This document shows, in pieces, positions 1 to 64,000 of a stretch of DNA of 64,000 nucleotides. Within the stretch, counting starts at the first letter, position 1, and each line of letters opens with the position of its first letter. The DNA comes from Tubulanus polymorphus (lineage: Eukaryota > Animalia > Nemertea), in NCBI RefSeq assembly GCF_964204645.1, contig NC_134031.1, forward strand, positions 15,363,807 to 15,427,806, in the 5' to 3' direction. A program made the translations under genes and the position numbers. The notes beneath the pieces were generated by a model. That model had not been told where the DNA came from. It did no database searches and was given only the letters and a program-made list of their open reading frames with translations.

Positions 1-660
1 ATGTTACGTGGCTCTAATATCGTGTTCTGATAACAAAAAATATCTACAAATTGCAGTTGAACATGGATATTTGTTACGTTTAGCTAATAAGGTAAATTAT
101 GTATTCTAAACCGGCGAATAATTTGAAATGTGTAAAAGGACGACATAACATTTTACGTGATGCATTGCGACCAAAACATAAACACAGGATTCGAGAAAAA
201 TTAAGGACTTTTTGCACCAGACCGAACGCTCGTGTGTGCGTGCTTGTTGCGTCGGGGTTATTCTTTAAACGTTTAATGAAATTTCATCATTATCATTTAA
301 TTTGATTGTAACTTTATACAAAGTACAGTATACAAATATCGTTTATCTAATACAAAATATGGCGTAAATGCATACATAGCAGCGAATAGTAATCATATAG
401 TGATTTGGGGGGGGGGGGGGGGGTACATGTGTAGGTTCAAAGGCTACATTTAGGTATCCACATAGTTTGATCAGAATTTTTTTTTGAATAATTGAAGGGG
501 GTTATCAGTTTATAAAGGCTCACGTCTGATGATGAGATGATTTTGATAATTGGCAAACCGTAAAAGTATTTCAAGATTTACTCGTCATTCATTCGATAAA
601 TTGGCTATATAATTTTCTAACTGGCAACAATTTGATCCGAGTTCTGAGGTGCATTAAAAT
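1..660. repeat. Diverged copy of the region upstream of the GPCR gene (paralogous to ~2053-2616)
   Basis: ATGTTACGTGGCTCTAATATCGTGTTCTGATA occurs at 1 and 2053. Similarity continues in patches (AAAGGACGACATAACATTTTAC; CTAACTGGCA...GGTGCA..AAAATT) to ~660/2616. Confidence 0.75.
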
Positions 661-820
661 TAAAATGGTTCAACTCGAATCAATTTTCATTTAAAATGAT
701 ATAATCTTTTGGCAATGGACCCTGCAGTCGTTACGCAAAGGATCCAAATTAAACCCAGCGATCAGCAGTAGTTCTAGTAGGGTTTGCATGAATACAATCC
801 GTCCTAAACCAAGCGCATAT

Positions 821-1939
821 TTAACGAGTGAAATAGTGAACCAGGAAAAATCTTTTGGCGGTTTTTTTGAAAAGCGTATTAGTTGAACAGTACACGGCAA
901 AATTCAACGAGGAATCTAAAATACTCAATAGAATTCCAATCTTCCTGATTACCATGAATGAATTAAAAGAAACGCTACGCTTTAAAGCGAACTGTGTTTC
1001 AAAATAAGTTATAAGACGGTCAATTGAAGCAGGAATTTCAAATATCATGAACATCAAAACTATCAAAAGAATCATCTTCAAAATCTTCTGCTCTTTCGAA
1101 TCTGTAGACGGTATTCTGACCGTAGAAGTGGCTAATTCCTTTCGCTGTTTGTAATGATTTCGTTGGATCAAGGCCATCAGCGCGATGTTTATCAAAACCA
1201 ATATAACGAATGGAGAAATAATGCACATGAACATATAAGTGTGGTATGTAAACGTGTATGCGATATCAAAATTGTAATTGAAAGGAGTTCGGATAGTTTT
1301 AGCTCCAAATGTTCCCATAGTGTACAGTGAGATCTTTCCAAAACAATGCCAAGAAGCTCTAGCAGGAAGATACAGAGGAAAGAAGTAAGGCCAGTTTAGA
1401 AATACCGAGACAACGAAATTGGAAACTGCGAGACAAGTGATTTGAGTTTTGGCCCAAAACCGTCTGAAATACAGCGGGCTAGCGACAACTATTAATCTTT
1501 CTAAGTTCAATATAACAACAGACCAATTCCTGGCCATTTGAAAAACGAAGAAAAAAGGCATCACCCAAATGATTATTTCGTGTCCAAAATACCAGTCATC
1601 GTACCTGTGTATGTGTGTGTAGAGCGATGCGTAGATTATGATTGTTCGTAGTGGATAAAGTATAAACACCGCGATTAGAAAAAGCAAATCAAACCACGCC
1701 AGAATTATGACTGTCAGATACGTGTCGCTATCGATACGGCGAAAAACTGTAATTGTAGCTGAATTGAGAACTATTCCCATTAACGACGCCGGTAAATATG
1801 CTAATATGTACATATAGACGCTGAAGGTATATTGCCATCTGACCGGTGGGTGCACGCATTCCGCTGGATCAGCCGTCACTTCTGCGGAGGTTATTGCGGT
1901 GATATTAGAATTTGGTTGAAGTAATGTTGAAGTCATCAT
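821..1939 (-). CDS. Intronless class A (rhodopsin-like) peptide GPCR, FMRFamide-receptor-like, 372 aa
   Basis: Seven hydrophobic segments; TM2 LAWFD; TM3 end ERL (DRY equivalent); TM6 FEIP; TM7 DSSLNFAVY followed by F..K helix 8. Confidence 0.9.
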   Translation of the reverse strand: MMTSTLLQPNSNITAITSAEVTADPAECVHPPVRWQYTFSVYMYILAYLPASLMGIVLNSATITVFRRIDSDTYLTVIILAWFDLLFLIAVFILYPLRTIIIYASLYTHIHRYDDWYFGHEIIIWVMPFFFVFQMARNWSVVILNLERLIVVASPLYFRRFWAKTQITCLAVSNFVVSVFLNWPYFFPLYLPARASWHCFGKISLYTMGTFGAKTIRTPFNYNFDIAYTFTYHTYMFMCIISPFVILVLINIALMALIQRNHYKQRKELATSTVRIPSTDSKEQKILKMILLIVLMFMIFEIPASIDRLITYFETQFALKRSVSFNSFMVIRKIGILLSILDSSLNFAVYCSTNTLFKKTAKRFFLVHYFTR

Positions 1940-4066
1940 GAGTGCGAGTCCTCATTCACTGACTGAGCTCGATGCAATGTTTACAATTTAGATGATAATT
2001 CTCGCCAGTTAATAACATGTAAAAAGTCCTAGAGTCTGATTTCAAATGTTTGATGTTACGTGGCTCTAATATCGTGTTCTGATATAAAAAATATCTACAA
2101 ATTGCGGCAGAACGTGAAAATTTTAAAATGACGTTAATTTTAATGAGGTGAATCATGTATTCTTAACCGGCGAGTAATTTGAAATATGTACAGAATTAAA
2201 AGGACGACATAACATTTTACATGATGCATTGCGCCCAAACAACACAGGATTCAAGAAAATCGAGTGTTTTCTGCAGCAGACCAACCCCTCGGGGTACGCA
2301 TTTCTCGTACAAATTAAGTGTTGGCGCATAACAGTCATTCAATTAATATTATTACATTTCTTACGTATATGTTTATTCATCAATAATTCTGTAAAAGTTT
2401 TACATGAAAATAAAGCATATCATATCATCGATTATTCACGCAATGTCTCATCGGGATTATTCGTTAAACATTACCTAAAGTATGAGGTAATTTATGAGCG
2501 ATCAACAAACAGTAAACGTATTCGGTATTTGCACCTTTGTTCGATTTGAATGGCAAAAGGAAATTTGCTAACTGGCAGTAACCAATTTGTTCCGAGGTCC
2601 TAGGTGCAACAAAATTACACCGATTATATTCTCGTGACAACTGAAACCATTGTAACATCATTCGTTTCGATGTACTTCCAGAATCAGATCAAACCAGTAG
2701 AATCCAAGACGCAGTCAGCATTAGAATACATCGTTTAATATTTCAGCATTCTTTTATCTTTTTCCACTGCAGCTTAAAAAATATTTCTAGTTCTCCGCCA
2801 GAGAGCTTGTTCTGAACTCTGATCTAACATTCAGAATTTGGGCCCATTTATACAAATCTATCTTCCTGGTGTCAAAATTATGATTAACTATTTTTAAGAA
2901 GAATTTAATTTTTGTGAGGTAGTGATATTCGAGGACATTATATTTTTTGTGAAAATGATTTATGATAGGGAAGTTATTTGACGACTGAATATCTAAAATA
3001 TTTGATTTTGAAAATGTTTTACACCAGGATGACAGGTCTAGTTTTTATATGTATCATTACATTTAATGATGACGATGGCCACATCGTCAGCATTTTCCCA
3101 TTTTCCATGATTTCCAGGCGGTAAATACTTAGTATGTGTAGATTTCGATGAAGCTGTGTACATAACTCATAACTAAAACAAACATCTGGTTATAAGTACT
3201 GCAAATAAACGCTTCTACCAACTTCACTCATTTAAGTACACAAAACAGATTAAACGAAAAAACGACATATACAGCAAGCTGTTTGCGAACATTAGATCAT
3301 ATTTTTGTTGACGATTTAACAGTGAGTATCTAGTCAATTTCACTATAGTTTTTTCTTCAAAATATGACGGGTATACGTGATTTTATTATCAAATCGACTG
3401 TATAGTTAGCCTATAACATAAGGGAAATAAAAGAGATGTTTTCAATCAGATAGATTCACAATGCGTGCGCCGTTTTGGAATGCGATGTGCCGAATAAAAT
3501 CACAATAATCAATGATTGAAATAATAATGGCGTTTCACATTAATCGATACTGGATAAGATTGAAATACGGTATTTTCATTGTCGTCACCGCGCCCATCTG
3601 AATAATATTCTACGCGGTGAAACAGCTGTTCTTTAAGATTATGAATTGTAAACCTAGCAATAATCGACAGACGTACTTGATATCGAAGGCAGTAGGCTAG
3701 TATACTGCTGGTTTGAATAAATCACAAGTACACATCCGAACGGCTGGTGATGAATTTCTGTTAGATTGTAAATTAATGAATTTAATTTAGAGAACTGAAG
3801 CTATAGAACGGACATCTACTCTACATATATGGCGCGTCAGGGGATTCAACATTTGTATTGCTCAACAAATACAAGCAGCTGATCGTACTGATCGTGAGGG
3901 TGAGTGTATATGTTAAATAGAATAATCTGATTTCTCCTTATGAATTATGCGACGAAATTTACTAATAATAGTTGCTGATCGCTAATTTCAGACAAACTTA
4001 ACCATAACTTGTTTTGAAATGATTGATTTTCTATTTTCGATGAGGAATCTTATCACCGATAAACCT

Positions 4067-4372
4067 TTTTACAGTTTCCAGGCGCCTTGTTTTTGGGTAC
4101 CCGATGGGTCTGCATTGTTGAATTCTTTTGTCCCAATTTCCCCCCTGTTTAATCCCGGCGCGCAATGTTGCAGTAACTTTATGAATGACATATCATAAAA
4201 AAGTTAATCATCAACTGAGGAGTTCGTCAATATTTAACTTTGTTTCTATCTTAATCCAATCCCAGAGATATGAGCGAAATAAGAAAATCTAACCGGGGAA
4301 AAATAGGGAAATAAATTCAACAACACGGAAGCCAGCGGGTACCAAAAACACGGCGCCTGGAAACTGTAAAAA
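4067..4372. mobile_element. MITE-like element with ~85 bp imperfect inverted repeats
   Basis: 4067-4150 (TTTTACAGTTTCCAGGCGCC..TGTTTTTGGGTACCCG) is the reverse complement of 4291-4372 (..CGGGTACCAAAAACACGGCGCCTGGAAACTGTAAAA). Confidence 0.7.
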
Positions 4373-4436
4373 TGCTTATTACGTAACAGATCGAATGAGT
4401 GACTAATACGCGGAGAAGCAACTTCCGGAAACAACG

Positions 4437-5863
4437 ATGATGAGCTTGCTGAGACGACTTATCAAAGCTGTCATCGACAAAAAACGTATAGGAAAAACAA
4501 TTTACTTATTGGCGGCAACATTCGTCACGATCGGACTTAGTTTATGTATAATCTTCGTGGTGAATATGCTCATTCCGTTTTTACAAGTTAAACACTACAA
4601 ACCGACAGCGTGCACGACGGTGAATTCATCATGGCGAGGAGGGTGGCGTTTTACTTCGGTCGGGACGTGGCCGTTTTGTCCGGCGTCGATGGTCAGTTGG
4701 ATACAGAATCGAATGTCTTACCCGTGCCTGACGATCGTCGTGTCGTATCGATCGGCGGAGGGAAACCAGTTCACCTCGATGATTCACGAAAATGAGTTCG
4801 TATTGTACGATATGCTCGAAGATAAGAAAAACGTGAGCGAATTTTCATAATATGTACTTAAAAATATCGACGGCTCTGAGACCTAAAACACAGTTCTGTA
4901 GTTCTGTAGCTAAACAGTCGAGCCTCGTTAGTACGATTTGGCTTACAACGAAAACCTTAGAATACGATGCATTTAAGAATTCCCGGCCTTTCTTTTAATA
5001 TTTTGCTATAAGAATGTTTGCTTAGTACGATCACATAAATATGAAATGCCCAGCAAAACGTTTTAAACTGTACGATCTATGGTACGATCTACGAGCAATC
5101 ATCTCATTGAGATGATTGCTCGTAGGTACGATGGGGTCTATAATGAGTTGAACTCGTCCGCATTATCTATGCGTAGTCTGAGCTATCTATTGTGTGGTGG
5201 CGCTGACCACGCGTGCAATGAACTTATGGGTTGTCTGTTAGTATGGTATTGTTTTTATCAAATGGTTAACACAAAATTCGGTTAATACGATAATTTCTCA
5301 TTTTCCCACGGGCATCTTACTAGCAAGGTTTGACTGTATATGCATAACAAAAAAGGATAAAGGTGAATCAATCCCATTTTCTAGAATTCCGTAGCTTTTC
5401 ATCATTTTTGCTTCTACATCTAACTGAACGATAATTACGTGTATATTTTCAGTGCACGTATACTCGATGTGGTCCAAGTACGGGTGACAATCAACGCGCT
5501 ATATATAGAGAATATCTAAAGTACGGCAAACCGGGGACAACTTTCGACTGTTTGTACGATCCGATCAATCCGATGAGTGTCATATTACGGACGTATCACA
5601 CGTACGTCCAAGTTCTCGAAATGACCGTCATATCGGCCGGTTTCGTGGTGCTCGGGTTTTTGATTATATTGATTACGTACGGGTTGATAGGTTGTGATAT
5701 TTGGAGTAAACGGATATCGACCGTGCAGTGGGAGCGCCGGTTAAAAACGATCGAAATGGAAGCGGAAATGACGTTACGCGCGGCTAAGATAGCAGCCGAT
5801 GCGTCGAGGAATAATCTAGCATTTCAATCAGCTTTCGATATGGAAGAACAATGCCACCAATAG
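4437..5863 (+). CDS. Calcium-activated (BK) potassium channel beta-subunit-like protein (CaKB/KCNMB family), ~268 aa, 2 exons
   Basis: Exons 4437-4832 (AC|GTGAG) and 5453-5863 (TTTTCAG|TGC) join in frame. Two TM helices flank a Cys-rich loop with C-T-T, YPCL.I.V, CTYTRC and FDCLYDP..P..VILR.Y, the KCNMB pattern. Confidence 0.75.
4915..5336. mobile_element. Tc1/pogo-type MITE in the intron of the KCNMB-like gene
   Basis: Termini CAGTCGAGCCTCGTTAGTA ... TACTAGCAAGGTTTGACTG followed by TA. Confidence 0.55.
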
Positions 5864-6368
5864 ATTGGATATACATGATTATTTCCACTTTGCTATCGGC
5901 GTTGATTCCGAAACACCTGTTTGTGCCTCCGGAATAGGACGGATTTATCGAGATATGAATACTCCTCGATGCGAGGACACCTACGGAAAGTCTTCCATGT
6001 TAAAAGAAGCAGACATTTTGATACTTTCAATTATACATTATACATATGATACAATATAATACAATAAAAAATATGCACGACTGTACAGATTGATTGTATT
6101 CGTAATGTTATCATGTGCAGGTTTTCAAATCGAAAGAAACTTATGAGGGGTTATCACAACAATCGGGTTTTCAGGTCCATCGATTTCACTGTAAAAGTCT
6201 CATATTGGCAATCGGATTCTATCCTAATGATCGTCGTTAATACGACACTATATACGTGATGTGACGAAAATGTTAAGAGAATCCCATGATAATAACGAAA
6301 AAATCAAGTCCGAAAACGTTTCCTTGAGCTTGATAGTTTACATACCCCTCGTTTTTAGACATAATCTC

Positions 6369-6410
6369 GCACCTGACGATAATCTCTAGTGTGAGATTGA
6401 AACGTCGTGT
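6369..6410 (+). ncRNA. Minimal type I hammerhead-ribozyme-like motif (Penelope-associated type)
   Basis: GCAC-CTGACGA-T-AATCTC(tagtgt)GAGATT-GAAA-CG-TC-GTGT. Conserved core CUGANGA/GAAA/UH with pairing stem I and stem II. Confidence 0.55.
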
Positions 6411-8014
6411 CTCAAATTGTTTTTTTTTTGAAAAATACATTTGATTTTTACTTAGTGGGTTTAATCTTATTATCCGTTCACTACGTTTGAGTGTGGGTAA
6501 TCTACTAATAGACGAAATATTGAATATCAAGTTCAATGTAATGTTTAGAAAGAAGTATGTGCGTGCATATTTTCACGTGCGCGCTGTAGTTGGTGTGTAA
6601 TGGTGAAATGTTATCTTCGAGTCAAGCACAGCTGGTAAAATCAGGATATCGGTGTCGCAATAACAAGATTCTTGGCATCAAATACGCAATAGCTTTATTC
6701 GACACAGCTGTTTGATGTGACGACGTCATCGAAATCTCGCAGTAATCAATGCACTTGAAAAATATATTGGCTTATGACTTTATTCGTGATTGCGCGGCAG
6801 TAAAAGACTGATTGTAGTTCAAAAACCTATATCACGAAAAGCTTAATCCCACTGTTGTTCCCAGTGTCTTCAATTCATACAAAAGCTTTGTTCCTCCAAA
6901 TCTCCAATAGGCCGGGTCATTTTGAAAAACGCAATAAAATGTTCAGTTTTCTAATCAGTTCCGGTTGGGTCTCGTATGTTTAGCTTCTTATGGTTAGCCT
7001 GCTTGTGATTTTTTCTACGTATTGTACAGGATACGCAGCCGGTGGCCAGGTCCACTTTTAAGCTCAGCAGAAAGGAAAAACATATTAGCATTATCATTAT
7101 TATCATTATTAAATGGTAATAATGATAATGTTTTGTTAACGATTTAAATTACAATATGAAGTAGCAGGAATGAATACAAAATTATTGCAATATAAGGCGC
7201 TGGACGACTGGTGAAGTCAAAATAAACTTATTACCTGAAGGGCCCAGTCACCCACATTCTCACATTCACGCAGATTCATACCCCATTCACACCTACAAGT
7301 TACACGACAAAACATATCATTGAAAATATAATAGTCCCATGATATTTGGTACATTAGATTGAATCAATCAGAAATGAATAATTCATCTTAACATATTGGG
7401 AAATGAAATATCTTACAGAGTATAAATTTTCAAGCCTTTTTCTCATCGTAAGGACCTTAATCGACTCTTTACAGTAAAACCCCAAAATAAGAAAAGGTCT
7501 CGAGACCCGCTACTAAAGGTGCCCATCCATGTCAAGAATGAGCTTAGTGGATTGCCGCTCACATGCAAAACATTAAACGTCGTACCCAGCATTCGGGATT
7601 GACTCTGATCGAGGCGAATAATGGCCGTTACTATTCTAGGAAAAATCTCGTAGTTAGTATTCGACCTAGGAAAACTGATCCGACACCCGCGTTTTACGCA
7701 CAGTCGTACGATTGTCCTTCTTACGCGTTTTACTGTTAGCTTATTCGAAATTCGAATGAATTATTTTATTTACAAAATATTGGAATAAAGAAAAAAAAAC
7801 ATAGAAATAATGGCAAAATATAGCGTAGAAACCATCGTAGTCATTTCTGTTTTAATAAAATGCAATAGAGACCTTATAAATTAAATCCAGTGGATGAGTC
7901 CTTTTTTTCAATCCTTCGTCCGCGTTTTACCGCTACCCGATGATCGCCATTGAGGGATCTGTCAAACACGAACAAACAGCTGTCGATTGATTATTGAATG
8001 TTTACGGGGTCACG

Positions 8015-11000
8015 ATGGTCTGTGACTTGCCCTGTATGTCCTATATGGCGCTATACATCATCTCGATGCACGTAATTCACAGTAATTCCCGCACGTCGAC
8101 TCACTGGAAGCTCAGCGACGGCCGAGTAGTGCAGGCAATGCCGCCGGACTCGACTCAGGACCACCATCATCACCATCACATGGCTGCAGACCAGTCTCTG
8201 TTACGAGATGAAGAGACCGGCGTCGGATCGGAAACCGATCCCGATCCGCTACTCGGTATACTCACGACGAACAAGGTTCTGTTCAACGGGGGATGGAAGT
8301 TAGAAGCGCGCGCGGCGGGCGGCGAGGGGGGTACCGGCGGCGCCACCTCCTCGGACTCGTCGACGTGTATACAGCAACAATACGATAACACCCCGCGCGT
8401 AACTAGTACTAACCAGAATAATATCGTAAAAGCTGAGTAAGTAGAGAAAATTTGAGTCCCTTTTGAGGAGTATATGTTATTTCAGCCTCAGTTGCGCAAG
8501 GTGTGAATACTGTCTTACATTCATTATCAGTACTGACTGAATGGCAATTCTGGCTGTTTTCAGTGTTAGGGCCTCACTTTAAAGGCTGTGGGTCAGTTGA
8601 AGCTCTTAAGGTTGAAGCCCTTGATCCTTAGTCCAATTGGGTTAGTCATGGGAAATCGTGATCTAAATCACTTAAAGCATAAACAAACAAGCTTTCTGAA
8701 TGTAACGCTACAATAGGCTTGTCACCTTCAACCTAACTTAGCAAGTATATACCTATATGGGAGGTTTGTGTTAATACCCCCTGTTAATTTTAAAAGCGCC
8801 ATTCGAGATTAGAGCTAATTTACAAAAATGTCTTGGGTCGGACTTTTAGACCGGTAAATAGTTGGGGCTATTTCCAATTTTGATTAATTGCCTATCATTA
8901 AGAGAAACCCCTCAATATCGATTTAACTATCGGGCTAACTGTCATTTTGAGATAAAGTCTGAAAAAGGGTTGAAGGATTCTGCCTGAAAAGTAAGAAAAA
9001 ACAATAACAGTTGTTTGAATTGATATTGTGGGTTTCTCTTAATGATGACCTGTAGATTCTGTGTGTAGTAGGGGGTTGACCATTTTCAAATTTGCTGAAT
9101 GATCATTGTTTTTGGAATTTTTAAAACTTCTGCGATGTTTTTTTTTTTGTACAGAACTATTAAAGGAACTTCGCCGAAAAAGGATCTCGCGCCGTCGAAT
9201 AGTAAAAATAGTGCCGTCGATAAAAACAATCTGACGCGACAAAAACCGACGGATATTAAACATAAAAAGGAGACTTTAGACTGCGGTAAAGCGGTGAATT
9301 CGACGCCGTTCGACCACCTACGCGGCATCACCAATCGTAAAGACCATCCGCACATCCCCGAGCCGGAGGTGGCCATGATATTTCGTAAAAAGGGCAGCAG
9401 AAATTCGGAGATCGATATGACCGAATTAGAGAAGAGATTGCGCAAAAATAGAAAAGAGGTTTGTATATGATAAGCTTTTTTTGTAATGATGATAGTTAAT
9501 TCTCAATATATTCTATGATGTAATCTTAGCGCTTTTAATAAAATGAGACAAAAGTTCAAAACAAACATGTTAGGAATACTCGACATAAAATTGACGACTA
9601 CCTCCGGTGATAATGACAAATAGGTTCGTTGGAAGAGATAAGTTTTCTGATTAGATTTTTAAAAGATTCGACTGTAAGATAAGATCTGATATGACTAGGC
9701 TTATCATTCAAAAAGTGCAGAAGCTGCAGCATAATTAATTAAAAAAGTCTTAAGCCATAAGTACGTATGTACGCAATATTTAGCCGAATTTTAAACTGTC
9801 TCTCCCCATGTATGCTATTTTAAACAATGTTGGAACGCACATAGGGGGAAGTAGCCTATGGTCTTTATGAATGACCTTTTGAGTGTTTATTTTCTCGGAT
9901 TCTAATGGTTAAGGACATTGGAAATTGATTCATTTTGAGTTCAAAATCGACTGTGAAATGTCTCCTTATTATTTCTAGTACTACTATATTACTACTACAA
10001 TGATACTACTATAATGTACATTAAAATAACATTAGCCACCTGTGACAAAATATCTACATGTACAGGACTCGATGAAATGATGTCTTATTCTTTGAATTGA
10101 GGCAGTTTTCAGGTGCAGCTGTTGTGTACGCTGTAGATATCAGCTTTTAATTAATATTCATTAGTTTTTCGTTAAAAATTTTTATACGGTTGGGATAAGG
10201 AGTTAGCTGGGAGGGGGGTGTTGGATTCTCAGAATGAAGGAAAAGGTCCGCTCGTTAACTAAAAAACAAGTTAATATGCAGCGATTTAATGAACCTTGTA
10301 GCTTATCAAGGAAGTTCTGGGGATAGATTAAAAAAACAATGCTGTATCTGATACTTCCTTGTGAAAGTAGAAGTAGGTTATGGGGAATCCCAAATTTCAA
10401 TTTAAAAATCGACCCAGTCCAACATTTCTAAAAAGTTAAAAATTCTAAAAATCTAAAAAAGTCAAAATTATCAAAAAAGTTCCGTGAAGATCTCACGAAG
10501 CTCTGCGCTCAGTAGTCTGGCTACGCCCCTGCATTGTCTCGTTAAACCCGAAATTTGAATTTTATTTCGATCTTTTTCAGCGTCCGAAGTCTGCGCAGGT
10601 TTATAATCAGATAGGAAACTTTTGGCGCATCAAAGGCAACACGCAATTGTCGATAGAATGCTTCCGCAAGGCGTTATCGATATCTCCGAATAATCCGGAC
10701 GTTCTGTTGAATCTAGCGCGCGTACTATTCAACTTACAATATCTGGACGACGCGATATTCTTAACGCGGCGCTCGCTCGAGATGCAGCCGCCCGACCAAA
10801 ACCCGTGGCTACAACATTTCACGCTTGGCGAGATTCTGAAAGCGTACGGCCACTATCAAGAGGCGACCCATCACTTCCGTCACACACTCGAGTTGAAGGC
10901 CGGGTTCCAGCCGGCGCAGGCGCACCTGCGCGAGATGGAGGTCAACCCGGACGGAACGGTGACGTACTACACGTTGTTCATCATACTGTTTCTCGTGATG

Positions 11001-11162
11001 GTCGTGTTGTGCGGGATACTGACGACCGTCGAGGCGAACATCGAAGAGTACGGCGAGATGATGAAAACGCAGCGCCACTTCAACCGCGCGATGGCCATGC
11101 GATCGATTAAGCTCGGCATGAACACGCGGTTGATGCGCATGAAGAAGTATCCGCACACCTGA
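8015..11162 (+). CDS. TTC17-like TPR protein with N-terminal hydrophobic leader and C-terminal TM helix, ~435 aa, 3 exons
   Basis: Exons 8015-8436, 9155-9458 and 10581-11162 join in frame with GT-AG sites. Motifs STHWKLSDGRV (cf. TTC17 TTHWVVTEDGKI), DC...FDHLRGI and GNFWRIKGN...IECFRKAL TPRs; TM YTLFIILFLVMVVLCGIL. The start ATG is uncertain. Confidence 0.8.
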
Positions 11163-13084
11163 CGCGTGTGTGAGGATAAGAGGGAGAATGTCCACGTCGC
11201 GGTCGCTTCGTAGCAGCAGTAGCAGCAATGGCACGACTTTGTATGTAACTTAACCGGGTATCGCTAATGGATTAGCAGGCGTAGCATTTAGAATATTATT
11301 CATCTGGCCACCCCCTGAGTTTCATAGATGCAGGCTCAGTGGCGGATCTAAGGGGAGGGTGTAGGCTGCGAAAAAGTTGTTCCGAAATTTTATGAGAAAA
11401 TAGTAAAGCCTATACCGAAAGAAGTTTAAATTCATAAGCTTGAAATGTAATGAGATGTAAATGCGATAAGTGTTTTCCGATGAGCTTTCTTTTGGGGTGC
11501 ACTTTAATAATTATATGACATGTCTACCTGAATTAGACCCTAGATCCGTCACTGGGGCCATTTTAGAATTTGTCAGTTCTTTCCATGGAACATGTCTCAC
11601 ACTGTATGTCACCCAGGTTGAGGATCTACCCTCAGGGGTATTCTATAATGAACCAGTCTATGAAACCGGGCTCCCAGATCTTAACAATTGAATGACGTTT
11701 ATCTTTGTCGGGTTACCGTAATTTCCATTCCGATATTAGTGAATTTTGTTGATATTATTTCTCGTTTTTAGTTCGGCGCTAATAGAAATATTCAGTTATC
11801 AGTAGTTTAGATTTAGACTTTGATTGCCTCGGGACCGATCAATTTTCTCCTGGCCTGTCAGAGCGACAATGGATCGTCGCAACACTTGAATGGAGTGGTG
11901 TATGGTCAAAATATTTCGTCCGGGACATGCGGATCTGAGCCGAGTGCAGTCTACTGTAGGCTTACTGTCACGCCGACTTATGCGTTTAGTTGATTCGTTC
12001 GGAATGGTCACTTCTCTCGCGGCTGAGTTATAATCGTTTTAAGGATTTACAAGAAATATCGAAATTCCTTTAGAAACAAGATTAAATCGTGAGTTTTTGT
12101 TTGCGAAACCGTCGGACCGTAATTTTGAACTTCCATCGTTCGCCAATCCAGTTCCGGTTCTAGGATGAAATAGCGCGACCGACTTGTTTCTTATTATTTT
12201 CCCGAGTATTTCGTGCTTTCTCCGTGTTTATTCATTATCGTTGTTGTTGTTATTGTTGTTGATTTAATGTTAAAACCCACCGCGCTTCCTCAGACATACG
12301 ATGACGATCGTATTTATCATAATCGGAATTTGAAAGTATTTTCAGTCTAGAGAAATGAACGAAGAAGAAATCGTATTTTAGCCTATTTAGGAGCAAAGAA
12401 TTTAGATTTTTTTAACGATATAGAATGTACAAGGTCTGCCATTGCACTAATGCAATGCACTATGCTTACATATTTTACATTGTTTTAAAAAAAACAATGT
12501 CTAGACGACATGTATATTTGTACTGGTGTCTCGTCAGTATTAAATTTGTCTTGCGTGTGCTGCCGGAAACTCGATCGCGTGCTGTGCCATTTATCTATCA
12601 ATCATAATTCGCCGAATTCGTCGTTGAATTTTGACGCTTTTCCCTTGTGACGAACGAATGAATTTACCAAATATTTCTTCATATTTTCAAGTACCGTAGT
12701 ACGAAATAAAGAACATTATTAACACTCGTATATATGTAAATCTTGTCGATTTTTGCGTCTTTTTTACTCCATCCACAACGCGGTTCAACGGTTGCCGGTT
12801 AATTTAGACTCTTATCAGATTTTAAAGATAAGTCTATTTCCGATGTTAAACTCAACTAGAGTATCGGTATGAGGGCTGCGGGTGGCGAACTTCAGGACCT
12901 GTTTTGAGGAGAGTAAAAATTCTTTAATACCGTTGTACATACGGGAGTCCAGAGGATAAAAATGGATGATTGCTCCTCCAGAATAGAAATTTTGCCGATG
13001 ACTCCTAAAAGACTCAATGACTGAATGACATCGCATGTGACTTCTGTTGGTTCCTCGAGTCCCCATTCGGTAACTAATTACATC

Positions 13085-13427
13085 CTAATGTCTATTTCAA
13101 CCTAACTTGAGAGCATTCCAGGTGGCCTAGCTCACTCATTTTTGGTAGTACATACCTGATAAAGGTCTTAGTAGGACCAGAAAGGACAGGCAGTTGACCT
13201 AAATCATCATTTTTTAATCCATTTGAAACTGTATTGAAGGATTTCCAAAAAGTCTTCACTGAAAGGGGTTCATGAGAGAAAAGAGACTCCATGATTAAAA
13301 AATGATGATTTAGGTCAACTGCCTGTCCTTTCTGGTCCTACTAAGACCTTTTTCAGGTATGTACTACCAAAACTGACTGAGCTAGGCCACCTGGAATGCT
13401 CTCAAGTCAGGTTGAAATAGACATTAG
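13085..13427. repeat. Long inverted repeat (~135 bp arms, ~70 bp spacer)
   Basis: 13085-13219 is the reverse complement of 13293-13427 with only a few mismatches. Confidence 0.9.
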
Positions 13428-15219
13428 TCAAGACACCAGTTTACTTATTCAGTATCAACGATTGGTCATTGGTAACTCCCACCACTTTCACAAACCAAAT
13501 CTACCAGAAATTTACTTGATAAAATTATCATATATATATTTATTTATTATCGGTATGTATATATATATATATTTATATATATTATTGTTAGATATATACA
13601 GTCATCATTCGCATTATCTTATCTAATCTTAACATCACATAATTATGTTTTTTTTCCTCTATTTCGAAACAATATTTAATGACTTATAAATGCATTAAAC
13701 CATGCACATGATTACTGCGGGAAAACGATATAGAAATCAGGAAATAACGCGAAAAAAAAAGACGAGCTACGGGCTCTGCTTTGAATTCCTATACTACTTG
13801 TAATCAAAGTTTGATAATATGACCCAAATTAGTTATGCCAAGCCAGTACAAAGGCTTTATTTACCTCATAAACCTACAATCGGTCTACATAGGCATGTAT
13901 TGAATATATTTCATATCGTGGCACCTGAATAGATGCTATTTCCTGTTGTTATTGTAAAAAAACAATCGGCCCTTATAAAGAAATTTCTCGCCATATCACT
14001 TCCATATCTGTGTACGAAGTAAAAATGAAATAAAGTCTGATTTTCAACGTAAACTCGTAAAAGTGAAGAATCGTTGTGCAGGTAATAATATACAACCATT
14101 GATTGATTATAAAATACACAATTCATAATAAAATAAACGAGATAATTACATACGTATTAGTGATCACAAGAACGAAAAAGAGCAAAATATCAGTGCCCAC
14201 AGTAACTCCTCCATAATATTATCAGCTCGATAACATCAAAACATACCGGTACTACGTATCTTGTTTTTCTTTGGTGCGATGTTATCAAATAGTTCATTTC
14301 CGATGTCAAACTTTTACCCGAGAACTACGAAACTCCTAGACTACGCATCATAGTCACATAAAAACCACTTCCATAACTGATTGCACTACCTCAGATTTTA
14401 CCGGTCTATCTATTTACATACAAAGCTAATTTACCCGAAGCCATTTAACAACATAAACTGGCATAATAGAAGAGTTGAATTACTCCCGAGGTTATCCGCT
14501 AAATGACCAGTGAAACTGACCTCATTACGCAACTCTAACCGGTCAGTTCGACCACCGACCATTCTCTGTTGGTAACTACCGTTCTGGGGCCAAGTTCAAA
14601 AGTTGGTTAGAATGGATAGTTGACATGGTGAAAATTTAAAGTCTATTTTTGCTACGGTATTTATCCACCGGTTGTCTTTGAGCAACTGGCCCCTGGATAC
14701 TCTATAGATATCGAATATATTTACACATCGAACTAAGCCTACCCTAAGATTCTACATTTTTGGAATGATTTTTTTTGCCATTTGAAAATCTCGAGAACGA
14801 AACCGACAAAATATGGACTCCCGACATTTCGTCCGCAGCCAGGCTGTTCTCGGATCAGGTACCGAATACAATGCATGCTAATTACTAATACACTATAAGA
14901 ATAATGGTTTGTTTGGATTTTCTTTTACACTTAAGTATTGTATGTTATGACTAGTTAGTTCAGATAACACAACCATAATCACGATCAAACTCGCTTATAT
15001 CATCATCAGATAATAAGTCGTCGAAGTCATTAAGTCATCTATTTATTTTCAGGGCCCAGTTTCACGAAAAAGTGTAAGCTTAAAACGGTTAAGTTTGAAT
15101 TTTTGCCACATGAAGTAACCAATGGCAATTACATGTTCACCAAAAATTTGAGTTTTAACTTTTTTGTGAAACTGAGCCCAGTAGCAATTCATAGCACACC
15201 AGCACACCAGATGGCGCAA

Positions 15220-15352
<133 letters not shown>

Positions 15353-15930
15353 AAATGAGTGTACGGCATAGTTTTACTGAAAAGAAAAAAGATTTGCCGC
15401 AGAGAGTTGATTCGAATTTGATTGAAATGTAGAAGAAATAAGAGCGCGGTAACCGAGCAACCACTAGAGAACTTGGTGGATCCTCACCTGCCATAAATGG
15501 AATCCTCGATTGCCACAGAAGTGGTGCCGGTACCCTGTTTACTACAAGTATAAGTCATCGGTCGATTAAGTCATCCACGATACGATCAGACCTACGATGA
15601 CTTAAGCGAGTTTGACCGCGGTACATAATAAACACGACGCAGGTAGATTCCATGTAGATGATACGTTTCGCCAGACCAATCGATTCCTTACTAAACCGCG
15701 CGCGTAATAATGTCATCTGTCGAGATTCTTTTTTTGGGATCCGATGAATTTTTTCCGTGTAAGTTCTGCGACGGGGCAACTCGCGCACTGAATTTAACCG
15801 GTACCAACTATCTCTGAACAGGGTAGTAGGGTTTTTCTGTCAGGAGTTGTCGCTGCTTTTTTCTATCACGACATCCGCGAAGTCTCTTCATTACGTATAT
15901 CGCCCTGCTGTCTGTAACTGTTTATTATAA

Positions 15931-18900
15931 CTAAAATGTGACCCAACTAGTGTTCGTTTGTTGCGAGCTGAAAAAAAATTACGAATCAACATTTATCTAT
16001 AACGTTCGAATAAAGATGATTTCAGAAGTTATTATTCAGGACCCTACAGTTGTGAGTTTAAGTTAACTCTTGAGTTGAAATCAGTTCATTTTCAATGAAT
16101 TAACTCAGGACTGTGGAACTGGCTCCAGTACGGAAGAAGATCCATCCTTTCATTCATTCTTCATTTTTAAGTCGGGTGGCGGGTTTTTCACTAATAAAGT
16201 TTGAACGATGTTATTTATACAGTAAACTATGCGTTTTAGTTGAAACTTTGTAATGTATCCTTAGCCGTAGAACGAGATATTCGCTTTCCGACACGACTGC
16301 GGTTATTGCAATGTTTCTGGCGAAATGCATTAAATTAAAAATTTCAACGGGAACGCTCGAATAACCGATAATTTCATGAAGTGCACAATAAACAGCTTCT
16401 CATACAGGGTCCCTACGGATCAGTCATTCCAGAATTCAAGGACTTTTCAAGGTGTTTTCAAGGGGAATATTTAAGATTTCGAGTAGTGTATGCATCACTT
16501 TTCACAAGTTACTCTAGACTCCTCCTAAATTGGTATTGGTAAACCATTTAATTCAGTGGAATCTGTGTGTATAAAAGTCATATGACTACTAACTAGGTCT
16601 AAAATTTTCCAATTGCCAATTTCTTAAAAATGCAAGGAGTTTTCTAACACTTTTGGACATTTTGCTCAACTTCAAGGATATTCAAGGGCCTTGAAAAAAA
16701 AATTTTTTGTTTAGAAGGAGTTTTCGAAGAATCAAGGAGTCATAGGGACCCTGTCATAAAATACAAAAAATATACAAAAAATATACGGAAGCAGGGAAAA
16801 CAGGATAAAGTGCAATACAAATACGAAGTACAAATAGATGATTTTAAACTTTGAATTATCGGCTTAATGAATGTCTGTCGAAATATCTACCGGTATGCTT
16901 TGATAGCGGAGGAACGAAGCAGTGAATATAGGTTTTATCTATAGATTTTACTTACCTAAAAGCCACCTCTGATGCACAAGAGATAGACATTATATAAATT
17001 TTACGTCGAGGGTTCGTTAGAATGATTTTGAGACAGATGGAAAGAAACGTTAACTTATTTGATTCCGATGCTTTCGAAAACGCTAGTTGAAGAGGAGTGT
17101 TATCGGTTAAAGGTAGCTCACGTAACGAAAACAAGGTACTACTTACTTGGCAGACGCAAAATCGCCCCACACGTCGGTGGCTGGAGCCGCAGGTGCAGCG
17201 TTCGCCGCGCCAGGTGCATCCAAGTCTAACAATAAATCTATATTACTCTGAGATTGAACTGTTGGTTGCGGTGGAGCTGAAAAACGAAGACGTAACAAAT
17301 GAACACCCGACCAACACAAAATCGACGACTAAGCAAAAAGAATATTCGTTTACACTTCGGGTATAGAAAAAATCTTCAAAGATTTATGAATCACGCTAGA
17401 TTTCATTTATTTCAAAAAGGCAAAGGTACAGGGTCCCTACTACAGGGATCAAACATTCCTCTGGATACGAGGGGTTTTCTAGGAGTTTAAAGGAGAATAT
17501 TTCATATCTCAAGGAAGTATCAGCATCACTTTCATTATTGTAGACTCTTCCTAAATCAGTGCTGTTTATCTTGGTAAATCTATTTATTTGGTAAGCAAAT
17601 TCTTATCCTAGACCTACCCATAGAGCTCAAATCAAATTTGAGTTCTATGACCTACCTAACCTCGGTTTCTAATTTGACTACCGCTAATAGGGTCAACGAA
17701 AGTCCCAAAACTGTACCAATTTAGGCATAGTTTAATGTACAACTACAAACTAGACAAAACTTTCACAAAATTGAAGTAGGTTTGAAATAGATTCAGGCAT
17801 TTTTTTTCAAATGAAAGGAGTTCCGAGCACCTGTAAAGGCAAATTCCATTTAGAAGGAGTTTTTTAAGGACTCGAGGAGTAGTAAGGACCCTTTGGGGTA
17901 GTATTCCAAATAAGGAATAAATTTCCATCGTTAAATCTTAAATATCGTGAGTGTGACGTATATCATATATACTTCAAAGACTGTGACTCATCTTAATTGA
18001 TTTTGACACCCGCAGCAGCGTTCATTAATTATGTATACTGGTACTGGAAGCTGATCTGTGTATGTAAATAGGTAGCAATTTGTTTAGTGACATTTCAGAA
18101 TGTATATATTTAGAGGGTATATTAAGACTGACATTGATGAGAAACACCGTAAGGTAGGTTCGCCATTAATAAGACACTAGGAATATATCTTGTGTTGTGA
18201 CAATCTTATATAAAGAGAATGCCACAATAACGAAAAAATAAAGTCTGAAAAGTTTCCTTGAGCTGGTAGTTAATTCAATGTTTCAACTTTATTCTAATAG
18301 TCATCTTCAAGAATACTGAGATACAACAGAAATTATGAAATATATATTCAATCTAGGGCCCAGTTTTATAGACTGGTATTAACTTAGCTCAACTGAAAGT
18401 GAATCGAGTTATCTCTCTGGGTTAAAGTTAATACCAGTCTATAAAACTGGGTCCAGAACGTTGAAAAACCTACAGTTACTAGCTCAAGGAAACATTTTTG
18501 GACTTAATTTTTCGGCATTCTAGTGGGATTCTCTTTAAATTACAACGAGGTAGGAGTTAGTACCACTACCACAAAGGGTAGGGGGTCATCATCTCTGAAT
18601 TGGAAAATTCTCCCCCTAAACCGCATTTCCGTAAATACAATATTCACCTTGCGATTGGACAGTTGGTTGCTGACTGAATAGATTTCCTACGGCTGGTTGT
18701 TGGGGTTGCATCTGCGCGGCTGGTGCCACAGGATGAGGATGCTGTCGACTGGTCGCACCCGACGATGGAGGCGGTTTGATTCCTCCCGGCGGGGGTGGTA
18801 GGATGCCTATAGCACCTCCGGCTCCTGCGCTCGCTCGCGGACGAGCTTTACTAGTTCCGTTGCCAGACTTCGTGTGCAGGTTCAACTTAATAGTTTGACC

Positions 18901-20640
18901 CTCTTTAAATCCTAAATCTAATTTCGGTCCCGAATCTAACGTTGACTGAGTTTCTAAATCTTTCTCTTTTTTTAACCACCTGAAAAATGAAAACGCATCG
19001 AAAAATAAATCTTCCATCTTGAAACAGGTAGGTGAGCTTTTTTGTCTGGCCCCAGTTCCACAGTTGCGAATTAAGATTTGACCCATAGTTAACTCATTGT
19101 AAATGAACTAGTTTTAACTTATGAGTTAATACTAACTAACAGATGCTTCTCGACTCACTTAAAATGGTCTTGAAGACTAACGTTAAGATCGAAAGCGTCG
19201 CTACGATCTTCAAATCCAACACCGATGAAAGCACTTCGACCTGCCAAAAAAAAACAAATCTTGATTGTTGACATATTGACAATTAAAAGTTAATTTTTAC
19301 TGTGGTATTTATCCGCCGGTTATCTTTAACAAATATTGACCAACTGGCTCCTGACATTAGATACTTTATCTGATATCGGCGCGCCGCCAAAAACTGATCA
19401 TCCAGGACTTCACCTGAGATATTTCTAATTGAAAATAACTACAAACATCAGATATTTTACCAGCATACAAAATTGATCATCAACACTAAGCACTAAAATG
19501 CTGGACTCAGTTCCACAGTTGTGAGTTAGAGTTAACTCTGAGTTAAAGTTAGTTCATTTCAATGAGTTAACTCAGAGTCAAATCTTAACTCAGAACTGTG
19601 GAACTCGACCCTGAACGTCTGAAAGGGTAGTTGCAGCCTGAAAGCTAAGACCCCACCAGCGAGATTTTAACTCATAGACCAGAATATTCAAAACGCGGTA
19701 TCTCGACTCTCAGCCCCTCATACTACATACCTGATACATCTTTAATGCGTATGACAAAATATCGACTTGAATCTAGAACACTTTCGCAAGCGGTACTGGG
19801 GTATTCCTCAATGGGAGCATTAGCGAATAGTTCACCTGAAATATCGCAAATTAATCATTGAGAATTTCATCTACCGAAAAACCACATATCTCAGTCAGAC
19901 TTTCGACAGATATGAAGCCACTGTTCTCTAATTGTACAAACCTGAGGCTTTATCTTCAAGTTTGATGCTTAAATCTTTACCCTTAACGACTACACGCATT
20001 CGACCGGTCCAGTCAGGCTGATCTAATGACCAATCAGAGGCTCTAAAAAGTAAATAGAAATTTTGCTTTTATCGAAACAGCAGTTTTCGAGTGACGAATG
20101 ATTGGGATTGTGGGGCATGCTAAACGCTAGTTCATCTGAAATCAGAATCAAAGCTGCCTCAGTTACTCAGTAGGGAGCAGTTGCATTCACTATCGGTGAG
20201 TGCCGAGTGACAAGCTGGTTCGAAATCGAGTCCTTCGGCTGCAATAAAGAATGCGGGCATTGGACCACAGTTCAGAGGCTGGCGGTGCCCTTGTTAGATG
20301 AACATGATCTACAATAGAATCTAGTCCTGGCAAACCTAGATCCTAAAGAAGTAAAGCAAAACAAACTAACAAACATGTCATATAAATTCATCATTGGTTG
20401 TAAAAATACAGTGACACCAACCCTGGCAAGTGAAATGCGGAAGTGATTTCGGTAGCAATTTTCGCCAATTATTCCGTTATCTTAAGGATAACTATCGGGT
20501 GAATAATCAAAAACTAGGTATTAAATTGAAGCCCCGTTTGTGCTCTTTTACCTGTAGCCTCTGTTCGTAGTTCTCGGGGGTATACGGTAGACGAAAACCT
20601 CATTTTTCACGCACACAACGCTCTCGTAATCCACCGACAT
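15931..20640 (-). CDS. NECAP: Adaptin ear-binding coat-associated protein (NECAP1/2), 291 aa, 7 exons
   Basis: Exons 20640-20552, 20042-19942, 19835-19731, 19240-19159, 18979-18648, 17276-17147 and 15967-15931 (876 nt). PHear domain ([18 protein letters not shown]; [10 protein letters not shown]; [28 protein letters not shown]), [19 protein letters not shown] and terminal WVTF*. Confidence 0.95.
16405..16753. mobile_element. MITE with CAGGGTCCCTA termini (second, longer copy at ~17429-17892)
   Basis: CAGGGTCCCTAC...ATAGGGACCCTG. Internal TCAAGGA-type subrepeats are shared by both copies, which lie in NECAP introns. Confidence 0.6.
18211..18538. mobile_element. Kolobok-like MITE (AGAGAAT...ATTCTCT|TTAA) with a nested ~100 bp hairpin MITE at 18356-18454
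   Basis: ~65 bp inverted ends AAAGAGAATGCCAC...TTTCCTTGAGCT / AGCTCAAGGAAAC...GTGGGATTCTCTTTAA. Related copies or ends at ~6275 and ~41630-42018. Confidence 0.55.
19503..19612. mobile_element. ~100 bp hairpin MITE family with GGGCCCAGTT...AACTGGGCCC-type ends (PIF/Harbinger-like)
   Basis: CAGTTCCACAGTTGTGAGTTA...TAACTCAGAACTGTGGAACT. Related elements or ends near 14586, 15051, 16038, 18356, 19049, 21736, 23975, 24694, 29152 and 60624. Confidence 0.6.
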
Positions 20641-20934
20641 TTTGTTCGGTTGTCAGCAAAACGCGGATCTGGACTCTTCGATATTGGTAAAATGTAAATT
20701 GCTTCCCGGAAAGCCGTGAAAATATATACCCATAATGATTTAAGATAAGATAATAGGTTGACTTAATTAAGAATAAACATCGTTTTTAACTATTTTGGGT
20801 AGTCTTTTTTATTGTTTTTAAGTGAATTGATATGTACGTCGTTTCAGCTCTGATTCTTAGTTTTCGTAGCGATCGTTGTTTATATTGGCAACCAGGAAGT
20901 GAACAAATTATCAGTTCCAAAAAAAATTACGAAA
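20641..20934. promoter_or_regulatory. Putative bidirectional promoter, NECAP (-) / ZMYND12 (+)
   Basis: Only 294 bp separate the two divergent ATGs. ETS-like CCGGAA/CAGGAAGT sites lie near both ends. Confidence 0.6.
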
Positions 20935-23900
20935 ATGACGCTAAATCCACTGGCAAATCCTAAAGGAGTGAAGCTGGTTTGTGAATTGTGTCAGAAACCT
21001 GCTTTTATTCAGTGCACCGATTGTAGAGTCACGTATTATTGGTAGGTTTTAACGAAACCAATATCTTTCTTCTCTATAGACTCTGTCAGTGACACTCCAG
21101 TGACTGTGTCACTACGTGTCTGTGACTGTGTATTACGCCTACGGTACCACCAGAAAACGAAATTGGGAGCGACTCCAGTTAAGTTGTCCTGGTTTTAACC
21201 TAACTTAACCAACACTATACCTCCTCAACTGGATGAACGGACGACCCAGGCAACAACTGCCGATTAGTTCCGGCGTATGATCGGCCTGCGCTCGGACTAA
21301 AAACCCAGCGCTCTCCTCCCAGTTCCAAGTGCCTCATCAGGACAAACTTGCAACTGCTGTTACAGATACAGATGATACTCTATTCCTTAATCACATAAGC
21401 GCCACACAGGTGACAGCTTTAACTACCTACAGTAAGATCCAAAATTGTAATATCAATTAAAAATCCTCCTTTTTCTCAATTCAGTGGCGTGGAGCATCAG
21501 AGAGCCGACTGGTTGGGAATTCATGAGAAGATATGTCAGTTACTCATACCGTTAAGAACTGCGACACCTTTCATCGCCTCAGAGGAAGATCGACAAAAAC
21601 GTCGATTTCAAATCCTTGAAAAACAGGTTCGTTTTTAAACTGTTCTTAGACTTAAAATTATTCACATGTGAAAATTAAAACCAGGGTCCAGTGCAGGCTT
21701 AATTCCATTAAAGTGGTCCTTAAAACTATGAAACTGGGGTCAGTTGTGCAGTCATGGCTTAGGTTTAAGACCAGTCTAAAGCCATTCTGGTTCTATGGAC
21801 AATCAAACAACTTCATTCTAAAACAAATATTTAAATTTAAATCATGACTATATGCAACTGGGCCCGTTGTAATTTGTTAGATTGGTTATGTAGATGGACT
21901 TAAAACTGGTCTTAAGCTAAATCTAAGCTTCTACTGACCCAGATTCTTTTTTGAATTCTCCATTCTTTATTCTTCAGAGGCAGATGATCGACCTGACGCG
22001 AACTACCGGTCAGAAATTATTATTCGAAAGCAAACATGAAGAGGCAGTTCCTGCGGCTATGCAGTCGTTACGATTTGCTATCGATGTTCACGGTATCGCT
22101 AGCATCGAATTAGTTCCTTCATATCTCATACTTGGAGAGGCAAGCATAGGTATGTTTTTAAACACTATTTTCTTAAACACTACTATTTTCACACTATTGC
22201 TAGTTTAAATTAGTGTAAAATATAGTATATGATACCTATTCGCCATGTATGTATGCAGTATAAATGATGTATGATTACAAGCAAAGGAAAAAATACTTAG
22301 TTACATACATGCCAATGGAGGCTGTGTCCCATAGGCATCCAAGCACCCAGGTATGTTTTTAAAAGCAGTGTTCACACTATTGCTAGTTTAAGTTAGTGTG
22401 AAATTTAATATATATGTGTAGTATCTATTTGCCATGTTTATATGCATTGTAAATAATATATATGTATGATTACAAACAAGGAAAAACATATATATAGTAA
22501 CACACATACATGACTGGATGCTTGGAAAGCCAATAGAGGCTGTGTTCCATAGGCATCCAAGTGCAGCACCTAAGTATGCTTTTATAAGCTGCGTTCACGC
22601 TATTGCTAGTAAGTTAGTCGTAACGTTTAGAATGTTCCTGGATCGCTCTTTTTAGTCAGTCTAAATTTGTTCTAAAAGGGATTTTTTGCTAGCGTTCTAC
22701 CATAACCAGTCGGTTGTGGGACAGGTGACTGCAAGCTTCGTCCTACCCTTCCACGGTGACAGGTGGTAATTATAATCTCAATTGCTGAATTCAATTCAGG
22801 TTAGGGATCATTCATTTATTACGTACGCATAAAATTTGAATTTTTCAACCCCCCTCCCCCTCTGTTCGTGTAATCGGCCATTTTTTAATATACATTAAGC
22901 ATTACAGTACGCAATTGCACTGACCCCTCCCCCTCCCCTAATGCGTACATAATAGATGATTGACCCCTTGGAGATGGGCATCTACCATGTTGCAGGACAT
23001 AGAGTCTTCGTCCTGCAACAAAGAGGATGTATTTAAGTTGGGTCCTCTTCTGGTATGCAGAGACTGTGCCCAAGGACTCTCACTTGCTCGATCAAATCAA
23101 TGTCCTGTGCAGTTAGCTCAGTTGGTTGAGTGGAGGACTGGGAACCAAGAGGTCCCTAATTCGAAGCTACGTACTATGCACTGCTGAGTTAGTCAGGTTA
23201 TGAGCCATAACAAGAAGGCCCTGGCCGTTTCTTAAGACCCATTAGGGTTACACTGTTACTTGCAGTTGGGACATAAAATCCTTCTAAACTAAGGTCTAAA
23301 CTCAATGGGCTAGTTTTGATCAACTGTTGGAATAGTGCAGGTGCATTGGAAGCAATTTTTGAATGCCACAGCCAATTGCCAATTTTTGACAGTTTCTAAT
23401 ATTGTCGCGGCGAATTTACTTCAATTTCGTCAAAAACGTAGTAGAGAAAGAAAAAAATTTCATTCAGTAAATTATTGCCGCCACTGCAGTTGCTACGGTT
23501 CCAACACCAGTAGTGTAAACCCTCAAATTAAAAACGTTCTGTGTGAACGCACCTATAATTGCTAGTTGAGCTGAACGAATTAAAGCAAGGTTTAAACGAA
23601 CGTCAAATATTGTTTGCTTCTCCCAGGGTTAGATCGTTTGAATCAAGCGGAACAATACTTGGCACAAGCTCAGTGGACCGTTTTGAAAACGCCCGAATGT
23701 TCAAACGCCATCAGATCGAAGTTGTACCGTAACCTCGGTTTATTGTACGCCGCAAAAGGCGACTTCTCCGAGGCTCTGAGATCTTTAGCCGATGATGTGA
23801 GTACAAACTGCTGTTTATAGAATAGTGTTAGAATTAACGGAAATCAGAAGATTGGATATGAAAGTTATTCGACCTTCCATTCAACTTTTTAGGTGAATTA

Positions 23901-25237
23901 GCAAAAATTCATAAAGCGGATGAAAAATACATAAAGAGATACATATTTTTGCAATTAGCTTCTGAGCTGGAACCAGGATCCAGTTCCAGGTTCAAATTCA
24001 TTTTAGAGTGAAAACATTGAAAGTAAACTACAGTGGAACCTCGTTACAGCGAACTTCATGAGACCAGAAAAAATGTTCGTTATATACGATAGTTCGTTAT
24101 ATCCAGTATAAAATTTATCAAATAATGTCTTACTTGGGACAAAATTCTATATTTGTTATGTCCGAAGAATCATTGTATCCGAGTTCGTTGTAACGAGGTT
24201 CCACTGTAATTCTAATTTTAGAGTCAATCGTGGAACTATGTCCAGTTGTTTTTTGACTGATACTAACTTCATCTGCAAGCGGCAATTGATAAACTTTTCA
24301 ACTGCTGCTGAAGTTTATAGTGTTATTTTCATTCAGATTTGGTATGCCTCGAATGAATTCGGAAGCGATGACATTCGAACGTCGGGCGGCTATTTTCACA
24401 TGGCTAACGTTTTCTTGCGGAAAGAAGATATGGAAACGGCAGATTCATTGTACAAAAGGGTGAGTTGTTTTACTTAATGACTAGAGCCGACTATTTCGAC
24501 GTTGATGGTTGATTCATTGAATTTATGAAAACTTCTTTCTCGTTCAGGTGTTAGATATATGGTATGATCATTTGCTTAAGATAGTGAAGATGAGGACGAA
24601 AACACCAATCGCTCCGAAGGGAGTCGGTTTGGTGGTCGCCGAAATAAATCAAGAACCGGATATTGGTTTAGGTTAGTTTTAGGTCGTTCGTTCTGGGGTC
24701 AGTTCCTCAAAGTTGCTTTAAGATAACCAATGGATAAATATAATAGTAACAACAAACGTTTAATTGTTACTATGTCAATTATCCACTGGTAAACTCTAAA
24801 TATTTTAACTCTTTTATTTTAATTTTTCAGATGAAGCGCAAGAAGCCGAAGCAAAAAAAGTTTTGAACTTGATTCAGGAAGTTTATGGACAGAATAACGA
24901 GGTGACCAAAGCGACTCTGATTAAAGTTACTCATGCTCTGGCAATGCTGTATTTCGTTCTGCGGGATGGAATCAAAGTAGGTTTTCTCCGAGCAAACTTG
25001 AAACAATCACGCGTAGCCTTCTTAATTAACTGATGAGCGTTTGAACGCTGACGCGTAAATGGAACAAAAATCTAATCGGAACAAAAATAGTGGTTTAAGC
25101 CGGTACATTTTCTTTTCCAGGCTGTAGAATTCAAAAATGTGGCGATTCGCACTTGTCAGGATTTTCCCGAAGACGACCCCGTAGCAAAAGACATTTCATC
25201 GTTTGATCGTTTCCTAACGAACGCTTCTGGTATTTAG
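20935..25237 (+). CDS. ZMYND12: Zinc finger MYND domain-containing protein 12, 366 aa, 8 exons
   Basis: Exons 20935-21041, 21485-21626, 21978-22149, 23627-23796, 24337-24459, 24548-24671, 24831-24976 and 25121-25237 (1101 nt). N-terminal PLANPKG..CELCQKPA..QCTDCRVTYYCGVEHQRADW.GIHEKIC MYND finger followed by TPR-like helices. Confidence 0.93.
22803..22968. mobile_element. MITE with GGG(A/G)TCATTCAT...ATGATTGACCCC ends and internal CCCCTCCCCC motifs
   Basis: Imperfect terminal inverted repeats AGGGATCATTCATTTATTACGTACGCAT / ATGCGTACATAATAGATGATTGACCCCT. Confidence 0.6.
23102..23290 (+). mobile_element. tRNA-derived SINE (degenerate)
   Basis: A-box TAGCTCAGTTGG and B-box-like ATTCGAAGC head. 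No acceptor stem, and non-tRNA body follows. Confidence 0.45.
24031..24206. mobile_element. pogo/Tigger-like MITE (TA TSD)
   Basis: TA|CAGTGGAACCTCGTTACAGCGAAC ... GTTCGTTGTAACGAGGTTCCACTG|TA. A second copy in opposite orientation lies at 41761-41931. Confidence 0.85.
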
Positions 25238-26434
25238 ATAGTAGACTTGAAAAACCTGATTACCATCGATCCGTCCAAGATTCAAAAGATATCTTACAGA
25301 GCAGCAGTGTGGCGTTCTTATAGTCGTTTAAACGTACTGTAATAGACTGTGATAATACTTGCGTGATTATAATCAAACGTTTCGGAAAAATTAATGTACA
25401 TATATTCATTCGCAAAAAAATGATGATGTATTTTAGTAAAATTTTTGTTGGAATTTCTGAATTACAGAACGTTATATTATTGTTGAAAAATAAACGGCAT
25501 ATTAATTTGAATAATTCGCGTTCTTTTTTGTCGATACAAAGTGCACGTACTTTTCTGCATTTAGGGGACGTTAATTATGTAGTTAATGTAGCTAGGACTG
25601 CGGCATACCGACAATGAACAGAACTTCGATTGAACTTCGATCATTAGTAATTCAAAAACAACAGCTGTTGCTGGTGATATGTATATGTATTTATATAGAA
25701 AGAAAATGAAAATACTTGCTTCTTATGGTTTACGATACACTTATACTGGAAATCATCAGACTCCTCGGAGAAACCTGTTTCCCTACCGGTATGCACAGTG
25801 ATTTGCAAGTTTTTTGTATTGTATTTTTGAAAGCTACGTCTTGAAGTACTTGGTAAGATAGACACTAGAGCTGTAGCTGATATCTCGGGAGAGCCGAGCT
25901 GGGCAGAAAAGCTGCAGTATCAGTATGACCATCGGTTTACTATGTCACTGGAAATATGAATGAAGTTCATGTGATTTATTTTGACAATAAGAAAATACCC
26001 GATCAGGACTTCAGTGGTACTAGCGAAATAAAGGATTTTTGGTAGAATGTTCACGGTCTTGTAACTGCTATCTAAGGTGTTGTTGCGAATAAAGCATTCT
26101 ACAACAACCATGTCACCAAGCGTAACCGGCTGATCACTAGCCATAGCCTTTGGCCACCACGATCACAATCATCACTGGATCTTTTACACTACGGACCTCC
26201 AAGCATATTGAGTTCCCAGGTTTGAAATCGGGAAAGTTCGGTTGTCGGGCATTTCTTTTTTCAATTAGGTGAAATAGCGTTGGAATTTAATCAATGGACC
26301 CTTCCTGGTGCAAACTCACGCATTAACTTGCTTTTACAGATGGGACCTCATGAATAGTATTTAGAGCTTAATACGATACCTAACTGTATATTGCATATAC
26401 ATATATTAACTAATCCTTTACTGCACATGTTACC

Positions 26435-26604
<170 letters not shown>

Positions 26605-26772
26605 CTTATAATGCGGGTAAAAAATCTGCCGATCTTCTGATATGTATATTGCCTGTATCTGTGATGTGAAACCTCGGTTTGTTTAGTAAAATAACATTCT
26701 TGGTGTTTAAACACAGAGAACGGCGAAGCTGCACTCTCACAAGAACTGGATCGACTGACACGAGAAAAGGTC

Positions 26773-29700
26773 ATGTCTGCTTCGCTCGAAAACATCCGAC
26801 TATCGAGTAGTTTAGAAGATCTTAAAAGTTTGCAATTTTATCAAGCGCTGTTGGCCGAATTTTTCGGCACGATGCTATTTCTGGTAGTTGGAGTGACCTC
26901 GACGTTAACCTGGCCCGGAGCGCCAGCTCCCGTAACGCCGGGCATAGCAGCGGCTTTCGGACTCGGACTGGGCACTGTTGTTTGGATTACGGCCGGAAAA
27001 AGCGGAGGCCACATCAACCCGGCCGTTACTCTGGGGATGTTAGTTGCGAGGAAAATCAGCGCAATTAGGTAACACTTGTGAATTTAATAGTTGAATTTAA
27101 TTAATGATGTCCAATATTTTCCGAATAAAAAAGATATGATCAGAATTTTGATTGCGTAGGCACCAAGCTTTTAGCCATGTAAAACCTGATAAGTATAGTA
27201 AGATAAAAACCCACTATCTACAAATTAAAAGAATTTAAAAACAAGAAATATATTTATTCGAACAATCTAAAATATATAAAATACACGACGTTTCGATCTC
27301 ACTCTAGAGATCATCGTCAGATGTAGGGTGAGATCGAAACGTCGTGTATTTTTTTATATTTCAGATTGTTCGAATAAATAAATTTCTTGTTTTTGAATTC
27401 TTTTAATTTGTAGATAGTGGGTTTTTTTTTAAATCTTATTATCCGTTCACCACGTTTGAGTGTGGTTGGTTATCGTTCTCTGATAAGTGTAGATTTGTGA
27501 GAAATCGAACCGTACCTGACACCATGACTTTTTTCTATTCTTTATCGGGAAAACCCTGTGCGCATAATTATGATCGTAATGCGATACATTGTATAATATG
27601 CTCAACTTCCTCAGCTTCGTTTTCATATGATGGTATCGACATTTGCAAATCGCTAGTACCATCTCGGTTGCACGGCACAATTAGTCCTCGAGCAGCAATC
27701 ATAAAATGTAGAGCAAAATTAACTTATATATTGGAAATGACGAATGTTTTTTTTTCTATTCAAGGTTTTTCTTGTACTTGGTTGCTCAGTGTTGTGGTGC
27801 TATTGTGGGAGCTCTTTTGGTCAAGGGTGTAACCCCTACAAGTGTTGGTGGAAGCTTCGGCGCCACAGTCGTATCAAAGGTCTCTAAACTACGAAGTCTT
27901 TTTGTATTTCTTTCTTTATTATGATATTTTGGATCAAAATTCATTAAAGATACCGAAATATTATACTCAAGGGCCCTACATGTATTTTCGTTACATCTTC
28001 AGGGCCGGCAAGGGGGCAGTTCCTCCCATTAATTTTGGAAAAGTGCGCTTTTTTGCGAATATCCTATATATGTTATATCCTATAGAACTGCCCTTTTACG
28101 GGTTTCTCTGCCCCCCCCCTAAAATTCAAATGTTAGGTACGGCCCTGATCTTTCGTAAATTTTTTTTTAAGGATCTTCAATCGTGGCAAGGATTGATTGT
28201 TGAACTGGTGTTAACCGTGGTGCTTGTAACGACGGTATTCGCGTCGACTGATAACGCCAGGAAGGATCTGAGCGGTTCGGGACCGTTGGCGATCGGCATT
28301 TCATTATTCGTTTGCGTAATCGGCGGGGTACGTGCACAATGTAGTGTCGTTGAAACAGATTTCAAGTTGATATCAATTTTTCATCTCCTCTCGTATCGTA
28401 TCCGTTCTATAAAATATGCATCGTGTACAATAACTCGATATATTGAAGATACAAACAGCCCGTTTACCAGCACAATCGCATGGTATTGTTTGTAATCTGC
28501 TAAGAGTTCCTACTCGTTAGAATTGATAAATTAACTGTAAAATATAAAGATTATTAAATAGATAATGAACTTTGTGCTGTTCACTCACAGCACGAAAAAT
28601 CTCCGTTTCAGCCAGTACTTCCTTTTCATACGTACGTTACTCCCAGTGGTTTTTCTATGTTGGTTATCAGGTTATCCGGATTTGCGATATGAAATCTCAG
28701 GGGTGGGATTTAGGGAGTGGTCTCAGGGGTACCGTACGGACCCCTGCCTTCCCATTGAAATTGCCCTTTTCGTCATGACAACAATTGTTAAAGCCTGCAA
28801 ATTCGAAACTCATCGTTTCGCGGGAAAATTGCCCATTTTCGGATATATTTCTTAGACATGGCTACTTTAACTGAAAAACGCCTTTTCTTTTCTTCTGGGC
28901 CCCAGCTTCCCAAAGTTCCTAGATCCGCCCCCGCATCTTAACGATATCTTTTACCATCATTTACGAGTCTCAAGTTACAGACCAACTCATGTAACAAGTT
29001 GGCCCCTTTAGCCTGTTGATCCATCATATTGTTTATTGGATTTCATAGTTTCCCTGTATATTCTAGTACTTAGGCTAAGAATCAATATATATATACCTTA
29101 TTTCTCGTTTCTGCTGAGCTTAGAGTTGACTCGGCCAGCCGCCTAATACCCTGGGGCCGGTTTTATAGATAGGTATTAACTTCAAACCGGGGGCTAACTC
29201 AATTAATTTTCTCTCATCACTCTTTAAAATCTTGATCAAGCTAACTGAAACCGACCCGGTAGCTAAAGCAATGAACTTTTAGTAATATTTTTTTCCACAC
29301 CAACTCAATGCGTAAACTCCAAAGCAAGCATCACGTACATCAATTTACCGCATTTTTCGACCATCGATTTTACCTTTGCTTTTCCGTTTCTAGCCGTGAA
29401 ACATCTCCTCACATACTTTTTCCACGTGAATCCATATTTCATGGATCATAAAAAGCTGCGTTGAAATATCCAATAATTGTTTACCGGGAATACTCGAAAA
29501 ACCACTAGTAACTAGCGTTTTGACGGGTAATTTGTGTTATGTCGTCAATTCAGGTAAACTAAACATCGATTTTTTTTCTCAAACTTGCGTGTCTAGGCGT
29601 CATACACAGGGCCAAGTCTGAATCCGGCTAGGACTCTTGGGTCGGCTGTTGCGGGAAACGTTTGGAAAACACATTGGGTAAGGATCAAATTCCTCGGCGG

Positions 29701-30216
29701 CAAAACATATATACATACATTCTATACCTTTGCATCCCTTGTTCAGTTATATAGTGCTAGATTCTCGGAAAATCCTGCTTCTTTGAAATATCATAATGGG
29801 TTTCACATAATTAGCTTAATAAAAAATTCGAATTTCCGGCTTAATGTAATTAACTATATTCATCAACCTGGTCGATGAAGCTACTATACGCGGCAGCGAA
29901 AGCTCGTGCGCCAAATAAAATAACCTACAATACTCCACCTACAATACTCATCTACGAATCTTCTACATAATGGGTTGAAATTAAGAATTGATTTGAAAGG
30001 ATTTTAATCAAGAAAGGTTATTTCATATTCCAGGTGTATTGGATCGGACCGATGTTGGCGGGTGCGGCGTCCGCGTTGTTCTGGGAATTTACAATCGCCG
30101 CCAATGCGTGTCCGTTGCGGATAAAATCATGGATCGTCGACGTGGACTACGATCCGGACCGACCAGCCGATCAATACGGCGAATATATCGTACCAGCACT
30201 ATCTGATCAGAACTAG
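26773..30216 (+). CDS. Aquaporin (AQP4-like MIP channel), ~276 aa, 5 exons
   Basis: Exons 26773-27068, 27765-27879, 28172-28327, 29597-29677 and 30034-30216. Motifs AEFFGT, SGGHINPAVT, YLVAQCCGA, GPSLNPAR and HWVYWIGP. The exon 2 donor (GTCTCT) is weak. Confidence 0.92.
27205..27426. repeat. Near-perfect ~100 bp-arm palindrome (Penelope-like inverted end) in aquaporin intron 1
   Basis: 27205-27302 is the reverse complement of 27328-27426. Confidence 0.85.
27282..27325 (-). ncRNA. Minimal hammerhead-ribozyme-like motif
   Basis: Minus strand: TACAT-CTGACGA-T-GATCTC(tagagt)GAGATC-GAAA-CG-TC-GTGTA. Confidence 0.6.
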
Positions 30217-31279
30217 TCGCGCGAATTGTCCTCGTTTCTTATATCTAATGGACAATTTGCGTGATGAACTTGACGCTTGCCTCGAAACTTAGAAGATATT
30301 CACTCTTAAGTAGTCTCGAGGATCTTTACTGGTCGTATTTATCTAAATTATGTATCAACGGATGTAAAAAACCTGGCGCACCTAGCAATCGATAATAATG
30401 AATTTGTTAGAAATAAATGTTATGTATTCATCATCTATCAAATAGGTTCAATGTGTCGAAATATTGAATCGTTAACAGTTGCGTCGTCATATTACTTTGA
30501 GGTTATGCAGCTTTTTCGATCACGATACCGTGATGAGAGGTTTACGTCATGACACATCCCCAAAATCTTTAAATAGGCCGATTTTGTTACGTCTCTGAAA
30601 CTGACGGTTAAGCAAACTACACCGTTACGTATAGACGACCAACATTCTCAACGGCCTTGTTTGCAAGCAAGCTCGTTTCTAGCAATCTATTTAGCAAGAC
30701 GGACGCCATTTTAAATGGCTCTATTGATGCATCTCTCACGAACTGAGTCCTCTATGAATAGGAGCGGCGGTGATGAATGCGTATAGTTAGATCAGTAAAC
30801 CTCACCACGTGGCTGCAAAGCGCCAGAAACTGTTTCCTCTACCGAATCACTCACTCCGACATGTTGACATTTATCGGTCTATTACGTAGGTTTGCGCTTC
30901 TAGATATAATACTGTTTATTGTGCGCCAAGGTCGTCTATCTTAATAGCAGACACTGGAGATCCATTCGCTTTTAAGATCTTCAACGAGCTTGAGCAAGCG
31001 ATCTTAATTTAACTGGAATGATAATTCATAAACTGTGTCATTTTATTTTCTAAAATGGAAGGCGTCGCTTTATTCAAATCGTACGAGTGTGCGAATAGTC
31101 AGGCGTGGAATTAAAAAAAAATGAAGGGAATAACATTGAGATAAAACTGATATAATGACAAACATTCGTTCTCGATTATTCTGCTGAATTTTCTCACAAC
31201 CGGACGCTTCGTGGATGGTGGTTATTTCGTAGAGGTCTCTTATCGCTTAACCATGGCGAACAAATCTTCCGAGCTGAAA

Positions 31280-34200
31280 CTACACAAGTGTCGGAGGTAC
31301 AACTTCCACCAAGCCATTCAATCGTTTTAAACCGTTCAGTCTTTCGGTTGTTGACGTATCCAATTGTCTGTCGTCTTTCCCTTTCAGCCAGTACGTCATA
31401 ACACTATTCTTCCCCTGAAGAAAAAAACGCGAGGCCTTGGCTAGTATTGCTAATCGTGATTAGATAGAAAGATAAAGCAGAAAAAATATACCAAGGTTTC
31501 ACTCTTTATCACAAATAAATTAGACATACTGGTACGGTGTTAGTAAGAGTAATTCTTTTGTGACAACGTTCGCTAATGAAACGTTTGGTACCTCGTTAAT
31601 GGTACATACACAATACATCACCAATAATGAGGCAATAGATCCGTTCGTCCTCGTATCAATTTTCAAACAAAAGGGAATCACGGAATTACCGCCTTTTTGT
31701 TTGAAAGCACATTCATTTGGGCTCTATTGATTCCACGGAACAATACATGTTTTTGCGGTTTCGATTCGTCATTTCTTTTAAAGAGTGGAATCGTTTTAAA
31801 AGTCTGTATTAACTGTGTGGTTACTTTTATTCAAAATAAAAACTCAATGGCATGTGTGTGCTAATTTTCATGTTGCATCGCGGTGCGCAATTGATTGGGA
31901 ACGAAAAATCAGTGTCAGAGGCCGAAGCGATGTAGATGATCCATAAAGAAAAATTGATCATACCTTCAAGAAAACCTCTCCTCTCGGTTCGAACATATAG
32001 CGTCCGATGTTGCAGAGAATTCTGTGCACGGTTTCGGACACTTGGATACAGTTCGTCTGCGACGTGTACATCAGTGTCAAGGCCGTATTCACCGTGTCGC
32101 CGAACACGCAGAAGTTGCCGGTGCAAGTTTCGCCGAGCATACCGGTCACCACAGCACCGCAGTGAAATCCGCAACGAAAGCTAACCGGCGCGGAAGACAA
32201 CGGCGAATCACCGGTCGGTAGTTTGTAGTTGAGGCACGCGTCGACGAGTTCCAGAATAAGGCAAGCGATTCGATTCACGTGCTTTTTACCGATACGTTTC
32301 GTCAGCCCGGACATGCAGACGACCGTGTCGCCGAACATCTGCAGCTGATAGATGTCCGGCTTTTTCTTCACGATATCGTTTAGTGTTTGGAATAGATTCG
32401 ACAACACGGTCAGCGTTTCGTGACATTTCGACGGGTCGTTCATCACAGAAGTTAGATTGTTTAATTCGAGCGCCATAACGGCTACTGATCGGTGTTCCTG
32501 CGGATCGACGGCAAACCCGTCAGTGATCCGTTTCACGATATCTCGCGGCAGTGAATTACAGAACATCCTTTGTATGCTCATTTTGCTAGCTTCGATTTCT
32601 GTCGTTTTCTCTTCGACTTTATCCTCTAATAACGACGTGTACAATTCCATCTCTTCCATCATTGAATCGAGCATGTTCTTTTTCGTGGGGTTCGCGTGTT
32701 TGATCATTTTCGCCATTTGGTCGAAGCTCGGACGTGTCGCGGGATCGTCCGCCCAAGCTATCTCCATCAGTTGTTTGACCTGTATCGGTGTATCGTCATC
32801 GGGTTCGGGTCGTAGGTTATTGTTCACGATTGCTTTTAGTACGTCATCGGCGTTCATCGTATCGGCGTGTTCGATATACGGATCATTCCTGCTGAATATC
32901 TCGTATAGGATTATCCCGAAACTATACACGTCAAGCGACGACAAAGGCACGATGTCATAACCAGCTCGTATCGCCTCAGGAGCCGTCCAGAATTCGCGAA
33001 ACGCAGCTTCGTGTTTTCCAATATCATCGGCGGACGCTCGTATCGCCAATAGAGGGCTCCGTTTTCGTTTCGATTTTATGGTCGAGTATATTTGTACGTA
33101 TTCCCAATCGGCAACTCGCACGGTCCAATGGGAATCGACCAGACAACAGGCCGACTTTAGATTTCCGTGCACGATATTGTGTCCGTGCAAGAATGCCATG
33201 CCCATCACGATATCGGACGTTAACGAAAACTTTATGTCTAGGTTTAAATTGAACTTTTCATCTCGTAGGATTTCTAGAATTTGTCCCTTCGAACAGTAAT
33301 CACTGACGACGTAATGGTCGTTTTCGATTTTGGCCAGTCCGTAGAATCGCAGCACGTTCATGTGATTTATCGAATCGCGCATGTTCAATAACAGTCGTTT
33401 CGTCGCCGTCTGCATCGGTTCAAGGTCGGATAGTTCGATTAGCCGAAATCCAATCGTGTAACTCTTCCATTTGCCCGGCCATTGTAAAACCTCGCGGATC
33501 TTTTCGGTGCTGCATTCGACCATTTCTTGAAAGCTCTCCGAATCGCCGATGGAACTGAACGATTTAAGAGATTTTCCCGAACGGCTGCCCATCTTACGCA
33601 CCGTCGGCGAATAGTAGAACAGCACCTCTTCGATGGGTATGTCCCATTCGTTACTGTTTATCATCTTCCAAACTTTGTAGCGCTGAAACACGATATAGCC
33701 GACCAGGCTGAATATGACGACGAACGTCAGCGGGATGAACACGGCTACCGGGATGACCCACGTTTCGGCTACGTAATCTTCTTCTTCCTTTTGCGTTAAC
33801 ATAAGCCGATAAACGTTTTCCCCGCGGCACGAAATATTCTTGAGAATCTTTTGTATGATTCTTTCCGCGATACGAGGACTCATCGCCGTCATGTTGTGAG
33901 CGATGCAAACATCTTTGGCGACGTCGTCCACCAGGAACCATTCGATGAATCTGACCAGTTCGGTGATTATCTCGCAGGCGTCGTAGCCTTTTTTATGAAT
34001 GAGGAAGTACGTATAGCTGGATATCGGATACGAGTGAGCTCCCGGTGGGTCGACTATATACACGTTTAGGTTACTATCGAAATCGTCCATGAAATCGTCC
34101 ATAGCATTCTGTACCTCGGTCGGGCCGCTTTCAATGAAGTTTCCCGCCTTGTTACCGATGGCGGCCGTGCTTATGCCGGCCTCTTTTGCGTCCGATGGCG

Positions 34201-37200
34201 ACAGATACCCGATCGTGTACCTGATTGACATCAGTATACCGGAAACTCCGCGCGTCCGATGTCCGTATTGGTATATGACGCGTTTCTCCCAGTGTATCGG
34301 CTCCCACGTCGTTTCGTTCAGTCCTTGCGAGAACGAACCTTTCGTCCGCTTCCACGCCTGGCTAAACGAACCCAGCGCTCGCGTGAAGGTCGATGTCGTG
34401 CCGGACTTATCGGCGCGAACGACGACCAAAATCTTCTCGTCGGGCAACGTGAAATTCGGATTCGTTCGCTGTAACGACGCGTGGTTCCAGTTCAAAATAG
34501 TCCCGTTGAATATTCCGACTATTTGATCGCGATTCAAGCGTAATTTTTGGCCCTTCGGAATTCCTGGCAAGTTGTATCCCAAAACGATGGCTCTGAAAAA
34601 GACGGAAAGATCGTTTTTAAGGGTTATTGAGAAGATATTTCGCGCGTCATCGCCGACAGCCGCACGAGAATGACTTTACAATACCAATTACGACGTGTTA
34701 AAACTGAAAACCGCACAAAAGCTATGAAAAAGTGAAGCAGGTGCCTTTGTAACGATCGTATGTTTTACATTTATTTTTTTAATCGGAACAAAAGGTGATT
34801 CGCCACGTTCAGTAAACGCTGAAACAACCATCGATCACCATACTAACGCCGTTACGTTGAATTTTATAGGATTTCGCAACGACGCGCCAGCTAATTAATT
34901 ATGCCGGTTTCATACACCGGCAACTGTGTTCATTCAATAATCGACGTACGCTCTAACGCCAGAGTAGGTAACGCTGCTGAAAAACACTGCATTAAACTAT
35001 ATGATTTACGCAGTTGGAACGATATAAATAAAATGTCCAACTGTGTCGTTTCACCTGCTTACATATAAGTCAAAATGAATTGGACAATAGCTATAGTGTA
35101 CAGATGTTATTGATCCGAGAACTTGAAAGACGGACTCAATATTTCTAAGAGGATTTTATTGCATTGTATTAAATTAGGTCCATGGTTTTATTGACAAACG
35201 GTGTGTATAATGAACATTGAATTTTTTTCGAATTTAGAATCTAAACGAAGTTGAAACGATTTTATCAGCGGCTTTGCTCGATCGAAAAGTTCGTCGATGT
35301 TTAAAGCTGTCTACCTATTTATGGTTGTATTTCTGACCCGTACCGACTGCTGTCTCATTAGAGAATGTGGCCTTCGCCCGGCGCAGTTCTGGCTCATATC
35401 GGTGTGTACTGAAATATATCCCCCTTACGACGATGCTTATTGGAAACACGAGAAACGTGTTGTTTGCGAAAAGTGATCTATCACTAATAGGCTGGATAAA
35501 ACACGTCATGTTGTCAGCAGGGGTGGCACAATTTCCACTATTTCCACTGCCTTTCAAGTGCCGCGTCGTCAGTGCTTTTCATCTGCAAAAAAGTGATATT
35601 AATAGAATGTCCTTTGACATCCCGTTGTTTTTTTTCAAGTATTTTTTCACAGTTTTTAGCCGATTGTATTTTACAGCGAAATAAAAATGATTGCACGCGT
35701 GCGTGAAGGCGAGCATCAATCGGCGAGGGATGACTTGCAACAGCAGACGGTCTCATTCGATGAAATTAAGTAGTTCTTAGATCAGCGAATGACAAGAAAA
35801 TATAATACCCCTCATTATCAGTATAGTTTTCCAAGTTCAACGTAGTTGAGGTTTAGTCTAAGCCTGATGAATTATAGAGACAGGACCTGCGGGTTTGCAA
35901 TCTAATTCCATCGTCAGTTAATACGGGAATTATGGTTACTTTGCTGAGACAAATTTATCTTTAAGGATTACACTGATTTTAAACATTTCTTGCTGGGTAG
36001 TCATGTAATGGCTTCTCCAACTGCCTCGTTTCACATCTAGGGGCCAGTTTCTTTTGGCGTTTTCCTGCGTAAGCCTTTAAAATCTATAAAACAGGCCCTG
36101 GGGCTGGTTTCGCTAATCAGACGACAACAATCTTTCCATTTTCCAAGAATGAGAGAGCATATAAAGCCATCAACTTAGATAATCAAAGTATAAATCGTTA
36201 TTTCCGCGCATGAGTCATATTTTCGAACTTATCGATCGGATCAGGCTATTAACGGTCGAAAATGAATTCAATTGATTTAACTCGAAACAGTGGCGGGAAT
36301 TGCAGACACCGAAATCTACGTATACCATTCGCATACGCGATCATAAAAAGAGAACTAATCTAAACCAGGTAAACCGAAATACGTCAAATGCATGCAACTA
36401 GCAATTAGTTCGTTCGCTCGATTTGTGCTAATGATTGATGGATGGAAATCACCCCACATACACACGTATACTCACTACATACGAACGGTAATACATAGAA
36501 TATTTGAATTATTCATTAGGCCCATATAATAATATATTTCAATACTATGACGATGACTAATAAATTAGTATCGCGCATGTCATTCGGCAGATTTTTAGCC
36601 TGAATACGGAGTTGTTATATCACCGCCGCATCAGTCGGCGCCGCTTTACTAATTATAACGTTGTTGGTTAAACTCACTCAAACGCCGGAACTTTGCTTGT
36701 TGAACGAGTCGTATTACGCATAAACAGCGGAATCAAACCGATGGAATTAATAACGTCAATTTCGACTAATTGATTTTTCGAGAGAGAGAGAGCGAGAGTT
36801 TGTCTGCCCCAGCCCTATACCGAACTGGGCGTTAAGAGTTTAATTTTTTTGTGTTTGCTGTGCAATTGAGAAGTTGTGGAAATGAATGATTAATTCTGAA
36901 TTGCGACGGTGAACAATTTCCAGCCATCGCCTGCATGATGGCCCAAGTTCAAGTTCAAGTTTGAATTTATTTCATGGAAAGCATATGAAAGGCTCTATAC
37001 AGAGAATAAAGGAAAGACAAAACAAACAGCAATAAAATTTACCATTTGTCCAACAAGCGCAATTATAAAAAGAAGCCGAGAAAGGAAAGTAGCTATCTGT
37101 GTGGGCCAAGTAAAGCCTTAAGGGGCCGCAGCCTTCCTCATCCCTGTAAGTATCAAAGTCGTAACAACAGGTTCCTAACCCGGGCCTTGAGAGTTAGCCT

Positions 37201-38569
37201 TCTCCGGGTGAAGTACTCGAGAAGTGTTGGAATGAATGATTATGTCACGAAGGTGAATTTCTTTTTTAATAGAATGCATGACGTTATTCAACAAAGAATA
37301 GGCCTAATGATATTGAAGGTTTGCTTACTAGGGATAATGCATTTAGATTGATAGCAACAGAGTTATAGGCTGGGGGTAATAATACCAAATTGGCGCGCAT
37401 CTGAACCCACTCAGGTTAGGATCCCGCGCTATATAAATGTCAATCATTATTATTATTATATGATAGCAACACCGAAAGGATGATTGTAAACATAAGGTCA
37501 TGTACATTATTGACATTTAGATACACAGTAAGATTAAGAGAACACGAGAAAACTAGAGTTCAAAACCAAGAAAACGACGGTGAGCGAGTTTCGGCGATAC
37601 GTTCCGGAAATTAGTTGCCTGAACAGGTAAAGAAATTGTACGACTGACTGTTGATCCCGGTGCGTCTTCAAATCGATACAGAGCTACAGGAATCATGAAG
37701 TAAAAACCAATAGTTGATATAGAGAGTTTAGTTTCCATCAGTTTCGGGGTTTATCTAAACCCCCATCAGAAAGTAGAACGATAGACTTTTTATACCAACT
37801 GTAAGACTTTACTTGTTAACTCTAGGTCATACGGATCAGAAACTTTGTAACACAACAAATCATTCGAGTGAAAATCCAACGAGTTCGGATGGGTAATCCG
37901 TATAGATGAAATCGTTAACGACAAACTCCAGGGAACCGGGCCCACACCCCAGATTATCGCCACAAGACAAGACCATTTACGTGTTGATACCGGTTTAGAT
38001 TCGAGCCCAATTTTAAAACTCTAGATTAACGAAGAACTGAACCAAACAAGTCACAACACCACTACAGGCAACACAATTACGAGAGAAATCCCACAATAAA
38101 TTCAGTTAAAAACGAAAAGCTCTGTATTAAAATGATTATATTTCGAGCAACGTTTCCGCTAAATGCCATTAGCCATCATCAGGCGTACTGATGGAAAATT
38201 CACCTTTATTGGCGGTCATGCTATTATGGAGTACGATACTTACCCTGCCATAGCCGGTATCTCTAGAATTTCAGATTTCTCAGCTAGATTCCTGTCATCC
38301 AGTCCGTTGTCGGACCCGGCAAAATCGACCTTAGAAGCTCGAATATCTCTGACGCCTGCCGACGATCCTTTAACTGTGTAACTCATGAGCAGGTCGATGT
38401 GCTTACTGCGATACAACTTGTATTGTTCGATCCAGGAACTGTAAACCTCGGCCGGGAACGAAGCCCCGGAACCCGCGATGGACACGACCGGTCTAGTTTC
38501 CGGCAATACTCGGCAAGGAAATAAAGATAGAAAAACAATAAGTCCGGTAGTTACCGATGCGTTCCTCAT
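31280..38569 (-). CDS. Receptor guanylyl-cyclase-like protein with a PstS (phosphate-binding protein) ectodomain, 1029 aa, 3 exons
   Basis: Exons 38569-38244, 34592-31964 and 31414-31280 (3090 nt, GT-AG, in frame). Signal peptide; PstS motifs GSGASFP, GSSAG, VDFAGSD, NP...LP...I.VV.RADKSGTT, IGY, YPISSYTYFLI; TM WVIPVAVFIPLTFVVIFSLVGYIVF; kinase-homology domain (HGNLKS, WTAPE, DVYSFGII, RPSF); cyclase domain (FGDTVNTA, RGEV.LKGK..TYWL). Confidence 0.92.
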
Positions 38570-40189
38570 AGCTCATATTAATCGCGTCGCTACGTTTGAA
38601 CGAGAACACGAACGACATGGAAATGCCGGCGGTGGCGGCGGTGCTTGGTTTTGCGAGTGAAATTTCGTGACATCGAAAAGCATTGCGCGTATCTAGTGGT
38701 GTCACATGTTATTCAAATCGGGTATACGCGAAATTATCATTCTGATAAACGGGGACACTTAATCACGCATTAAGCTCTAAACTTCACCATAATCGTCGTG
38801 TAAATTACGAAATTCTAAAATGCAGCAAATCCGGTCTGCCTGGTTGCGGTGTGTATAATCGACACGCGTCGACCAGTAAACGGAGTAACTACTGGCCGAT
38901 GCACACTCAATATTATACGATATATTCTGCCGCTTGTTAATTGAAATTCTCGCCAAACCTACCCGAACACGTTCGCCACAACTTATGCGTGCGTTTTTCG
39001 TATTTATCCTCCAGATTTACGCGTACTCGTCACATCATTATTAGATCCCGCTCGCTTGTACCGATTGTAACGAGCATCTCTTATACACTCGAGCCACCGA
39101 TCGTGGTATCGACGGACTAACAGTGATAAGGGTAACGCGAAACATTACGCAATACGTTTTTCCAACGCTGTCCCTTTCGTCTTTACAACGAACATCCATA
39201 TGTTTCATGCGTGACATTTTTCATATTCCTAGTTGTTCTACGTCACTGAAACATGCGTTCCACGCGAAGCAGCTGTACAATCAGAAAATCAATCGCCGAT
39301 AAATATCCACGGTCGCGATTCAATGATTACTATCAAAACGTACGTATACAAAATAGAATTTCCTTTCGAAAATCAGGCAGCTGGCGACTAAATTTCAGTT
39401 GAAAATTGGTCGACTATTTAAACCGGTAATTGGAAATCCGACGACCTATCATACAATATACAAAATTAGATTCGGAAATGAAACGTATATGCAGCAAAAT
39501 TAAATCGTAAATACGAACTGTTACACGCTGTGTATATGAAAATTACATCGAGATTTTCAACCGCTGTTTTGTCGAACGGTTTGTCAATAATTCCAAGTGA
39601 AATTTCTTTATTTTTTTTTTAGAATCATTTTTTCATCACTGAACAAAGCGTAGATTTGAATGCAATTCGCGTTATAGCATGACGGAAAATTGAGTTTATG
39701 GCGCGCGTTTGTTTGCGCTACTCTTCAGAAAATGATTGGCAGCAATATTGATGCAGTAGCGGAAAATGAGATTTCAATTTTCACGCGAGTTTTATGCAGT
39801 TAAAAAAAATGTTATATTCTCCATTACTTACATTAACACGGAATTCATCGTGCGAGTCAGATTTTTCTTTTTTTTCTAGTGGTAAAATCTCGTCCATGTT
39901 TCGACACTTTTGGAATGAAATAAAGATATCACGTAAGAATAGGAATTTGATTTATTTGTCATTCTATGTTCTAGATGCGCTCTTACAAAAGCATAACGAT
40001 AATACAATTTTTTGTTTGAGATATATGTGAGAATGTGAGCCGAGGGATTTAGACTAGAGTAATAATTGTCATTTATCCGAACAAGAGTCCAATGCGCTCC
40101 AAATTTGGTATCGTTACCCTCAGCCTATTACTCTATTCATGTATCCATGTATCAGTACCTACCTGGGGAGAGGTAACATCCGAGCTAAT

Positions 40190-40325
40190 ATGTGCGCAGG
40201 AGTCATATATCAGGCCAGGCACCCATTTACTCCTGGGTGGAGGGAGGCAATGAGGATAAGTGTCTTGCCCGAGGACACTACGGTGTTGTACAGGGTTCGA
40301 ACCCACGACCCCACACCGCTCGGAC
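40190..40325 (-). mobile_element. tRNA-derived SINE with conserved core domain
   Basis: Minus strand: GGGTCGTGGGTTCGAACCC (B box) followed by GTGTCCTCGGGCAAGACACTTATCCTCATTGCCTC...CCCAGGAGTAAATGGGTGCCTGGC, a typical metazoan SINE core. Confidence 0.7.
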
Positions 40326-41760
40326 AAGAGTTAAAACATTTTTTCTTCAACTGACTTTAAATCGAATCAAATCAAATAAAATCTTGTCATATTTGCTATC
40401 TAATGACAGAAAACTCTATAGAATAACTAAAAGAATAGCTAATTCTAGCTACGTTGTAATGATAATCAATTTCTTTAGTACGACTGGGAAGGCTTTCTTT
40501 ATTCAAAATGAGGTGATAAGAACGTATCAATTATCGCTTCTAGCCTAAACGGGTAATATCGATCGATGAGATAATTGATGGGCCAGCACAAAGACTCAAT
40601 TGGATCTGTGTCTGTGATTCTGGTAGCTACGACTGTTTTGGCGAAAGAAGTCTCGGTGATGAGCTGTATTATGGCTTCAAGCGATAATCGATGGCCCAGT
40701 CTTACGCGTACGTACGTTCAGAGCGTGCCGCGAGTCAGATCTTTTCGAAATTTCTCACGTGAGGTCGATTTTCGAAGCGGCTTTATGTTCACCGCGTTGT
40801 TTTCTATCCTCCTGGGTACAATATAAGGGCATGATTGCTTTTTAAATTTCTCAGGATATCGCTAGATTATTCATAATCAATTTGTCGATAGAAATTGGAT
40901 CGTCGACTATACACGAAATTCGACGATTTAAGAGCACGAATAATAACTGTTTATTGAGACTTTTGTATCGTAAACTGATAAAATGCACGCATAACTCGAT
41001 AATAGATTCGAAAAATAAAGCGATCAATTCGTCATGGAGTCAATTTCTCATCGCACGAATGGCCATGAAAGCAAACCGATATCGAAGCCGTGTTGATTTG
41101 AGCCTTGTGGCAAAAACTTCAATAACTTATATAAAACTGTGAATGCATAAATTGATAATATGTAATCTCCATCGAAAATACACTATAATAAACAAACTGT
41201 TTCCCCTCAATTTTTGACAAATCCAACTACCCAAAATCTGTGTAATATTTTGTGTAAATTCATTAGAATCTGTACCGGCGTCAAGTGAAAAACCTTTTCT
41301 ATACAGTATTTAATGTTAACCGTTACCCTAACGACTTCGTGTCGATGCTGCAACCAAATGTGACTTATTTTAATTATCATATTATGTAATATTCAAAATA
41401 AAACACCAAGTGATTTGTGTCTAGCGGAAAACCCATTCTATATTTTGTGTAAACCGTGTCCCTAACGACTTCATGTCGATGCAACCAAATGTAACTTATA
41501 TATCATAATTACACATACAGTACCGCGTTTATCTCTGTACTTGAACGTAATTTTAATTGTTTAGTGCAAATTTTCTATGTGACCAATAAATGAAACGAAT
41601 GAATGAACGTGTTGCGACGATAAGATAACGAGAATCCCACAATGATGATGAAAAAAAGCCCAAAAATATTATATATGCTAATAGTCGTCTTCAGGAATAT
41701 AGTCATCTTCAATAGTCATTTAATAGTCATCTCTGGTGGTATTCCTTATTAAGATGATTA

Positions 41761-41931
41761 CAGTGCTACCTCGTTATAACGAACTCGGATACAACGATTA
41801 ATCGGATATTACAAATATAGAATTTCGGGTCCCAAGTAAGAAAATTTGATTAACTCATATTGGATATAACGAACTGTCGGTTATAACAAAAATTCTGGTC
41901 CCGTGAAGTTCGCTGTAGCGAGGTTCCACTG
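41761..41931. mobile_element. pogo/Tigger-like MITE (TA TSD), nested in a Kolobok-like element (~41630-42018)
   Basis: TA|CAGTGCTACCTCGTTATAACGAAC ... GTTCGCTGTAGCGAGGTTCCACTG|TA. Same family as 24031-24206. Confidence 0.8.
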
Positions 41932-43187
41932 TAGTGCATATTCGAAACCTCGATTAAACTACCAGCTCAAGGAAACATTTTCGGACTTAATATATTCTCG
42001 TCGTTATTGCGGGATTATCGGTATATGATAACGTGTAACACCATCGAGAGATAAAGACAGGTTTTACTGGACGTATTTTCCACACGGTGCCGACCCGCTG
42101 TTGACGCTAATGTCAGAATTCATGTGTAATTCACACACGAATATTGAATATCTGATCAACCGCATCATCGCAAGAGCAAAAGCAAATAAATACACGATTA
42201 AAATAGTGTTTTATTCGTATTACATAACGGTGCTATGGTGACGTGCATTTATAGATAGATGATATCGAATGATATTGCGGTTGTATACAGATCGCAAGTG
42301 AAAAAAACCCACATTTTAAGGTTCAAATATTCAACACATTCTAACAGAGTTCACGTTTGAGAATTTTCTAAAAGTTCGTTTTGTTCTTTTCGATCGCGTT
42401 TCGCGGATTCAAATCTAATTCAAACTGAAACTGAAATTGTAGTTATATTAAAAGTATGCATTTAATCATTGAAGTATTACAGAAAACAACTGGCTTATCA
42501 GATGATTACATAGGTATGATTACATATATCTCGTAAATCAAACTGTAATCATAGTTTATTATGTGTGCATTTTTGTTTGTTGAGGGTTGACTGTGAGCGT
42601 GTTCTTTACATTTCTCATTTTTCTTCTTCAATTTTCCCTTTTGAGGGACCTGTTTTATATAAATTATTTCATAGTTTCTACAAATCTCTCCAGTCTAATT
42701 TACTGTATTTTGTATTATGCTTTTTTGTACACTATATGCCGTAAATTATATTTCAAAATAAAGCGTTCGTTCATTCGTTCAAAAACGTGCTATAATATCA
42801 ACAGGGTTCTGATTCGCCCCTACGTGATGGATCTTCTTGCTCCGTCGATTTAATAACAATTAATAATTTCATGAAATGATACGATCGTTTGGATAATTAG
42901 AACGATTAATTATTCAATTCGTGTTGAAATAAAACGGTGCCCCTGATGATTGAAAAATGACTCGGAAGGTTTACAACGCTTGCCTCGCATTTCGTGTATC
43001 CTCCCGCCATCTAGTGACAAATGTTTTAACTTTAACGAGTCGCCAGTCTTTTTGAACATCATAGAATTTCTAGTAATTTTCTCTAATTCCTTTCAGGGAA
43101 GACTCTTAGAGGAGCCGCGTGTTAACCGAGTGTAGAAAAAAGCAGCGAGGCGAGTACTACTTTATAGGTTAACTATTCTATTTGGCG

Positions 43188-43228
43188 CACGAACTTTCGC
43201 TACTAATGTATAGAAGCTTCATCAGGTG
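43188..43228 (-). ncRNA. Minimal hammerhead-ribozyme-like motif within an inverted repeat (43164-43299)
   Basis: Minus strand: CAC-CTGATGA-A-GCT(...)AGC-GAAA-GT-TC-GTG. A degenerate mirror copy lies on the plus strand at ~43235-43277, and a related copy at ~29865-29925. Confidence 0.45.
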
Positions 43229-43515
43229 AATGAGTGATGAAGATTCTATATAACATTATTCGCGAAAGCTCGTGCGTTAGATAAAACAGTTAACCTATAT
43301 AGCACTACTCGTTTTGTTGTATTCGTTTTTTTCTGTAATGGCACGAAAAGGTGCTACCGGAGAGCTTTTCTTCTGCCACAACGGCTGCGACTCGAAGTTG
43401 CAAGGTCGAGTCGACTTCGAAAGTGCTTCGAATTACGTATAAATTGAAGAGAATTTTTTTTGTATACGGTTTTTGCTCTATAAGTCCTATAATGTGGCAT
43501 CGGCTCCGACTGCTC

Positions 43516-45831
43516 CTAAACTTGTCCGTTTGGTTCACATAGAATCGGACGCACGTATGAACTTAGATTGCATTGGTATTCGAAATCAACGCTGTAGTCC
43601 TCAGCAGTCTCACCGTCAACGTTCAACATTGAACAGTATTTACCAATCTTAGTTTTTCTCCAATAGTAGAAAGCTGTCAAACAAAAATATATAAATGACA
43701 CAAACTATGATAAATTACGCATAAAATGTCAATTTGATGCTCCACCCTTTCGTTGTACGTTGTACAGCGAGGGTGTAAATTCGGATTTGTTTGGCAGCAA
43801 TTATGATGCTAAGTCTGACAAGAAAATGATACCTTGTTTCTCCTTTCTGCTGAGCTTTAGAGTTGACCCGGCCAGTCACCTTATTTACCCTGTACATTAC
43901 GTTTTAAAACATCATGTTCAAGCTTACAATAAACAGACATGAAATGAACTGATGAACAAGTTTTATTGCGATTTACAAAATGACCCGGCCGATTAGGAGA
44001 AACAGGGTATAATTTTTATCCTAAATCTTCGTTCGTAATACATATCAGATTCACTATCAATTATTCAAATGTTTAAGACTACATTTCATGGAATAGCATC
44101 CATCAACGTCTTCATTAGTTAGTTACCTAATCGTTGGCGGTAGCTATTATAATCGGATGGGCTTATACCAACATCCGATCGTGAAACTAAACCACAGACA
44201 GGATACTGACTGAGGTCTTTACTTACTTGGATTGGCGCCGAAGGGACGGACAAAGTGCCAAATAGCTTTCCTTTTGAGAACGGCGTTGGCATTTGCCGCC
44301 AGATCAACCAACGACGAACCCGATGGACAATTGTTTACTGCCTGATTATGCGTGACCTTATTCGTGTCTACGGAGAAACACCACGACATCACACGGCTGA
44401 ACCCATCGAGGCATTGAATATCTGAAATTTGAGAGACACCTCACATATTCACTGACAGGGGCGCATCTAGGATTTTCCGGGGGGGGGGGGGGTGTCCAAT
44501 GAGAAAAAGAGCAGTTTTCATGAAACACCACGTACTCCGGACACTTCTTCAACATTTTAGGGGGTTTCATACGTTGAAAAAAAATATTGTAGGTGGAAAA
44601 CCTTGGACAAAGAAATTTTTGGGTGACATTTTTGAAGGCACTTCAAAGTTGAGGGGGATCCGGACACCCAGACTTCCCCTGGATCTGATGACGTATTGAG
44701 CTCGCATTCAGGGCCAACTCCGGTTTTGGTAGCTAGTCGACTGGTGGTCGGAACTAATAACCGAACGCACTATAGTTCGGTCGTAACGTATTTCACAGTG
44801 TCGGCCATCTTGGAAATGGGTCGGAACTACAGCGATCGTGCTCAATCCCGTGGTCGACCATTTCCGGACCATAGTTCCGACAAACAGATATTCGGTAACC
44901 GACTAACTCCGATAACCGAAGTTCGCCCAGGTCGTCAAAAGTGAATATTGTATTATACGCAAATCTACGGTGGCTGATTTGTATGGTGGCTGATTCGGGC
45001 CATACTAAAAAAATGCAACGATAAACAAATTTTCGCATTGGCCCGTTTTTGGTTTTCTCGCGCAAGAATTAAAAAAAGTTTGGTTTTCTCGCGTGAGAAT
45101 TCAAAACTTTTTTTAAAATTCCGCACGAGAAAACAAAACATTTCGGTTTACTCGCACGAGAATTCAAAAAGTTTGGTTTTCTCGCGCGAGAATTCGAAAC
45201 TTTTTGAATTCCGCACGAGAAAACAAAACATTTTCGTTTTCTCGCGTGAGAATTCAAATTTTTCATCTAGCTTCTAGGCAGTCAGAAAAAGTTTTTCAAT
45301 CCAAAATGTTTTGTTTTCACGCGCGAGAAAATAAAAAAACGGGCCAATGTGAAATTTTTTTTAACGTGTTTTATAGCCGTACAGAGAAATTTTTCAGTAT
45401 GGCCCGAATCAGCCACCGCACAAATCAGATTGTGTTCTATGAAATTTCTATCGCTAATTTTACTTACTTGGATTTTCGTAGATCGAGAATTTCTTATCGA
45501 TCTGTATTATTCCAGCTGGTGCCGTCGCCGACGACCGCGTAACATACAATAAGCCTAGGTTACCCTGACCCCCGTGCTGGGTATCTTTGGCGTACGAAAA
45601 CCCGTTACATCGCTGCGCATTTTCGGCACACTGCGCCGCGCACCGGATGCGGGTAGCTTTCGGCCCGCTAAGCGCCATGAATATGTTCCCGGTGACGTTC
45701 TGCGGGTCGTAGACTTTCCCGCGAAAGGTTCGGGCGAATTCCGCGGTATTCGAGGTCGCCGCACAATTAGTATCCGACGAGCGACCGACCAATATTAGCA
45801 AACTTGCGATATATCTTACTACTAAAAACAT
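43516..45831 (-). CDS. Secreted PAN/apple-like + C-type-lectin-like protein, ~238 aa, 3 exons
   Basis: Exons 45831-45468, 44421-44227 and 43673-43516 (both donors A|GTAAGT, phase 1). Signal peptide; CAAQCAENAQRCNGFSY (PAN-like); CLDGF..VMSWCF...A.NNC....LV and C....C......ILCE (CTLD cysteine framework). Confidence 0.7.
43829..44009. mobile_element. MITE with ATACC(T/C)TGTTTCTCCT ends
   Basis: ATACCTTGTTTCTCCT...AGGAGAAACAGGGTAT. Partial copies near 7038 (reverse), 29094 and 48997. Confidence 0.55.
44984..45418. mobile_element. MITE with internal ~30/60 bp tandem subrepeats
   Basis: TIR GGTGGCTGATTCGGGCCATACT / AGTATGGCCCGAATCAGCCACC; inner TTGGCCCGTTTTT / AAAAAACGGGCCAA; repeated TTTTCTCGCGTGAGAATTCAAAA units. 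Confidence 0.8.
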
Positions 45832-47408
45832 GATGTCTCGAATTTGACGAATTTAAAAGATAGTGACCCGCAAAATGTTGGAGCAGCCCTTTTTTGACCG
45901 CCAAGTTGTTTCGGATTCGATCCACGATCGAAGCTGTTTCAGACACGCGGCTGCCGAAATGTCTTAACTGCAATTTCAGGTTTTTATTTCAAAAACAATG
46001 ATGAAATGCCCACGTGCCAAAGCACAAGCGCCGAAGATTAGAATCCGAACAGAGACGAGAGAATCGTCATGGAAAATTTGCGGGGAACTTTGTCAATAAA
46101 CGAGACGCACAACTACACGCGACTAGCCGAAGCATGTTTTCGACGATAAAACCAACACAAAACAATTATCCGCCACGAGTCAAAGCAATCGAAAACGTTT
46201 AGTAATCTTCGCTTCGCGTGACAAGAACTCGCAAATAATGGGAAGACAAAATGAAAACTGATTAATTTTATTGAGTTGTGACATTGTAAATAAATTAACT
46301 TTCACGTGAGTACCGACAGGCGTCGCGAATGGTGGCAACTCAACTTTACTATCGCGAATATAGCAGTACTGGGCGCTACTGGGTAATCGTAATTTCACGA
46401 CCATCAACTTTCTTATATCACGTATAAGAAGGATGCGCATTTCTATTTGAAACGTTCTCTTGATTTTAAAGAAAACATAGCATGCAATCACTGGCCACAG
46501 AGAACTAAACTATCGTAGTTCAAGAAAAGATAAAATAAGATAATTTTACAACATAATTAATACATGCACATAATATTTGCAGTACACTTTACAATTCATG
46601 AGAGATCAATATCTAAAACGTTTGTTAAACATTTTGTTAATTGGTAGGTTGGAGTATCAAGACCGTATCCAGGATCAAAAGAAAGGGGTGGGGGTAGGGG
46701 CTGTTGTCCAATTGAGAAATTAAGGGCGTTTTTCTAAGTTTCGCTGCAAATTCGTTGCTCACACACACAATGATGTTTTAGATAATCTAGAATTGGAAAA
46801 ACAGCTAATTATTGCCACAACAAAATGTTGGATTTTTTCAGTTGTTCAATGATCGTTATCAATGATCTGAAAATTTTCAGTCCAGAATATTTGAGGATGG
46901 ACATTTTAAAGGACCTAAATGTTAGGGGAGGTACCTGGATCCCCATGGTTACCCCCTGAATCCACCGCTGGGTTTTGGATATATCAAAGTTTCTGTAAGT
47001 ACATGTATTTCGATTTGAAATGATTTCTCGAACACTGGTCGAAACTAATTTCACACTGAATTAATGCTGCATTTTTGTTCAACACGACCCATAGTCTGAA
47101 TACCTGACCTTCTAACGGTCCCCTGTTTGAGGAAAAAACGGCTAGGTACTAGACTACGCGACCCCCGAATTCATTATGCGTAATCATCGTTCGCGAACTC
47201 TGATGATTGTGCAAACAATCATTATAAATATGTTTGAACGTAATTATCGGGAAAAATACCATTTATACAATATAAAATAATTACCTGTATCGCCAGGCCT
47301 ATTATCAAAAATTACTCCCGTTTAGCGGAAAATAATCGAGCTAGTCTATATAAACAGGACACTCAGTACCACCAGAAAGGTTAGAAAGGTTTTGTTCCGT
47401 GTGTCGAA

Positions 47409-48323
47409 ATGGATTTTACGCTGAGGATTTTATTGTTTTCTTGTATCATCGGTAAATATTCGGATCCAGTCTCTCAGGTATACATGTCCGGGGTAAAAAT
47501 CTGTATAATAAAGTTTCCTTTTGTTTCACACTTTCAGGAGTGGCGGCGAGTGTACGCTGTTACCACTGCGGTTATTACAAAGAGATGCCTGATCATTTAA
47601 AGAGATACTGGGTCACGAGACCGATCTCCAAGGATTGCTTGAAACCGAAGTCTAGCATGTTGAAAAGCTGCCCAGGAGGATACCGATGCGGCGTAGGTTT
47701 TATCATATAATAAATATCTCTGGATAATTCTAAAATTGTCTCTCTAATTCATTATGTTTCATAAGAAACGTATACAGTTTTTCGTGAGATATTCAGTAAA
47801 TAATTTCAAAACTTCGAGAACAGATGATAAGTTTTAAACCCACTACATACAGAATTTAAAGATCAAGAAACTAATTTTATTTAACGAAGACTTAGAATAA
47901 AAATATGCGGCGTTTCGAACTCTCCCTTGAGATCCGCGCCTGGCGATGATCTCTTGTGTGAGTTCGAGACGTCGCGTATCTTGATTTTAATTCTTGATAA
48001 ATAAAATTCGTTTTTAATCATGTCTTTGATTAGAAACATCAGATAGATTTCGTTGTGACATGTCGACGTTTCATTTCTAGTTTTCCTTTTATCATACAAT
48101 TAACGACCTTCTACTTTGTAAACTTCAGGAAGGAGCCGTAACTTATAAAGGCTTGAAGTTCTACGAACGGTTATGCGTGCCGTCGATGGCCTGTATGTCG
48201 AAAGCACGAATGCAGGGTTTGGTAAAAACTCTTGACAAGGATCTGAAAGTGGAAAGTTTTCATTGCTGTACAGGAAGTCGATGTAATCGAACTCCGTCGA
48301 CAAAACTTATTAGCAAACAATGA
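47409..48323 (+). CDS. Secreted three-finger (Ly6/uPAR, LU-domain) protein, 130 aa, 3 exons
   Basis: TATA-like TATATAAA ~47347; exons 47409-47451, 47538-47692 and 48129-48323 join in frame. Signal peptide, then VRCYHC...DC...SC...RC...LC...AC...HCCTGSRCN (10 Cys, CC-x4-CN end). Confidence 0.8.
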
Positions 48324-51300
48324 AGAGACGGATGAGACCCGCGCATTCTCGGAAAAAGTTGGAGCATTCCAAGCTTGTCTTTTCAGGCATTTCAGAGATT
48401 AAACTCTCTACTTTTTACCACTTCCACCGACCATAAACAACGCGTATTTACCATGTTTTCTCTTTTCTTTGTTTTCTTTCGCTTGTTATTGTCATCATTC
48501 TGATAATTGTCAATACTATATGGCGACCTTGAGTTTGAGGTTGAAAAATTGTAAAACGATTGACGCGCCCTTTCGAAAATCTTTGTTATTGGAAAAAAAA
48601 TTATGCTATAAAATATATACAGCGAATGTTTCATCGAAATAGAATAAACAGACGGTTATTCTTTATCCAAAAAGATATTCATGTGTTCGCAATTTAATGT
48701 GTGCTCTGAATTTTCCAGCAGGATCGCGCGATTCTCTGATGGCAGTGTCGAGTGTCATTTCCACGATAGATGGCGCATAGGTAGAAGGCGGAAGGCGTAG
48801 GCGGAAGTTATACGTTGTCTCGTTGTCATGACACGTAAACTTCAAGTTCGAGCGTATAAGAGAATATGAAACCAAACAGGTTCTATTAAGTAGGCCATTT
48901 TGAATAGAATCGAATCGACAGCACGAAAAAACCTGGAAAACATAATATTTCCCATGAACATGTCGTATTCGTCGTTTCGGCTAAAAATAAAATTGATACC
49001 TTGTTTCTCCTTTCTGCTGAGTGGTGGGCCGGTGGGCCACTATCTACCATGTAATACATTACTTCATTTTAAAATCATGTTCAAGTTAACTATAACGGAC
49101 CCGGCAACTGTTGAAATGAACTGATTACAAATTCTAGTGTGTTTTAGAAAATTTCCCGGCCGGTATCACTTTTAGCCTGATATAAAGACTATCGAAAGCC
49201 CTACGTAGTCAGTATACAAATATATTTTTCAGTTTTTTCTCAACAATCAAACGCTTTCGTCGATTTGGTTACTCGATAGATCGATGATGCCCTTCGCGCT
49301 ATATAATAATGCCATCGTTTAAGATAGAAATTTCCCTAACTTTTAACATAGCCAGTTTACACAGTAAGATTCTTGAAAAACCCTAACAGCGTTAGATCTA
49401 CTTCGCGAATGTGTGAGGGATCACATTTTTAATTACACCAGAAACATGTTTACATTTAATATAGTTGAAATATATCAGTGAGTCATATCTTCGCATATTC
49501 GATCTGAAAATCTAACTTGTAAGACAGTGACACTTATCGACGCGTCTGCAAACTCAGAGTGCTGTATTTGTCTTGGAGATAAGATTCTCGTTGGTAAAAA
49601 CTGTTTAAACGTGAAATGTCGGTTTTGTTTGGTTAAGCGAAAATATTTCCGATATGACTTTTGTAGATTTTGATTTATATGGTGATTCAAAACAAGAAAA
49701 AATACTGTACACTTTAAAAACACTATCAAAAAAGATTTTGTTGTTAGAAACCAACCATGGTTCTAAAAGTCATTGAAAGAAATCAGGATTCGTCACTCCT
49801 CGACAGTGTCTGCGAGAGAACGCGTTCACACAGGACGCCACAGGCCAGTACCGGTACCTTTTGTCAAATTTCAATAGTTTTACAACAGGATCTCTGTGTG
49901 TCTAAATATAAACCCGATTTTTGGAATTCAACCCCGCGTGTGTACGCATTCTCAAGACAAAATATGTATGTCAACTTTCGTCGTGAGAATTCGCGACAGT
50001 GCTCCGCGCGCGGTTTGCTTCCATTGGCGACGGCAAACAAACACGCGCAGTGTGGTTGTCAACCGCGGAACATTTCGCGACAAACAAGTTGAATCAAATC
50101 GTTGTCAACGATTAATCAAGACCTCTACCAGTGCGTGTAATATGAATACGTATTGCAATAGTTTAATTTAGACGGTACTGAGTAACTGAGTAGATACTGG
50201 TCGACGGTACTAGTTTATAGATTAGGGGACCGGCGCGACACTGAACGGGACAAAAAGTCAGATAAAAATTCAAACAATTAACCAAAGATTAGAAACTTAA
50301 TAAGAATGACGTCATACTGAACAGCTCAATTGTTTGGAGAATAGACAATGATGATAGTTTAACTACCTTCAATGATGAATCATATTGGGAGATAAAGGGC
50401 AATTCGAATAAAAACCTTTGCTATAAAAACTAGCTATTATAACTCGTTGGTAACGGGCCTATGAGATCACGACATTCCATATTTAATCAATGTATTCTGT
50501 GTACACGGTATAAATATAGACCGACATTGACATTATACGAGTTTGCACTTGTTAGACCAACGGAAATTTGAAATATGAAATCGACCGTTTAGATTCGAGA
50601 GGATCAACGATTCTATTTAACCGACGATTCTCAAATATAACCATGAGGCTCTTTTGTGAAAAGTCGAGTCGCATCGATGGTCACCATTGAGGATGATGAT
50701 TGAACACCTAGTAAACAGGTGTATATGCGCTTTTAGAAACTCGGCGCCCATTTAGATTTTCGCATCAAACGAAGATCCATAAAATTGTTTTCATCTAAGA
50801 AGCTATACCATTCAAAAGCCCGTTGTCATTTTATAATGGGGACTCGTAAAGGATCATATACAAAAATAGACAATGAAGCGACTACGACTGTTGTATTGCA
50901 AATCTTCTGACCTGGATGCTGAACAGTGGGCTAAAGATTTCACAACACCGATCGCGCCGCAACGACGGGAGGCTATTCTACGCTATCGGCAATTACGCGC
51001 GAATATACAGATTACCTAAGATCTCTGATTGTAGTAATTTTCACCAAAAATTAGATTAAATTGACATGGAAAATAATAGCCTAGTTAAAATGAAAATGAG
51101 ATTAGTTTGATTTTGAGAGTATTTTGATATTTTCGGCAGTTTAGTTGGAGCTCCTTACAGAATATAGAAACTACTCACAAATAGCAGCCAAAATGAAACC
51201 TGATTTATTTTTCGGGAGTCTCTTACAAATGCAGTCCCAGCTAAGTCAGATTTAGTTTCGTTTCCATCTAATAGTTGAAATATGAAAGGTCCCTCATTCA

Positions 51301-51723
51301 ATAGTCCCACAGGTAAAAACAAGCGTCAAGCACTAAAATAACGCTCGTCGATGTTTGTTTTATTTTGACCAGTAGTCATGCAGATGACCTGACCCAAATA
51401 TTTCCCCGGAAATTTTCTATGTTATCGTAGATCCAATGCTGATGTTTATGGGCGTATGTATGACTCACGTAAATTATCAGTACATACACGAAATGCTAAG
51501 CAACAGGTGTCGAAAATATGGTGCCCTCGATCTGCACATGCAGTACATATTACATTAATACCGACGATGTTAATCGTCCCGCGGAAAGAGTCACCCATAT
51601 TTACTAATTCAATTCGAATAAAAATCATCGCTCGAATTCGTTGCCTAAAAGTTAATCCGCCGCAACGGTACGGGTCCTATTTTCGTTGCGGACTAGTCTG
51701 AGCCGAGTAGAACTCGCTCAACT

Positions 51724-51848
51724 ATTGGACGACGCCGATTTTGCGCGGGAAGCGTGTCCAATCATCGACCAGCCCGCGTCATGGAGACGCCGCCGTTGGC
51801 TTTGTCAACAGCGACGGTTTAGTTGCTAGCAACGTCCCCGTATAAATA
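51724..51848 (+). promoter_or_regulatory. Beta-tubulin promoter: two CCAAT boxes, an X-box-like palindrome and a TATA box
   Basis: ATTGG 51724-51728, CCAAT 51758-51762, GTTGCTAGCAAC 51822-51833, TATAAATA 51841-51848; ATG at 51946. Confidence 0.65.
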
Positions 51849-51945
51849 CGCCGGCGCACCCGTCGTTCAGCAGAAGTGCAAAGGCTTTCAAGCTATCTAC
51901 AACGTTAATATAATTTGTATCACAGAAGAAATCTAACCAGCCAAC

Positions 51946-54582
<2,637 letters not shown>

Positions 54583-55032
54583 ACTTGAGCATTTCTCAAA
54601 AAAATGTGAACAAAATATGAAAGTCTTTGCTGTAATCTAAAAAAAGCCCATAGTACTGTATATGTTATCATCGTTTTTGTCTGCTGAAGTCTAAAAATTT
54701 ATTTTCTACTTTATTTATATTTTGGTTAGTACAAGATCCTTTTACTGGGTAACATAATAAAAATTGCAGCATCCCATAAATGATTCTTCTCGCTTTGTTT
54801 TCTTTTTGTTTGTGAGGAAAAACGCTGCAGACATTACCAGAGGAAATCCCAATGCTTCTTGCTCCCTTCATATTTGGCCAAGAGGAATCGCCCTTAAATT
54901 GCAGACTATATATACTTATGAGAATTCACATCTAATTCTGCACTTGACAAGCATTACACGAAAACACACTTCCTAAATAGGAGTTAGAATTTTGAAATAC
55001 ATGTAAATATCTGGTTTGAGGGGCTCGACCAA

Positions 55033-58000
55033 GGGTGTCACTAAACCTAAGACCCCCTAAACCTAAGACCCGTTAGGTCTTATGTTTAGGGGTCTTAGGT
55101 TTAGTGACACCTATATATAATATACTAAACCTAAGACCCCCAAATATCTCGTCTCTGATAAATGAACCAAATTTAAATAGGCCATCGATGGATCATTTTA
55201 ACTAATATCTATATATTAGAACCATTTTGAATAGTCTAAAGTACACAAATAATGATTTAGAGTCGGGTCGTAGGTTTATGGGTCTTAGGTTTATGGGTCT
55301 TAGGTTTAGTGACACCTATATATAATATACTAAACCTAAGACCCCCAAATATCTCGTCTCTGATAAAGAAACCAAATTTTAATAGGCCATCGATGGATCA
55401 TTTTAACTAATATCTATATATTAGAACCATTTCGAATAGTCTAAAGTACACAAATAATGATTTAGAGTCGGGTCTTAGGTTTATGGGTCTTAGGTTTAGT
55501 GACACCTATATATAATATACTAAACCTAAGACCCATAAACCTAAGACCCCCAAATATCTCGTCTTCGAACTATCTGAGCTGCTACTTCATGCCGTATCGC
55601 AAAGAGGTTATGTTTGGCCACCTTTTATCTATTTTTTGTTTGTTTCCATGAAACTTTTTATTAGCAAAATAACTCGGGAAGTTATGAAACGATTTCTGTA
55701 AAATACGTTTACACATGAACAGTTGATTCCTCTAAAGTTAAATTTATTTATTTTCAAGTGTCCACTCTTGATTCGCCAAAACAACAGGCTGAGTTTAAAT
55801 GATCTTATTCAACCAAATAACTCTCCTCATCGAGCTACATTTTTTGAATATTCATTCTTTTTTTCTAGAGATTTATAAGTAGCTGGTGAACTGACACATG
55901 TATTTTAGAACCATTTTTAAATCATCCAAAGTACACAAAATAACGAATTAGAGTCGGGTCTTATGTTTATGGGTCTTAGGTTTAGTGACACCTATATATA
56001 ATATACTAAACCTAAGACCTATAAACCTAAGACCCTCAAATATCTCGTCTCTGATAAATACACCAGATTTTAATAGGCCATCGATGGATACTAATATCTA
56101 TATATTAGAACCATTTTGAATAGTCTAAAGTACACAAATAATGATTTAGAGTCGGGTCTTAGGTTTATGGGTCTTAGGTTTAGTGACACCTATATATAAT
56201 ATACTTAACCTAAGACCCATAAACCTAAGACCCCCAAATATCTCGTCTCTGATAAATGAACCAAATTTTAATAGGCCATCGATGGATCATTTTTACTAAT
56301 ATCTATATATTAGAACCATTTCGTATGGTCTAAAGTACACAAATAATGACTTAGAGTCGGGTCTTAGGTTTATGGGTCTTAGGTTTAGTGACACCTATAT
56401 ATAATATACTAAACCTAAGACCCATAAACCTAAGACCCCCAAATATCTCGTCTCTGTTAAATGAACCAAATTTAAATAGGCCATCGATGGATCATTTTAA
56501 CTAATATCTATATATAAGAACCATTTTGAATAGTCTAAAGTACACAAATAATGATTTAGAGTCGGGTCTTAGGTTTATGGGTCTTAGGTTTAGTGACACC
56601 TATATATAATATACTAAACCTAAGACCCATAAACCTAAGACCCCAAATATCTCGTCTCTGATAAATTAACTAAATTTTAATAGGCCATCGATGAATCATT
56701 TTAACTAATATCTATATATTAGAACCATTTCGAATAGTCTGAAGTACACAAATAATGATTTAGATTCGGGTCTTAGGTTTATGGGTCTTAGCTTTAGTGA
56801 CACCTATATATAATATACTAAACCTAAGACCCATAAACCTAAGACCCTCAAATATCTCGTCTCTGATAAATACACCAGATTTTAATAGGCCATCGATGGA
56901 TCATTTTAACTAATATCTATATATTAGAACCATTTTGAATAGTCTAAAGTACACGAATAATGATTTAGAGTCGGGTCTTAGGTTTATGGGTCTTAGGTTT
57001 AGTGACACCTATATATAATATACTAAACCTAAGACCCATAAACCTAAGACCCCCAAATATCTCGTCTCTGATAAATACACCAGATTTTAATAGGCCATCG
57101 ATGGATCATTTTTACTAATATCTATATATTAGAACCATTTCGTATGGTCTAAAGTACACAAATAATGACTTAGAGTCGGGTCTTAGGTTTATGGGTCTTA
57201 GGTTTAGTGACACCTATATATAATATACTAAACCTAAGACCCATAAACCTAAGACCCCCAAATATCTCGTCTCTGTTAAATGAACCAAATTTATATAGGC
57301 CATCGATGGATCATTTTAACTAATATCTATATATAAGGACCATTTTGAATAGTCTGAAGTACACAAATAATGATTTAGATTCGGGTCTTAGGTTTATGGG
57401 TCTTAGCTTTAGTGACACCTATATATAATATACTAAACCTAAGACCCATAAACCTAAGACCCTCAAATATCTCGTCTCTGATAAAGAAACCAAATTTTAA
57501 TAGGCCATCGATGGATCATTTTAACTAATATCTATATATTAGAACCATTTCGAATAGTCTAAAGTACACAAATAATGATTTAGAGTCGGGTCTTAGGTTT
57601 ATGGGTCTTAGCTTTAGTGACACCTATATATAATATACTAAACCTAAGACCCCCAAATATCTCGTCTCTGATAAAGAAACCAAATTTTAATAGGCCATCG
57701 ATGGATCATTTTAACTAATATCTATATATTAGAACCATTTCGAATAGTCTAAAGTACACAAATAATGATTTAGAGTCGGGTCTTAGGTTTATGGGTCTTA
57801 GGTTTAGTGACACCTATATATAATATACTAAACCTAAGACCCATAAACCTAAGACCCCCAAATATCTCGTCTTCGAACTATCTGAGCTGCTACTTCATAC
57901 CGTATCGAAAAGAGGTTATGTTTGGCCACCGTTTATCTATTTTTTGTTTGTTTCCATGAAACTTTTTATTTGCAAAATAACTCGGAAAGTTATGAAACGA

Positions 58001-60572
58001 TTTCTGTAAAATACGTTTACACATGAACAGTTGATTCCTCTAAAGTTAAATTTATTTATTTTCAAGTGTCCACTCTTGATTCGCCAAAACAACAGGCTGA
58101 GTTTAAATGATCTTATTCAACCAAATAACTCTCCTCATCGAGCTACATTTTTTGAATATTCATTCTTTTTTTCTAGAGATTTATAAGTAGCTGGTGAACT
58201 GACACATGTATTTTAGAACCATTTTTAAATCATCCAAAGTACACAAAATAACGAATTAGAGTCGGGTCTTATGTTTATGGGTCTTAGGTTTAGTGACACC
58301 TATATATAATATACTAAACCTAAGACCTATAAACCTAAGACCCTCAAATATCTCGTCTCTGATAAATACACCAGATTTTAATAGGCCATCGATGGATACT
58401 AATATCTATATATTAGAACCATTTTGAATAGTCTAAAGTACACAAATAATGATTTAGAGTCGGGTCTTAGGTTTATGGGTCTTAGGTTTAGTGACACCTA
58501 TATATAATATACTAAACCTAAGACCCATAAACCTAAGACCCCCAAATATCTCGTCTCTGTTAAATGAACCAAATTTAAATAGGCCATCGATGGATCATTT
58601 TAACTAATATCTATATATAAGAACCATTTTGAATAGTCTAAAGTACACAAATAATGATTTAGAGTCGGGTCTTAGGTTTATGGGTCTTAGGTTTATGGGT
58701 CTTAGGTTTAGTGACACCTATATATAATATACTAAACCTAAGACCTATAAACCTAAGACCCCCAAATATCTCGTCTATGTTAAATGAACCAAATTTAAAT
58801 AGGCCATCGATGGATCATTTTAACTAATATCTATATATAAGAACCATTTTGAATAGTCTAAAGTACACAAATAATGATTTAGAGTCGGGTCTTAGGTTTA
58901 TGGGTCTTAGCTTTAGTGACACCTATATATAATATACTAAACCTAAGACCTATAAACCTAAGACCCTCAAATATCTCGTCTCTGATAAATACACCAGATT
59001 TTAATAGGCCATCGATGGATCATTTTAACTAATATCTATATATTAGAACCATTTTGAATAGTCTAAAGTACACGAATAATGATTTAGAGTCGGGTCTTAG
59101 GTTTATGGGTCTTAGGTTTAGTGACACCTATATATAATATACTAAACCTAAGACCCATAAACCTAAGACCCCCAAATATCTCGTCTCTGATAAATACACC
59201 AGATTTTAATAGGCCATCGATGGATCATTTTAACTAATATCTATATATTAGAACCATTTTGAATAGTCTAAAGTACACAAATAATGATTTAGAGTCGGGT
59301 CTTAGGTTTATGGGTCTTAGGTTTAGTGACACCTATATATAATATACTAAACCTAAGACCCATAAACATAAGACCTCAAATATCTTGTCTCTGATGAATA
59401 AACCAATTTGAGATGTTTCATTAAAAACATTTCTCGGAAATCTGGTACCCTCTCATGCTCGCTATTGATCACTTTTGAAAGGTTGCGGGGAATTGCTCCA
59501 AGTGCGCTTATAAAGTATCGTATGTCTTGGGTTTTCAATCCATTTCCAATAAAACAATCTCGGATGGAATCCAGAACATGAGTGAATTATGGTCGATCAG
59601 CCTTTTCACTAGCATCAGATTTTCATTCCCACTATGACTAGATTAGTTGAAATTAGTTTAGAACTTGATATGAAAACTTTCATGAATATGTCATATTTAA
59701 CTGTGTGAGCCATCCTCGCTCACTCTAAACATTATAAACAAGACGACCGATCTCAAGTGTTTTCCACCCGGTTAACTAGTATCCATACTTCTCGGCCTTT
59801 AAAATTTTGTTCTACCCGGTACCAGACATGCCGCGGCCATGTCATGCCACGTGCGCGGACTACACTGATGAATATGGTTTTGGCAAGTGAGTTTTATGAC
59901 CCGTCTTGTACTGGTTGCCGGTAGTGAAATAAGAAAATATCTTTGATTGTAGGACAAGCGCCCTTTTTATTGTAAATAAACACACACAGAAATTTCGTTC
60001 TTCGTAGTTTATCACCTATGTAAAAGAGAAAACGGTCAGTTTTTCAGACACATTATTTGAATTTTGGGTCTTTAGATTGTCTCAGAAAGAGTCTGAGAAG
60101 CAGAAACTTCGTAAATTTCGCGCTTCGGTGGGTATGCCGGGATATTATCGAGATGGGCGCCCCCTCTTTCCTAGAATCCTGGATCCGCCCCTGTTATTTA
60201 TCAGAGACGTATTTGAGGTCTTATGTTTATAGGTCTTAGGTTTAGTATATTATATATAGGTGTCACTAAACCTAAGACCCATAAACCTAAGACCCGACTC
60301 TAAATCATTATTTGTGTACTTTATTTTTTTATTTTTTTATTTTTTTACTATTCGAAATGGTTCTAATATATAGATATTAGTTAAAATGATCCATCGATGG
60401 CCTATTAAAATTTGGTTCATTTATCAGAGACGAGATATTTGGGGGTCTTAGGTTTATGGGTCTTAGGTTTAGTATATCATATATAGGTGTCACTAAACCT
60501 TAGACCCCCTAAACATAAGACCTAACGGGTCTTAGGTCTTAGGTTTAGGGGGTCTTAGGTTTAGTGACACCC
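55033..60572. mobile_element. Non-autonomous foldback / Mutator-like DNA transposon, 5540 bp, 10 bp TSD
   Basis: GCTCGACCAA flanks both ends (55023-55032, 60573-60582). Termini GGGTGTCACTAAACCTAAGACCCCCTAAACCTAAGACC... are inverted at the right end. No transposase ORF is visible. Confidence 0.9.
55081..59410. repeat. ~205 bp tandem satellite array (about 19 units) forming the expanded left arm of the element
   Basis: Unit marker GACACCTATATATAATATACT recurs at 55106, 55311, 55501, 55987, 56185, 56390 ... 59328. Unit length varies mostly with the number of 15 bp TAAACCTAAGACCCA subrepeats. Confidence 0.95.
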
Positions 60573-61119
60573 GCTCGACCAAAGGCGATAGCAATATCTA
60601 ATATCCGAGGGCATGTATCGTCCAGGATCCAGTTCCACAGTTCTGAGAAGATTTTACTCAACTCACAACTGTGGCCTGGACGATATATGATATCCTGAGG
60701 AGATGTGTATTTTCATGAAAAATGAACTTCAAACTCCAGACATGCCCATACAAAAACTAGTCGTTAAGACGTCACATTGAAATGTCCAGGGGTCTGAAAG
60801 CAATGGATTCGGGGCAGGGGAATGATAATACGCAGGAGCTCTTTTCAGGTCTTATACGATATCTGAAATAATTCGTAAAAAACATGTATTGATCGTTAAT
60901 CAACACAGGTAAAGCAGTCAGTTCGTTCAGAATGCCCTGAAGGCAAAGAACGATTATCTATACCAGACGGTAAAATTAATATTGCGATCGAATTTGCAAT
61001 ATTTTAATCACTGAAATTGATTCAATATATTTCGAAATTTTCTACGCTCGTAATCTTTCTGTTCTTGTATTTGCAATAGATAACGATCTATACGTAGTTT
61101 ATCAGACGGCGCATCAGAC

Positions 61120-62094
61120 ATGAACCACACCCAACAACTAGTCCCGCGGGCCGTGACTCCTCGCTTCACCGTCGGCTTCTACGCTCTGCGCGTACAAGCG
61201 TCTTCGCAGATAGACGGAAATGTTTACTTTTACTTGTATTGTAGCTTGAATTTTGTGAGTCTGTGTCTCGGATTTATCGGCAATATCTTTATCGTTTGCG
61301 TCATGTTGACGGAGCGTCTGCGGCGACGATCTTACAGTCGTTTCTTCTTTTGCCTCGCGCTGTCCGACACGGTTATTCTAGCCTATCAACTATGTATCTT
61401 CTTAAACGTAGTCAGCTATTACTTTTTCGGAATCGGAATCATTCCCCTAAACGGTTACATATCCTGTTGTTTCTACGAGTACACGGTAACGACGTGTACT
61501 TTCAGTCCGTACGTTCTCGTGATCATCTCAACAGAAAGACTGAGCGTAATTCATTTCCCGTTCACCGCTAAACGATTCTGGACGCTGAAACATAATTCAG
61601 TTTGGATGATAGGGCTGCTCTTTGTCATATGTTCGCTGTATAGTTTTGTCTGGTGGGAGATCGCTTACGTCAGAGATATGGGATGTATATTCACGTCACC
61701 AATCGTGTATTCGTATTACATGTCAATCGGACCGGCCATCACGGCATTCATTCCAACCTTTATTCTGATGCTCACCACGAGCGCTATAATCATTTCATTG
61801 CGCACCAATAAAATCAAAACCCTCAAATCTTCATCGGCCTCGAAACAAGCGACCGTTATGATTTTGGCGACTTCGATATTTTTTCTCATTACCATATGCC
61901 CGCTGTGTACGATAGCCGTACTAATGACGCTCCATTCCGGGGACAGTTTCAACGAATCGTTCAATGTACCGTACAAAATAGCTAGCACCCTGTTCAGTCT
62001 GAATTACTCCGCCAATTTCTATATCTATCTATTAACCGGGAAAGAAGTTCGTGATTCCGCAAAGCAGCTTATTTGCTGCACGAAAAGTCGGTGA
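61120..62094 (+). CDS. Intronless class A peptide GPCR, 324 aa
   Basis: TM1 GFIGN, TM2 LALSD, TM3 end ERL..I.FP, TM5 FIP, TM6 FL...CP, TM7 NYSANFYIY, C-terminal CC. Confidence 0.9.
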   Translation: MNHTQQLVPRAVTPRFTVGFYALRVQASSQIDGNVYFYLYCSLNFVSLCLGFIGNIFIVCVMLTERLRRRSYSRFFFCLALSDTVILAYQLCIFLNVVSYYFFGIGIIPLNGYISCCFYEYTVTTCTFSPYVLVIISTERLSVIHFPFTAKRFWTLKHNSVWMIGLLFVICSLYSFVWWEIAYVRDMGCIFTSPIVYSYYMSIGPAITAFIPTFILMLTTSAIIISLRTNKIKTLKSSSASKQATVMILATSIFFLITICPLCTIAVLMTLHSGDSFNESFNVPYKIASTLFSLNYSANFYIYLLTGKEVRDSAKQLICCTKSR

Positions 62095-62193
62095 AAGTAT
62101 TCAGCTCCCCTGTTGTATTAAGTACATGAACATTGTATATTGTAAAACTGTCCATCACAAAACGTCTGATGACAGCTCAACCGCTCACTCTAT

Positions 62194-62398
62194 CAGGGGC
62201 GGATCCGGGGCGGACTTTGACAGGAGCACAATGAAATGAAATGGGCATAAAACAAGTGTCTGGAGAATTATGAAATTGAATCTTGCTCATTGTGGGAGGA
62301 AAAAGTGCCCTGAAAAATATTGCTATCGTATTTTCAAATAGGGACAGGAAAATCGCGATGGAGCGTGTGCTCTTTGTGCCCGGCTGGATCCGCCCCTG
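62194..62398. mobile_element. MITE with CAGGGGCGGATCC termini (hAT-like family)
   Basis: CAGGGGCGGATCC...GGATCCGCCCCTG. Related elements or ends near 11337-11553, 28920, 44456, 46960 and 60180. Confidence 0.65.
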
Positions 62399-62936
62399 GT
62401 AACTGTTGCGCTGATGCTGTTAATTTCCCGCCACTTTTTGCGTTTGATATTTGAAGCGATAGACACTGACTTCCTTACCGACACAGAGACCGTGGGATTC
62501 ATTGCTCGAATAAGTTGAATGGTTTTGATTTATGAAATAAGATGTTCGGCATTATCCTTATCCTTAACATCAGATCATGATGCGTTTGTATCTATCCTCA
62601 TATGGGATGTTCCTGCAGAAATGTTAGTTCGAATCCTGCTGATTGCAGTGTAAAAGAAATGTGGGTTCGAATCCAACAATGCGATGGAATTTTGAAATCC
62701 TGGTATGACCTGTGCGAGATCTAAGAATGTGTGAAGATAAGCTTTGAAATATATATTTGCTTTTTATTCTGCACCCAACAGACGAAAATGAATAAATTAG
62801 TTAACAAAAATAAATATATACGGCTTGAAACAACTACGGGCAGCAGGAATAGATGAACAAAATAATTTCATTTTTGGTCCATCAGTACTTGTTAGAAGTA
62901 CATCTAATTCACATTTCCTGAGAACGTGTGAACAGT

Positions 62937-64000
<1,064 letters not shown>

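What the first reader, a model, noticed from the sequence alone, without database searches (positions are those of the whole stretch)
31280..38569. Candidate animal phosphate receptor: bacterial-type PstS domain fused to a receptor guanylyl-cyclase backbone
Seen in the sequence: three exons join into 1029 aa comprising signal peptide, ~340 aa ectodomain, one TM helix, kinase-homology domain, coiled-coil and cyclase domain. Established knowledge: the ectodomain follows E. coli PstS motif by motif. The phosphate ligands T10/F11, S38, D56 and R135-x-D137-x-S139-G140-T141 correspond here to GSGASFP, GSSAG, FAGSD and RADKSGT. Characterised animal receptor GCs use a type I (ANF-receptor) Venus-flytrap ectodomain. 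PstS is instead a type II periplasmic binding protein of the prokaryotic Pst ABC transporter. Inference: a high-affinity phosphate clamp has been recruited as the ligand sensor of a single-pass receptor, giving a possible extracellular Pi-sensing pathway, probably through horizontal transfer plus domain shuffling. I know of no functional characterisation of such a fusion but cannot check databases.
Basis: partly seen in the sequence, partly recalled or inferred. Interest (0 to 1): 0.95.

Follow-up and report, generated by a model that had tools for sequence, protein, structure and literature searches.

The report
Animal receptor with a phosphate clamp
A ribbon worm gene makes a cell-surface receptor whose outer part is a bacterial-type phosphate clamp; the family runs through molluscs, annelids and a tardigrade, I found no paper on it, and it is a directly testable candidate for an animal sensor of outside phosphate, although this copy's own signalling enzyme looks broken.

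Summary
Confirmed. A real, spliced three-exon gene of Tubulanus polymorphus (1029 aa): signal peptide, PstS-type ectodomain, one TM helix, pseudokinase, coiled coil, cyclase fold. The fusion lies inside one open exon, and intron 1 is seen joined in a transcript-like contig. The ectodomain passes the curated PstS cut-off, folds as PstS (Z 38; sulfate, molybdate and tungstate binders 14-15) and keeps all eight phosphate-ligand positions (one T to S). It belongs to a family of at least 63 sampled proteins in nemerteans, molluscs, annelids and a tardigrade. Ten literature searches found no description; the nearest precedent is the Acanthamoeba PBP-kinase-cyclase receptors. Two corrections. (1) This copy cannot work alone as a guanylyl cyclase: it sits in an old clade of 31 rows, none with a full active site, while paralogues (Owenia, Lineus, Paralvinella) are intact. 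A note on this same window (s1-516509) said so too; the scan had no note on other DNA. (2) Direct bacterium-to-animal transfer is rejected for the donors sampled: the clamp belongs to a eukaryote-wide clade also used on fungal and protist receptors. Best reading: a phosphate-binding, non-catalytic receptor subunit. Binding and signalling are inferred, not measured.

The parts
38244..38569 (-). Exon 1 (coding part): signal peptide and first third of the PstS-type ectodomain
38498..38569 (-). Predicted signal peptide (about 24 residues; cleavage site not computed)
   Evidence: hydropathy 2.58 over 10 residues, like 2.2-3.4 in eight relatives; stretch unspliced in run X2
38453..38473 (-). GSGASFP motif, equivalent to E. 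coli PstS T10/F11
38354..38368 (-). GSSAG motif, equivalent to E. coli S38
38309..38323 (-). FAGSD motif, equivalent to E. coli D56
34593..38243 (-). Intron 1, 3651 nt, phase 2, GT..AG; same position in Lineus, Owenia and Paramacrobiotus
31964..34592 (-). Exon 2, 2629 nt, one open frame from ectodomain to cyclase
33767..34592 (-). Rest of the PstS-type ectodomain, with two near-invariant cysteines (probable disulfide) and five N-glycosylation sequons
34397..34417 (-). RADKSGT motif, equivalent to E. coli R135, D137, S139, G140, T141
33683..33757 (-). Single transmembrane helix
32705..33490 (-). Kinase-homology domain (pseudokinase: R for the VAIK Lys, HGN for HRD, DWE for DFG); the best conserved part of this subfamily
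32522..32674 (-). Coiled-coil / signalling helix
31964..32506 (-). Guanylyl-cyclase fold with a degenerate active site (E,Q,D,N,C,N,T for D,E,D,R,C,N,R)
31415..31963 (-). Intron 2, 549 nt, phase 0, GT..AG; same position in Lineus, Owenia, Paramacrobiotus; not tested with reads
31280..31414 (-). Exon 3 (coding part): last cyclase strand, short tail, stop

Best explanation
The gene encodes a plasma-membrane receptor for extracellular inorganic phosphate that has no cyclase activity of its own. Steps: (1, shown) it is spliced and has the full single-pass architecture; (2, shown by sequence and model) the ectodomain is a PstS clamp with the whole phosphate site; (3, inferred) phosphate closes the two lobes, as in PstS; (4, inferred) closure turns the juxtamembrane helix and TM helix of a dimer, as in receptor GCs; (5, sequence-based) its own cyclase site is incomplete, so a homodimer makes no cGMP; (6, inferred) the signal leaves through the strongly conserved pseudokinase and juxtamembrane part, either by tuning a dimer partner (an intact PstS-GC paralogue or another receptor GC) or by recruiting a cytoplasmic partner. 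The family arose in an early protostome or earlier animal by joining a eukaryotic PstS-type sensor module to an animal receptor-GC intracellular half; intact paralogues would be true phosphate-gated guanylyl cyclases.
For: Ectodomain scores 212 bits on the PstS equivalog TIGR00975, cut-off 205; model pLDDT 93, best structural matches are 13 phosphate-binding proteins (Z 38-21) before any other (sulfate-binding protein 14, ModA 14, TupA 15); all 8 ligand positions kept; R-x-x-x-S-G-[T/S] kept in 58 of 63 family rows and 29 of 31 in this clade, ligand columns among the top 9-31% of ectodomain columns; nearest prokaryotic relatives sit in real pst operons with ABC permeases, one with PhoB/PhoR-type and PhoU genes. 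In this clade mean identity is kinase-homology 48%, ectodomain 42%, cyclase 22%; in intact members cyclase 61%, kinase-homology 33%. None of 31 clade rows has E+C, one has N+R. Lineus and Paralvinella each have an intact and a dead paralogue. Intracellular half matches GC-A best by sequence and fold.
Against: No binding or signalling data. A conserved site could hold a structural phosphate or a phosphate ester. A micromolar clamp (E. coli value, my own knowledge) would be saturated in body fluid, so it works as a sensor only at the body surface or with lowered affinity. No intact paralogue was found among named mollusc proteins, and I could not search the Tubulanus genome for one. This copy keeps an acid/acid/Arg half-site, as do 7 of 31 clade rows, so some catalytic contribution in a heterodimer is not excluded. 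Expression evidence is one transcript-like contig from one study, with no tissue.
Confidence: 0.55

Rival explanations
1. Catalytic heterodimer: this chain gives the metal and pyrophosphate-binding half (Glu819, Asp865, Arg916 in P0001 numbering) and an intact paralogue gives the guanine-reading and transition-state half, making one working site, as in soluble GC alpha/beta. Phosphate then directly gates cGMP synthesis.
For: Acid/acid/Arg half kept in both nemerteans, chiton, limpet and abalone (7 of 31); coiled coil and cyclase fold retained; intact paralogue in the other nemertean, Lineus.
Against: First Asp is Glu and the following GFT loop is lost; 24 of 31 clade rows lack the half-site; cyclase is the least conserved domain of the clade, 22%, unlike a true catalytic half.
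Confidence: 0.18
2. The clamp binds another phosphate-bearing ligand (pyrophosphate, polyphosphate end, sugar phosphate, nucleotide, phosphopeptide) or holds a permanently bound structural phosphate while a peptide ligand binds the dimer surface, as with the Venus-flytrap domains of natriuretic peptide receptors.
For: Borrowed bacterial binding folds in animal receptors often change ligand (own knowledge); animal-specific conserved surface features: an insertion after the motif region, invariant Trp residues and a cysteine pair; many paralogues per species suggest varied ligands; D137 equivalent is changed in freshwater snails and a leech.
Against: All eight direct ligands and the D137 salt-bridge partner are kept across paralogues and phyla; the PstS pocket encloses the ion fully (own knowledge), leaving little room for esters.
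Confidence: 0.15
3. Not a signalling receptor: a membrane-anchored phosphate scavenger or decoy that concentrates phosphate for transporters or mineralising surfaces, with a vestigial intracellular half.
For: Both catalytic domains are dead in this clade; algae and Naegleria have stand-alone or anchored PBP proteins.
Against: The pseudokinase is better conserved than the ectodomain in the clade (48% against 42%), which a scavenger would not need; no Pst permease partner is known in animals; neighbours are unrelated to phosphate.
Confidence: 0.08
4. Artefact: bacterial contamination, mis-assembly or a wrong gene model.
For: PstS-like 'DING' proteins reported from eukaryotes are of disputed origin (PMC7922408 appears under that search; the dispute is my own knowledge).
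Against: One open exon carries ectodomain to cyclase; a DNA contig of run X1 spans 32700-37094 without differences and intron 1 is spliced in X2; orthologues with the same introns in three phyla; animal neighbours (GPCRs, tubulins, aquaporin).
Confidence: 0.01

Closest known systems
Bacterial PstS (TIGR00975; E. coli 1ixh/2abh, M. tuberculosis PstS-1 7dm1)
   Same: Fold (TM-score 0.86-0.89 by target, rmsd 2.7-3.1; Z 38), all eight ligand positions, passes the curated cut-off; 29% identity to E. coli.
   Different: Tethered by a C-terminal TM helix to a signalling tail; glycosylation sequons and a cysteine pair; no ABC permease; split by a spliceosomal intron.
Animal receptor guanylyl cyclases (GC-A/NPR1, GC-C)
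   Same: TM, kinase-homology domain, coiled coil, class III cyclase in the same order; best sequence and structure match (intact Owenia paralogue E 1.6e-113 to GC-A).
   Different: Ectodomain is a type II phosphate-binding fold, not the ANF-receptor flytrap; this copy lacks the full catalytic set; most of the protein is on one 2.6-kb exon.
NIT-GCs (receptor GCs with a bacterial nitrate/nitrite-sensing domain; bioRxiv 10.1101/2023.08.02.551600, PMC7400543)
   Same: Invertebrate GC family that uses a prokaryotic small-ion sensing domain; many paralogues in marine worms.
   Different: Different sensor domain and ligand; the Platynereis study, which surveyed cyclases of 45 metazoans, has no mention of phosphate, periplasmic or PBP domains.
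Acanthamoeba castellanii receptor cyclases (67 proteins; PMC4053784, Additional file 1, section 3.3) and similar giant-virus proteins
   Same: [quoted passage not shown] Top Atlas look-alike of the Owenia paralogue is such a Discosea cluster.
   Different: Two Ser/Thr kinases flank a fungal-type (IIId) adenylyl cyclase, EGF domains present; here a single pseudokinase and an animal IIIa guanylyl cyclase, so an independent fusion.
PstS-domain receptors of fungi and protists found here (Endogone, Calcarisporiella, Plasmodiophora, Parvularia with 7tm_3; Andalucia with cyclase; Fabomonas with kinase and cyclase; Chromosphaera multi-TM)
   Same: Ectodomains form one clade with the animal ones (97/97); Andalucia and Mucoromycota are nearest (97/91, 95/84); ligands largely kept.
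   Different: Other output domains; Fabomonas kinase-cyclase is only 24% identical to the Owenia one (147 bits against 384 to GC-A).

Membership tests
PstS phosphate-binding proteins | Type II periplasmic binding fold of the PstS class | tested here: met
PstS phosphate-binding proteins | Phosphate ligands T10, F11, S38, D56, R135, S139, G140, T141 (and D137) | tested here: met
   T10 is Ser in the whole animal family
PstS phosphate-binding proteins | Score above the curated TIGR00975 cut-off | tested here: met
   212.2 against 205 bits; below the cut-off of the narrower PRK10918 model
PstS phosphate-binding proteins | Part of a PstSCAB ABC transporter operon | tested here: not met
   eukaryotic gene, fused to a receptor tail, no permease nearby: PstS-like domain, not a PstS transporter subunit
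PstS phosphate-binding proteins | Measured selective phosphate binding | not testable with these tools
   needs purified protein
Receptor guanylyl cyclases | Signal peptide, ectodomain, one TM, kinase-homology domain, coiled coil, cyclase | tested here: met
Receptor guanylyl cyclases | Intracellular half closest to animal GC-A/GC-C type | tested here: met
   by best hit, no tree with other receptor GCs was built
Receptor guanylyl cyclases | Complete catalytic set (2 Asp, Glu, Arg/Cys, Asn, Arg) able to act as a homodimer | tested here: not met
   E,Q,D,N,C,N,T in this copy; met in 11 of 63 family rows
Receptor guanylyl cyclases | ANF-receptor (type I) ligand-binding ectodomain of NPR/retinal GC/speract receptor, the names given by RefSeq | tested here: not met
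   no such Pfam or fold match
Receptor guanylyl cyclases | Ligand-stimulated cGMP synthesis | not testable with these tools
   needs a cell or membrane assay
NIT-GC | NIT domain | tested here: not met
   no NIT match in Pfam
Acanthamoeba/giant-virus PBP receptor cyclases | Two kinases flanking a type IIId adenylyl cyclase, PBP-like-2 plus EGF ectodomain | tested here: not met
   one pseudokinase before a GC-type cyclase, no EGF
Direct bacterium-to-animal horizontal acquisition | Animal sequences nested with a prokaryotic group to the exclusion of other eukaryotes | tested here: not met
   p-AU 0.0008 and 0.008; prokaryote sampling limited to 26 rows

The most novel reading that the evidence does not exclude
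Protostome animals have a dedicated cell-surface receptor family for extracellular inorganic phosphate, with catalytic (phosphate-gated guanylyl cyclase) and non-catalytic subunits, built on an ancient eukaryotic PstS-type sensor module that fungi and protists also use on GPCR-like and cyclase receptors. It would be the first animal receptor with a dedicated phosphate-binding domain, and would point to a eukaryote-wide, overlooked class of phosphate receptors.
Probability: 0.5. Interest if true: 0.88.

Novelty: new variant of a known kind. Interest (0 to 1): 0.76.

Why it matters
[quoted passage not shown] This family gives a concrete candidate with a known binding chemistry, known knock-out residues and, in the intact paralogues, a simple read-out (cGMP). 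It is hidden in databases under names such as retinal guanylyl cyclase or natriuretic peptide receptor. It may bear on chemosensation in seawater and on phosphate control in shell-forming molluscs (inference). No vertebrate or insect member appeared among the named hits, so it does not answer the question for mammals.

Tried and rejected
Joined spliced model: left out; I searched exon by exon by reference, and used the stored database record P0001 (RefSeq model, same except the first 21 residues) where a whole protein was needed. Contamination or mis-assembly: rejected. RefSeq N-terminus without signal peptide: not favoured, though a minor splice form is not excluded. Nesting of animal ectodomains inside protist/fungal ones: seen in the best trees but a tree with non-animal eukaryotes held together is not rejected (p-AU 0.23), so vertical descent against transfer from a protist or fungus is undecided. 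Whole-protein family tree did not finish; replaced by a quick tree on ectodomain to kinase columns, leaving the cyclase out. Synteny with Lineus and Owenia loci: nothing convincing. Sigma-70 promoter scan is irrelevant to an animal gene. Ten literature searches found no paper on the animal family; subscription journals are mostly missing from that library. No contig that I took for human was met.
Full report
Observation. The window is from the palaeonemertean Tubulanus polymorphus: the exon-2 ectodomain piece matches a RefSeq protein of that species at 100% (P0001, named retinal guanylyl cyclase 2-like). The gene has three coding exons on the minus strand, 38569-38244, 34592-31964 and 31414-31280, summing to 1029 codons plus stop, with GT..AG introns. 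Scanned exon by exon, exon 1 carries PBP_like_2 positions 10-91 and exon 2 carries positions 94-265 followed by a kinase and a cyclase domain in one frame. The fusion is therefore in the DNA itself. Run X2 has a 2919-nt contig that joins 38244 to 34592 and has almost no intron cover, while X1 covers the intron as plain DNA. The runs are not labelled RNA or DNA and come from one study, so this is one piece of evidence. Intron 2 lay outside the 6000 letters allowed and was not tested with reads. The joined spliced model was not typed or searched; stored record P0001 served for whole-protein steps.

N-terminus. P0001 starts at an upstream ATG and removes 38554-38509 as a 46-nt intron, which deletes the hydrophobic leader.

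Ectodomain. Both pieces hit only phosphate-binding proteins in the PDB. Aligned to E. coli PstS, T10, F11, S38, D56, R135, D137, S139, G140, T141 correspond to S, F, S, D, R, D, S, G, T. The domain scores 212 bits on the PstS equivalog, cut-off 205. Its model (pLDDT 93) matches 13 phosphate-binding proteins at Z 38-21 before any other fold relative; sulfate, molybdate and tungstate binders score 14-15. That these residues are the phosphate ligands, and that D56 excludes sulfate, is established knowledge of PstS.

Family. Searches found the same architecture in nemerteans, chitons, gastropods, bivalves, annelids and the tardigrade Paramacrobiotus; P0041 comes from assembly GCA_000485595.2, which I recall as Priapulus caudatus but could not check. 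No deuterostome, cnidarian, sponge or insect member appeared among named hits; many rows are unnamed, so absence is not shown. The two intron positions are shared by Tubulanus, Lineus, Owenia and the tardigrade, so the gene is at least as old as the protostome ancestor. The R-x-x-x-S-G-[T/S] ligand motif is kept in 58 of 63 rows.

Intracellular half. It matches GC-A best by sequence and structure. The kinase domain is a pseudokinase throughout the family. At the seven cyclase positions D,E,D,R,C,N,R this copy reads E,Q,D,N,C,N,T; 11 of 63 rows are intact, among them Owenia, a second Lineus gene and a Paralvinella gene. On a tree built without the cyclase columns, the window gene lies in a clade of 31 rows (SH-aLRT 100, quick tree) from nemerteans, molluscs and annelids, none intact. 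In that clade the cyclase is the least conserved domain (22%) and the pseudokinase the most (48%); in intact members the order is reversed (61% and 33%). Seven of the 31, including this copy, keep an acid/acid/Arg half-site, which leaves a catalytic heterodimer open. I had noted the degenerate site before seeing note s1-516509 on this same window, which says the same.

Origin. PstS-type domains also sit on fungal and protist receptors: class C GPCR-like proteins of Endogone, Calcarisporiella, Plasmodiophora and Parvularia, a cyclase of Andalucia, a kinase-cyclase of Fabomonas, a multi-TM protein of Chromosphaera. In a careful tree of 49 ectodomains of known origin, animal rows form a clade (99/98) inside a eukaryote clade (97/97) whose nearest outside rows are two proteins from real pst operons. 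Forcing animals with E. coli-type PstS or with those two proteins is rejected; holding non-animal eukaryotes together is not. Rows of unknown origin were left out, rows were chosen by likeness to the animal query, and branches are long. The simplest reading is one old acquisition from bacteria by early eukaryotes, with the module reaching animals from a eukaryotic source and being joined to an animal receptor-GC tail; the Fabomonas and Acanthamoeba kinase-cyclase receptors look like separate fusions.

Mechanism. Shown: gene, splice 1, architecture, intact phosphate site, incomplete cyclase site, conservation pattern. Inferred: phosphate closes the clamp, closure is passed through a dimer to the pseudokinase, and this subunit tunes a partner rather than making cGMP (0.55). 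Rivals: catalytic heterodimer (0.18), another phosphate-bearing or peptide ligand (0.15), scavenger (0.08), artefact (0.01). That the ectodomain binds phosphate at all I put near 0.85.

Novelty. Ten searches found no paper on the animal family; the Platynereis cyclase survey does not mention it. The concept has a precedent in Acanthamoeba (PMC4053784 supplement) and an analogue in NIT-GCs. It is a new variant of a known kind, with interest coming from the open question of phosphate sensing in animals and from being easy to test.

Noticed in passing
window:38576-38740 (- strand): Several upstream ATGs; two (38618, 38576) are out of frame and open a short ORF that overlaps the main start, the second only 7 nt upstream in good context. 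Could limit translation, or feed the RefSeq leaderless form if the 46-nt intron is used.
   Followed up: partly
window:51946-63929: Two beta-tubulin-like genes facing each other (about 51946-54582 on +, 62937-63929 on -) with a single-exon rhodopsin-type GPCR (61120-62094, +) between them.
   Followed up: no
window:26773-29000 (+): Aquaporin (MIP) gene ends tail to tail with the receptor gene; no synteny found in Lineus or Owenia loci.
   Followed up: partly
window:821-1939, 9000-11700, 18616-19086, 21951-24477, 45460-45831: Other neighbours: a single-exon GPCR, a TPR protein, pieces that look by memory like NECAP and ZMYND12, and a short secreted cysteine-containing ORF without Pfam match. 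None is phosphate-related.
   Followed up: no
window:37359-37457 and 38073-38192: Short high-copy repeats inside intron 1 (depth up to 1500 in run X1, many loose ends).
   Followed up: no
L001, L002 and many ENA/Logan proteins: The 2.4-2.7 kb exon from ectodomain to cyclase is typical of the family in lophotrochozoans (many database fragments start and end at its borders), unlike the intron-rich vertebrate receptor GC genes I recall; possible trace of a retroposed origin or of intron loss. The tardigrade and P0041 genes have more introns.
   Followed up: partly
P0070, P0126, P0092, P0144: Early-branching fungi and protists have class C GPCR-like receptors (7tm_3) with a PstS clamp instead of the usual flytrap, one fused to an RGS domain (Parvularia): candidate phosphate GPCRs, no paper found.
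   Followed up: partly
P0081, P0168, P0103: Freshwater snails (Bulinus, Biomphalaria) and the leech Helobdella change the D137-equivalent residue, and the leech also S139 and D56: possible affinity shift or loss in fresh water.
   Followed up: no
L004:8723-12603: Unnamed compact-genome eukaryote contig with a two-clamp receptor followed by kinase and cyclase ORFs; its ectodomains branch near the animal/fungal group in the quick tree.
   Followed up: no
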